Part shown: in pieces, positions 1 to 37,728 of the stretch | Numbering within the stretch: position 1 is the stretch's first letter | How the letters are laid out: every line of letters begins with the position of its first letter | NCBI GenBank assembly: GCA_964418065.1 | Contig: CAYQJR010000002.1 | Coordinates: forward strand, 1 to 37,728 | DNA: 37,728 bases | Source of the DNA: an uncultured Candidatus Saccharibacteria bacterium | GTDB taxonomy: Bacteria; Patescibacteriota; Minisyncoccia; Phycocordibacterales; Phycocordibacteraceae | Direction of reading: 5' to 3' | The notes under the pieces: generated by a model | Told to the model about the DNA's origin: nothing | Database searches by the model: none | What the model saw: only the letters and a program-made list of their open reading frames with translations | Made by a program: the position numbers and the translations under genes

Positions 1-102
1 CACTTGCCGGCAATGATTGACTCTATCCACACTGCCAGGTATCGGCGCTTGCGGGAGCTGCTAATTGAAGCCCGCAAGGCCAAGCAGTGGTCGAAGCGTT
101 AG
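1..102 (+). CDS. 3' end of an upstream CDS truncated by the window edge (hypothetical)
   Basis: Frame 1 is open from nt 1 to TAG at 100-102 (HLPAMIDSIHTARYRRLRELLIEARKAKQWSKR*). A hairpin plus T-run follows 14 nt later. No family recognised. Confidence 0.3.
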   Translation, partial: HLPAMIDSIHTARYRRLRELLIEARKAKQWSKR

Positions 103-115
103 CCTCCCCGAAAAA

Positions 116-136
116 CTGCCCGGAAGGGCGGTTTTT
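116..136 (+). terminator. Putative intrinsic terminator
   Basis: CTGCCC-GGAA-GGGCGG hairpin (6 bp including one G-U) followed by TTTTT at 132-136. Confidence 0.5.
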
Positions 137-139
137 CAT

Positions 140-181
140 TTGACGAGGTGGGGAGGGCGGGGTAGAAAGAGAGTGGAAGAA
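140..181 (+). promoter_or_regulatory. Promoter-like module, copy 1 (TTGACG-17 nt-TAGAAA plus conserved 21-mer GGTAGAAAGAGAGTGGAAGAA)
   Basis: TTGACG at 140-145, a 17-nt spacer, TAGAAA at 163-168. The 21-mer at 161-181 recurs at 681-701 with one mismatch. A second shared block, CARTCAACC, lies further downstream in both leaders. Confidence 0.45.
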
Positions 182-222
182 GGACACGTACAAACCACAC
201 AATCAACCAGTAAGGGGGAATC

Positions 223-615
223 ATGGAGAAAATAGAGGTGATGGCCATCATCGGCATGGGGATTCTTGCCCTGCTGCTCGCAAGCATCATTCTCACTTGG
301 CGGGCGCGGAGAGTGGTGTCGAGCCACTATGACTGGCTGGAGGTACTCAGCCATTACGAATGGAAAGAAGGATCCCAGATCCATCGCGAGATGTCCGAGC
401 TCAAGAGCGCGAAGATCCCGAGCGGACTGGAGTATCTGGACCTTCCGCGACTTGAAGACGAAAGACTCGTCGAGAGCCAGCCCATACGGGTCAAGATACG
501 AGGGTATTCGATCACGATTCGGCAATACCGGCTTACACCGGCAGGCACTCGCCGGAGGGTGAATCGAGAGAAGGATAGACATCGAGAGACCTCCGATGTC
601 CCGCAACCCGCATAG
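223..615 (+). CDS. Hypothetical membrane-anchored protein with a possible winged-helix (PadR/ArsR-like) domain
   Basis: 130-aa ORF with an N-terminal hydrophobic helix (AIIGMGILALLLASIILTW). Then LEVLSHYEWKEGSQIHREMSEL...GLEYLDLPRLEDERLVESQ...YRLTPAG, which resembles the recognition helix, wing, and LxRLExxGLV pattern of wHTH regulators. A terminator follows immediately. Confidence 0.55.
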   Translation: MEKIEVMAIIGMGILALLLASIILTWRARRVVSSHYDWLEVLSHYEWKEGSQIHREMSELKSAKIPSGLEYLDLPRLEDERLVESQPIRVKIRGYSITIRQYRLTPAGTRRRVNREKDRHRETSDVPQPA

Positions 616-620
616 GAACA

Positions 621-646
621 AGGCCCGCTCCGGCGGGCCTTTTTTA
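621..646 (+). terminator. Intrinsic terminator
   Basis: AGGCCCGC-TCCG-GCGGGCCT perfect 8-bp GC-rich stem followed by TTTTTT. Confidence 0.8.
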
Positions 647-659
647 TCCGACAAATCCG

Positions 660-701
660 TTGACAGGAGGTTAAGAATGAGGTAGAAAGAGAGCGGAAGA
701 A
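660..701 (+). promoter_or_regulatory. Promoter-like module, copy 2 (TTGACA-17 nt-TAGAAA plus 21-mer GGTAGAAAGAGAGCGGAAGAA)
   Basis: TTGACA at 660-665, a 17-nt spacer, TAGAAA at 683-688. The 21-mer at 681-701 matches 161-181 at 20 of 21 positions. Confidence 0.45.
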
Positions 702-730
702 CTAATCGCAGTCAACCGACAGGAGGCCCT

Positions 731-1105
731 ATGGTGAAGGAGAAACTGGAGCAGAAAAGCATTGCAGAGATGCAAGGGCGTCGGTTTGAGGAACGCTGCG
801 AGAGCGCGCTTGCGATACTCCAGTTGCGCTGGGAGATGATTCAAATCATCTCCGAAGACTATTTGGAGCGCCGGCATGCGCAGATGCAGATGAGAGACGA
901 GAGACTCGCGAAGCTGGAGGATGAGGGAACCCGCCGCGATATGACGGCCCTCATCAAGCATCTCGCCGCTCTTGATGCCGAGGACGATGAGCGCTTCTTC
1001 CAGAAAACCTGGGAAGATGGAAAGCAGTTCGTAAGGGAGGTGCTCGGCTCCGACGCGGTCGATTTCGCCCTGAAAGCGATGGAAAAAGAACGGAGCGGGA
1101 GCTGA
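731..1105 (+). CDS. Hypothetical protein (charged, helical)
   Basis: 124-aa ORF. AGGAGG sits 5 nt upstream of the ATG. Codon usage resembles neighbouring genes. No recognisable family. Confidence 0.55.
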   Translation: MVKEKLEQKSIAEMQGRRFEERCESALAILQLRWEMIQIISEDYLERRHAQMQMRDERLAKLEDEGTRRDMTALIKHLAALDAEDDERFFQKTWEDGKQFVREVLGSDAVDFALKAMEKERSGS

Positions 1106-1132
1106 TTCGGCCAAAACTCGCAGGAGGTTCCG

Positions 1133-1411
1133 ATGGTTGCAAGACTCAGGTGCAAGAAGGTACTCAGATTCAGTTACGGAAGATCATGGGTACTGGATGT
1201 GGTGGAGAAGCTTCCCGGCGGGAAGGTGCGGATCCACACAGCATTCAGCGGAGGTGTGGTGCTCCCGAGACGCGCGGTCCGCTTGACTGTGTTTAGGGGG
1301 CTTAGAGATTCGAGTTTCTCTGTCGTCGATTTCGGCAACCGTAAAAGAGGGCGGAAGCCGACTGTCGCCATCATTGCTGCCGGCGCGAAAGACCGCCTCC
1401 CCCAACTCTGA
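1133..1411 (+). CDS. Hypothetical protein
   Basis: 92-aa ORF with AGGAGG 6 nt upstream of the ATG. No recognisable family. Long antisense ORFs overlap it, so the strand choice rests on the RBS and operon context. Confidence 0.45.
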   Translation: MVARLRCKKVLRFSYGRSWVLDVVEKLPGGKVRIHTAFSGGVVLPRRAVRLTVFRGLRDSSFSVVDFGNRKRGRKPTVAIIAAGAKDRLPQL

Positions 1412-1530
1412 TGCGCTTCCGCCGAGCATCCCAACTGAGCCGGACAACCGTCCGGCTCATTATTTTCATACACATTTGCGTTTTACCACTTACTGGACTA
1501 GGATTCTGGCAGCACCTTAAAGGAGAGCCT

Positions 1531-1734
1531 ATGCCGATGAAAGCGATACACCAGCATCCGCTGGACGCAACAGAGATGGTTCGCGGCCGCCTCCTCGGAG
1601 CCGGGGAGAAGCTGCAGAAAGGCGATGTCTACACTGACTCCACGAGCAGGAAATGGCAGCCGGTGCCGGACCCGTTCATCGGGAGCACGGTGGATGAACA
1701 CGGGCAGGGAAACCTGGTTCGTCCCGAACAATGA
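1531..1734 (+). CDS. Hypothetical small protein (67 aa)
   Basis: In-frame ATG at 1531 preceded by AAAGGAGAG. The longer track ORF from 1411 lacks an RBS. A hairpin follows the stop. Confidence 0.4.
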   Translation: MPMKAIHQHPLDATEMVRGRLLGAGEKLQKGDVYTDSTSRKWQPVPDPFIGSTVDEHGQGNLVRPEQ

Positions 1735-1775
1735 CCGTCCACAACGCGAGCCGTTGGAGGACGGTTCCGCTTTTA
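1734..1775 (+). terminator. Putative intrinsic terminator (interrupted stem)
   Basis: ACCGTCC/GGACGGT outer stem with an inner CAACG/CGTTG pairing, followed by TCCGCTTTT. Confidence 0.4.
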
Positions 1776-1836
1776 ATGTGCTATACATAATAATCAGAAC
1801 CCAGCATCCTGCTCGGGCACACTCGTCGGGGGAACT

Positions 1837-2343
1837 ATGTTGCTGCCGCAAGGGAATGACTATGTCTCGGGCGAAGTGTCGGTCTTTGACAGCCTCGTTC
1901 GTTTCGGCGAAGAGAAATCTTGCATCACTCTTCCTCATCATCTGCATGGTTTCCTCGTCGAATGCCTTCTCGAATATATGAAGGATACGGGCATTGTTCA
2001 GGAGGGATTTGCGCTCAACTTCCCTCTTGCGAGGATTGAAAAGCATGCTACGGGGAACCAGCGCCTTAAGAGAATGGGAGATGCTGCGCTGATTCTCGCC
2101 GGCCTGTTTCCGCAGAGGGCGCAACGGTTGAATGTCAGCGTGACGTATATCCGCGAGATGGGCGAGGGGGCGTATCTGAATCTCGCGGACAAGCTTCTGC
2201 GAGCGGGAAGTAAGGAACGCGCCCTGTTCTTTGGCGAGTTGGGAATACAGTTCCATCTTCTCGTCGAGGTTCTGAATGGAACGAGAGAACATCCGCAAAC
2301 CGCTTGGGCTGTCTACCAGCAGTTTCGAATGAATATGAATTGA
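1837..2343 (+). CDS. Hypothetical protein (168 aa)
   Basis: ORF with GGGGGA upstream, host-like codon usage (CTC/GAG/AAG/GCG rich), and a strong terminator immediately downstream on the same strand. Preferred over the overlapping 302-aa minus-strand ORF. Confidence 0.55.
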   Translation: MLLPQGNDYVSGEVSVFDSLVRFGEEKSCITLPHHLHGFLVECLLEYMKDTGIVQEGFALNFPLARIEKHATGNQRLKRMGDAALILAGLFPQRAQRLNVSVTYIREMGEGAYLNLADKLLRAGSKERALFFGELGIQFHLLVEVLNGTREHPQTAWAVYQQFRMNMN

Positions 2344-2354
2344 AGCAATAACGA

Positions 2355-2382
2355 AAGCCCCCGCCGGAGGAGGGGCTTTTTT
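2355..2382 (+). terminator. Intrinsic terminator
   Basis: AGCCCC...GGGGCT stem followed by TTTTTT. Confidence 0.7.
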
Positions 2383-2415
2383 GACTCCGCAAAGATTTTC
2401 AGGCATAGTAGGGAA

Positions 2416-2931
2416 ATGGATGAAGAAGAAGTAAAAATTGAGCCAGAAGATCCGGAAGCCGCAGAGGGCTTTGAGGCAAAGGTTGCCAAGATGCGCGAGG
2501 AACTTTCGGTGTGCCGTAAGGAAAAGCAGGAATATATGGACGGCTGGCAGAGGGCCAAGGCCGATTATGTGAATCTGCTTAAGAGAACCGGCGAGGACGC
2601 GAAGGTCTCGGAGCTGAGGGGCAAGGTGGGTGCGGTAGAGACACTTCTCCCCGCCTTTGACGCTCTAGAGCGTGCCAAGGAGCACGGTGAGATACCGGAG
2701 GGGTTTCTCGCTATTGCGAAGCAGCTGGAGAGCGCCTTCGCGTCACTTGGGTTGGAGGAGCTCGGGAAGGTGGGGGAGAAGTTTAACCCCGCGCTCCACG
2801 AGGCGCTCGGGCAGGACAAAGTTGAATCAAAAGATGAAGATGATATAATTACCGCAATACTCGAGAAAGGGTGGCGAGTGGGCGACAGTGTTATCCGCCC
2901 TGCGAAGGTGCGTGTCGGGCATTTTACTTAA
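2416..2931 (+). CDS. grpE: Nucleotide exchange factor GrpE
   Basis: 171 aa. An N-terminal acidic coiled-coil, then the FNPALHEA and VIRPAKVRV motifs typical of GrpE. Lies directly upstream of dnaK. Confidence 0.9.
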   Translation: MDEEEVKIEPEDPEAAEGFEAKVAKMREELSVCRKEKQEYMDGWQRAKADYVNLLKRTGEDAKVSELRGKVGAVETLLPAFDALERAKEHGEIPEGFLAIAKQLESAFASLGLEELGKVGEKFNPALHEALGQDKVESKDEDDIITAILEKGWRVGDSVIRPAKVRVGHFT

Positions 2932-2952
2932 CATAATGTAAATCTATTTCTT

Positions 2953-4848
<1,896 letters not shown>

Positions 4849-4851
4849 CAC

Positions 4852-4881
4852 TTGACATTTGGTATCTTGTTCGTATATAAC
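4852..4881 (+). promoter_or_regulatory. Sigma70-like promoter
   Basis: TTGACA at 4852-4857, a 16-nt spacer, TATATA at 4874-4879 (or TATAAC with an 18-nt spacer). Confidence 0.5.
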
Positions 4882-4921
4882 TAATCCAGTTTGCTGTACA
4901 CAAGCGGTATTCATTCAACTG

Positions 4922-5314
4922 ATGGGAGATTCAGTCATGATCAAGTTATTGATTGCATTGGCGATTGTCGCGATGGGCGGGCTATGGATTCATCTAAACT
5001 CCCCCTTTGATTCGAACGGTTCGGAACCGATCAACACGGCCCGCGTGGCAGTGAACAAAGAGGCGCTGGAGAACTGCCGAGACCACAAACGTTGCCTTGG
5101 CGGGTTCGTCAAATGGAAAGATAGGGCGAGTATCGATCGCATCAGTTCCTGCAGGACATGTGCATCTGGCACATATCCGATCAGGAATCTTGTATCCGCC
5201 CCTGACGATAGGCTCAACCAGCTCGAATATGTCCGGCTACCGGGTGATCCTCTTTGGAAATCGACCGCGATGAATCATGCTCTGCAGTTCATTCCGGAGG
5301 AATCTCGGCAGTGA
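4922..5314 (+). CDS. Hypothetical membrane-anchored Cys-containing protein
   Basis: In-frame ATG at 4922 (alternative at 4937). One N-terminal TM helix (IKLLIALAIVAMGGLWI), then a soluble part with several Cys. Has its own promoter and terminator. Confidence 0.5.
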   Translation: MGDSVMIKLLIALAIVAMGGLWIHLNSPFDSNGSEPINTARVAVNKEALENCRDHKRCLGGFVKWKDRASIDRISSCRTCASGTYPIRNLVSAPDDRLNQLEYVRLPGDPLWKSTAMNHALQFIPEESRQ

Positions 5315-5319
5315 GCAAG

Positions 5320-5363
5320 ACGGCGCGAGTGAATTCCCATTCATCTCGCGCCGTTGTAATTTT
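5320..5363 (+). terminator. Putative intrinsic terminator
   Basis: ACGGCGCGAG / CTCGCGCCGT 10-bp perfect stem with a 15-nt loop, followed by TGTAATTTT. Confidence 0.6.
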
Positions 5364-5384
5364 CCATACAAGAAGTTCATTAGC

Positions 5385-5413
5385 TTGACTTATACTCCGC
5401 CCGAGCATAGCTT
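5385..5413 (+). promoter_or_regulatory. Sigma70-like promoter
   Basis: TTGACT at 5385-5390, a 17-nt spacer, TAGCTT at 5408-5413. GGAGG sits 5 nt before the ATG at 5458. Confidence 0.4.
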
Positions 5414-5457
5414 CTAGGAGGAAGCTCCAACCACGCCACCCCTCATTCGGAGGTCAT

Positions 5458-6414
5458 ATGCAAGAGCTTAGCTCGGTTTTTCTGGACCACGAAGACTGGC
5501 CGGAATGGTTTACTCTTGACCTCATTCAGGGGCTCGACCCAACGGTTCTCCCACTGCCTCTCCCAGTCCCTCTCCTGATTCTCGGTATCGCTGAAGAACC
5601 GCTGAAGCGACTAGTCGTTGATTTGCAGAAATACAGCATGGTCGACGATTGCAAGAAGCGTCTCAAGGAATACGAAGTTGAGGCAGATTTTCTCCTCAAT
5701 ATCAACAAGCCCTGGGGTTTCGCGGGCGTGCTCAATCCATACCATCGGCAAGGTCGCACTGGAATAAGGGAGTACGCCATTCCGATTCCGCAGGTGGAAA
5801 AGGACGCCGGTGTCTGCACGACGTGTGACGGTGAGGGCTACGAGTGGGACCTCCAGTGGGACTGTCTGAATTGCAACAAGACAGGCCGAAGAACAGTGCA
5901 CGACTGGGATGCAGTTGATTGCATTTCCGCGACGCTCTGCGTTCTGGGAACAATTCTGTGCATGCCAGACAAGAAGCTGGTCGCCAGAACCGAGGCGGCA
6001 CGAAAACAGCTGCTCACGGTGCAAACGCATTTTGAAAGGGGTCGGGCCCTCATCGGGGCAACTCTTTCAGGACCGTTCAGCGACTACCTTCGCTCGCTCT
6101 CGGGTCAGGAATTGCCGGAAGTGAAGGCAGCGATGAGAAGTGTCTACCTACAGATGTTCCCGAGGTATGCACGATTCGGCGATTCCTCCTTCAAGGCTGA
6201 TGTACACAGAAACGGCCAGCTCATCATTGATGTACCCGGAAATGCATGCGGTCTGGGTGTGGATGGCTTCAGCAACAACAGAACTTCAGGACCGCTGAAA
6301 CTCCACGACCACAATGTCGATGGACACCACCAGCAGCTCACGCTCCTCTGCGGTCTTGCTGCGGTCAGCGGGATGGCCAGAAAGAGCCTGTACCCCGACG
6401 CATGCATGGCGTGA
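5458..6414 (+). CDS. Hypothetical protein with a DnaJ-type CxxCxGxG zinc-finger-like motif
   Basis: 318 aa with a GGAGG RBS. Contains CTTCDGEG (an exact CxxCxGxG) followed 10 residues later by CLNCNKTG. No other family recognised. Has its own terminator. Confidence 0.7.
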   Translation: MQELSSVFLDHEDWPEWFTLDLIQGLDPTVLPLPLPVPLLILGIAEEPLKRLVVDLQKYSMVDDCKKRLKEYEVEADFLLNINKPWGFAGVLNPYHRQGRTGIREYAIPIPQVEKDAGVCTTCDGEGYEWDLQWDCLNCNKTGRRTVHDWDAVDCISATLCVLGTILCMPDKKLVARTEAARKQLLTVQTHFERGRALIGATLSGPFSDYLRSLSGQELPEVKAAMRSVYLQMFPRYARFGDSSFKADVHRNGQLIIDVPGNACGLGVDGFSNNRTSGPLKLHDHNVDGHHQQLTLLCGLAAVSGMARKSLYPDACMA

Positions 6415-6419
6415 ATAGG

Positions 6420-6457
6420 GAAACCGCGCCGCCCCGGTATATGGGCGGTTTCTTTTT
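6420..6457 (+). terminator. Intrinsic terminator
   Basis: GAAACCGC...GCGGTTTC stem followed by a T-run (TCTTTTT). Confidence 0.65.
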
Positions 6458-6484
6458 GCATACAGAAAGTGGTGAGTGTATAAT
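6456..6484 (+). promoter_or_regulatory. Sigma70-like promoter of dnaJ
   Basis: TTGCAT at 6456-6461, a 17-nt spacer, perfect TATAAT at 6479-6484. The ATG lies 9 nt downstream. Confidence 0.6.
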
Positions 6485-6493
6485 CGGGGAAAC

Positions 6494-7576
6494 ATGGCAA
6501 AGGATTATTACAACGTGCTCGGCGTAGACAGGAAGGCGACTCCGGACGACATTAAGAAAGCGTTTAGGAAGCTCGCGCATAAATTCCACCCTGACAAGGG
6601 CGGCACTGACGAGCAGAAGTTTAAGGAGATTACCGAGGCGTACTCGGTTCTCTCCGACGATAAGAAGCGGCGCGAGTATGACGCCTATGGTCAGGCATTC
6701 CCCGGAGGCGCTCCGAGAGGAGGACAGGGGGCGCAGGGCTTCGGTGGATTTGACTTCAGTCAGTTCCAGCAGGGCTTTGGAGGCGGCGGAGTTGACTTCG
6801 ATTTCGGAGATATCTTCGGAGACGTATTCGGCGGCCGTCAGCAGGCCCGCACGCCGCGTGGCCGCGATATTTCCATTGACCTTGAGGTGTCGTTTAAGGA
6901 CGCAGTCTTTGGGACGACCCGTACCGTCCTTCTCGGCAAGGTCTCTACCTGCGCGCAGTGCCGCGGGAGCGGCGCCAAGCCGGGCACCGAGCTGGATACT
7001 TGCAAGACCTGCAACGGCAGCGGCCGCGTCCACGAGACGCGTAATTCTATCCTCGGACAATTCACCTCGGTGCGCACCTGCAGCACCTGCGAGGGAAGCG
7101 GCAAGATACCCAAAGAGAAGTGCACTACATGTCGAGGTCACGGTGTCCTGCGTAAGGAAGAAGAGATTAAGATTAATGTTCCCGCGGGCATTGATAATGG
7201 CGAGATGATTCGCCTCCCGCAACAGGGAGAAGCGATTAAGACCGGTGTTGCCGGCGACCTCTACGTGAAGATTCATGTGAAGGCTCATCCGACCTTCCGC
7301 CGCGACGGCGCGAACCTCGTGATGAATCTGCCGGTGAAGCTCACCGACTCGCTCCTTGGCACCACGGTCTCTGTTGAAACGCTAGAAGGGAAGACTCTTG
7401 AGGTCAAGATTCCCGTGATGAAGCGTGCGGAGGAGCTCCTGCGCGTGGCAGGCAAGGGTATCCCAGGCGACGGCGGCCGCGGCGACCTCATCATCCGCCT
7501 TGAAGTCGCACTCCCGCACAAGCTCTCGGGTAAAGCGAGGAAATCCGTTGAGGAACTGCGGACCGAGGGACTCTAG
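6494..7576 (+). CDS. dnaJ: Co-chaperone DnaJ (type I)
   Basis: J-domain (KDYYNVLGV...HPDK), a G/F-rich linker, and four CxxCxGxG repeats. Start moved to the ATG at 6494 (MAKDYY). The track ORF begins at GTG 6476, inside the -10 box. Confidence 0.95.
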
Positions 7577-7582
7577 CCGAGG

Positions 7583-7588
7583 TATACT
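7583..7588 (+). promoter_or_regulatory. -10-like box TATACT, 6 nt upstream of ATG 7595 (leaderless-type arrangement)
   Basis: TATACT-ACCCAG-ATG. Part of a recurrent pattern across this window. Confidence 0.4.
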
Positions 7589-7594
7589 ACCCAG

Positions 7595-8122
7595 ATGACC
7601 GACACGACCACTGAAGCAATTGCACAGGTGGGCACACTTGCAACGGAGTATTCGCTCACGGTCTGGAACTTCGCAGGCGATTTCCTTATCATCATCGTGC
7701 CTGTGCTCGTCTTCTTCGCCTTCGCGCGGTCAGAGGGGCGCGGCCCGTTTGTCGCCGTCTTGCTCGCATTCTACTCTGCCTACGCGCTCTATCTCACTTT
7801 CCCGTACGCCTCGTTCCTCCCGACCGCGCCGGCGCTTACCGCGCTCCTTGCACAAGCTGGCTTGTATTTCGCGCTTACAGTCGTGTTCTATCTCATCTTG
7901 CGCCGCATCGTTGTCTCCGACTTCCTCTACATCGGGATATTCGGGCTTATCATACTTTCGTTCCTTGCGACCGCGTTTCTTATCGCGCTTGCCTACCATG
8001 TCTTCCCGGTAGCGGCGGTATATAATTTCACCCCCGCGCTGGACGCGCTGTTTGCGGCCAAGGAATACTTCTGGTGGTGGTTCGCCGCGCCCGCTATCGG
8101 TCTCTTCTTCCTAGCCCGCTAG
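7595..8122 (+). CDS. Hypothetical polytopic membrane protein
   Basis: 175 aa, about five hydrophobic helices, Phe/Leu/Ala rich. No family recognised. Confidence 0.65.
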   Translation: MTDTTTEAIAQVGTLATEYSLTVWNFAGDFLIIIVPVLVFFAFARSEGRGPFVAVLLAFYSAYALYLTFPYASFLPTAPALTALLAQAGLYFALTVVFYLILRRIVVSDFLYIGIFGLIILSFLATAFLIALAYHVFPVAAVYNFTPALDALFAAKEYFWWWFAAPAIGLFFLAR

Positions 8123-8131
8123 TGATATAGT
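8123..8131 (+). promoter_or_regulatory. Extended -10 box TGaTATAGT, 6 nt upstream of the tyrS ATG
   Basis: TGATATAGT-TTCTCT-ATG. No Shine-Dalgarno sequence in the 6-nt gap. Confidence 0.45.
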
Positions 8132-8137
8132 TTCTCT

Positions 8138-9391
8138 ATGACTCTGGCTGAAGACTTGAAGGCGCGCGGGCTGATTGAGCACTCATCCACCACTCCCGAG
8201 AAGATTCTCTCGGCTCCGAGAACCGCCTATTTGGGTGTTGACCCCACCGCCGATTCGCTCCATGTCGGCCATCTTGTCCCGCTTCTCCTGATGAAGCGGC
8301 TCGGCGACGCGGGCAACAAGCTCATCTTCCTCGTCGGCGGCGGGACGGGAATGATCGGCGACCCGAAGGAGGTGGGGGAGCGCCCGATGCTGGACGAGAA
8401 GACGGTGGCGAAGAATACCAAGGCTCTGAAAACGCAACTGAAGAAAATCCTCGGGAATGTATCGTTTAAGATGGTGGACAATGCGGACTGGCTCGGCGGG
8501 GTAAAGCTCCTTCCGTTTCTCCGCGATATCGGGAAGCACTTCACGATAAACGATTTAATCAAACGCGACATCATCAAGAAACGGTTGGATATGCCGGACG
8601 AGAGCATTTCATACACGGAGTTCAGCTATTCGCTCCTCCAGGGCTACGACTATCTCACCCTCTATGAGAAATACGCCTGCGATCTGCAGATAGGTGCCTC
8701 CGACCAGTGGACGAATATCCTCTCCGGTGTTGACCTCATCCACAAGAAACTCGGGAGGGATGCATACGCCTTCACCGCGTCCTTGGTCACCGATGCCTCC
8801 GGCAAGAAGTTCGGCAAGAGCGAAGGCAACGCGATATGGCTGGATCCGAAGAAAACCTCCCCCTTCCGCTTCTACCAATTCTGGATAAATCTCCCCGACA
8901 CCGATGTTGAGAAATATCTCAAGATTTATACCTTCCTTTCGTTTACCGAGATGAATGTGCTGATGGAACTGCATAAGCAGAACCCCGGCGAGCGGCAGGC
9001 GCAGGAGACGCTCGCGCGGCTTGTCACCGAGATTGTGCACGGCCCAGCGTCCACAGCGCAGGCCGCAGCTGCCACCGACGCTCTCTTCGGTCAGACATCC
9101 TTCAACGCACTCTCCCGCGAGGCACTCGCGGTCGCACTCGCCGAGGCACCGAGCGCCACCCTCTCTAAGAAGGATGTTACCGACGGCTCATCGCTCGCCG
9201 AGGCGCTCGTAAATGGCGGCCTCGCTTCCTCAAAGAGCGACGCGCGCCGCCTCATCTCGGGGAAGGGAATCACCCTCTCGGGGCAGACAATCACGAACCC
9301 GGACCAAGCAATTCATCTGGGCGACCTTTCAAACGGCTATGCGCTCGTGCGTAAGGGTAAGCAGGGCGTCCTCATTCTCGTTTTGAAATAA
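8138..9391 (+). CDS. tyrS: Tyrosyl-tRNA synthetase
   Basis: 417 aa. HIGH variant HVGHL, KMSKS variant KFGKS, and a C-terminal S4-like domain. Confidence 0.95.
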   Translation: MTLAEDLKARGLIEHSSTTPEKILSAPRTAYLGVDPTADSLHVGHLVPLLLMKRLGDAGNKLIFLVGGGTGMIGDPKEVGERPMLDEKTVAKNTKALKTQLKKILGNVSFKMVDNADWLGGVKLLPFLRDIGKHFTINDLIKRDIIKKRLDMPDESISYTEFSYSLLQGYDYLTLYEKYACDLQIGASDQWTNILSGVDLIHKKLGRDAYAFTASLVTDASGKKFGKSEGNAIWLDPKKTSPFRFYQFWINLPDTDVEKYLKIYTFLSFTEMNVLMELHKQNPGERQAQETLARLVTEIVHGPASTAQAAAATDALFGQTSFNALSREALAVALAEAPSATLSKKDVTDGSSLAEALVNGGLASSKSDARRLISGKGITLSGQTITNPDQAIHLGDLSNGYALVRKGKQGVLILVLK

Positions 9392-9411
9392 GGGTAGAAA
9401 TCGGCTATAGT
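9383..9411 (+). promoter_or_regulatory. Sigma70-like promoter of tRNA-Tyr
   Basis: TTGAAA at 9383-9388 (overlapping the tyrS stop), a 17-nt spacer, TATAGT at 9406-9411. The mature tRNA 5' end is at 9421. Confidence 0.55.
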
Positions 9412-9420
9412 TGCCATATT

Positions 9421-9504
9421 GCGTCGGTGGCGGAGTGGTCAATCGCAACAGGCTGTAAACCTGTCGGACATAGTCCTACGGAGGTTCGAATCCTCCCCGG
9501 CGCA
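9421..9504 (+). tRNA. tRNA-Tyr (anticodon GTA), long variable arm, no encoded CCA
   Basis: Hand-folded cloverleaf. Acceptor GCGTCGG/CCGGCGC (one G-U). D stem GCGG/TCGC. Anticodon stem ACAGG/CCTGT with loop CTGTAAA. 15-nt variable arm (GGAC-ATA-GTCC). T arm GGAGG-TTCGAAT-CCTCC. Discriminator A. Confidence 0.9.
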
Positions 9505-9533
9505 CATCTTTTTCGTGGTATCGTACAGCTATT

Positions 9534-10493
9534 ATGACTGATAAGAAGCCTGTTCTTGTCTCCGGTATTAAGCCCACCGGCGACCTGCATATCGGCAACT
9601 ACTTCGGCGCGATGCGCCAGCTCGTGGAGCTCTCTAAGTCAGGTAACTATCGGCCGTTTATATTCGTCGCCGACTATCACGCGCTCAACACAATGCAGAA
9701 CGCAGGGGAGATGCGGCGGCGCACTCGCGAACTCGTGATGGCCTATCTCGCTGTCGGCCTTGACCCGAAGGAGGTGGTCCTCTTCAAGCAGTCGGATGTG
9801 CCCGCGCATACCGAACTCGCATGGATATTTGACACTATTACCACGATGCCATACCTGATGCGCGCACACGCCTTCAAGGATGCCGAGGCGAAGAACAAAG
9901 AAATTAGTGTGGGCACATTTAACTATCCGATGTTGATGGCGGCCGACATTCTTCTCTATGACGCGAAGGTCGTACCGGTAGGGCAGGACCAGAAACAGCA
10001 CATTGAGATAGCGCGCGACACGGCAGAGAAATTCAACCGCACCTTCAAGACCGAGCTATTCACACTCCCCGAGGCGCACATTATGCCTGAAGTTGCGGTT
10101 GTCCCCGGTACCGACGGGCAGAAGATGAGCAAGAGTTACGGCAATGTCATCCCGCTCTTCGGGTCGCCCGATGAACTGAAGAAGGCAGTGATGGGCATCG
10201 TCACCGACTCCTCGGGCAATCGCCCCGAGAATGTGTATCGGATACACACACTCATCAAGGGAGAAGGTGAACTGAATCCGTTCTACGAGGAGCACAAGGG
10301 GAATTACAAAGCGCTGAAGGAGGCATTGATTGCCGATCTGGATACCTACCTCGCTCCCATGCGCACAAAGTATGAGGAGCTCAGGGAGAATCCCACCATT
10401 ATTGATGAGGTGCTCGAGAGCGGGAAGCGCGAGGCCCGTGCAGTGAGCGAAGCGAAAATGGAGCAGGTACGCAAGGCAATTGGTGTAGCATAA
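9534..10493 (+). CDS. trpS: Tryptophanyl-tRNA synthetase
   Basis: 319 aa. HIGH variant (GDLHIGNY), KMSKS, and overall class Ic TrpRS length. Confidence 0.95.
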   Translation: MTDKKPVLVSGIKPTGDLHIGNYFGAMRQLVELSKSGNYRPFIFVADYHALNTMQNAGEMRRRTRELVMAYLAVGLDPKEVVLFKQSDVPAHTELAWIFDTITTMPYLMRAHAFKDAEAKNKEISVGTFNYPMLMAADILLYDAKVVPVGQDQKQHIEIARDTAEKFNRTFKTELFTLPEAHIMPEVAVVPGTDGQKMSKSYGNVIPLFGSPDELKKAVMGIVTDSSGNRPENVYRIHTLIKGEGELNPFYEEHKGNYKALKEALIADLDTYLAPMRTKYEELRENPTIIDEVLESGKREARAVSEAKMEQVRKAIGVA

Positions 10494-10497
10494 GGTT

Positions 10498-11790
10498 ATG
10501 GAGCGCACGCTTATCGGAGAATTGGGAGGTCATATCGGGGAAACGGTCACGATTAACGGCTGGGTGGATGTCCGCAGAGACCAAGGAAAGATGGTGTTCT
10601 TTGATTTCCGCGACAGGAGCGGCTTCGTACAGGGCGTCGTCTTACCCAAGAGTCCTGCCATGGAGACGGCGAAGGATGTTCGGAGCGAATACGTCGTGCG
10701 TGTTGAAGGAATAGTGAATAAGCGTCCTGAGAAGAACGCTCAAGCCGACCGACAGAACGGTGATATTGAGCTTGAGGTCACTGGCATTGAGGTACTTTCC
10801 AAGGCCGAGATACCGTTTGAGCTTGGTACCGAAATCAATATAGATACCTATCTTAATCACCAGCCCTACACCCTCCGCGGTCAAAAAGTCCGCAACATAT
10901 TTAAAGTACAGGAAACTATCATTCAAGCATTTCGCGACGGTATGCGCGCACAGAGCTTTGTAGAGTTCCAAGCGCCCGCGCTTACCGGCGGCGACGCCGA
11001 GGGCGGGGCGGCCGCGTTTGAAGTTGATTACTACTACGACCAGAAGGCGTACCTTGCCACTTCTCCGCAGTTTTATAAACAGATTATGGTGGGAGTCTTT
11101 GAGCGCGCCTTCACCACGCCGAAGGTATTTCGCGGAGAGAAGCACAGCACCACCCGCCACCTGAGCGAGTACAGTTCTCTCGACTTTGAGATGGGGTTTA
11201 TCAAAGACCATACTGACGTGATGGCTACACTTACGACGACTATGCGACTTATTGTTGAGCGTGTTGGAGTGCCGGTCGCACTGCCAGAAGAAATTCCCGT
11301 CCTTAAGCTCCGCGAAGTGCAGAAGATACTCGGCGTTGCCGAAGCGCCGGATCTTGAGCCCGAGCACGAGCGCGCTATATGCGCGTGGGCACTGAAGGAG
11401 AAGCGGAGCGATTTCGTCTTCGTGACACACTATCCGCTTTCAAAACGCCCTTTCTATACCTACGAAGACGAGGCTGACCCGGGATATACAAAGAGCTTTG
11501 ATCTCTTGTTCCGGGGAATGGAGATTACCACCGGCGGTCAGCGCGTCCATAACTATGCCCAGCTTGTGGAGCGCATCAAAGGCAAGGGTCTTAATCCCGA
11601 GAAGTTCAGTTTCTACCTGGAGGCATTCAAGGTGGGCATGCCGCCGCATGGCGGCTCGGCTACAGGACTAGAAAGACTCACGGCGCGGCTCTTAGACCTC
11701 CAGAATGTAAAGGAGGCAACCCTCTTCCCGCGTGACCTGAACCGCATTGATACACTCCTCTCAACAGACGCTACTGACGCGAAAGATTAG
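10498..11790 (+). CDS. aspS: Aspartyl-tRNA synthetase, short archaeal/eukaryal-type (type 2)
   Basis: 430 aa. N-terminal OB fold (INGWV...RDQGKMVFFDFRD) and class II motifs FRGEKHSTTRHLSEY, GGQRVH and GMPPHGGSATGLERL. Lacks the about 130-aa insertion domain of bacterial-type AspRS. Confidence 0.88.
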   Translation: MERTLIGELGGHIGETVTINGWVDVRRDQGKMVFFDFRDRSGFVQGVVLPKSPAMETAKDVRSEYVVRVEGIVNKRPEKNAQADRQNGDIELEVTGIEVLSKAEIPFELGTEINIDTYLNHQPYTLRGQKVRNIFKVQETIIQAFRDGMRAQSFVEFQAPALTGGDAEGGAAAFEVDYYYDQKAYLATSPQFYKQIMVGVFERAFTTPKVFRGEKHSTTRHLSEYSSLDFEMGFIKDHTDVMATLTTTMRLIVERVGVPVALPEEIPVLKLREVQKILGVAEAPDLEPEHERAICAWALKEKRSDFVFVTHYPLSKRPFYTYEDEADPGYTKSFDLLFRGMEITTGGQRVHNYAQLVERIKGKGLNPEKFSFYLEAFKVGMPPHGGSATGLERLTARLLDLQNVKEATLFPRDLNRIDTLLSTDATDAKD

Positions 11791-11791
11791 T

Positions 11792-13204
11792 ATGAAGATA
11801 ACGCTCAAAAAGGGCGACTATAAGAGTGCACCGAAGAATTATGTGCGCATCAGCCTCACCGACAAGCCGAGAGGGATAAAGATATTTGTAAAAGAAGACG
11901 GAATACAGACGCTTGAGCTCGGAGTAGGAAAGTCCTCCGAGATGAATCTGCGCAGGTTCATTATCCTCTGCCGTGCCATAGTGAACACCGCCAAGGCGAA
12001 TAAATGCAAGAAAATCGCAATTCAGTTTGACCGTACGCCAGAGCTCTTCAAGAATCTTCGCGGTGCCACTCCCGAACACATTTCTCAACTCGCGGCAGAG
12101 AACTTTGAGATGGCGAGCTTTGACTTCAATATGTTCAAGACAAAGCCGAAAGAAGGCTGGGACACCGTTGAAGAATTGCTTGCGTATACGCCTGACCTGA
12201 AGCTTGGCGACGCGGTGAAGAGAGGACAGGAGATAGGAAGGGCCGTCAACGCCTGCCGGACATTGGCGAACACACCTGGAGGCGATATGACCCCGAGCGT
12301 GCTCGCGAAGGCGGCGCGCGATGCGATTAAAGGGCTTCCCGTCAAAGTTACTGTGCTTGATAAAAGAGAAATGGAGAAGCTCGGCATGGGAGCGGTGCTT
12401 GGCGTGGCAAAGGGTTCATCTGAAGAGCCGAAATTCATAGTCCTTGAATACAAGGGCGGGGGAGAAAAGCCGATTGTTCTCGTAGGTAAGGGCGTCACCT
12501 TTGATAGCGGGGGGCTCAATCTGAAGCCTTCAAGCTCTATCTACGAAATGCATATGGACATGTCCGGGGGCGCCGCTGTTATTCATGCGGTTGCTCTTGC
12601 CGCACGGCTGAAGCTAAAGCAGTCGGTTATCGGACTCATTCCAGCTGTTGAAAATATGCCGGGCAATAACGCGCTCCGTCCCGGCGACATATTAAAATCT
12701 CTTTCAGGAAAAACTATAGAAGTGCTGGACACTGACGCCGAGGGGCGCCTTATCCTCGCCGATGCGCTCACGTATGCAAAGCGATTCAAGCCTGCGGTCG
12801 TTATTGATATCGCGACTTTGACCGGCGCAGTTATCTCCGCGCTCGGGCTCTACGCGAGCGGTCTTCTGACCCGCGACGACGCGCTCGCTGAAGCGCTTCT
12901 TCGTGATGGAGAGGCGTCGGGAGACTATGTCTGGCGCCTCCCGCTCTGGGACGAATACGAGCACCGGGTGAAGGGCACCTTCGCCGACCTGAAGAATGTG
13001 CCGGGTGGCAGTACGAGCCGCTACGGGGGCGCCACCGATGGAGGGATGTTCCTCTGGCAATTCGCAAAGGAGCTCGGCTGTCCCTGGGCGCATCTTGATA
13101 TCGCTTCACGCATGACCTCGCCAGAGGGTGACGAGCTTGCAAGGGGCGCCGCCGGAACGCCGGTACGGCTTCTCCTGCGCTTCATAGAGACATGGAAACC
13201 ATAG
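11792..13204 (+). CDS. pepA: Leucyl aminopeptidase (M17 family)
   Basis: VGKGVTFDSGG and NTDAEGRL-like (LDTDAEGRLILADAL) motifs. Start set at ATG 11792 (MKITLKK), 2 nt after the aspS stop. Confidence 0.9.
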   Translation: MKITLKKGDYKSAPKNYVRISLTDKPRGIKIFVKEDGIQTLELGVGKSSEMNLRRFIILCRAIVNTAKANKCKKIAIQFDRTPELFKNLRGATPEHISQLAAENFEMASFDFNMFKTKPKEGWDTVEELLAYTPDLKLGDAVKRGQEIGRAVNACRTLANTPGGDMTPSVLAKAARDAIKGLPVKVTVLDKREMEKLGMGAVLGVAKGSSEEPKFIVLEYKGGGEKPIVLVGKGVTFDSGGLNLKPSSSIYEMHMDMSGGAAVIHAVALAARLKLKQSVIGLIPAVENMPGNNALRPGDILKSLSGKTIEVLDTDAEGRLILADALTYAKRFKPAVVIDIATLTGAVISALGLYASGLLTRDDALAEALLRDGEASGDYVWRLPLWDEYEHRVKGTFADLKNVPGGSTSRYGGATDGGMFLWQFAKELGCPWAHLDIASRMTSPEGDELARGAAGTPVRLLLRFIETWKP

Positions 13205-13935
13205 CCAAGAAAACTAAATTCTCTATAAAGACGAAGTCCTATCAGGGACCGCTTGAGGTGCTGCTTGACCTTATTGAGGCGAGGAAGCTCCTCGTGAACG
13301 AGTTTACGCTCTCTAATATTACGGAAGACTTTATCCAGCATGTTCGGGCGCAGACGACCTTCCCGGTGGAAGAGACGGCGAATTTCATCCAGATTGCGGC
13401 GACGCTCCTCTTGATCAAGTCGCGCTCGCTTATTCCCGACCTTGAGCTCTCCGACGAGGAGAACGCCGATGTGGAAGACTTGAAGCGCCGGCTATCTGCA
13501 TATGAGAAAGTGCGCGAGGCCGCCCGAGAACTCTCCCGCGTCTTCGGAAAGAGGATGATGGTCCCGGTAGGAGAGCGTCCACCGGAAGTCGTATTCACTC
13601 CTGCGCGCGACCTCTCGGTAAACGCGCTTGCCGAAGCGATGGCGCAGGTGCTCGCCGCACGCGCGGCAGTTGAAGCATTGCCTACCGCAAGCATAAAGCC
13701 GCTCATAACTATTGAGGAGATGATGGACCGGCTCGCGAAGCGGGTACAAAGTGCGATGACGCTTTCCTTCAAGGATTTTGCGGCCGGCACGAAAGAGAAG
13801 ATAGAAGTGATTGTTTCCTTCCTCGCCCTCCTTGAGCTTGTGAAGCAAGGTGCGGTCGCGACGGAACAATTTGATGAGTATGGCGATATCCGTATCAGCC
13901 ACACCGCCCCCGCTACCATTCCGCGCTATGGATAA
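13192..13935 (+). CDS. scpA: Segregation and condensation protein A
   Basis: 247 aa. N-terminal YQGPLEVLLDLIEARKL motif typical of ScpA kleisins. Overlaps the pepA end by 13 nt. Confidence 0.85.
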   Translation: METIAKKTKFSIKTKSYQGPLEVLLDLIEARKLLVNEFTLSNITEDFIQHVRAQTTFPVEETANFIQIAATLLLIKSRSLIPDLELSDEENADVEDLKRRLSAYEKVREAARELSRVFGKRMMVPVGERPPEVVFTPARDLSVNALAEAMAQVLAARAAVEALPTASIKPLITIEEMMDRLAKRVQSAMTLSFKDFAAGTKEKIEVIVSFLALLELVKQGAVATEQFDEYGDIRISHTAPATIPRYG

Positions 13936-14341
13936 CGTGGATGTAGTGCCCGAAAAGAGACCGAGGCGCGATTGGTGGAAGCGGGGGAGGGCATTTGACC
14001 TTTGGTCTATCCCGCATTTTCTCTACGGCATTTTGGCGGCGATGCTGCCGTGGCTTACCGACATATCCCTTTCTGCCGCGCTTGGGCTCACTATCGCGCT
14101 TGCGGTCCTGTGGGAGTGGTACGAGAAACTCATCGGGATTAAGGAAACCGCTTTGAATATCGCCGCGGACTTTGTTCTGCCGGTACTGGCCTTTACCTGC
14201 ACTACGGCACTGTTCAACGCCTACCAGCTTGAATATGATGAACTTCTGGTTCTCGCGGGCGCCGTCTTGATCATCTACGCATACACCAACATTTCCGGCT
14301 GGCTTGCCTACCGCCGACGCAATCGCGCGTTCATGTATTAG
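13928..14341 (+). CDS. Hypothetical membrane protein between scpA and scpB
   Basis: In-frame ATG at 13928 overlapping the scpA stop. 137 aa with about four TM helices. No family recognised. Confidence 0.6.
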   Translation: MDNVDVVPEKRPRRDWWKRGRAFDLWSIPHFLYGILAAMLPWLTDISLSAALGLTIALAVLWEWYEKLIGIKETALNIAADFVLPVLAFTCTTALFNAYQLEYDELLVLAGAVLIIYAYTNISGWLAYRRRNRAFMY

Positions 14342-14382
14342 CGTCCCCAAGGCAGGCCGTTGCCCGAGAGGGGAAGCGCGAT

Positions 14383-14388
14383 TATACT
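14383..14388 (+). promoter_or_regulatory. -10-like box TATACT, 7 nt upstream of the scpB ATG
   Basis: TATACT-GGGGAGA-ATG. Confidence 0.35.
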
Positions 14389-14395
14389 GGGGAGA

Positions 14396-14956
14396 ATGCT
14401 TACGCCTCCCGCCGCACTTCACGCACTCCTCTTCGCCTCCGGAGAGCCCCTTTCAAAGAAGCACCTCTTGAAGCTTTTGAGTATTAGGAGCGACGAACTT
14501 ACGGTGGTGCTCCGGGCGCTCGCTGCCTCGCTCTCGGGGAGCGGTACGACCCTGGTTGAGACAGCGACCGAGGTGGAGCTCCGCACAGCCCCTGAAGCCG
14601 CTTCAATCGTAAAGAAACTCCGCGAAGCAGAGCTCTCACGCGACCTCGGGAAGGCAAGTCTAGAGACGCTTGCGGTCATTGCGTACCAGACAGGTGCAAC
14701 GCGCGGCGAGATTGACTGGGTGCGCGGGGTCAATTCATCCGCCTCTCTTAGAACCCTCCTCTTGCGCGGACTGATTGAGGGAAGAGAAGACGAGCGCGAC
14801 AAGCGCCGTATCCGCTACAGCGTCACGACTGAAGCTCTCGCGCATTTGGGTATCAGAAGCGCGGAGGAGCTTCCGCGCGCGGAGGAATTGCGAACTCATG
14901 CTGCGGTAATTATCGCCGAAGAGGAGACCGCGGCAACTGCGGAAGAGCCAGCATAG
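14396..14956 (+). CDS. scpB: Segregation and condensation protein B
   Basis: LHALLFASGEPLS start motif and tandem winged-helix pattern (AYQTGATRGEID..VRGV) typical of ScpB. Start set at ATG 14396. Confidence 0.85.
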   Translation: MLTPPAALHALLFASGEPLSKKHLLKLLSIRSDELTVVLRALAASLSGSGTTLVETATEVELRTAPEAASIVKKLREAELSRDLGKASLETLAVIAYQTGATRGEIDWVRGVNSSASLRTLLLRGLIEGREDERDKRRIRYSVTTEALAHLGIRSAEELPRAEELRTHAAVIIAEEETAATAEEPA

Positions 14957-14957
14957 T

Positions 14958-15908
14958 ATGGATTCTGCTGACCTTCAGAAACTCGCTTATCGTACCCGCT
15001 CTATGCGCGAGACCGGCTTCGCGCTTCTCTTCGCCTCCGGCCTCCTTGCGTTACCGCTCCTCATCTCAACGTTCGTGGCGAAGCCTGCTCTACCCGAGCC
15101 CGCTGCGGCGATGGAACCGACAGCTCCCGATGCATTTGCAGCCGTCCACCTTGAAGCAAAGGCGGCGATTGTCTATGACCTCGCAACAGGAGAAACCCTG
15201 TATGCGCACAACGCCGACGCCCAGCTCCCGCTCGCTTCGCTTACGAAGCTTCTCACCGTTTACGCCGCGCTCCGCGAACTCTCGCCGACCACACCGATTA
15301 CGATTTCGCTCGCCGCGACGAAGCTTGAAGCGCCGCGGACCTTTAACGAGGGGCAGACCTTCTCGCTCGCTGACCTCGCTCGTCTCACACTCACGGCGTC
15401 GCTGAACGACGGCGCAGCCGCCATCATTGAAGCGGCGGCGGCACGCCAGAATCGCTCGCAAAACGAGACACTCGCCGCCGCCGCCGCCGCGCTTAATCTC
15501 TCCCAGACCTATGCGGTGAACGGCAGCGGGCTTGATATGAGCACGGAGGTTTCCGGCGGGTATGGTTCCGCCTACGACCTCGCGCGCCTTGCCGGCGCTC
15601 TCGTCGTTCTCTCTCCGGAGATTGCCGCCGCTACCACCCGGGCCTCCGCAGAGGCGGTGTCGGCGGGCGGTACCGCCTTCTCGGTAAAGAATACCGACCC
15701 GATGGTCGGCACTATTCCGCGCCTCCTGCTCTCAAAGACCGGTTACACTGATCTAGCGGGAGGCAATCTCGCAATCGTCTTTGACGCCGGTATCGGACAT
15801 CCTATTGCCGTCGTTGTTCTCGGCTCGTCGCAGAAAGAGCGCTTCACCGATGGTGCGGCGCTCATCGCCGCAGCGCTTGCGCACTTCGCCGGCGTCGCTT
15901 CGCTATGA
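14958..15908 (+). CDS. D-alanyl-D-alanine carboxypeptidase (S11, PBP5-like)
   Basis: N-terminal TM helix or signal. SxxK (SLTK), SxN (SLND) and KTG (KTGYT) motifs in canonical order and spacing. Confidence 0.8.
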   Translation: MDSADLQKLAYRTRSMRETGFALLFASGLLALPLLISTFVAKPALPEPAAAMEPTAPDAFAAVHLEAKAAIVYDLATGETLYAHNADAQLPLASLTKLLTVYAALRELSPTTPITISLAATKLEAPRTFNEGQTFSLADLARLTLTASLNDGAAAIIEAAAARQNRSQNETLAAAAAALNLSQTYAVNGSGLDMSTEVSGGYGSAYDLARLAGALVVLSPEIAAATTRASAEAVSAGGTAFSVKNTDPMVGTIPRLLLSKTGYTDLAGGNLAIVFDAGIGHPIAVVVLGSSQKERFTDGAALIAAALAHFAGVASL

Positions 15909-16981
15909 TTACGAGCGACATCATTAAAGTATTTATTCCCGCAACAGCAGCATTCGTCATCGGCATCGCCTGCGCTCCCTTACTTACGCATTATCTCTAC
16001 AAGCATCGCGTGTGGAAGAAGAAAGCGGGAAAGATATCCCTTGATGGTACGCCAGCCGTTGAGTTTGAAAAGATCCGGATGACGGTTCATACGGGTACCG
16101 AGACTTCAACGCCGCGCATGGGGGGCGTTCTGATCTGGGTCAGTGTCACGATAGTGACGCTCGGAACATGGTTGCTTGCACGGCTCGTCCCCGGACCTCT
16201 CTTTGAGAAACTTGATTTCCTCAGCCGCAGCCAAACGTGGATACCGCTGTTCTCTCTTCTTGCTGGCGCATTGATGGGGTTTGTAAATGACGTGCTTGAT
16301 ATTCATCCATCGGGCGAGAGAGGAGTGCGGTTGCGCACCCGCCTCCTTTTCGTCACGCTTATTTCAGGCTTCATCGGCTGGTGGTTCTACGCGAAACTTG
16401 GTGTGGATGCTATCGGCATACCGGGCGATGGAACATTCTTTCTCGGGTCGTTTATCGTTCCGCTCTTTATACTCATCACGCTTAGCCTCTACGCCGGCGG
16501 CGTTATTGACGGGATTGACGGGCTTGCCGGCGGCATCTTCGGCACTGCGTTTATGGCATACGCAGGCATCGCTTACTTCCAGAATCAAATCAATCTCGCG
16601 GCGTTTTCGGCGACGCTCGCAGGCGCGATACTCGCCTTTCTCTGGTTTAATATTCCGCCCGCACGCTTCTGGATGACCGAAACGGGAACGATGGGCCTCA
16701 CCATGACGCTCGCGGTCATCGCCTTTATGACCGACACGCCGGGTAACGGTTACGGTATTGCCGCGCTTCCTATCATCGCCTTTCCGCTTGTCGTGACGGT
16801 CCTCTCAAATATCGTCCAGATCGGGTCAAAGCGTTTTTACGGGAGAAAAGTGTTTCGTATTGCGCCCTTGCACCACCACTTTGAGGCAATCGGCTGGCCC
16901 TCATACAAAGTGACGATGCGCTATTGGATTATCTCAATTATCTGCGCCATCGTCGGTATGACCGTTGCGCTCCTGCAGTAA
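15905..16981 (+). CDS. mraY: Phospho-N-acetylmuramoyl-pentapeptide transferase
   Basis: 358 aa polytopic protein. NDVLDI, IDGIDGLAGG and APLHHHFE motifs. ATGA overlap with the upstream gene. Confidence 0.95.
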   Translation: MITSDIIKVFIPATAAFVIGIACAPLLTHYLYKHRVWKKKAGKISLDGTPAVEFEKIRMTVHTGTETSTPRMGGVLIWVSVTIVTLGTWLLARLVPGPLFEKLDFLSRSQTWIPLFSLLAGALMGFVNDVLDIHPSGERGVRLRTRLLFVTLISGFIGWWFYAKLGVDAIGIPGDGTFFLGSFIVPLFILITLSLYAGGVIDGIDGLAGGIFGTAFMAYAGIAYFQNQINLAAFSATLAGAILAFLWFNIPPARFWMTETGTMGLTMTLAVIAFMTDTPGNGYGIAALPIIAFPLVVTVLSNIVQIGSKRFYGRKVFRIAPLHHHFEAIGWPSYKVTMRYWIISIICAIVGMTVALLQ

Positions 16982-16984
16982 GCC

Positions 16985-18082
16985 ATGAAATTAGTTTCCG
17001 GCGATCGCATATTCCTGATGCTCGTGCTCTCAATCGCGCTTGCGGGTCTCGCCATATTTTCTTCAGCGACGCTCGGCCTTCTGGCGCGAGAGAACAGCTC
17101 TGTCTCTCAGGATATTCTGCTCCAGGCAGGACTCGGGCTCGGGCTCGGATTTCTCGCATTTCTTGCTGCGCGCGCAATCCCGCTCGCGTGGGTACGGCGT
17201 CTCGCGCCCTACCTCTACCTGCTCACCCTTATCTTCACCGCGCTCGTCTTTGTGCCCGGGATAGGCTTCCACGCCGGCGGCGCGACGCGCTGGATTGATC
17301 TCGGCTTCACGACCGTGCAGCCTGCGGAATTCTTGAAGACTGGTTTTATCCTCGCGCTTGCGAGCTGGCTCGCGCCGCGGGCGCAGAAGCTAAGCAATGT
17401 GAGGCGGGGTCTTATTCCCTTTATCGCTATTGTTGCCGTGCCGGCGGCTATCCTGCTTGCCCAGCCGAATACCTCAACAACGCTCCTCTTGATTGCAACA
17501 GGCGCGGTTATGTACTTCGCCGCAGGAGCGCCGTGGCGCGACTTCGGCATTCTCGCTGTGGGTGTGATTATCGCGTTTGGTATCCTCGTGCTTGCGCGCC
17601 CCTATGTGCTTGATCGTATTGAGACATTCTTAAATCCTCAGGAGAACTCGCTCACTACGGGCTATCAGATTCAGCAGTCGTTAATCGCCATCGGCTCCGG
17701 CGGCCTACTCGGGCGGGGTTTCGGACAAAGCGTGGGGAAATTCAATTACTTGCCGGAGCCCGATGGCGATTCTGTGTTCGCCGTCTTCGCAGAAGAAACT
17801 GGCTTTGTCGGAGCTTCTATTCTGCTTGCGCTCTTTGTCGCTCTTGCGGCGCGCGGCGTCGTGATAGCAGGGAACTCGCGCGATCTCTTCGGCGGTCTTG
17901 TCGCCCTCGGATTCTCTTTCATCATTATCCTGCAAGCATGCGTCAATATCGCCGCGATGCTCGGTATTATTCCACTCACCGGCCTGCCGCTGCCGTTTAT
18001 CTCGCACGGAGGCACCGCGCTTCTCGCAACCCTTCTTATGTGCGGCTTCATCCTGAATGTCGCCGCGCACCAGAGAACCTAG
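16985..18082 (+). CDS. ftsW: SEDS-family peptidoglycan glycosyltransferase FtsW/RodA
   Basis: 365 aa with about ten TM helices. QPAEF, PEPDGDSVFA and GLPLPFISHGGT motifs. Lies between mraY and murG. Confidence 0.9.
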   Translation: MKLVSGDRIFLMLVLSIALAGLAIFSSATLGLLARENSSVSQDILLQAGLGLGLGFLAFLAARAIPLAWVRRLAPYLYLLTLIFTALVFVPGIGFHAGGATRWIDLGFTTVQPAEFLKTGFILALASWLAPRAQKLSNVRRGLIPFIAIVAVPAAILLAQPNTSTTLLLIATGAVMYFAAGAPWRDFGILAVGVIIAFGILVLARPYVLDRIETFLNPQENSLTTGYQIQQSLIAIGSGGLLGRGFGQSVGKFNYLPEPDGDSVFAVFAEETGFVGASILLALFVALAARGVVIAGNSRDLFGGLVALGFSFIIILQACVNIAAMLGIIPLTGLPLPFISHGGTALLATLLMCGFILNVAAHQRT

Positions 18083-18088
18083 GCGCGC

Positions 18089-18094
18089 TATACT
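18089..18094 (+). promoter_or_regulatory. -10-like box TATACT, 7 nt upstream of the murG ATG
   Basis: TATACT-TGATTCT-ATG. Confidence 0.35.
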
Positions 18095-18101
18095 TGATTC
18101 T

Positions 18102-19241
18102 ATGACCATCGCGTTTACAGGAGGGGGAACGGGCGGGCACTTCTACCCGCTTATCGCTATCGCGGAGGCGGTGAACGATCTCGTTCGAGAGAAGCGCCTC
18201 GTCCCGCCCAAGCTCTACTACTTCGCGCCGGACTCCTTTGACCAGAAGGCGCTCTTTGAAAATGGACTTATCTTCATCTCCATACCGGCAGGGAAGCGGC
18301 GGCGCTATGCATCCTTCCAGAATTTCACCGACCTCTTTATTACACTGGCCGGGACGATGAAGGCGCTTTTTATGCTCTTCCGCCTCTATCCCGATGTTGT
18401 AGTGAGTAAGGGCGGTTACGGAAGCGTTCCGACCGTAATCGCGGCACGACTCCTGCGTATTCCGATCATCATCCACGAATCCGACGCGAAGCCCGGGCGG
18501 GCGAATCTGCTCGCCGCTCCGTGGGCAGAGAGAATTGCTATCTCCTTTGATAGTGCCGCTCAATACTTCCCCGAGAAGGTTCGCGATAAGATTGCGCGCA
18601 CCGGAATCCCCATCCGCAAAGCGCTTGCGCACCTGGAAACGGAAGGGGCACAGCAATATCTCGGTTTGGAGAGAGAACTTCCCACCATCCTTATCCTAGG
18701 AGGTTCGCAGGGCGCCGCACGAATAAATGAAGTGGTGCTCTCATCTCTCACCAATCTCGTTGCTCTTGCCAATATCATCCACCAGACCGGACACGCGCAC
18801 ATCAAAAATGTTGAGGCTGTTGCGCAAGTGGTACTTGCAGGGTCGCCGCACGCATCTCGCTATCACCCCATCAACTACCTCTCCCAGACATCGCTCCAAC
18901 GCACGGCGGGCGTGGCGACGCTTGTCGTCTCGCGCGCGGGTGCAAATTCCATCGCTGAAATAAGTCTGTGGAAGCGACCCGCGATTCTCATCCCGATTCC
19001 CGAGGTGATAAGCCACGACCAGCGCAGTAACGCCTACGCCTACGCGCGTACGGGAGCCGCTATCGTTCTTGAAGAGGAGAATCTCACTCCGCATCTTCTC
19101 GTTTCTGAAATACAGCGGGTCATCAATGACCCAGAACTTGAGAAGCGCATGAGCGCGTCCGCAGAAGGCTTCACCGACCCGGATGCCGCGCGCGTGCTTG
19201 CCGACGAAGTGCTCTCCATCGCGCTCACTCACGAATCATGA
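18102..19241 (+). CDS. murG: UDP-N-acetylglucosamine--N-acetylmuramyl-(pentapeptide) pyrophosphoryl-undecaprenol GlcNAc transferase
   Basis: FTGGGTGGHFYP N-terminal G-loop and a C-terminal GT-B half (SRAGANSIAEI). Start set at ATG 18102. Confidence 0.9.
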   Translation: MTIAFTGGGTGGHFYPLIAIAEAVNDLVREKRLVPPKLYYFAPDSFDQKALFENGLIFISIPAGKRRRYASFQNFTDLFITLAGTMKALFMLFRLYPDVVVSKGGYGSVPTVIAARLLRIPIIIHESDAKPGRANLLAAPWAERIAISFDSAAQYFPEKVRDKIARTGIPIRKALAHLETEGAQQYLGLERELPTILILGGSQGAARINEVVLSSLTNLVALANIIHQTGHAHIKNVEAVAQVVLAGSPHASRYHPINYLSQTSLQRTAGVATLVVSRAGANSIAEISLWKRPAILIPIPEVISHDQRSNAYAYARTGAAIVLEEENLTPHLLVSEIQRVINDPELEKRMSASAEGFTDPDAARVLADEVLSIALTHES

Positions 19242-20569
19242 GTTCCATCGTCACGCGCATCGCGCCAAGTCCTACAGGGTATCTTCACTTCGGTCTCGCG
19301 CGCACCGCGCTTTTCAGCTATCTCTTCGCGCGCAAGACAGGCGGCACATTTGTCCTGCGCATTGAGGACACTGATGCCGCACGGAATTCGCCCGAATACG
19401 AGGCCGATATTATAGAAGAGCTCGAGTGGCTCGGGCTTACGGCCGATAAGCAGTTCCGCCAATCCGACCACAAAGCACGGCACGCCGAATGCCTGCGCAT
19501 TCTGATAGAAAAAGACCTCGCGTATGAGAGCGAGGAGCCGGCAAAAGATGATTCCGGAAGAACGGTGAAGGTTGTTCGCCTGCGCAACCCGGGCACAGAT
19601 GTGGTGTTCACCGATCTTATCCGCGGCGATATCCGCTTTGATACGACGGAGCTCGGTGACTTCGTCATCGCCCGTTCGATAGACGATCCGCTCTACCATC
19701 TTGCAGTTGTTGTGGATGATGCGGATGAGAATGTCACCCATATTATCCGCGGCGAAGATCATATCTCGAATACGCCGCGGCATATTCTCCTCCAGCACGC
19801 GCTGGGCTTCAAGACGCCTGCATACGCGCATATCCCTCTTATCCTCATGCCGGACAGGAGCAAAATGTCGAAGCGTAAACACGAGAGCTCGGTCAAGCAC
19901 TACCGTGAGCAAGGGATACTGCCCGAAGCGCTTATCAATTATCTCGCGCTTCTCGGGTGGAATCCGGGAGGGGAGCAAGAATTTTATACGCTCGCCGAGC
20001 TTGTCGGGCTCTTCGACCTCTCGCGCGTGCAGAAAGGGGGCGCCATCTTCGACGAAGTGAAGCTCTTCTCCATCAATCAGCACTGGATGCGCAGACTCTC
20101 TGACGCTGAGTTCATTGCGCAAGGGAACTTTGGCTTGGATAGCGATACTCTCCGAAAAACTGTACCTCTTCTGAAAGAGCGGGCTCGTACCTTCGCCGAG
20201 GCGCGTGAGATGCTCTCGGGCGAGCTCTCCTGCCTCTTCAGCGAGCCCGCTCCAGACCGCGCGCTCCTCGTGATTAAGGAGCTCCCTAACCGCCCGGGAA
20301 TGACCAAATCGGCCCTAGAAAGCCTCTTGGAGGCCATACAAGCCCTTCCCGAGGGTCTATCCGCAGAAGCGGTAAAGGAAGCCTTGATGCCGCTTGCAAA
20401 CGCCGAGGAGGAAAGAGGGAAGGGAGGTCGTGGCGCGGTCCTCTGGCCGCTAAGGTACGCACTCTCCGGTGAAGAGCGGTCTCCTGACCCTTTCACGCTT
20501 ATAGCGATTCTCGGGAGGGAAGCGGCGGCCGCGCGCGTACAGAGGGCAATTGGTATACTGGGGGAATGA
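19238..20569 (+). CDS. gltX: Glutamyl-tRNA synthetase
   Basis: RIAPSPTGYLHFG (HIGH region) and KMSKR motifs. 443 aa. ATGA overlap with murG. Confidence 0.93.
   Translation: MSSIVTRIAPSPTGYLHFGLARTALFSYLFARKTGGTFVLRIEDTDAARNSPEYEADIIEELEWLGLTADKQFRQSDHKARHAECLRILIEKDLAYESEEPAKDDSGRTVKVVRLRNPGTDVVFTDLIRGDIRFDTTELGDFVIARSIDDPLYHLAVVVDDADENVTHIIRGEDHISNTPRHILLQHALGFKTPAYAHIPLILMPDRSKMSKRKHESSVKHYREQGILPEALINYLALLGWNPGGEQEFYTLAELVGLFDLSRVQKGGAIFDEVKLFSINQHWMRRLSDAEFIAQGNFGLDSDTLRKTVPLLKERARTFAEAREMLSGELSCLFSEPAPDRALLVIKELPNRPGMTKSALESLLEAIQALPEGLSAEAVKEALMPLANAEEERGKGGRGAVLWPLRYALSGEERSPDPFTLIAILGREAAAARVQRAIGILGE
20554..20559 (+). promoter_or_regulatory. -10-like box TATACT, 6 nt upstream of ATG 20566
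   Basis: TATACT-GGGGGA-ATG, inside the 3' end of gltX. The G-run could instead act as an SD. Confidence 0.3.
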
Positions 20570-21813
20570 CGCGCATTGGACTTTCCCTCTGCCTACTCAT
20601 CCTGTGCGTAGGGGTGCCTCTTGTCTCTGCCGACACGGTGTCGGATATTCAAGCGCAGATTGATACGAATAACCGCCAACTTGAGGCCTTAAGGGCGGAG
20701 ATCGCCGCGTACCAGAAGCAACTTGATACTCTCGCAGTAGAGAAGAACACCCTCCAGTCAACAGTGAATTCCCTTGCGCTGTCGCAGAAACAGCTGGCCA
20801 CGCAGATACAGGCGACGCAGAATAAAATATCTTCGGCAAACTTGAAGATACGGGAACTCTCCAATTCTATCGGGGACAAGGAGACCCTGATTGCCGCCGA
20901 TCAGAATGCCATCGCCAAGGCACTGCGCATTATGGCGGAGGGCGAGCGCCAACCGCTCATCGCCCAGCTCATCTCCTCGCGCTCGCTCGGCGATGCATGG
21001 CAAGCGGCCGAATCAATGATTCAGTTCAACCGTGCGCTCGGTGAGGATGTTAAAGAACTGCAGACTGTGCGGACCGAGCTCGCAAGCGATCGCGATGATG
21101 TGACGGACGCGAAGGAAAAGCTCGTCTCGCTCCAGAGCGAACTTTCGCTGCAGAAGAAATCTACCGACCTCCAGAAAGCGGCTCAGCAGAAACTCCTAAT
21201 CGATACGAAGAGCCAGGAGAGCGCGTACCAGAAGATTGTCGCGAGCAAGAAAGCCGAGCAGGCCGCGTTTGAGTCGGCGCTCTTTGAGCTTGAGTCACAG
21301 CTTAAGTATGTGCTGGACCCGAGCAGCATCCCTCCCGCAGGCAAGGGGGTGTTGCGCTGGCCGCTCACGAGTGTCTCTATCACGCAAGAATTCGGCAAGA
21401 CGTCCTCATCGCAACGGCTCTATGTCTCCGGAACTCACAACGGGGTAGACTTCAAGGCACCCATCGGTACGCCGGTCTACGCGGCGCTCACCGGAACAGT
21501 GATGGCGACCAATCTCGGCGCGGTAGCTAACTGCCAGTACGGAAAGTGGGTGCTTATTAAACACCTGAACGGTCTTGCCACGCTCTATGCCCACCTCTCC
21601 GAAGTCAGCGTACAGCAGGGGAGTACCGTCACGACCGGTCAGGTCATCGGCTTCGCCGGAAATACCGGCTATGCCATCGGCCCGCACCTGCACTTCACGG
21701 TGTATATCGCTGAGGCAATCTCCTTCAAGAACTACACCTGCTGGAACAAGGCTGTCGTGAACATCCCCATCGCTCCGACAAACGCATATCTCAACCCGCT
21801 TTTGTATCTCTAG
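20566..21813 (+). CDS. M23 family metallopeptidase with N-terminal coiled coil (EnvC-like)
   Basis: Signal peptide, about 230 aa of Q/L/E-rich coiled coil, then the M23 motifs HNGVDF and GPHLHFTV. Confidence 0.85.
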   Translation: MTRIGLSLCLLILCVGVPLVSADTVSDIQAQIDTNNRQLEALRAEIAAYQKQLDTLAVEKNTLQSTVNSLALSQKQLATQIQATQNKISSANLKIRELSNSIGDKETLIAADQNAIAKALRIMAEGERQPLIAQLISSRSLGDAWQAAESMIQFNRALGEDVKELQTVRTELASDRDDVTDAKEKLVSLQSELSLQKKSTDLQKAAQQKLLIDTKSQESAYQKIVASKKAEQAAFESALFELESQLKYVLDPSSIPPAGKGVLRWPLTSVSITQEFGKTSSSQRLYVSGTHNGVDFKAPIGTPVYAALTGTVMATNLGAVANCQYGKWVLIKHLNGLATLYAHLSEVSVQQGSTVTTGQVIGFAGNTGYAIGPHLHFTVYIAEAISFKNYTCWNKAVVNIPIAPTNAYLNPLLYL

Positions 21814-22417
21814 AGCGCCAGAGAAGAAGCGATGCGTAGGTGCGGTAAGGAGACCACTTCTCCGCTATGGCGAGTAGGGAAGTGCGCGGGGCGCCTTTAG
21901 GCAGGTTATAGATACTCTCTATCGCGCGAATAAGTCCGAGATCGCCCGCCGAGAATACATCGGCGCGCCCAAGCGTATTCATCATAAACATCTCTACCGA
22001 CCATGGGCCGAGCCCCCATATCTGAATCAACTGCTCTGCAGCCTCTGTTTCTGGGATAGATTTCAGCGCAAGGAGTTTGAGCTTCTTATTCTTCACTGCA
22101 GTTGCAATCGCCTTAATCGTCTTCACCTTCGCGCCCGAGAGACCGGCGGCGCGCAGTCTCGTGGGTCGAGTCTTCAGAATCGCTTCTGGGGTTATCCGCT
22201 CTTCACAAACCCCCTTCACGCGGGCGAAGATGCTCCGCACGGCCGCAGTCCCGAGCTGCTGCGCGACAACAATGCGCACTAAGGACTGAAAAAGCGCCTG
22301 CTCGCCGCGCTTCTCGGGAAGCGTCTCGGGTAGGGAAGGATGATGCGCCCTTGTCGCTCTATAGAAGTGCGGGTCAACTCGCCTGAAATGCTTCAGCGCG
22401 TCCTTGGAGCGTGACAT
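21791..22417 (-). CDS. HhH-GPD DNA glycosylase (AlkA-like 3-methyladenine DNA glycosylase II)
   Basis: 208 aa. GLGPWSVEMF helix-hairpin-helix motif plus the downstream AGDLGL Asp. The 3' end overlaps the M23 gene by 23 nt (convergent). Confidence 0.75.
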   Translation of the reverse strand: MSRSKDALKHFRRVDPHFYRATRAHHPSLPETLPEKRGEQALFQSLVRIVVAQQLGTAAVRSIFARVKGVCEERITPEAILKTRPTRLRAAGLSGAKVKTIKAIATAVKNKKLKLLALKSIPETEAAEQLIQIWGLGPWSVEMFMMNTLGRADVFSAGDLGLIRAIESIYNLPKGAPRTSLLAIAEKWSPYRTYASLLLWRSRDTKAG

Positions 22418-22450
22418 GCCCCAGATACTAGCACCCGCCTGAGCTCGTTG

Positions 22451-22456
22451 TATAAT
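22451..22456 (+). promoter_or_regulatory. Perfect TATAAT, 6 nt upstream of ATG 22463
   Basis: TTGTATAAT-GCGCCT-ATG. No SD in the gap. Confidence 0.45.
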
Positions 22457-22462
22457 GCGCCT

Positions 22463-22666
22463 ATGGCACTCGTATCGCTGCTGCGACTCCTGTTCTGGAT
22501 TGGCATCCTCTTCCTCGCCCTGTCATTCTTCGGCATCTCAATTCAGTCCATTGTCAATTCTCCCATTGGCCAAGCGAATCTCACCTATCTCTCCGACCTC
22601 GTTGCGCCGGTAGCGCAGTTCATCACCGAGCTCTGGCTCTCTGCAACCGAGTGGGTTCGTCCGTAG
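22463..22666 (+). CDS. Hypothetical small membrane protein (67 aa)
   Basis: ATG at 22463 (MALVSLLRLLFWIGILFLALSFFGI...). The track ORF starts at a TTG that overlaps the -10 box. Confidence 0.5.
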   Translation: MALVSLLRLLFWIGILFLALSFFGISIQSIVNSPIGQANLTYLSDLVAPVAQFITELWLSATEWVRP

Positions 22667-22692
22667 CATCCTCATTTGTCTCATAATCCTCT

Positions 22693-22893
22693 ATGGAAAG
22701 AATCCGAAGACATCTGGAAACAAGAAAAGCCTTTAATACAATGTCTCCTGAGCAGATTCGCTTGACCGAGAATAGAATAATGACCTTCGGTCTTGGCCCA
22801 GAGAACTTTGTAGAGAGCGAGGGCTATTCTGGGTATTCATTTGATGAAAAGAGAGAGAGGCCGCTGGTATCAAGGAAGCGTTGGCAACTCTAA
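22693..22893 (+). CDS. Hypothetical protein (66 aa), possibly the 5' part of a frameshifted gene
   Basis: ATG preceded by CATAAT, 5 nt upstream. Low GC. Overlaps the next ORF by 13 nt. A GAGAGAGAG run lies at 22851-22859. Confidence 0.4.
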   Translation: MERIRRHLETRKAFNTMSPEQIRLTENRIMTFGLGPENFVESEGYSGYSFDEKRERPLVSRKRWQL

Positions 22894-23267
22894 ATGATGT
22901 TGATTTGGAAGCACTGCTCGGCGAACTCCTTATGTACAAGACCTATCTCTCTTCTCAGGTTGGGAAATTGGCCGCGTTCGAGGGGAAGAAACCAACTCTC
23001 GAGAAAGATAATGTAGCTCACTTTGGCATTGCGCAAAGAGTTGGATTTCTTCAGAAAGCCATTGTTGAGGAGGAAAAGAAACGAAAGCTTGGGTTCTGGA
23101 AGGCTTTGTTATTGATGCCTAAAGCTCTGGAACGGACAAAAGAAATACGAAACGAGGTGGAGAGTGTGCGTCTAAGTAAAGAGATGGAGGATAAGGCGAG
23201 CCGGTTACTCGGAGATCAATACTTGGAAAATTCACTAGAAGCTGCGGATGATAATGATAAAAAATGA
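22881..23267 (+). CDS. Hypothetical protein (128 aa from TTG; first ATG at 22932)
   Basis: Lys/Glu-rich helical ORF in the low-GC island. The start is uncertain. No family recognised. Confidence 0.4.
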   Translation: MATLNDVDLEALLGELLMYKTYLSSQVGKLAAFEGKKPTLEKDNVAHFGIAQRVGFLQKAIVEEEKKRKLGFWKALLLMPKALERTKEIRNEVESVRLSKEMEDKASRLLGDQYLENSLEAADDNDKK

Positions 23268-23293
23268 AAAGAACCCTCCTCAAGGGTCCTTCG

Positions 23294-23446
23294 TTAAGCA
23301 CGATTTTCAGGAAGTGGTGAGCTCGGTGGTCTGAACTCGTGCTGTTCTGAACGGTCTTCTTGTGAAGCGTAGAAGTAGCGTGCCGGCGTGACTGTCCATA
23401 AGTTCACCGGCCCGAAGTAGAGTGCTGGCCAGATGTCCTTATTCAC
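23294..23446 (-). CDS. Hypothetical small protein (50 aa, below the track cutoff)
   Basis: Hand translation: GTG start with AAAGGA 6 nt upstream, giving (M)NKDIWPALYFGPVNLWTVTPARYFYASQEDRSEQHEFRPPSSPLPENRA. The stop is followed on the minus strand by an imperfect hairpin (GGACCCTT / AGGGTTCT, one mismatch) plus TTTTCATTTTTT. Confidence 0.3.
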   Translation of the reverse strand: MNKDIWPALYFGPVNLWTVTPARYFYASQEDRSEQHEFRPPSSPLPENRA

Positions 23447-23553
23447 GGTATTCCTTTCTCAACAGGTCCACCTCCGATTCTAAACCCTCCACGCCCAACA
23501 GGGTAGATGTTGATAAACTATACTTTCTACGCTACCTTAAAGTTAAGGAAGCA

Positions 23554-23685
23554 ATGATTTTGATTCTACCATTATTGATACTCGGAGCCATCATTGCGTG
23601 TTTTATGATTAACCTGTGGCTGGGTATTCTTGTGGTATGCGCAGCGGGTATTTGGCTAATCCTAGACTACTACCAACTTCTCTAG
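23554..23685 (+). CDS. Hypothetical two-helix hydrophobic peptide (43 aa)
   Basis: Internal ATG of the 87-aa track ORF, preceded by AAGGAA 4 nt upstream. Sequence: MILILPLLILGAIIACFMINLWLGILVVCAAGIWLILDYYQLL. Confidence 0.35.
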   Translation: MILILPLLILGAIIACFMINLWLGILVVCAAGIWLILDYYQLL

Positions 23686-23712
23686 ATCTAGGAAGGGAAG
23701 CTGCTACATCTT

Positions 23713-23874
23713 ATGGCAAACAATGAAAAAACATCAAAGAAAATAACAAGGTTGGCTGCGAAGCTCATGACCGTAACCAAGAAAGATCAGTTCACTCTCA
23801 AAGAGATGAAAAGTGTAATAGCCTCAGCTTTTACGCAAGCTCCCGACAGAAGGAGGAAGAAGGCAAGAGCTTAA
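23713..23874 (+). CDS. Hypothetical small basic protein (53 aa, below the track cutoff)
   Basis: Hand translation: MANNEKTSKKITRLAAKLMTVTKKDQFTLKEMKSVIASAFTQAPDRRRKKARA. Only a weak purine-rich stretch lies upstream. Confidence 0.25.
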   Translation: MANNEKTSKKITRLAAKLMTVTKKDQFTLKEMKSVIASAFTQAPDRRRKKARA

Positions 23875-23917
23875 ATAAGAAATCTCGGCTGACCGAGTTC
23901 CCGGCAGGGAAGAGAGG

Positions 23918-24373
23918 TTAAATCTTCGTTAACTCGAAGATATCTTTCCTCTTACGGAACTTGACGTCAAAGTACTCAAAAAAGCCTTTCTGGCCTAACA
24001 ACACAGGATACGGGAGTTTATCGGCAAATATTACTGGCACATTAAACACTTCGTCGAATCCCCCGAACTTTGCCTGCAGTGTATATGCAAAACCTATGGA
24101 GTCTGGAACACCGCCCAGTCTTTGTCCAACACCTCGTAAATATACTTTTCGGCACGTATTAGAGGATATAAACAATTCCTTAGCAATCTCTGAATCTATG
24201 AGGGTAGCGTCGGTACCTGAATCAATTAGGCCAACCAAATCTATAGTGGTGGCGGGAGCAATGAACTTTACATCGAGAAAAGGCCTAGGACTGTCAATCG
24301 TTCCACCCTCTAAAAAGAGGGATTGGCTGGTATATGAATACACCTTTGGCTCCATCGGCCAATTATAAGACAC
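23918..24373 (-). CDS. Retropepsin-like (clan AA) aspartic protease
   Basis: 151 aa from GTG 24373 (145 aa from ATG 24355). Contains VGLIDSGTDATLID with the D-S/T-G-T/A catalytic signature after a hydrophobic strand, and a later VLLGQKGFF (ILG-like) element. The single-lobe size fits a homodimeric retropepsin fold. Confidence 0.7.
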   Translation of the reverse strand: MSYNWPMEPKVYSYTSQSLFLEGGTIDSPRPFLDVKFIAPATTIDLVGLIDSGTDATLIDSEIAKELFISSNTCRKVYLRGVGQRLGGVPDSIGFAYTLQAKFGGFDEVFNVPVIFADKLPYPVLLGQKGFFEYFDVKFRKRKDIFELTKI

Positions 24374-24375
24374 TC

Positions 24376-24540
24376 TTAGAACGCGTACACCCTATCTGGG
24401 GAAAGTACTTTTGTATAAACAGCGTCCGTTTTACCTATCTGTTGTCGAAGAGAGGATAGATTGTCCGAAAGACCGAGTACCTTATTGTCTCTGGAGAGCG
24501 CAACCCATTTACCTTCGTTTTCCTTGCAGGAAACTTTCAT
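24376..24540 (-). CDS. Hypothetical 54-aa protein translationally coupled to the protease (DUF5678-like by recollection)
   Basis: Hand translation: MKVSCKENEGKWVALSRDNKVLGLSDNLSSLRQQIGKTDAVYTKVLSPDRVYAF. Its stop lies 2 nt before the protease GTG. TATAAT lies 9 nt upstream of its ATG. The GKWVA...KV pattern resembles small proteins I recall next to prokaryotic clan AA proteases. Confidence 0.45.
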   Translation of the reverse strand: MKVSCKENEGKWVALSRDNKVLGLSDNLSSLRQQIGKTDAVYTKVLSPDRVYAF

Positions 24541-24549
24541 AGACTGAAT

Positions 24550-24588
24550 ATTATAAATATATAGGACTGAAATACGAATGAGGTCCTA
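24550..24588 (-). promoter_or_regulatory. Promoter/operator candidate for the small-protein/protease pair
   Basis: Minus-strand TATAAT (plus coordinates 24550-24555), 9 nt from the ATG. Inverted repeat TAGGAC-N15-GTCCTA at 24562-24588, covering the -35 region. Confidence 0.4.
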
Positions 24589-24715
24589 AATGGGGATAAG
24601 ATGGAGTACTGGGCTCAATATACCAGCAAGCTCGTACCTTCTGTATTAGTGCGCAAAAGATATATTGTGCGTACTATAGCCACAGAGGTCCCCCACCGAG
24701 AGAGACTCCTAATAA

Positions 24716-25468
24716 TTAGCAAGAGACATTCTTGATGATGTACTCGTATGCCTCGTCAATTGAATCCACGAGCGTGTACAGCTTCATATCTGCCTTATCA
24801 ATAGCCGCGTACTTCTCATACAGCGTCTTTTCTATAAAACTCAGGAGCGGCTCCCAGTATCCCCGCCCGACAAGCACAATGGGCACAGCTCGCAGCTTCT
24901 TGGTCTGTACGAGCGTCACAATTTCAAAGAACTCGTCCAGAGTGCCAAATCCTCCTGGGAAGTAGACATACACCTCAGAGGCGTAGGTCAACATCACCTT
25001 GCGCACGAAGAAGTGATCAAAGACGAATTTCTCGGTGAGATAAGGATTGTAGTTCTGGGCTTCCGACAAGTTGATGTTGAGGCCGACTGATGCGCCGCCG
25101 GCATCAAATGCGCCCTTATTTGCCGCCTGCATGATACCGGCGCTACCGCCGGTGACAATGGCGAACCCTTTATGCGAGAGTCGGCGCGCGAGCTCTTCGG
25201 CACCCACATAGGAATCATCATGGAGCGTTGGGCGCGAACTGCCGAAGAAGCTGGCGGCAAGGCCGTAACGACGGATGACATCAAATCCCTCAATGAACTC
25301 CGACATTATCTTGAAAATGCGCCACGATTCTACCTTGCGAGGCTTACAGACAAGGAGCGGGCGGTCCTCGGGCTGGGTCCGTCCGCCTTCGTGAATGACT
25401 TTAGTGAGTTTCTCGGTAGATTCGTGGAGCACAGGGCGCGGTACATCGAGCGTAAGATTATCGTTCAT
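24716..25468 (-). CDS. LOG family protein (TIGR00730-type; cytokinin riboside 5'-monophosphate phosphoribohydrolase-like)
   Basis: 250 aa. VTGGSAGIM and PGGFGTLDE motifs typical of the LOG / lysine-decarboxylase-like family. Confidence 0.85.
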   Translation of the reverse strand: MNDNLTLDVPRPVLHESTEKLTKVIHEGGRTQPEDRPLLVCKPRKVESWRIFKIMSEFIEGFDVIRRYGLAASFFGSSRPTLHDDSYVGAEELARRLSHKGFAIVTGGSAGIMQAANKGAFDAGGASVGLNINLSEAQNYNPYLTEKFVFDHFFVRKVMLTYASEVYVYFPGGFGTLDEFFEIVTLVQTKKLRAVPIVLVGRGYWEPLLSFIEKTLYEKYAAIDKADMKLYTLVDSIDEAYEYIIKNVSC

Positions 25469-25491
25469 AGCGATGATTCTATTCTAACAGA

Positions 25492-25860
25492 CTAAAGTCC
25501 CTTGCAATTCACCGCCGGAGTATAACCGGCCGCCGCGGCGGCGGCGGCTGACGCGAACCACACTTTATTTGCAGCAGCTATCCTGTCCGCCCCGGCACAG
25601 TCCGGAAGATAATATTTCGTGCCATTCTTTGACGCCACAACTTGCCCTGCTTGCGGTGCGCCCGCCGAGTCGGCAAGCGGGAGTGCAGTGGGAGGCACTT
25701 CCAGCGCTATCTCACTCCCCTGCCCCATATCTTTCCCTGCGAGAAGCCCGAGCCCAAAGCTGGCTGAAGAAGCAGCCACAAGAATCAAAAGTATGGCGCC
25801 ATCCCGCGGGATTCTAGCGAGCAGAGCTTTGCATTTCTTGCGGACTTCTGCTATAGTCAT
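25492..25860 (-). CDS. Membrane-anchored protein with a C-terminal KYYLPDC...GYTP..C motif (Ada-like / sunset-type domain)
   Basis: 122 aa. One TM helix (ILLILVAASSASFGLGLLA) and a C-terminal GTKYYLPDCAGADRIAAANKVWFAS...AGYTPAVNC. Assignment is from memory of the motif. Confidence 0.5.
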   Translation of the reverse strand: MTIAEVRKKCKALLARIPRDGAILLILVAASSASFGLGLLAGKDMGQGSEIALEVPPTALPLADSAGAPQAGQVVASKNGTKYYLPDCAGADRIAAANKVWFASAAAAAAAGYTPAVNCKGL

Positions 25861-25879
25861 CAGGTAAAACTATACCACT

Positions 25880-26152
25880 ATGGCATCAACCAAGGCCGGA
25901 GGCTCAGCTAAAAACCTTAATACTTCCAACCCGAAATATCTCGGAGTTAAGCTCGCCGACGGCGATGCTGCCCGCCCCGGCATGGTGATTGTGCGGCAGC
26001 GCGGCACCAAGATTGAGGCCGGAAAGAATGTCCGCGTCGGCCGCGACCACACGCTCTTCTCCATCGCCACCGGCACCGTCAACTTCCGCACCCGCCGCAA
26101 GACCAGCTTCACCGGCCGCATAATGCAAAAGAAAGTCGTTGACGTCGTCTAA
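25880..26152 (+). CDS. rpmA: 50S ribosomal protein L27
   Basis: 90 aa. KAGGS, IVRQRGTK and GRDHTLF motifs. Confidence 0.93.
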   Translation: MASTKAGGSAKNLNTSNPKYLGVKLADGDAARPGMVIVRQRGTKIEAGKNVRVGRDHTLFSIATGTVNFRTRRKTSFTGRIMQKKVVDVV

Positions 26153-26667
26153 GCACTCGGTTTCTCAAAGTGTTGCCAGTCTTTTCTATCTCCCCAGTCA
26201 CCGCCCCATTTCCAGCCGTATGACTTGAAGACCCTGGCTATCTCGGCCGTGACTGTTCCTGGTTGAGCAGGGTCATAGCGGGCTCCCGCGGGCATGGTCG
26301 TCCCATCGCTAAGCACATATGGGTTCTGGAGAGGATTAATATCTATCGCTCGCCCGTAGGAGTGATTTGATAATCGGTTCGTATTGAAAATGATACGGTA
26401 GTTAAATGCCGAGGTGTTATTGTCCGCCATTGATGCGTCATCGTCCCAGCCATAGGCGGCAAGTGGAACCACCTGCTGGAGTGGAAACTGCATTTCAAAC
26501 AATTTATTAAAAATTTCTTGCACCTCTCCCGCAACTTCGCTGTGCACGACTATCTGCCCTTCGCGCACTTCCCTGTCAAAAGAGAAGAAAGAAATAGCTA
26601 CGAGCGTCAGGTTCTTCTTGATGTCTTCCGGAATCTCTTTCCCTGCGAGAGCCTCGTCAAGACTCAT
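26149..26667 (-). CDS. M15 family zinc metallopeptidase (D-Ala-D-Ala carboxypeptidase / cell-wall hydrolase type)
   Basis: SNHSYGRAIDIN (SxHxxGxAxD) and WGGDW...DWQHFE motifs. Start set at ATG 26667, 4 nt after the rplI stop. The longer track ORF overlaps rplI. Confidence 0.7.
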   Translation of the reverse strand: MSLDEALAGKEIPEDIKKNLTLVAISFFSFDREVREGQIVVHSEVAGEVQEIFNKLFEMQFPLQQVVPLAAYGWDDDASMADNNTSAFNYRIIFNTNRLSNHSYGRAIDINPLQNPYVLSDGTTMPAGARYDPAQPGTVTAEIARVFKSYGWKWGGDWGDRKDWQHFEKPSA

Positions 26668-26671
26668 GGCG

Positions 26672-27115
26672 CTACTCCGCCTCAATCGTGATTGAGAACT
26701 TCCCGAATACTTCGCCGGCAGAGACCGGAACCGCGAATACCCCAAGCTCCTTAAATGGTCTCTCAATCCGAATGGCGCCTATGGGAAGGTCTATGTGCGC
26801 CTGCTCCTTGATCGCCTTCAGGATATCAAGCTCATCCACGGCGTCGTAGAGGTGGCCTTTTCCGTTCGCTTTCATCTTAATCACGATGCGCGCCTCGGCG
26901 AGCGTCGCGATATTCTGCGCCACAAGCGCAACATCAAGGAGAGAACGGTCCAGTGCCTGTCTGCGGCGCATCTGCGCCTCCCCGAGAGCGGCTGCAGTCG
27001 CCGGAACCGCGAGTTTCCTGGGGATAAGGAAGTTCAGTGCGTACCCATCGGCGGTCAGTACGGTATCGTGCGCGCGGCCGACATTCTTCACATCTCGGGT
27101 CAAAATAACCTTCAT
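26672..27115 (-). CDS. rplI: 50S ribosomal protein L9
   Basis: 147 aa. MKVILTRDVKNVGR...DGYALNFLIPRKLA N-terminal signature. Confidence 0.9.
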   Translation of the reverse strand: MKVILTRDVKNVGRAHDTVLTADGYALNFLIPRKLAVPATAAALGEAQMRRRQALDRSLLDVALVAQNIATLAEARIVIKMKANGKGHLYDAVDELDILKAIKEQAHIDLPIGAIRIERPFKELGVFAVPVSAGEVFGKFSITIEAE

Positions 27116-27134
27116 ATCCAGCTAACGTACCTTA

Positions 27135-28379
27135 TTACCTACCGGTAGTCAAAAACTTGATGGCGCGTGCCACTTGAGAGTCATTTCCTTCGGGAGTGCT
27201 TGCCTTCTCGTACGCGACGATAATATCCGGCGTAATGCCGCTATCCATAATCCAGTGCCCTGCGGGCGTGACCCACCGCGCGACCGTGACCTTCAGCGAG
27301 CCCTTGCCGAGATCAATCAGCGTTTGCACCGAACCCTTGCCGAAGGACTGCGTGCCGATAATGGTTGCTACGCCCGCATCTTGGAGCGCACCGGCGAAAA
27401 TCTCGGAAGCGGATGCTGAACCGCCGTCGATAAGCACGACAATCTTAGCCCCTGCAGGAACATCGTTGTATCCGAGACTGGTATGCACGTTATCGGATTC
27501 ATTGTCGCCGAAGTCTTCGGTCACAATAGTTGTGCCTTTGGGGAGAAAATGGCTCGCAATATCAACTGCCGAATCCAGATAGCCGCCCGGGTTTGACCGC
27601 AAGTCAATCAGCAATTTCCTGGAGCCGGATGCTCTGAACCGTGCAAAGGCCTGATTAAAGAGGTCTGCGGAATTCGCAGTGAACTCGTAGAGCGCGATGC
27701 TATACACGCCCGTCTCCGCGTCAAGACCATCCTTAGTTTCAGGTATCTGAATCGTCGCACGGACAACCTCAATCTCAAGCACCTTCCCGTCGCGGATAAT
27801 GGTGAACTTGACGACGGTGCCGATATCCCCGCGAATCTGACTCACCGCTTTTTCGGTAGAAATGCCGTCCGTTGATTCCCCGTCAATAGTGGCGATAATG
27901 TCACCCGCCTTGATTCCTGCGGCCTCCGCCGGCGTGCCCTTCAGAGGCGCGATGACCGTCAACACGCTGTCTTTGACATCTATCTCCATACCGACGCCGG
28001 CAAAGCTCCCTGAAATGCTCTCGGCAAATGCCTTTGCCTCTTCCGGCGGGAAAAAGACGGTATACGGGTCTCCATAGGAGGATGCGAGGCCCTGAATGGC
28101 GCCAAAGAGACGCTCTTTGGCTGACGGGAGACTTGACGATGCGTGCGTAATCACGTAGTTCGCGTCAAGCGCGTTCCACGCTTTCCAGAAGTCGGTAAGG
28201 TCCACGCTCTGGTCGGGTGTTGCATCAAGACCATCGCCGACAAGCGGAATGTGCGAAACGATTGCGGAAGAAGAGCTGTTCCCGCCTATGGTGATTCCAA
28301 GACCAAACGCAATCGCCGCGACAAGCGCATATGAGACGCCGCGCACGACAATACCCCGTTTATGGTAATCAAATTGCAT
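27135..28379 (-). CDS. ctpA: Carboxy-terminal processing peptidase (S41)
   Basis: TM anchor, PDZ segment (GIKAGDIIATIDGES), catalytic region GGSASASEIFAGALQD and later FGKGSVQ. Start set at ATG 28379. Confidence 0.9.
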   Translation of the reverse strand: MQFDYHKRGIVVRGVSYALVAAIAFGLGITIGGNSSSSAIVSHIPLVGDGLDATPDQSVDLTDFWKAWNALDANYVITHASSSLPSAKERLFGAIQGLASSYGDPYTVFFPPEEAKAFAESISGSFAGVGMEIDVKDSVLTVIAPLKGTPAEAAGIKAGDIIATIDGESTDGISTEKAVSQIRGDIGTVVKFTIIRDGKVLEIEVVRATIQIPETKDGLDAETGVYSIALYEFTANSADLFNQAFARFRASGSRKLLIDLRSNPGGYLDSAVDIASHFLPKGTTIVTEDFGDNESDNVHTSLGYNDVPAGAKIVVLIDGGSASASEIFAGALQDAGVATIIGTQSFGKGSVQTLIDLGKGSLKVTVARWVTPAGHWIMDSGITPDIIVAYEKASTPEGNDSQVARAIKFLTTGR

Positions 28380-28427
28380 GTTCCCGAAGTGTACCACGGA
28401 CGAAATAACCCATGGTATTCTAGAGTG

Positions 28428-29345
28428 ATGATATTTCGGCACCACTACCGAGGCGGCGTGTGGGTTGACCTTGAACAGCCGACCGAAGATGAAATCCGCC
28501 AGATTACTAGAGAGTTTTCAATTAGTACGCGCATTGAGAAAGAAATTCTCACCCCGACGCCGATGCCGCTCGTCATCAATGATACGGACGCAACGCTCCT
28601 CGTTCTCCATTTCCCGGCTCCCGGCAATAAAGACGGCGACACCGGCAGCCAAGAGGTGGACTTCGTTGTCGGCAGCCGCTACATCGTAACCGCCCGCTAC
28701 GAGGTAGTCGCGCCCCTCTACCACCTGAAGAAGCTTCTTGAAACCCAAGGGCTCGTCGGCGGACGAGATTCGGTCACAACCGAGGTTCTGCTCGAGGTAT
28801 TGTTCGCGCATCTCTATACCGCCGTGCGCAACCATACCAATCATGTTGCGAGCCGCCTTGAACGCATTGAGAAGGACATGTTTGAGGGAAAAGAGCAGGC
28901 GACCGTGCGTTCTATTTCAAACATCAGCCGCTCATTTCTCCATATGGAAAGTGTGCTTGCAAATCAGCAGGAAACCCTGAAACGCTTCCTTGAGACCCTT
29001 GGCCACGCGTCCTTCTTCGGTCCGTCCTTCGCCGAGCGGACACTCCGCATCCTTACCGAACGCACGCATGTCGCACACTTGGTCACCACGCACCGGGCGA
29101 TTGCGGCAGAGTTGCGCGAGACGAACAATGCCCTTCTGTCGGCAAAACAGAATGAAATCATCAAAATTCTGACGGTGGTCAGTTTCATCTTCTTGCCGCT
29201 CGCTCTCATTGCAAAAGTCTTTGCTATGAAAGTCGCACATATGCCGTTCGTTGATGACCCGAACGGGTTCTGGATTATCCTCGGCATTATGTTCGCCGTC
29301 GCGGTGGTATTGACACTCTTTGTGTCCAAGAAACGCTGGCTTTGA
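28428..29345 (+). CDS. CorA-family divalent cation transporter homolog with a non-canonical AMK pore motif
   Basis: CorA-like architecture: a soluble N domain and two C-terminal TM helices ending KKRWL. The segment IAKVFAMKVAHMP aligns to IAGIYGMNFEYMP of canonical CorA. Start set at ATG 28428 (TATTCT box 6 nt upstream). Confidence 0.75.
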   Translation: MIFRHHYRGGVWVDLEQPTEDEIRQITREFSISTRIEKEILTPTPMPLVINDTDATLLVLHFPAPGNKDGDTGSQEVDFVVGSRYIVTARYEVVAPLYHLKKLLETQGLVGGRDSVTTEVLLEVLFAHLYTAVRNHTNHVASRLERIEKDMFEGKEQATVRSISNISRSFLHMESVLANQQETLKRFLETLGHASFFGPSFAERTLRILTERTHVAHLVTTHRAIAAELRETNNALLSAKQNEIIKILTVVSFIFLPLALIAKVFAMKVAHMPFVDDPNGFWIILGIMFAVAVVLTLFVSKKRWL

Positions 29346-30808
29346 TGGGTATGGACCTCTGGAGACGACTTTTCGGAACACGCAAGAATGAATCGGCTCG
29401 TCCTCCGTCCGTCTTTTTCACCAATACCCTCTCGGGCGCTAAGGAACTTTTCGTATCACTGCGTCCCGGCATCGCGCTGATGTATAGTTGCGGGCCGACG
29501 GTCTACGGCCAGCAGCATATCGGCAATTTGCGGGCGGCCATCTTCTCAGACACCCTTGCCCGAGTGCTCAAGGCCGCGCACTATCACCTGCGGCGAGTGA
29601 CCAATATCACTGACGTGGGCCATCTCGTCGACGACAGCGATGGTGGAGAGGATAAGATGGCAGTCGGCGCAAAGCGCGATAAGACAACGCCTGAGGAGGT
29701 CGCCGACCGTTACACCAAGATATATATTGAAGATTTGACGGACCTCAATGTTGATACCGACGATATCCGATTCCCCCGCGCAACGGCGTATATCAAAGAA
29801 CAAATAGCGCTCGCGAAGACGCTGGAGGAAAAAGGGTTCGCGTATTATCTCCCAGACGGCCTGTACTTCGATACGCAGAAGTTCCCTCAGTATGGACGCC
29901 TCGGCAAAATGTCTCGGGTACAACTTGAGGCGGGTAAGCGTGTCGAAGTGGTCAGGGGGAAACACAATCCCGCCGACTTCGTCCTCTGGCGGAGCGCAAA
30001 GGCAAACGACCTCCAGCAGTGGGATAGTCCGTGGGGACGCGGCAACCCTGGCTGGCATATTGAATGTTCGGCAATGGCTCGTTCGCTCTTGGGTCTTGAA
30101 ATAGATATCCATACGGGCGGAGAGGAGCACGTCTCAATTCACCACAACAATGAAATCGCCCAGTCAGAAGCGGCGAGCGGTCGAACCTTCGTCCGTTACT
30201 GGATGCACAACGCCCACCTCACTCTGCAAGGAGAGAAGTTGGCGAAATCTACAGGCAACGCAGTTTATCTTTCTGATGTGATACAAAAGGGATTTAATCC
30301 GCTCTCGCTCCGCTACTTTTTCCTCCAAGCGCACTATCGCACCCCCCTCTCCTTCTCATGGGATGCGCTTGCCGGCGCTGCCGAAGCGCTGAACCGGCTC
30401 TGGCGCCTTTCTAAAGAAGTTGCGCACGAATCAAAGGGAAAGAGTAATCCTTCAGAAGCACGTACGCGGTTCCTTGCAGCGGTTCGTGACGACCTTGCGA
30501 CGCCGCAGGCGCTTGGCATCCTCTGGGAGACCTTGCGGAGCGAAGACTACACGCCCGAGGAGAAATGGGGACTGATTGAAAGTGCTGAGGAACACTTCGG
30601 CCTCTCGCTCACCGCGCCGCCGAACACCGGGGCGCTTGCCGAGTCTGATATCCCGAAAGATATACAGGAACTGCTTGCATCGCGAGAAATAGCTCGTATT
30701 TCCAAGGATTTTTCGGAGGCCGATCGTATTCGCGGCGAGATTGAGAAGGGTGGATATCGTGTGGACGACGGGCCAAATGGCCCTGTATTAACGCGGAGGA
30801 CTCTTTGA
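29345..30808 (+). CDS. cysS: Cysteinyl-tRNA synthetase
   Basis: MYSCGPTVY..QHIGN (HIGH), HTGGEEH..HHNNEIAQSEA, and KLAKSTGN (KMSKS variant). The start is ambiguous (TTG 29342, ATG 29345, ATG 29351) and overlaps the corA-like stop. Confidence 0.92.
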   Translation: MGMDLWRRLFGTRKNESARPPSVFFTNTLSGAKELFVSLRPGIALMYSCGPTVYGQQHIGNLRAAIFSDTLARVLKAAHYHLRRVTNITDVGHLVDDSDGGEDKMAVGAKRDKTTPEEVADRYTKIYIEDLTDLNVDTDDIRFPRATAYIKEQIALAKTLEEKGFAYYLPDGLYFDTQKFPQYGRLGKMSRVQLEAGKRVEVVRGKHNPADFVLWRSAKANDLQQWDSPWGRGNPGWHIECSAMARSLLGLEIDIHTGGEEHVSIHHNNEIAQSEAASGRTFVRYWMHNAHLTLQGEKLAKSTGNAVYLSDVIQKGFNPLSLRYFFLQAHYRTPLSFSWDALAGAAEALNRLWRLSKEVAHESKGKSNPSEARTRFLAAVRDDLATPQALGILWETLRSEDYTPEEKWGLIESAEEHFGLSLTAPPNTGALAESDIPKDIQELLASREIARISKDFSEADRIRGEIEKGGYRVDDGPNGPVLTRRTL

Positions 30809-30814
30809 TACAAT
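30806..30814 (+). promoter_or_regulatory. Extended -10 box TGaTACAAT, 7 nt upstream of the dnaB ATG
   Basis: TGATACAAT-CGGGGCA-ATG, overlapping the cysS stop codon. Confidence 0.4.
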
Positions 30815-30821
30815 CGGGGCA

Positions 30822-32189
30822 ATGGCTACCGCTAGCGACCGAAGCAGAGTCCCGCCCCAGTCTCTGGAATCCGAGCGAGCGCTCCTTGGCGCTCTTCTGC
30901 TGAAGCCCGACGCTATTCACGATGTGTCGGACCTTATTCATGCTGAGTCCTTCTACGCCGAGAAGCACCGCACTATATTCGGAGCGATGCGAGAACTCGC
31001 CGACCGCGGCGAGCCGATTGACCAGCTCTCGCTCTCTGCGCGCCTCCAAGATCAGGGGCTTCTCGAGCGCGCCGGCAGCCGCAGTTATCTCGCGGAGCTC
31101 GCGGGCTCGGCTCCCGCGCCCGGAAACTTCTCTCACTACGCAGAGCTCGTCTCGCGCAAGTCTCTCATGCGCTCGCTCATTGATGCCGCCTACGGAATCA
31201 GCGAATCCGCGTACGACGAAGCGCGCGAGACGATGGAGGTGCTGGACGAGGCCGAGAAGAGCATCTACGCGATCGGAAACGCTTCCGCGGCGCACAAGTT
31301 CACCGCCATCGGGGACAAGCTCCATGCCGCATGGGAGCGCATTGAAGCGCTGTCTCATAAGCAGGATGGTATCCGCGGAGTCCCCTCCGGCTTCCCTTCT
31401 CTGGACAACCTGCTCTCGGGCTTCCACACTTCCGACTTGGTGATTATCGCCGCGCGCCCCTCGATTGGTAAGACTTCGCTTGCGCTTGATATCGCGCGTA
31501 ACGCCGCGGTGCGCCACAACGTCCCCGTCGGTATCTTCTCGCTTGAGATGAGTTCTGAGCAGATTATTGACCGCATGCTCTCGGCAGAATCATTTGTGAA
31601 TTCGTGGAAGTTGCGTACCGGACAAGTGAAGGAGGAAGAGGACTTCGGCCGCATCCGCGACGCGCTTGAGGTCCTCTCCAAGGCTCCTATTTATATTGAC
31701 GACAAGCCGGGCAATAATATCCTCTCGATGCGCGCGGTGGCCCGCCGGCTTAAGCGCGAGCGCGGTATCGGGCTTATCATCGTGGATTACCTGCAACTGA
31801 TGTCGCCGACAACGACGAAAGCGTCTGACTCTATGGTCCAGCAGATTACCGAAATCTCGCGCTCGCTCAAGAATCTCGCCCGCGAGCTGGAGGTACCGGT
31901 CATTGCGCTCTCCCAGCTCTCGCGTGCGGTGGAACAGCGCGGCGGGAAGCCGCGCCTCTCTGACCTGCGCGACTCGGGCTCTATTGAACAGGATGCGGAC
32001 GTCGTGATGTTCATCCACCGCGACGACAAAGTAAACAAGGAGAGCGAGCGGCCGGGCATCGCCGAAATCCTGATAGAGAAGCACAGGAACGGCCCCACCG
32101 GCAAGATAGAACTCTACTTTGACGATAAGCGCACGACCTTCCAGCCGGTGGACACCACCGGCTACGGCGAACTCGCGGCTGAATTCTAA
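30822..32189 (+). CDS. dnaB: Replicative DNA helicase DnaB
   Basis: 455 aa. PPQSLESERALLGALL N-terminus, Walker A (ARPSIGKTS), IVDYLQLM, and the SQLSRAVEQR / DLRDSGSIEQDAD motifs. Confidence 0.95.
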   Translation: MATASDRSRVPPQSLESERALLGALLLKPDAIHDVSDLIHAESFYAEKHRTIFGAMRELADRGEPIDQLSLSARLQDQGLLERAGSRSYLAELAGSAPAPGNFSHYAELVSRKSLMRSLIDAAYGISESAYDEARETMEVLDEAEKSIYAIGNASAAHKFTAIGDKLHAAWERIEALSHKQDGIRGVPSGFPSLDNLLSGFHTSDLVIIAARPSIGKTSLALDIARNAAVRHNVPVGIFSLEMSSEQIIDRMLSAESFVNSWKLRTGQVKEEEDFGRIRDALEVLSKAPIYIDDKPGNNILSMRAVARRLKRERGIGLIIVDYLQLMSPTTTKASDSMVQQITEISRSLKNLARELEVPVIALSQLSRAVEQRGGKPRLSDLRDSGSIEQDADVVMFIHRDDKVNKESERPGIAEILIEKHRNGPTGKIELYFDDKRTTFQPVDTTGYGELAAEF

Positions 32190-32219
32190 AATGAAGAAAG
32201 TAGAGGCAGTCTGAATGGT

Positions 32220-32822
32220 ATGGACAAGATTGACGAACTCGCACAGGCGCTCGCTCGGCTTCCCGGTATCGGACCGCGCCAGGGCAAGCGCTTCGTCTTC
32301 TACCTTCTCGCTGCGCCTGCCGCAGAACGCTCGAAACTCGGCGAGCTTATCGCCGCGCTCGGCAAAGAGATCCGGCAGTGCTTCGACTGTCTGCGCTTTT
32401 ATAACGGCATTACTGCAAGCACCTGCGGCTACTGTTCTGACACAAGACGCGACGATTCCCTCCTGATGCTTGTTGAGAAGGACCAGGACCTCACGGCTGT
32501 GGAGCGCGCGGGGACCTATCGTGGACGCTATTTCGTGCTCGGCGGCGTACTTACCCTCTCGGGTAAGGGCGCTATTCGGGAAAAGGAATTGGTAAAGATA
32601 GTTGAGAAGCGCCTTAAGGGCGGATTGAAGGAAATTGTGCTTGCGCTCTCTGCGACGAGCGAAGGAGAACATACTGCTGACCGCGTGCGCGCGCTCCTCG
32701 CGCCATACCGTGAGCGAGTGATGACCTCAATACTTGGACGCGGTCTCGCTACCGGCAGCGAGCTAGAGTATTCCGACGCCGAGACGCTTCGTGCCGCCCT
32801 CACCAACCGTAAAGAAACTTAA
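32220..32822 (+). CDS. recR: Recombination protein RecR
   Basis: 200 aa. LPGIGPRQGKR HhH motif, C4 zinc finger (CFDC...CGYC) and a Toprim segment. Confidence 0.93.
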   Translation: MDKIDELAQALARLPGIGPRQGKRFVFYLLAAPAAERSKLGELIAALGKEIRQCFDCLRFYNGITASTCGYCSDTRRDDSLLMLVEKDQDLTAVERAGTYRGRYFVLGGVLTLSGKGAIREKELVKIVEKRLKGGLKEIVLALSATSEGEHTADRVRALLAPYRERVMTSILGRGLATGSELEYSDAETLRAALTNRKET

Positions 32823-32863
32823 GTAGTGATGTAACTCGGGGCGAAAACAAGCGTCTGTAGTGT

Positions 32864-33235
32864 ATGGGACGCGTTTTGTTAATCCTCTTCTTCATACTCA
32901 TTGCCGGCTACGGACTTGATTTTCTGTTCACCTACAACCAGCGTCTCGCTATTGAGGCTTCCGAGCAAGACGCATCAGCCGATGAGGCAGTGGCGGACGC
33001 AAGTCCTCAAAATTTTAACGAAACGGGAACACTCGTATTCTATCCAAACAATGTCGGCCCCGTACCGTACCTCTTCTACCGAGATGCGAAGGGGCGGGTG
33101 GTGTCCAAGGCGCTCGTGTTCCCCTCCCCCGCTTCAGTTGGCGGCTCGTGGAGCGGCTCGCGCATCTCGGTCACGGGGGATCTTGTTTTTGAGCATGTGG
33201 TGGTTGCTCGCGCAACCTACATCTCGGGACCTTAA
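32864..33235 (+). CDS. Hypothetical membrane-anchored/secreted protein
   Basis: 123 aa with an N-terminal hydrophobic helix. No family recognised. Confidence 0.5.
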   Translation: MGRVLLILFFILIAGYGLDFLFTYNQRLAIEASEQDASADEAVADASPQNFNETGTLVFYPNNVGPVPYLFYRDAKGRVVSKALVFPSPASVGGSWSGSRISVTGDLVFEHVVVARATYISGP

Positions 33236-33360
33236 AGCAGTTTGATGATGAGTACGATGAGTGCGATGACGAGCAGGGTATGAATCAGATTGCCTCCTAT
33301 ATGAAAATTGTACCCGAGAAGCCAGAGGATGACTAGAACTACGATGAGTGTTTCCAACAT
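33232..33360 (-). CDS. Small membrane protein (42 aa), lmo0937-like
   Basis: Hand translation: MLETLIVVLVILWLLGYNFHIGGNLIHTLLVIALIVLIIKLL. The WLLG...GG.LIH.LLVIA pattern matches the small two-helix family as I recall it. AGGAGA lies within the end of the upstream gene. Confidence 0.5.
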   Translation of the reverse strand: MLETLIVVLVILWLLGYNFHIGGNLIHTLLVIALIVLIIKLL

Positions 33361-33366
33361 ACAGGA

Positions 33367-33723
33367 TTATTTCTCCTGATCCTCCAGTTTAACCGCGGCT
33401 TCAGGAGTTGAGACCGTCTTGCCCATGAGGAAGAGGCGGACGATACCGAGAGCGAGCACCCAATACACGAACATCGCGAGAAGCGTTGTCCACTCGAAGA
33501 CGCTTCCTTCTACGTAGGTTGCGTTGAAGACGTTCACGAACGGCGCCGCAAACGGATATGTCACCGAATAAATAAAATTGGTGAATCCGGCGCTCGGATT
33601 CGCCGCAAGGAGTTTCAGAACGAGGCGGAATGCAAGCAGCACCTCTACGAGACCAAGTACATACCAGACTATCTGCGTGCCCCGATACAAAGGCTTCGTA
33701 GTCGGCGAGGTATGGGAGTCCAT
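33367..33723 (-). CDS. YggT family membrane protein
   Basis: Start set at ATG 33723 (118 aa). QIVWYVLGLVEVLLAFRLVLKLL plus a second helix pair, typical YggT topology. Confidence 0.65.
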   Translation of the reverse strand: MDSHTSPTTKPLYRGTQIVWYVLGLVEVLLAFRLVLKLLAANPSAGFTNFIYSVTYPFAAPFVNVFNATYVEGSVFEWTTLLAMFVYWVLALGIVRLFLMGKTVSTPEAAVKLEDQEK

Positions 33724-33755
33724 ATAGCCTTTATGCCGTACGTCGAGCAAGCTGA

Positions 33756-34142
33756 TTACACGTGTGATTTCGCGCGCTTCACGGTGGCTTTCGCGTGCGC
33801 AACGCTCTTCTTCACCGTTCTCTTCGTTTCTTTCTGCACCTTGTCCCAATTTGACTTCAACTCGCGTGCTGCACGTCGCACTTCTTGCGTATCTATGGAA
33901 CGGACTCCCTCGTAGGTCTTCGCCACGCCGTCCACAATTGCGGCAAATGCTTTGGGGCTTGCCTTTGAAAGATGCCTGCTTTCCTTAATTACTTCATTTT
34001 TCATATTGATTGCCCATTTTGCGGCAATCTTGCGGCGCTTCTTTGCATTATCACTACCGTAGAAATAATAGCCGGCAGCTGCGCTCGCGGCGATGATTCC
34101 TGCGCCAATCCCCACTGCGGTCTTCTTAGTACTTTTGTTCAT
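33756..34142 (-). CDS. YtxH-like membrane-anchored protein
   Basis: 128 aa. N-terminal Gly/Ala-rich helix (AVGIGAGIIAASAAAGYYF), then a Lys-rich helical region. Confidence 0.5.
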   Translation of the reverse strand: MNKSTKKTAVGIGAGIIAASAAAGYYFYGSDNAKKRRKIAAKWAINMKNEVIKESRHLSKASPKAFAAIVDGVAKTYEGVRSIDTQEVRRAARELKSNWDKVQKETKRTVKKSVAHAKATVKRAKSHV

Positions 34143-34178
34143 AGTATATATTCTTGAATTACAGAAATTGAATAAAAA

Positions 34179-34448
34179 TCAGTCTTTACCTGATGCTCTC
34201 CTTGTAGTTCTGCCGAAGAGAGCGAACAAAGATTTCAATCGGCCCTTCCCTTCTCTAATATCAGAACGAACTCCAGCAAGATCAGCACGGATTGCATCGC
34301 TTTCGTGTGCAACTTGTTCAGAGATGTGTTCGATGTGCTTTAGGATGCGCGCGGCCCGCCATGCAACATATGCTCCGAAGAGAGCAAGCAACACAACAGC
34401 CGCGCTTGTTATGAAAAAGAAGATATCCATCTGTAAGAAATCATTCAT
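34179..34448 (-). CDS. Hypothetical single-pass membrane protein, candidate anti-sigma partner
   Basis: 89 aa. Start overlaps the sigma factor stop (ATGA). TM helix at about residues 8-30, then an Arg-rich helical tail. Confidence 0.5.
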   Translation of the reverse strand: MNDFLQMDIFFFITSAAVVLLALFGAYVAWRAARILKHIEHISEQVAHESDAIRADLAGVRSDIREGKGRLKSLFALFGRTTRRASGKD

Positions 34449-34963
34449 TATGAGTATCGGAATAGGACCTTAAGCTTCTCCAGTCCTCGATGTACCTGAA
34501 CGGCCATGGTGTTCTTGGATTTCCCCGTAATGAGCGACATCTCAGACAATGTAAGGTCCTGCACATAGCGCATGCGCATTACTTTTTGATACCGCTCAGG
34601 AAGGTGCTGTATCAGTAGTATTGCTGCCTTTCCGTCCAAGATATTCACCAGCCGTTCCGTATGATCCTTCCCAGGCTCAAATCCATTTTCGATTAACACG
34701 TCAAGCGACGCGGTCTTGCGCTTTCGATATTCATCCACGATGAGATTGTTGAGGACGTGGTAGAGGAATGCTTTCATTATGTCAATTTTCCCGCCCTTTA
34801 CCAGATATTTCCATGTCTTCATAAAAGTCTCCTGAACCAAATCCTCCCCCGTACTGTGGTTATGGGTCTTAAAAAAAGCATGGGCATTTAACCCTTTTGC
34901 ATAGTCACCATGCGCCATCGTCAAAAGTAGTTGGCGCTGCGATTCTTGCTGTTTAAAGGCCAT
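34448..34963 (-). CDS. ECF-type RNA polymerase sigma factor (sigma-70 family)
   Basis: 171 aa. Region 2 (EDLVQETFMKTWKYL) and a region 4 HTH (LPERYQKVMRMRYVQDLTLSEMSLITGKSKNTMAVQVHRGLEKLK). Confidence 0.85.
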   Translation of the reverse strand: MAFKQQESQRQLLLTMAHGDYAKGLNAHAFFKTHNHSTGEDLVQETFMKTWKYLVKGGKIDIMKAFLYHVLNNLIVDEYRKRKTASLDVLIENGFEPGKDHTERLVNILDGKAAILLIQHLPERYQKVMRMRYVQDLTLSEMSLITGKSKNTMAVQVHRGLEKLKVLFRYS

Positions 34964-35161
34964 ATAAGTAGAGACGGGCGACTCTATGCCTTTATGACGT
35001 GAATATTACAGTTGAGAGATGTGGTGTAATGGAGTAAAAATACACTTACATTACGCAGATATTACATTCGGAGGTAAAAAGCACCCGAATCTGGACTATA
35101 CGCCTGAATCCGGATAATAGCGAATTGCAATAATGTGCTCTGCCAGACGGCATCAAAAAAT

Positions 35162-35749
35162 ATGAGTACAATAACAAAAGAGAAAGGTACGGGACTAGAA
35201 TCTAAAAACTCCGATCTCATCAACGAGCTGTGGGAAAGTAGCTGGACCTATATCAAAACGGTTGTAGATGTCGTTCGAGAGCCGATTCTCATTCTCGATA
35301 AAGATTTCCGCGTGATGGCCGCAAATGAATGCTTTTATCATATATTCAAAGTTGAGCATACAGACACCGAAAATAAGATCGTGTACGAATTGGGAAATGG
35401 CCAATGGGACATCCCCGCTCTGCGAAAACTCCTTGAAGATATTTTGCCGAAGAACTCATTCTTCAAAGGCTTTGAAGTTGATCACAAATTCCCTGTCATT
35501 GGCCGAAAGATAATGATTCTCAACGCACGAGAGATTTATTACAAAGACGATGCTTCTTCAAAAGAAGTACCCCCTATTATTCTCCTCGCGATTGAAGATA
35601 TCACGGATATGATGATTGTCGCTGAAACGCTTGCTAACCATGCAAAAAACACTGAAGCACGACTACTTAAACACACACACAAACTAGAAATTCAAATCAG
35701 AAAGCTTGAAAAAAAGGTTTCTAGTCAGAAAACCTCAGGTAGCATGTAA
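35162..35749 (+). CDS. Stand-alone PAS domain protein with C-terminal coiled coil
   Basis: Start set at ATG 35162. REPILILDKDFRVMAANECFYHIF...ELGNGQWDIPALRKLLEDILP...FEVDH...RKIMILNAREI is a PAS fold pattern. No output domain is present. Confidence 0.7.
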   Translation: MSTITKEKGTGLESKNSDLINELWESSWTYIKTVVDVVREPILILDKDFRVMAANECFYHIFKVEHTDTENKIVYELGNGQWDIPALRKLLEDILPKNSFFKGFEVDHKFPVIGRKIMILNAREIYYKDDASSKEVPPIILLAIEDITDMMIVAETLANHAKNTEARLLKHTHKLEIQIRKLEKKVSSQKTSGSM

Positions 35750-35852
35750 TCTGTAATATCTCTTCTTTTAGGTCGGCTTCTGTAATAGAGGTTGGATATG
35801 GTCGATGATTCTACCAACAACCTCAATTACCCGCATTAGCACGTCTATAATT

Positions 35853-36509
35853 ATGAAAAAGATACTCATCGCTTTGTCCCTTGTTCTTTCGTTCGGCGTC
35901 GGCACCTCAGCATACGCGGCAACGATAACCTCACAGCTCGACTTGGGGTCGACAGGACAGGATGTAACCACTCTCCAGACGTATCTCTCTACGGATGTTA
36001 ATCTCTATCCTTCCCGTCTCGTGACCGGCTACTTCGGCTTGCTCACCCAGGGTGGCGTGCAGAAGTTCCAAATTCAGCAGGGCATCGTCTCGAGCGGCTC
36101 GCCCGCGACAACCGGTTTCGGCCGTGTCGGCCCGGTGACGAGAGATCGTTTGAATGTGGTCATGAACGCCGGTACTGTTCCTCCCGGGAATACAGTCCCT
36201 GTCATGAGCTCAATCAGCATCCAGCGCAGCGCGACCTCGGCCACCTTCTCGTGGACGACAAATGAGCCGACCACCGGCCAGATTTACTGGAGCACATCAG
36301 GCATCCGAGCCGACGAGGCAACGGGTCCTGGTCAGGTACCGTTTGTGAGCGGAACGCTCGCACTCGACCCTAACGGACTCCAGACAAGCCACTCAGTTAC
36401 GGTTTCTGGTTTGCAGGCGAACACGACTTACTTCTACTTCGTACGCAGCATTGATGCGTCAGGAGCTATGAGTGTCGTTCTCCCCAACACCTTCCAGACC
36501 ACTCCATAA
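35853..36509 (+). CDS. Secreted protein with an N-terminal peptidoglycan-binding (PG_binding_1-like) domain and a C-terminal Fn3-like domain
   Basis: Signal peptide MKKILIALSLVLSFGVGTSAYA. GSTGQDVTTLQTYL...TGYFGLLTQGGVQKFQ matches the PGBD pattern. C-terminal TSATFSWTTNEPTTGQIYW...YFYFVRSIDASG looks Fn3-like. Confidence 0.65.
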   Translation: MKKILIALSLVLSFGVGTSAYAATITSQLDLGSTGQDVTTLQTYLSTDVNLYPSRLVTGYFGLLTQGGVQKFQIQQGIVSSGSPATTGFGRVGPVTRDRLNVVMNAGTVPPGNTVPVMSSISIQRSATSATFSWTTNEPTTGQIYWSTSGIRADEATGPGQVPFVSGTLALDPNGLQTSHSVTVSGLQANTTYFYFVRSIDASGAMSVVLPNTFQTTP

Positions 36510-36525
36510 TCGGTCTGTTGGACAA

Positions 36526-36558
36526 AAAGAAAGGCCCGCGATGCGGGCCTTTCTTTTT
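36526..36558. terminator. Bidirectional intrinsic terminator
   Basis: AAAGAAAGGCCCGC-GAT-GCGGGCCTTTCTTT palindrome flanked by an A-run and a T-run, between convergent genes. Confidence 0.8.
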
Positions 36559-36568
36559 CTTAGTATTC

Positions 36569-37728
36569 TTAGTAACGATCTTGGACGAAGGTAAGCGCCT
36601 TCCCTTTCATGGTCGCACGGCCGGTGCGGCCGATACGGTGGACATAGTCCTCGTAGGTTGAGGGGAGGTCGTAGTTGATGACGTGCGAAACGGCCGGGAT
36701 GTCGAGACCGCGGGCGGCAACATCGGTCGCTACCAGTACGCTCACCTTACCACCCTTGAAGGCCTCCAGGGCACGTATGCGGGCGCCATGGGTCTTATTG
36801 CCATGAATACTCTCAGCGTGGATATGGAGGCGTGAGAGCGCCTTGGCGAGCTTCTCTACTCCGAACTTGGTGCGTCCGAAGACGAGCACGCGGCTGAACT
36901 CGCGGTCCTTGAGCATCTCAGAGAGCACATCAAACTTATCCTTCCCGCGTGGGATACGGACAACGTCTTGATCAATACTTGAAGGCGTGTCGCGCGTCTT
37001 GACCGAGATGACGACAGGACTGGAGAGGAAATCGCCGATGAGCCGTTCAATCTCCTTCCCCATCGTTGCCGAGAAGAAGAGCGTGTGGCGCTCCTTCTGC
37101 ATCTTCCCAAGGATGAGGCGCATGTCATCAATGAAGCCCATATCAAGCATGCGGTCAGCCTCATCCAGAACGACGGTGCCGAAACCGGAGAGATCCAGGG
37201 CGCGCCGCTCCATGAGGTCCTTCAGGCGTCCCGGGGTGCCGATAACGAATGCGGGATTGTGGCGCAATTGAGAAATCTGCGGGCCGATAGAGGCACCGCC
37301 GACCGCGACCATACCGCGGAAGCCGAGCCCGCGAGCGAAGCCCGCGAGTTCCTTCTCTATCTGTACGGCGAGTTCGCGCGTCGGCGCCATGATGAGAACG
37401 CGGTCCCCTTTCTGCTTCATCACCTTATCAATGAGCGGGATGAGAAAGGCCGCTGTCTTACCGGTGCCGGTAGCTGCGAGCCCAACGACATCCTGACCGA
37501 GGAGCGCGTGCGGGATGGTCTTGTCCTGAATCGGCGTCGGAGAGATATAATGCCGGGCTTCAATGTTCTTCTTGAGGTGTGCGTTGATGTCAAAGTCGGA
37601 GAACTTGTGTTCGGCGACGAAGACCGGCTCCGAGGTCGTGACGACCGTTTTGTTCATAAACTTCGCGATTTCTGCCTCGGTCTCGCCGAAAGTGCCGAAG
37701 CCGCCGCGGCGCGAACCGCCGCGCCCGC
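36569..37728 (-). CDS. DEAD-box ATP-dependent RNA helicase (5' end may extend beyond the window)
   Basis: Q motif (PTPIQ), AATGTGKT, DEAD, SAT and HRIGRTGRA motifs. The first Met is at 37657, but the frame stays open to nt 37728, encoding GRGGSRRGGFGTFGETEAEIAKF upstream. Confidence 0.92.
   Translation of the reverse strand, partial: GRGGSRRGGFGTFGETEAEIAKFMNKTVVTTSEPVFVAEHKFSDFDINAHLKKNIEARHYISPTPIQDKTIPHALLGQDVVGLAATGTGKTAAFLIPLIDKVMKQKGDRVLIMAPTRELAVQIEKELAGFARGLGFRGMVAVGGASIGPQISQLRHNPAFVIGTPGRLKDLMERRALDLSGFGTVVLDEADRMLDMGFIDDMRLILGKMQKERHTLFFSATMGKEIERLIGDFLSSPVVISVKTRDTPSSIDQDVVRIPRGKDKFDVLSEMLKDREFSRVLVFGRTKFGVEKLAKALSRLHIHAESIHGNKTHGARIRALEAFKGGKVSVLVATDVAARGLDIPAVSHVINYDLPSTYEDYVHRIGRTGRATMKGKALTFVQDRY

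Follow-up and report, generated by a model that had tools for sequence, protein, structure and literature searches.

Single-domain proteases of the retropepsin-like type are known from prokaryotes, among them the COG3577/COG5550 'pSNCAPs' (PMC2642776). The dif site, in turn, comprises 28 bp with two 11-bp arms around a 6-bp centre and imperfect dyad symmetry (PMC5357621), and one published criterion for its recognition requires that positions 7-12 and 17-22 form more than four complementary pairs (PMC3025954). Integrase-less elements (IMEX) and dif-adjacent islands are exemplified by CTXphi/VGJphi/TLCphi, the Neisseria GGI and Legionella LME-1 (PMC5357621, PMC9765430).

In the window, i.e., the whole 37.7-kb stretch of DNA that was analysed, we identified an island of ~1.98 kb (22667-24647), which we consider fairly likely to be a lineage-restricted accessory patch of Candidatus Kaiserbacteria (CPR) situated beside a likely Xer/dif site. 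Like IMEX, it is integrase-less, foreign-looking DNA lying against a site that is presumably of the dif type, and inovirus-like genes are found at such a site in another contig (L198). Unlike IMEX, it possesses neither a second dif-like site (attL/attR) nor phage replication or morphogenesis genes. Of the features that define a classical genomic island, the unusual composition and the presence/absence polymorphism are found here; an integrase, a tRNA target and direct repeats are not.

Composition, extent and relatives of the island

The segment 22667-24715 has a GC content of 44.1%, compared with 56.2% in the left flank (1-22666) and 53.9% in the right flank (24716-37728). Only ~1% of all 2049-nt segments of the window are as low in GC, and these coincide either with the island or with another low-GC stretch around 33.7-36 kb. 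The same holds for third codon positions, with a GC3 of 43-53% in the island ORFs vs 63-74% in tm72, LOG, HhH-GPD, M23 and L27. An earlier note on this DNA had described a low-GC island of tiny orphan ORFs based on spot counts of 60-nt lines. These counts are exact (30% for 23521-23580, 35% for 24121-24180 and 66.7% for 15001-15060), and the windowed GC analysis that the note proposed confirmed the island; the 67% line chosen for comparison, however, is an extreme, the true background being 53.9-56.2%. All ORFs named in the note are present at the sizes given. The features of the region are as follows:

22448-22666, + strand: tm72, small membrane protein, left flank; conserved member of the core synteny block
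22693-23267, + strand: broken orphan gene (66-aa and 128-aa ORFs) with a frameshift and an intact homologue
23268-23292: terminator-like hairpin between the orphan gene (+) and the 50-aa gene (-), from a terminator scan
23294-23446, - strand: 50-aa gene with GTG start, AAGGA Shine-Dalgarno sequence and an orthologue in contig L082
23447-23553: putative divergent promoter region of the 50-aa gene and the 43-aa ORF, based on conservation and a sigma-70-like site
23554-23685, + strand: very hydrophobic 43-aa candidate ORF, MILILPLLILGAIIACFMINLWLGILVVCAAGIWLILDYYQLL, with AAGGA 5 nt upstream
23713-23874, + strand: 53-aa basic protein, putative divergent phrog_5079 member (E 0.005)
23884-23897: short GC hairpin between the convergent 53-aa and protease genes, from a terminator scan
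23918-24373, - strand: 151-aa ORF, predicted retropepsin-like (clan AA) single-domain aspartic protease, based on family, fold and motif
24376-24540, - strand: 54-aa DUF5678-like partner, first gene of a two-gene operon, conserved upstream of the protease
24648-24675, - strand: dif-like site AGTACGCACAA-TATATC-TTTTGCGCACT (28 nt), conserved right border
24716-25468, - strand: LOG-family (lysine-decarboxylase-like) core gene, right flank (Pfam PF03641, E 3.5e-30)

The left border of the island directly after the tm72 ORF agrees with the earlier note. The right border does not, as 24648-24715 before LOG is conserved in relatives; these last ~65 nt do not belong to the insert, which therefore spans ~22667-24647. 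Instead of a single cassette of orphan ORFs, as previously suggested, the island appears to be composed, mosaic-like, of four small transcription units with two hairpin terminators between them: (1) the orphan gene, into whose (AG)5 tract an AG would have been inserted recently, inactivating it, (2) the conserved 50-aa gene, (3) the hydrophobic 43-aa ORF and the phage-type (phrog_5079-like) 53-aa protein, and (4) a predicted operon of the DUF5678-like 54-aa protein and the retropepsin-like aspartic protease. Orphan status was lost for the 151-, 54- and 53-aa products, which fall in recognisable families.

The island interrupts a core synteny block with the order L27 - ArfC-like - LOG - [gap] - tm72 - HhH-GPD - M23, exactly where the genes of a + strand block (2.4-21.8 kb) and those of a - strand block (24.7-28.4 kb) run towards each other. 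In tblastn searches, tm72 was found in ~20 Kaiserbacteria/Parcubacteria loci, always beside HhH-GPD or M23. In the closest relative, L002, tm72 is 80.6% and LOG 92% identical, and the synteny of LOG is kept in all relatives. The LOG-to-tm72 gap measures 2049 bp here, 351 bp in L002 (including a 13-N run), 82-191 bp in L032, L004, L013 and L007, and 0.97-3.6 kb in L006, L010, L014 and L017, where it is filled by unrelated genes. We searched all these relatives for the island ORFs and found none; altogether, ~17 syntenic relatives with LOG identities of 55-92% lack every island gene. The alignment to related genomes that the earlier note recommended thus revealed an island missing from the closest and most other relatives, with other cargo in some of them. 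The tm72-LOG interval is probably a hot spot of gene gain and loss between two convergent core genes.

As the earlier note stated, there is no integrase, tRNA or flanking repeat. The nearest tRNA lies at 9421-9505, Rfam families had no match inside the island, direct and inverted repeats at the island were restricted to chance-level matches of 10-25 nt, and no tyrosine recombinase gene was detected in the whole window. Because these elements are missing, and in view of the foreign composition and the absence from the closest syntenic relative, the suggestion of a non-canonical acquisition is reasonable. The island DNA was probably acquired horizontally, and part of it may have come from phage-like sources.

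The retropepsin-like protease and its small partner

The 151-aa ORF likely starts at an ATG at 24355 (MEPKVYSY..., 145 aa). Its family comprises 290 representative clusters (50% identity) at E<=1e-3, all of ~140 aa. Among 41 family members, D and G of the motif D51-S52-G53 do not vary and S shows at least 90% conservation; complete or near-complete conservation is also seen at G81, G127/Q128 (LLGQ motif) and F131/F132. Pfam Asp_protease_2 was matched by 39 of the 41 members (E<0.01; best 4.9e-9); the window protease itself reached 17 bits against Asp_protease_2/gag-asp_proteas, at a gathering score of 24.3. Searching the PDB with the family profile returned the Ddi1 RVP domains (E 5e-5). The single-chain AF2 model (pLDDT 93, pTM 0.85) had as its best Foldseek match the Rickettsia protease APRc (5c9f/5c9b, E 8e-5), followed by Ddi1 RVP and the HIV/EIAV/HTLV proteases, with a probability of 1.0. 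The predicted model establishes a retropepsin-type fold with an intact catalytic D-S-G. The protein thus resembles the APRc/ApRick-type proteases in its single retropepsin-type domain of ~140 aa, the catalytic D-S-G, the LLG motif and the predicted fold, but it is only ~15% identical to APRc, lacks the membrane anchor and, unlike APRc, is always (7/7) preceded by a DUF5678-like partner.

This partner is the 54-aa protein, whose gene has a TATAAT box 9 nt upstream of the ATG and no Shine-Dalgarno sequence. It is 41-52% identical to 60-69-aa products encoded upstream of protease homologues, and protease and small partner were paired at all seven homologous loci examined, with a spacing of 1-22 nt. 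The match to Pfam DUF5678 is below threshold (17.8 bits, gathering 23.2; E 0.003), as it is for four of the five small-partner family members (best E 0.0014). Single-sequence modelling predicted a beta-beta-beta-alpha core and, at low confidence, the conserved C-terminal tail (...VY.KVL..D..YAF-COOH); a fold search with this model returned nothing significant. No toxin-antitoxin or DNA-binding family in Pfam, NCBIfam or PADLOC matched the small partner.

The PADLOC analysis advised by the earlier note identified the protease as a match to component B of candidate defence systems. It matched PDC-M52B with E 2.2e-4 over positions 19-135 of 139, and 32 of the 41 family members matched PDC-M52B and 29 PDC-M08B (best 1e-10). 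Unlike in PDC-M52/PDC-M08, the small protein and four homologues matched no PADLOC model at E<=1, so no component A was found next to B. To our knowledge, PDC-M52 and PDC-M08 are candidates without published validation. Neither papers on these systems nor toxicity, inhibition or defence data for the protease family were found in the literature searched.

The pair shares with type II toxin-antitoxin systems the tandem arrangement of two small genes, separated by 1-22 nt and led by the smaller one, and a scattered, position-variable occurrence between housekeeping genes, here in foreign-looking DNA. It differs from them in that no known family is matched, the candidate toxin is a protease and the small protein has no DNA-binding domain. 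The proposal of an addiction- or defence-type cassette in the earlier note is supported for the architecture of this pair and its protease (PDC-M52B/PDC-M08B) and not supported for the other ORFs, which match no known family of this kind. Judged from these similarities, a toxin-antitoxin or defence function of the pair may be inferred. In such a two-component addiction or abortive-infection module, the small upstream protein would bind the dimeric protease and keep it inactive, with the conserved and probably flexible ...YAF tail as a candidate plug of the active site, and the protease would be released once the small protein is lost or displaced.

A possible, if somewhat unlikely, reading is that the protease, like other bacterial retropepsin-like enzymes, has housekeeping or regulatory tasks and that the small protein is its dedicated adaptor, chaperone or substrate. 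In other genomes the pair occurs singly among mostly housekeeping genes of CPR-like contigs (once beside MazG-like and DpnI genes), and its GC there roughly follows that of the host, which is compatible with long-term residence. Also, APRc as the closest solved structure is no toxin, the small protein matches no antitoxin-type DNA-binding family, and the PDC models are candidates only. On the other hand, the pair is missing from the closest relatives and hence not essential here, its GC is atypical here, and its scattered, single-copy, position-variable distribution combined with tight gene coupling, as well as its resemblance to PADLOC candidates derived from defence islands, points toward the toxin-antitoxin or defence function.

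The dif-like site at the right border

The 28-nt site beside LOG shows the layout 11-6-11 with an imperfect dyad and occurs once in the window. In 25 relatives, the LOG..tm72 interval contains its 20-nt core (<=3 mismatches) exactly once, always oriented the same way. Across the resulting 26 sites, one per locus, the inner arms CGCACAA/TTTTGCG and the centre vary by at most 1-3 bases, and the outer arm bases vary. With the E. coli dif sequence as printed in PMC3025954, 18-20 of the 28 positions are identical (P ~1e-5 to 3e-7, fixed register). A position weight matrix built from the 26 sites identified this one site in the 37.7 kb (score 44.1) and no other scoring >=5, with none at the other edge of the island. 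The lack of a second site there, even a degenerate one, counts against Xer-mediated insertion, which is only a candidate mechanism. The earlier note had missed the site, which offers an integrase-free route of acquisition.

As in dif/Xer sites (E. coli dif; XerS/difSL-type modules), the 11-6-11 sequence is non-coding, lies between convergent genes and has an adjoining Xer-type gene in some relatives: in L010 and L006, an XerC/D-type recombinase gene was located at a distance of 24-35 nt from a variant site, and in L115 such a gene lies near a perfect one. These genes scored 224/222 bits over the full length of TIGR02224/02225, at cut-offs of 335/330. In contrast to E. coli dif with six of six, only four of the six inner pairs are complementary (by inspection), so the site falls short of the pairing criterion of PMC3025954; additional pairing at 5-6/23-24 lies outside this rule. 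The skew switch also does not appear to coincide with the site. In most relatives, GC skew keeps its sign within +-10 kb, and the cumulative-skew maximum of the window is at 14 kb, ~10 kb away; gene orientation converges at 21.8-24.7 kb. We found no report of a dif site in Patescibacteria in the literature searched. From conservation and layout, the 28-nt sequence is probably a chromosomal Xer/dif site. Host Xer recombination at dif may then have been the entry route of the island, which would explain the missing integrase, tRNA and repeats.

Taken further, this route leads to the idea that the whole island is the eroded remnant of one integrase-less element (IMEX or prophage), which entered by Xer at dif and subsequently lost its distal dif and replication genes. 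We regard this as unlikely. It is in line with the position of the island directly against the dif-like site, the missing integrase, tRNA and repeats, the phage-type small genes inside the island and the precedents (PMC5357621, PMC9765430). Furthermore, Zot-encoding inovirus-like genes adjoin a perfect site in L198, and the IMG/VR contig L093 carries a homologue of the 53-aa protein and a near-site 1.4 kb apart in matching relative orientation, although L093 bears its own integrase fragment. There is, however, no second dif-like site in the window and no phage structural or replication gene in the island, and the four units differ in their distribution, the pair being widespread in CPR and the orphan gene known from L082 alone.

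Genomes are tiny in CPR/Patescibacteria, and little is known about accessory functions and the biology of mobile elements in these bacteria. In the boldest reading, which is doubtful, the pair would be an uncharacterised, CPR-widespread protease toxin-antitoxin or abortive-infection system with the YAF tail plugging the active site, and the island would have been captured by Xer at an undescribed Parcubacteria dif that also serves as the attachment site of Zot-encoding filamentous CPR phages. If true, this would provide a testable two-gene module (~290 clusters at 50% identity) in which a protease of the retropepsin type, i.e., with the fold known from retroviral proteases, is the effector in a toxin-antitoxin or defence-like role. 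Kaiserbacteria and Parcubacteria would also have a candidate site for resolving chromosome dimers, which could mark the terminus in fragmentary MAGs and a predictable hot spot of accessory DNA, and there would be a first hint of Xer/dif integration by inovirus-like elements in CPR hosts. If the conservative part alone holds, the patch amounts to a small accessory islet of an ordinary kind.

The orphan gene and the small ORFs of the left part

The 66-aa and 128-aa ORFs, which the earlier note had counted as separate genes, are two halves of one frameshifted gene. Deleting the extra AG in the (AG)5 tract at 22850-22859 restores a 190-aa ORF, whose product is 72% identical over its full length to the intact 216-aa homologue P0003 on the ENA contig L082. 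The codon differences between both genes are 20 synonymous/7 nonsynonymous in the N-terminal part and 42/38 in the C-terminal part. The Logan assembly L001 carries the identical frameshift. Searches against Pfam, PHROG and PDB gave no match. The following hairpin combines an 11-bp stem with a T-run and has a counterpart at the equivalent place in L082.

The 50-aa gene on the opposite strand was absent from all gene-caller output and protein databases checked. Its 51-aa orthologue in L082 is 72% identical, with a shared stop, in-frame indels and synonymous changes. The N-terminal motif WP..YFGPVNLWT.P exists also in 56-69-aa ORFs on three IMG/VR contigs. Upstream of this gene, 23447-23489 is unusually conserved (38 of 43 nt as in L082), and a sigma-70-like site is located at 23546-23517 on the - strand.

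The 53-aa protein is 48% identical to gp148 of Caulobacter phage CcrBL9 (tblastn E 5e-4; pairwise E 3e-12) and 50% identical to a 46-aa ORF on L093. Since these two match phrog_5079 at 1.7e-6 and 1.6e-8, respectively, we assign it by similarity as a divergent member of this phage small-protein family. The GC hairpin behind it is likely a bidirectional terminator.

L082, a Kaiserbacteria-like contig, contains at least ~800 bp of the left part of the island at the same position beside tm72, with 68-72% amino-acid identity and purifying selection; it stops before the 43-aa ORF, which limits the comparison to the left part. This part of the island is therefore not unique to the present genome. As the left part is in position in L082 despite a tm72 identity of 67%, vs 81% for L002, ancestral presence followed by repeated loss is possible. 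On this basis, the entire region could be ancestral and vertically inherited, with low GC due to relaxed selection and AT-biased mutation and with loss in the relatives; the decay of the orphan gene and the AT-rich short intergenic gaps at the locus in relatives would fit. We consider this quite unlikely, given the ~17 syntenic relatives devoid of island genes, a GC3 that lies 15-30 points under that of core genes even where purifying selection acts on the island genes, two units with phage relatives, and the occurrence of the protease pair at unrelated loci in other genomes. The atypical composition and the patchy presence are observed directly.

That most small ORFs arose by chance in non-coding AT-rich DNA is highly improbable: although the 43-aa ORF has no homologue and gene callers skipped the 50-, 53- and 54-aa ORFs, in-frame conservation with synonymous changes in the orphan and 50-aa genes and homologues of the 53-, 54- and 151-aa proteins ruled it out for every ORF but the 43-aa one. 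These comparisons establish the orphan gene, the 50-aa gene, the 53-aa gene and the 54-aa/protease operon as coding. The earlier note had considered that the small ORFs might lack any conservation and be non-coding; conservation or homologues were found for all except the 43-aa ORF. The latter showed no family match either, and was called as a gene on a Logan contig.

Composition and setting of the island

The stretch at 22667–24715, between the core genes tm72 (left) and LOG (right), has a GC content of 44.1%, compared with 56.2% on its left and 53.9% on its right. This is the fair comparison for the spot counts of the earlier note (30%, 35% and 66.7%), which were exact. The windowed calculation proposed there placed the island among the lowest ~1% of windows of its length, the rest of these lying in a second low-GC stretch. 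The GC content at third codon positions is 43–53% in the island ORFs vs 63–74% in the adjoining core genes. The last 65 nt ahead of LOG are shared with relatives. As the earlier note had stated, no integrase, tRNA or flanking repeat accompanies the island: scans for tRNAs and for Rfam families (at gathering thresholds and at E ≤ 1) gave no match inside it, and its surroundings are likewise free of tRNAs, Rfam families and integrases, the repeat search yielding chance-level matches only. NCBIfam had no match for any island ORF. The sole tRNA of the window is a tRNA-Tyr at 9421–9505.

The second low-GC stretch (about 33200–36000, 41–46% GC) is as extreme as the island and contains, besides other small ORFs:

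34448–34963, minus strand, 171-aa ORF, ECF-type sigma-70-like
34179–34448, minus strand, 89-aa ORF just upstream of the 171-aa ORF
35135–35749, plus strand, 204-aa ORF

The window comes from an uncultured Candidatus Kaiserbacteria (Parcubacteria, CPR). Its LOG protein shares 92% identity with the one of Kaiserbacteria RIFCSPLOWO2_01_FULL_55_19 (L002, the closest relative), and its DNA recurs in the Logan assembly of SRR6868922 (L001), where 15.4 kb align with a single mismatch. The gene order L27 – ArfC-like – LOG – gap – tm72 – HhH-GPD – M23 is kept in about 20 related loci. LOG and tm72 are convergent, and the length of the gap between them varies widely.

Length of the LOG–tm72 gap in the window and in related loci
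Window: 2049 bp
L002: 351 bp, with a run of 13 N inside the gap
L032, L004, L013, L007: 82–191 bp
L006, L010, L014, L017: 0.97–3.6 kb, with unrelated genes

The cargo of the last four includes a Xer-type recombinase, ATP-grasp and methyltransferase-like genes, and an 84-aa gene. The comparison with relatives that the earlier note had called for thus found different cargo in some syntenic loci and the island ORFs in none of them (tblastn). Given this absence from loci with such variable gaps, the LOG–tm72 interval is a hot spot where genes are gained and lost, the island being one lineage-restricted filling of it.

Small genes and a protease pair

The ORFs of 66 and 128 aa at the left end of the island, listed separately in the earlier note, turned out to be one broken gene. 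An intact 216-aa homologue (P0003), encoded on a 1056-bp ENA contig (L082), covers both, and once the (AG)5 tract at 22850–22859 is shortened by one AG, a 190-aa ORF results that has 72% identity to P0003 over the full length. Because synonymous changes dominate (synonymous to nonsynonymous 20:7 in the N-terminal part and 42:38 in the C-terminal part), this orphan gene was under selection until recently. The Logan assembly carries the same frameshift. The +2 shift in the (AG)5 tract that splits the gene, identical in two assemblies, may be a slip that inactivated the gene and became fixed, or may reflect a phase-variable tract. Programmed −1 frameshifting at GAA-AAG was rejected, as P0003 lacks a shift site and neither a canonical slippery heptamer nor a stimulator is present. 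Neither Pfam nor PDB offered a family or structure for the orphan gene, and scans of metagenomes with the repaired gene and of viruses with P0003 returned nothing.

Contig L082 is syntenic, with the 3′ end of tm72 followed by the orphan-gene homologue, a hairpin and the next gene, so that the ~800 bp on the island's left side are common to another Kaiserbacteria-like organism; its tm72 is 67% identical to that of the window, vs 81% for L002. The next gene in the window is:

23294–23446, minus strand, 50-aa gene; its 51-aa orthologue on L082 has the same stop, in-frame indels and synonymous changes

This ORF is a real gene. In its 5′ untranslated or promoter region (23447–23489), 38 of 43 nt are identical to L082, above the level of the neighbouring coding DNA, which suggests a regulatory element. 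Its N-terminal motif WP..YFGPVNLWT.P also opens ORFs of 56–69 aa on three IMG/VR contigs, a link that is suggestive only, since the motif itself served as the search seed. A word-index homology search and a metagenome scan with the 50-aa gene gave no match.

The 53-aa ORF is 48–50% identical to gp148 of Caulobacter phage CcrBL9 and to a 46-aa ORF on an IMG/VR contig (L093). Both of these match phrog_5079 (1e-6 to 1e-8), and the 53-aa ORF is a divergent member. On L093, which carries the homologue at 3001–3141, there are also a tyrosine-integrase fragment (70–579) and, 1.4 kb downstream of the homologue and in window-like relative orientation, a near-match to the dif-like site described below (4551–4570, centre TATCTT). 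A putative hydrophobic ORF of 43 aa is preceded by a Shine-Dalgarno sequence and was called as a gene on the Logan assembly; no homologue of it was found. Hairpins at 23268–23292 and 23884–23897 separate the convergent units.

The 151-aa ORF belongs to a family of 290 clusters (50% identity; exhaustive HMMER search at E ≤ 1e-3), nearly all of about 140 aa. In the alignment D-S-G is invariant, a motif LLGQ..FF is conserved, and the start consensus M.W..Y.Y points to the ATG at 24355 as the true start. Pfam Asp_protease_2 was matched by 39 of 41 family members, the PDB matches of the family profile were Ddi1 retroviral-protease-like domains, and the AF2 model (pLDDT 93) was closest to Rickettsia APRc, followed by Ddi1 and retroviral proteases. 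Alignment, profiles and model together indicate an intact retropepsin-like aspartic protease, a group of which 'little is known' in prokaryotes (PMC2642776). A word-index homology search returned only the window's own sequence, and tblastn found the protease in neither plasmids nor phages.

In all seven homologous loci examined (within L083–L091), a gene of 60–69 aa lies 1–22 nt upstream of the protease gene on the same strand. The 54-aa protein of the window is 41–52% identical to the aligned partners (n = 5 of the seven loci). The partner family matches DUF5678 below threshold. A partly confident single-sequence model has a beta-beta-beta-alpha core and, after it, a C-terminal tail (...YAF) that is conserved but modelled with low confidence. 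A fold search with this model was uninformative, and a viral scan with the DUF5678-like family found nothing. The protease family matches the PADLOC candidate models PDC-M52B and PDC-M08B; the protease is the sole island match in PADLOC, the partner having none.

The pair thus resembles a toxin–antitoxin layout whose effector would be a retropepsin-type protease, akin to PADLOC candidates that are themselves unvalidated. From this anatomy we tentatively infer a two-component, addiction- or abortive-infection-like module, in which the small protein would control, and probably inhibit, the protease. A serious rival, only slightly less likely, is that the protease is non-toxic and the small protein its dedicated regulator or adaptor. 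Elsewhere the neighbours of the pair are mostly housekeeping CPR genes, with MazG-like and DpnI genes instead at one locus. Literature searches for DUF5678, PDC-M52, PDC-M08 and retropepsins with toxin–antitoxin systems found no relevant paper.

A candidate dif site at the right border

The conserved 65 nt before LOG hold a core, CGCACAATATATCTTTTGCG, that has no second copy in the window. This core is found exactly once per locus, with orientation and interval unchanged, in 25 related loci in which LOG is only 55–92% identical. Four further bases at either end complete the following site:

24648–24675, minus strand, dif-like site AGTACGCACAA TATATC TTTTGCGCACT, 11-6-11 with imperfect dyad symmetry

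In these 26 Parcubacteria loci (one copy each in the window, L002–L032 and L058), conservation covers the inner arms and the centre, while the outer bases vary. An 11-6-11 arm–centre–arm arrangement is the architecture of dif sites (PMC5357621), and 18–20 of the 28 positions are identical to Escherichia coli dif, GGTGCGCATAATGTATATTATGTTAAAT (sequence from PMC3025954). Inner pairing, at 4 of 6 positions, falls short of the 'more than four' rule (PMC3025954). Full-length XerC/D-type recombinase genes lie 24–35 nt from a variant site in the related loci L010 (8426–9439) and L006 (3070–4090), and a tyrosine recombinase gene (3340–4755) is near a perfect dif-like site on an IMG/VR contig (L115), a layout resembling the xerS–difSL arrangement (PMC5357621). 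The XerC/D-type genes of all three adjoin the dif-like site or its right-arm variant TAAAACGAAGT; the one in L006 is split into ORFs of 229 and 76 aa. In the window, genes almost all on the plus strand (2.4–21.8 kb) converge at the site on a minus-strand block (24.7–28.4 kb). Cumulative GC skew peaks at ~14 kb, 10 kb from the site, and a skew flip at the site within ±10 kb was absent in most loci. The strand and skew pattern of the window is terminus-like. Taken together, the 28-nt motif is probably the Xer/dif site of these CPR bacteria. It is apparently undescribed, and no paper on dif or Xer in Patescibacteria was found.

Another IMG/VR contig, L198, has a perfect dif-like site (270–297) directly followed by inovirus-like genes (785–5168), one of which encodes a Zot (pI-type) ATPase (Pfam, 28 bits). 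Such a layout is the classic one for an IMEX, and L198 may represent a filamentous phage that infects a CPR host and integrates through Xer. Its first ORF was considered as a tm72 orthologue and rejected, similarity being undetectable.

Four relatives have, after the site, a second copy that is inverted and imperfect, with a centre ~6–7 nt longer; the window lacks this second copy:

L002, 10376–10470, dif-like site and inverted second copy
L003, 11043–11130, likewise
L008, 3538–3630, likewise
L015, 10947–11040, likewise

The two copies covary between genomes (TTTTACG/CGTAAAA vs TTTTGCG/CGCAAAA) and could form a long hairpin. The conserved 20-mer itself was rejected as a simple RNA hairpin or terminator, since its outer 'stem' bases lack consistent covariation and its 12-nt 'loop' is invariant.

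Origin of the island

The island can be described, with putative functions, as a small accessory islet, as the carrier of a toxin–antitoxin-like pair with a retropepsin-type effector, and as a dif-adjacent insertion; what merits further work is the protease pair, together with the candidate CPR dif site. An integrase-free insertion beside dif invites a Xer-mediated, IMEX-like route of entry, for which precedents exist (PMC5357621, PMC9765430). That the island is the remnant of one such element is nevertheless improbable: not even a weak second dif-like site bounds its other edge, and its four units have unrelated distributions. For the same reasons we prefer stepwise accretion, in which small foreign pieces would have been added one after another at the dif-adjacent hot spot. 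Ancestral DNA with multiple losses in relatives is less probable still. Of the earlier note's reading, an old or non-canonical acquisition and possibly a defence- or addiction-type cassette, the foreign-looking, non-canonical DNA and one unit shaped like such a module remain, but the island is a mosaic. Cargo occupies the interval between LOG and the dif-like site in L014, L008, L009, L011, L015 and L058, and that between the site and tm72 in the window, L015 and L017.

Follow-up and report, generated by a model that had tools for sequence, protein, structure and literature searches.

A retropepsin-like protease encoded behind a small DUF5678-like partner in Patescibacteria: a candidate toxin–antitoxin-like cassette

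Two genes on the minus strand of a 37,728-nt stretch of an uncultured Candidatus Saccharibacteria genome (contig CAYQJR010000002.1; hereafter the window) encode a small DUF5678-like protein and, downstream of it, a retropepsin-like aspartic protease. The small-partner gene (24376..24540, stop codon included) starts with ATG and encodes 54 aa (MKVSCKENEGKWVALS...VLSPDRVYAF); an ORF of this length and position had been proposed in an earlier reading from sequence alone, and the gene is also called in the NCBI record. The protease gene is taken here as 23918..24355, with a product of 145 aa starting at ATG 24355. The longest ORF in this frame (23918..24373) encodes 151 aa from a GTG located 2 nt past the TAA of the small ORF, and the sequence-only reading had taken this GTG as the start, with translational coupling through the 2-nt gap. 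While the 151-aa ORF is present, 145 aa is the likelier product: Met7 of the longer ORF, encoded by ATG 24355, lines up with the first Met of all homologues, and the protease product in the NCBI record of the same contig has 145 aa. In a twin Logan contig (L001) the protease is called as 141 aa, from GTG 24343, and this contig is 100% identical to the window, so that no information is gained from it. Both ORFs are real genes, with ATG 24355 the most likely protease start as judged from the alignment and the gene call, and the true intergenic gap is probably 20 nt; the 2-nt gap is unconfirmed because the GTG start is unconfirmed, and coupling through such a gap is not supported at this locus.

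The downstream protein is a single-lobe retropepsin-like aspartic protease of clan AA, as had been suggested from its motifs. The motif LIDSGTDATLID contains the catalytic triplet Asp45-Ser46-Gly47 (codons 24215..24223, minus strand; D51-S52-G53 in the 151-aa ORF), within the hydrophobic-hydrophobic-D-T/S-G signature LIDSG, and the later LLGQ element (codons 23990..24001, minus strand) corresponds to I/L-I/L-G-R/Q of retropepsins. All three residues of the triplet, the catalytic Asp included, are invariant in a 77-sequence alignment (A6) and present in 20/20 paired loci; L119 and G121 of the LLGQ motif are likewise invariant in this alignment, and L120 and Q122 are ≥90% conserved. Family searches retrieved 290 representatives (cut-off E ≤ 1e-3) and 578 proteins (cut-off E ≤ 1e-5). 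Word-indexed homologue searches with either single protein retrieved no sequence other than the query or the query's twin, and a narrower protease alignment (A5) used as query reached only 6 metagenome loci.

Profile searches placed the family within the same clan at low scores for the window protein itself. Asp_protease_2 (PF13650) was matched by 39/41 protease relatives (best E = 4.9e-9) and by the window protease at E = 0.0099 (17.0 bits, below the cut-off of 24.3), with a further weak match to gag-asp_proteas (E = 0.029, likewise under its Pfam cut-off) and 15.4 bits against PF13975 (cut-off 28.2). The expected matches to the two former families were therefore found, both below threshold, while membership of NCBIfam TIGR03698 (clan_AA_DTGF) was not borne out for the window protease (no match at E ≤ 1); this model was matched by only 7/41 relatives (best E = 5.9e-8), as was TIGR02281 (clan_AA_DTGA; 7/41). 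The motif of the window family is DSG rather than DTG, and the window protease falls below every curated cut-off. Searches of NCBIfam and PHROGs with both window proteins gave no matches. An AF2 model of the protease (pLDDT 88.1, pTM 0.82) has the single-lobe retropepsin β-barrel, with a low-confidence stretch at the expected flap position, and the top Foldseek matches were APRc (5c9d; E = 1.7e-4, TM 0.61/0.73), Ddi1 RVP, and the EIAV and HIV-1 proteases. With APRc of Rickettsia conorii, Ddi1 RVP and the HIV/EIAV proteases it shares the single-lobe fold, D-S/T-G and a flap-like loop, its LLGQ being equivalent to I-I-G-R of retropepsins, but identity is only 12–23% and the window family has an extra N-terminal β-meander of ~20 residues with an invariant Tyr. 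From its sequence the window protease is predicted to be soluble, with no membrane anchor (unlike APRc); it has no polyprotein or UBL/UBA context and is accompanied by a dedicated small partner gene. The size of ~100–140 aa implies a homodimeric active site, and by analogy with all retropepsins two identical subunits would pair, each contributing one catalytic Asp. To our knowledge, free-standing bacterial retropepsins are almost uncharacterised.

Sequence comparison places the upstream protein in a small DUF5678-like family, in agreement with the earlier assignment: DUF5678 (PF18929) was matched by 6/7 relatives (best E = 6.8e-5) and by the window protein at E = 0.003 (17.8 bits, below the cut-off of 23.2). 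The likeness to DUF5678 lies in the K-W-V-A core and the small size, and all matches are weak; we know of no function for this family, and within the paper library searched, DUF5678 is mentioned only in an unrelated plant-pathogen study. W-V-A is invariant in the small-family alignment and a (Y/F)A(F/P) tail is conserved. Single-sequence AF2 gave an overall pLDDT of 69, with a β-β-β-α core at 80–85 and the C-terminal 16 residues below 50, a weak indication from the model that the tail may be disordered in isolation, as expected if it folds on a partner. A fold search with this mediocre model returned nothing significant (best E = 0.33), PDB sequence searches with the small-protein profile gave chance-level matches only, and Pfam searches of the small protein and its relatives found no DNA-binding family. 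A HicB-like protein (2yzt) aligned with the model at TM 0.57, a lead only.

The two genes are paired in a fixed order far beyond chance, with obligatory adjacency and co-inheritance. All 15 independent loci found through the protease have a small-family gene (54–73 aa) directly upstream on the same strand, so that a protease without the small gene was not seen among them, and 7/10 loci found through the small gene have an intact protease next to it. The earlier suggestion that such small genes are neighbours of these proteases thus holds in both directions of search. The three remaining small-gene loci include one (L023) that keeps a 21-residue protease remnant and two with no protease; this asymmetry of lone genes (0/15 against 3/10, small numbers, p about 0.05), with small genes outlasting decayed effectors, is typical of toxin–antitoxin (TA) pairs. 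Gaps between the genes range from −20 to +27 nt, a 4-nt ATGA overlap being most frequent. Distance matrices of the small proteins and proteases are correlated (Mantel r = 0.51, p = 2e-4), and the tail type of the small protein, either (Y/F)AF at or near the C-terminus or (Y/F)AP or YMP followed by 4–5 residues, tracks the N-terminal type of the protease. No conserved third gene was found around the pair, downstream included.

All named family members are Patescibacteria, in which the cassette occupies unrelated sites: inside a ribosomal-protein operon, after BipA, between RuvX and S20, and elsewhere adjoining a serine recombinase, Replic_Relax and primase genes, or ParE, HicAB and PIN loci. 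Most of the 15 protease-locus contexts are plain housekeeping neighbourhoods rather than defence islands. In a syntenic lineage (L002) the cassette lies at the same site as in the window; L27, LOG and L9 are 71–83% identical between the two and the protease 54%, and a gene for an AAA_15/AAA_21 ATPase adjoins the pair in this relative, with a KilA-N gene and TA loci found near the pair elsewhere. GC content of the pair is below that of the flanks in 19/20 loci (43% against 55–57% in the window), a difference to which amino-acid composition may contribute. Searches of phage records, plasmid records and viral contigs turned up no relative of either gene, which counts against the TA-like reading given below. 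Distribution is patchy and mobile, with unrelated sites, low GC, orphan small genes and one protease remnant, and the cassette is best read as a mobile module with scattered low-GC insertion sites in Patescibacteria.

A TATAAT box on the minus strand (24550..24555) lies 9 nt upstream of the small-gene ATG. A −10-like hexamer ends 5–11 nt before the small-gene ATG in 12/20 loci (background 8.6%, p = 1e-8), which makes the TATAAT a plausible promoter element, and an SD-like motif occurs in only 1/20; a simple sigma-70 scan found no full −35/−10 promoter. Because TATAAT recurs 5–11 nt before the ATG, a leaderless mRNA is suggested, and the box is probably the promoter from which a bicistronic transcript with no leader, or almost none, is made. 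A second TATAAT (24362..24367, minus strand) lies past the small-gene stop (24376) and 6 nt before the protease ATG; L002, which is syntenic, likewise carries TATAAT ahead of its protease ATG, at a distance of 7 nt, and the other loci lack one there. This box is possibly a promoter within the operon that would give the protease a leaderless mRNA of its own. The hairpin CTCGG-TCAG-CCGAG followed by ATTTCTTATT (23874..23897, minus strand), found by consensus scan 21 nt past the protease stop, is as a pattern match the probable 3′ end of the operon. An inverted repeat, TAGGAC-N15-GTCCTA (24562..24588; arms 24562–24567 and 24583–24588), is present, as the sequence-only reading had it, but the palindromic operator proposed there is rejected: when the 70 nt upstream were shuffled with dinucleotides preserved, 19% of the shuffles had arms of 6 bp with a spacer of ≤20 nt (p = 0.19), no excess of inverted repeats was found upstream of the 20 loci (Fisher p = 0.96), and the arms are neither kept nor compensated in L002.

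These features suggest a self-contained cassette of TA or abortive-infection type in which the small protein inhibits the protease, a reading that we favour tentatively and to which we give somewhat less than an even chance. The promoter abutting the first ATG would drive a bicistronic, probably leaderless mRNA, whose first cistron gives the small DUF5678-like protein and whose second gives a cytoplasmic retropepsin-like protease of ~140 aa, homodimeric by analogy. The protease would be a potentially harmful effector in the style of type II TA or abortive-infection systems, and the small protein its cognate, co-evolving inhibitor, whose conserved, intrinsically flexible C-terminal ...VLPxDx(Y/F)A(F/P) tail would probably either occupy the active-site cleft like a substrate (a pseudo-substrate) or cover it as a lid; once the small protein was lost or degraded, the protease would be free. 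Function here is what we infer, and with it that the protease dimerises and is toxic, that the small protein inhibits it, what the tail does, and any trigger. The more specific proposal, a homodimeric retropepsin toxin whose protein antidote blocks the active site with an aromatic-Ala-Phe/Pro pseudo-substrate tail, is possible but on balance doubtful.

Resemblance to TA and defence modules, which had been pointed out earlier, appears reasonable by analogy, given the architecture, the scattered sites, the orphan small genes, the TA neighbours and the matches to two PADLOC defence candidates described below. As in ParDE, HicAB and MNT-HEPN, a small upstream gene is tightly coupled to, or overlaps, a larger enzyme gene, and two adjacent small genes are conserved as a pair (15/15 protease loci); scattered low-GC sites, orphan small genes, decayed effectors and the position of some copies beside TA loci are further likenesses. 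Unlike type II TA systems, however, the effector is an aspartic protease and the partner has no recognisable DNA-binding domain (no DNA-binding Pfam family, no significant structural match) or operator, which gives no indication of autoregulation of the classical type II kind. We know of no protease toxin with a retropepsin fold, and a literature search found no paper on a retropepsin–antitoxin pair or on a DUF5678-like/protease cassette.

A dedicated anti-phage system, in which infection would activate the protease effector and the small protein would act as sensor or inhibitor, is an unlikely alternative that overlaps mechanistically with the inhibitor model, its extra claim being phage protection. 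The window protease matches the PADLOC model PDC-M52B (E = 2.2e-4), as do 31/41 of its relatives, and 28/41 match PDC-M08B. PDC-M52 and PDC-M08 are two-gene A>>B defence candidates that were found 55 and 381 times, respectively, inside known defence systems (Payne et al., bioRxiv 10.1101/2024.01.29.577857). The window cassette resembles them in its A>>B order and homologous retropepsin-like B protein, and the AAA_15/AAA_21 ATPase beside the syntenic pair and the TA loci and KilA-N gene elsewhere also favour defence. However, such candidates are mostly unvalidated and come from cultivated-type genomes, and these two appear only in a supplementary list, with no annotation (bioRxiv 10.1101/2024.01.29.577857). 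Moreover, whereas both candidates consist of A and B, only B is found here: the window small partner matches no PADLOC model, it and six relatives gave no match to the A models at E ≤ 1, and PADLOC would therefore not call a system. The predominance of housekeeping contexts among the 15 protease loci also argues against this alternative. Another alternative is a housekeeping protease with a small accessory subunit (adaptor, chaperone or regulator) serving a Patescibacteria-specific proteolytic task with no part in addiction or defence, consistent with the restriction of all named members to Patescibacteria, the frequent position of the cassette inside core operons and its retention at the same site across lineages with 71–83% identical core proteins. 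Insertion sites nevertheless vary between genomes, the GC content of the pair is consistently under that of its flanks, the pair evolves faster than its neighbours (protease 54% against 71–83% for L9, LOG and L27), the protease decays while the small gene stays, and mobile-element and TA neighbours occur, so that we regard a housekeeping role as improbable.

We consider it just as improbable that the small protein is a dedicated substrate or precursor cut by the protease, for example at (Y/F)-A|(F/P), the two forming a maturation pair rather than poison and antidote; the cut would release a mature small protein, or a peptide, that has a function of its own. The conserved C-terminal aromatic-Ala-(Phe/Pro) does resemble the Tyr/Phe-Pro cleavage sites of retroviruses, some small proteins end at ...AF while others add 2–8 poorly conserved, seemingly removable residues after (Y/F)A(F/P) or YMP, and strict adjacency and co-evolution would suit an enzyme and its substrate. 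However, 8/23 small proteins, that of the window included, already end at the putative cleavage site and would therefore offer no residues to cut off, the extended tails go together with the 4-nt overlap and may be its by-product, and small genes persist with no protease in 3/10 loci; there is also no secretion signal, and genes for modification or export are absent nearby. A Gag-Pro-like fusion, made by ribosomes that shift out of the small ORF and into the frame of the protease, would recall the origin of retroviral proteases, and the protease frame of the window is open for 16 nt across the end of the small ORF. This proposal is effectively refuted by in-frame stops immediately before the protease ATG in six loci (L002, L006, L015, L016, L018 and L021), and every protease begins with an aligned Met; the one extended homologue (P0055) is probably an over-extended gene call, its extra residues having no KWVA.

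The family described here is thus a retropepsin family of hundreds of members whose genes always follow that of a specific small partner, the two moving as a unit. The recurrent −10 box abutting the start codon also makes these loci clean candidates for leaderless transcription in Patescibacteria. If the partner is an inhibitor, the fold of HIV protease would join the effector repertoire of TA or defence systems, a natural protein inhibitor of this fold would be supplied, and selfish or defensive elements would become tractable in the otherwise minimal genomes of uncultivated candidate phyla. If the pseudo-substrate-tail reading is true, the cassette would represent a new toxin class, common and mobile among Patescibacteria with their reduced genomes, and its antidote would be the first protein known to us that is dedicated to inhibiting a prokaryotic retropepsin.

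The 54-aa DUF5678-like small gene and the retropepsin-like protease gene that follows it on the minus strand of the window form a real two-gene module. A gene of the small family (54–73 aa) lies directly upstream, on the same strand, in 15/15 protease loci, comprising 10 homologous-protease contexts chosen solely for contig size, 4 distinct metagenome loci retrieved by a protease-pattern search, plus the window. Scanning the small-protein pattern over 185,579 species genomes yielded 10 loci, all from Patescibacteria, with an intact protease directly downstream in 7 of them. Pairwise distances among the small proteins are correlated with those among the proteases (Mantel r = 0.51, p = 2e-4), and no third gene common to the loci was found. 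Counts and correlation bear out the module proposed in the sequence-only reading, which had named co-occurrence among its checks. Two sub-types are apparent: M-K-F/Y-x-Y proteases are mostly accompanied by small proteins with a (Y/F)AP or YMP tail plus 4–5 residues and by 4-nt overlaps, while the second sub-type combines proteases that mostly start M-x-W-x-x-Y with small proteins whose C-terminus is at (Y/F)AF or shortly beyond it, with mostly positive gaps. At locus L023 (2471–2745), an intact small gene is followed by just a 21-residue C-terminal protease remnant (profile positions 118–138): the effector has decayed and its partner has been retained. The ORF downstream of the small gene in L022 reads like a histidine phosphatase. 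In L024 (2462–3365), the DUF5678-like orphan has lost the YA(F/P) tail and overlaps by 4 nt the first of two downstream ORFs, of 132 and 104 aa, whose sequences read like a HEPN/MNT toxin-antitoxin (TA) pair, as if the protease had been replaced by another effector cassette.

In the window, the small gene (24376..24540, minus strand, ATG start) precedes a protease ORF whose longest form encodes 151 aa (23918..24373, minus strand, GTG start). This GTG does lie 2 nt past the TAA of the small ORF, as described when translational coupling was proposed, but it is probably the wrong start. Met7 of the long ORF (ATG 24355) occupies the column of the homologues' N-terminal Met in alignments with 8 and 40 homologues, and the conserved N-terminus M-x-W/F-x-x-Y-x-Y spans it. 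The NCBI record of the window's own contig calls a 145-aa product, and a 141-aa protease from GTG 24343 is called on a 100% identical Logan contig. Starting at ATG 24355, the gap behind the small gene becomes 20 nt, not 2. Across 20 pairs, gaps range from −20 to +27 nt, with a 4-nt ATGA overlap the most frequent arrangement; tight coupling of the two genes is a family trait.

Single-sequence searches with the window protease gave weak matches under the cut-off to Asp_protease_2 (E = 0.0099) and gag-asp_proteas (E = 0.029) and none in NCBIfam; membership of TIGR03698, suggested as a check, was thus rejected on score. An exhaustive HMMER search returned 290 representative homologues at E ≤ 1e-3, almost all free-standing and 135–147 aa long, and a profile search 578 proteins at E ≤ 1e-5. 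Among 41 relatives, Asp_protease_2 was matched by 39 (best E = 4.9e-9), gag-asp_proteas by 37, RVP by 10, and TIGR03698 and TIGR02281 by 7 each; NCBI names for relatives are retropepsin-like aspartic protease or hypothetical protein, and nothing else. In a 77-sequence alignment, D45, S46, G47, L119 and G121 (of LLGQ), F126 and F133 are invariant (numbering of the 145-aa product). The AlphaFold2 (AF2) model (pLDDT 88.1, pTM 0.82) falls under pLDDT 50 solely at residues 75–83, where the flap is expected, and its first Foldseek match in the PDB is Rickettsia APRc (E = 1.7e-4, TM 0.61/0.73), followed by Ddi1 RVP domains and then the EIAV, HIV-1 and HTLV-1 proteases. By both motif and fold, the protein belongs to the retropepsin-like clan, in agreement with the sequence-only reading. 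Direct reading of the sequence revealed no signal peptide or membrane segment which, together with motif and fold, points to a soluble, catalytically competent-looking protease; by analogy with its fold family, it would form a dimer.

The small protein is best described as DUF5678-like. The window's own match is weak (E = 0.003, 17.8 bits vs a cut-off of 23.2), and 6/7 small proteins encoded upstream of homologous proteases match the family (best E = 6.8e-5), which supports the DUF5678-like kinship given in the sequence-only reading. All 23 family members compared share an invariant W-V-A, mostly as (E/G)(N/G)KWVA(L/F)S, a beta-alpha segment after it and a conserved tail ...V(L)Px(D)xx(Y/F)A(F/P); the last residues are exactly ...AF in 8/23, including the window's, and others have 2–8 further residues after the motif. 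Single-sequence AF2 gave a beta-beta-beta-alpha core (pLDDT 80–85) with a low-confidence tail (residues 39–54). Searches of the PDB by sequence and by fold gave no significant match, nor did PADLOC models match the small proteins. To our knowledge, DUF5678 is a family without known function, and in the literature searched it is mentioned only in an unrelated plant-pathogen study.

The cassette sits in a low-GC patch of ~2.2 kb (43–45% GC vs 55–57% in the rest of the window), flanked on one side by genes for a LOG/TIGR00730 protein, L27, L9 and an S41 peptidase and on the other by HhH-GPD glycosylase and M23 peptidase genes. All named relatives of both genes come from Patescibacteria, and the LOG protein's 90%-identity cluster includes a Candidatus Kaiserbacteria protein. 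Insertion sites are unrelated between genomes: in L006 (2806–3423; Candidatus Nomurabacteria GCA_016212065.1) the cassette and an unrelated 121-aa gene interrupt the conserved ribosomal-protein operon between rplE (L5) and rpsN (S14), and elsewhere the cassette lies behind bipA (L007), between an SBP gene and RNase J (L011) or between ruvX and rpsT (L013). It is two genes off from a serine recombinase in P0215 and adjoins Replic_Relax and primase genes in L034, and ParE, HicAB and PIN loci in L031–L033. Cassette GC is under that of the flanks in 19/20 loci; viral contigs, phage records and plasmid records yielded no relative of either gene. The closest relative, L002, carries the pair at the identical site after the LOG gene, with 69% identity for the small protein and 54% for the protease vs 71–83% for L9, LOG and L27, indicating vertical inheritance of the pair over some time, at a faster evolutionary rate than that of the adjoining genes. 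On the far flank, L002 (3500–5449) encodes a 569-aa AAA_15/AAA_21 ATPase and a 75-aa protein on the opposite strand, replaced in the window by different small ORFs, and the site downstream of LOG appears to be a variable island. Two plus-strand ORFs of the patch, of 66 aa (22693..22893) and 128 aa (22881..23267), overlap by 13 nt and may be a second cargo module; Pfam, NCBIfam, PADLOC and PHROG gave no convincing match for them, and the fetched loci contain no relatives. The small hydrophobic plus-strand ORFs at 23422–23685 and 22448–22666, called as 43 aa and 67 aa on the identical Logan contig, look like membrane proteins and match no family. A second low-GC patch (~33800–36000, 41–48% GC) contains an ECF-type sigma factor gene (34448..34963, minus strand, Sigma70_r2 and r4_2), a weakly matching PAS-domain protein (35135..35749) and two further ORFs without family match.

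The TATAAT noted earlier (24555..24550, minus strand) precedes the small-gene start codon by 9 nt, and its significance is reinforced by comparison. Hexamers with at least 5/6 matches to TATAAT end 5–11 nt before the small-gene ATG in 12/20 loci, vs 8.6% of comparable windows farther upstream (binomial p = 1e-8). TGn precedes several of these hexamers, and an SD-like motif occurs in 1/20. This recurrent −10 box with near-absent SD points to a promoter directly adjacent to the start codon; the 20 cassette loci suggest a leaderless or nearly leaderless mRNA across Patescibacteria. A simple scan of the window found no consensus −35. A second perfect TATAAT (24362–24367, minus strand), 6 nt upstream of protease ATG 24355 and paralleled by one 7 nt before the protease ATG in L002, is a possible internal promoter giving a separate leaderless protease mRNA. 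The inverted repeat TAGGAC (24562–24567) N15 GTCCTA (24583–24588), previously proposed as an operator, is present but was rejected in that role: it is unexceptional against shuffles (p = 0.19), inverted repeats are not over-represented upstream in the 20 loci (Fisher p = 0.96), and the L002 counterparts of its arms, TTGGAA and roughly AGGCGT, are neither conserved nor compensatory. A 29-nt dyad-symmetric element, ATAGTACGCACAATATATCTTTTGCGCAC (24649–24677, minus strand; stem GTGCGCA/TGCGCAC, about −13 to −15 kcal/mol), lies ~110–135 nt upstream of the small gene and is 97% identical in L002, while the remaining intergenic region has diverged; the window has a single copy and the other 21 loci none, and the element may act as a lineage-specific terminator or as a hairpin with a regulatory role. 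A terminator-like hairpin (23897..23884, minus strand) lies past the protease stop.

The best-supported reading is a TA-like or abortive-infection-like cassette in which the protease would be the effector and the small protein its cognate inhibitor, whose conserved aromatic-Ala-Phe/Pro tail, predicted to be flexible on its own, might sit in the substrate cleft. It is favoured by the architecture, by the co-evolution of both proteins, by the one locus where the protease has decayed and the small gene is intact, and because the small gene is strictly present beside the protease yet able to persist alone (small gene without intact protease 3/10, protease without small gene 0/15; hand-calculated Fisher p ~0.05). 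The scattered low-GC insertion sites, some adjoining known TA loci or mobile-element genes, argue in the same direction, and so does the fact that the B genes of PDC-M52 and PDC-M08, PADLOC phage-defence candidates, encode homologues of the protease. These A>>B cassettes were found within known defence systems 55 and 381 times, respectively; most candidates of the PDC class are unvalidated (10.1101/2024.01.29.577857).

That homology would suit a dedicated defence system too; against it, as against the TA-like reading, stands the lack of a PADLOC match for the partner. The many plainly housekeeping contexts, which count against a TA-like cassette, would accord with a housekeeping protease specific to the lineage and its accessory subunit; the adjoining TA and mobile-element loci speak for the TA-like cassette. 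A third rival is a protease–substrate maturation pair. Also counting against the TA-like reading, the small protein has no DNA-binding domain and the cassette no operator, and we know of no protease of retropepsin fold acting as a toxin. A Gag-Pro-like frameshift fusion was rejected, since six loci have in-frame stops ahead of the protease ATG.

A literature search found no description of this pair or of any retropepsin-based TA system. The core observation of the sequence-only reading holds and is strengthened by the comparative data, which suggest a TA-like or defence-candidate two-gene cassette of putative function, whose effector is unusual and whose partner is uncharacterised. From it we infer a toxin of protease type held in check by a protein inhibitor; the pair itself is solid, testable and undescribed.
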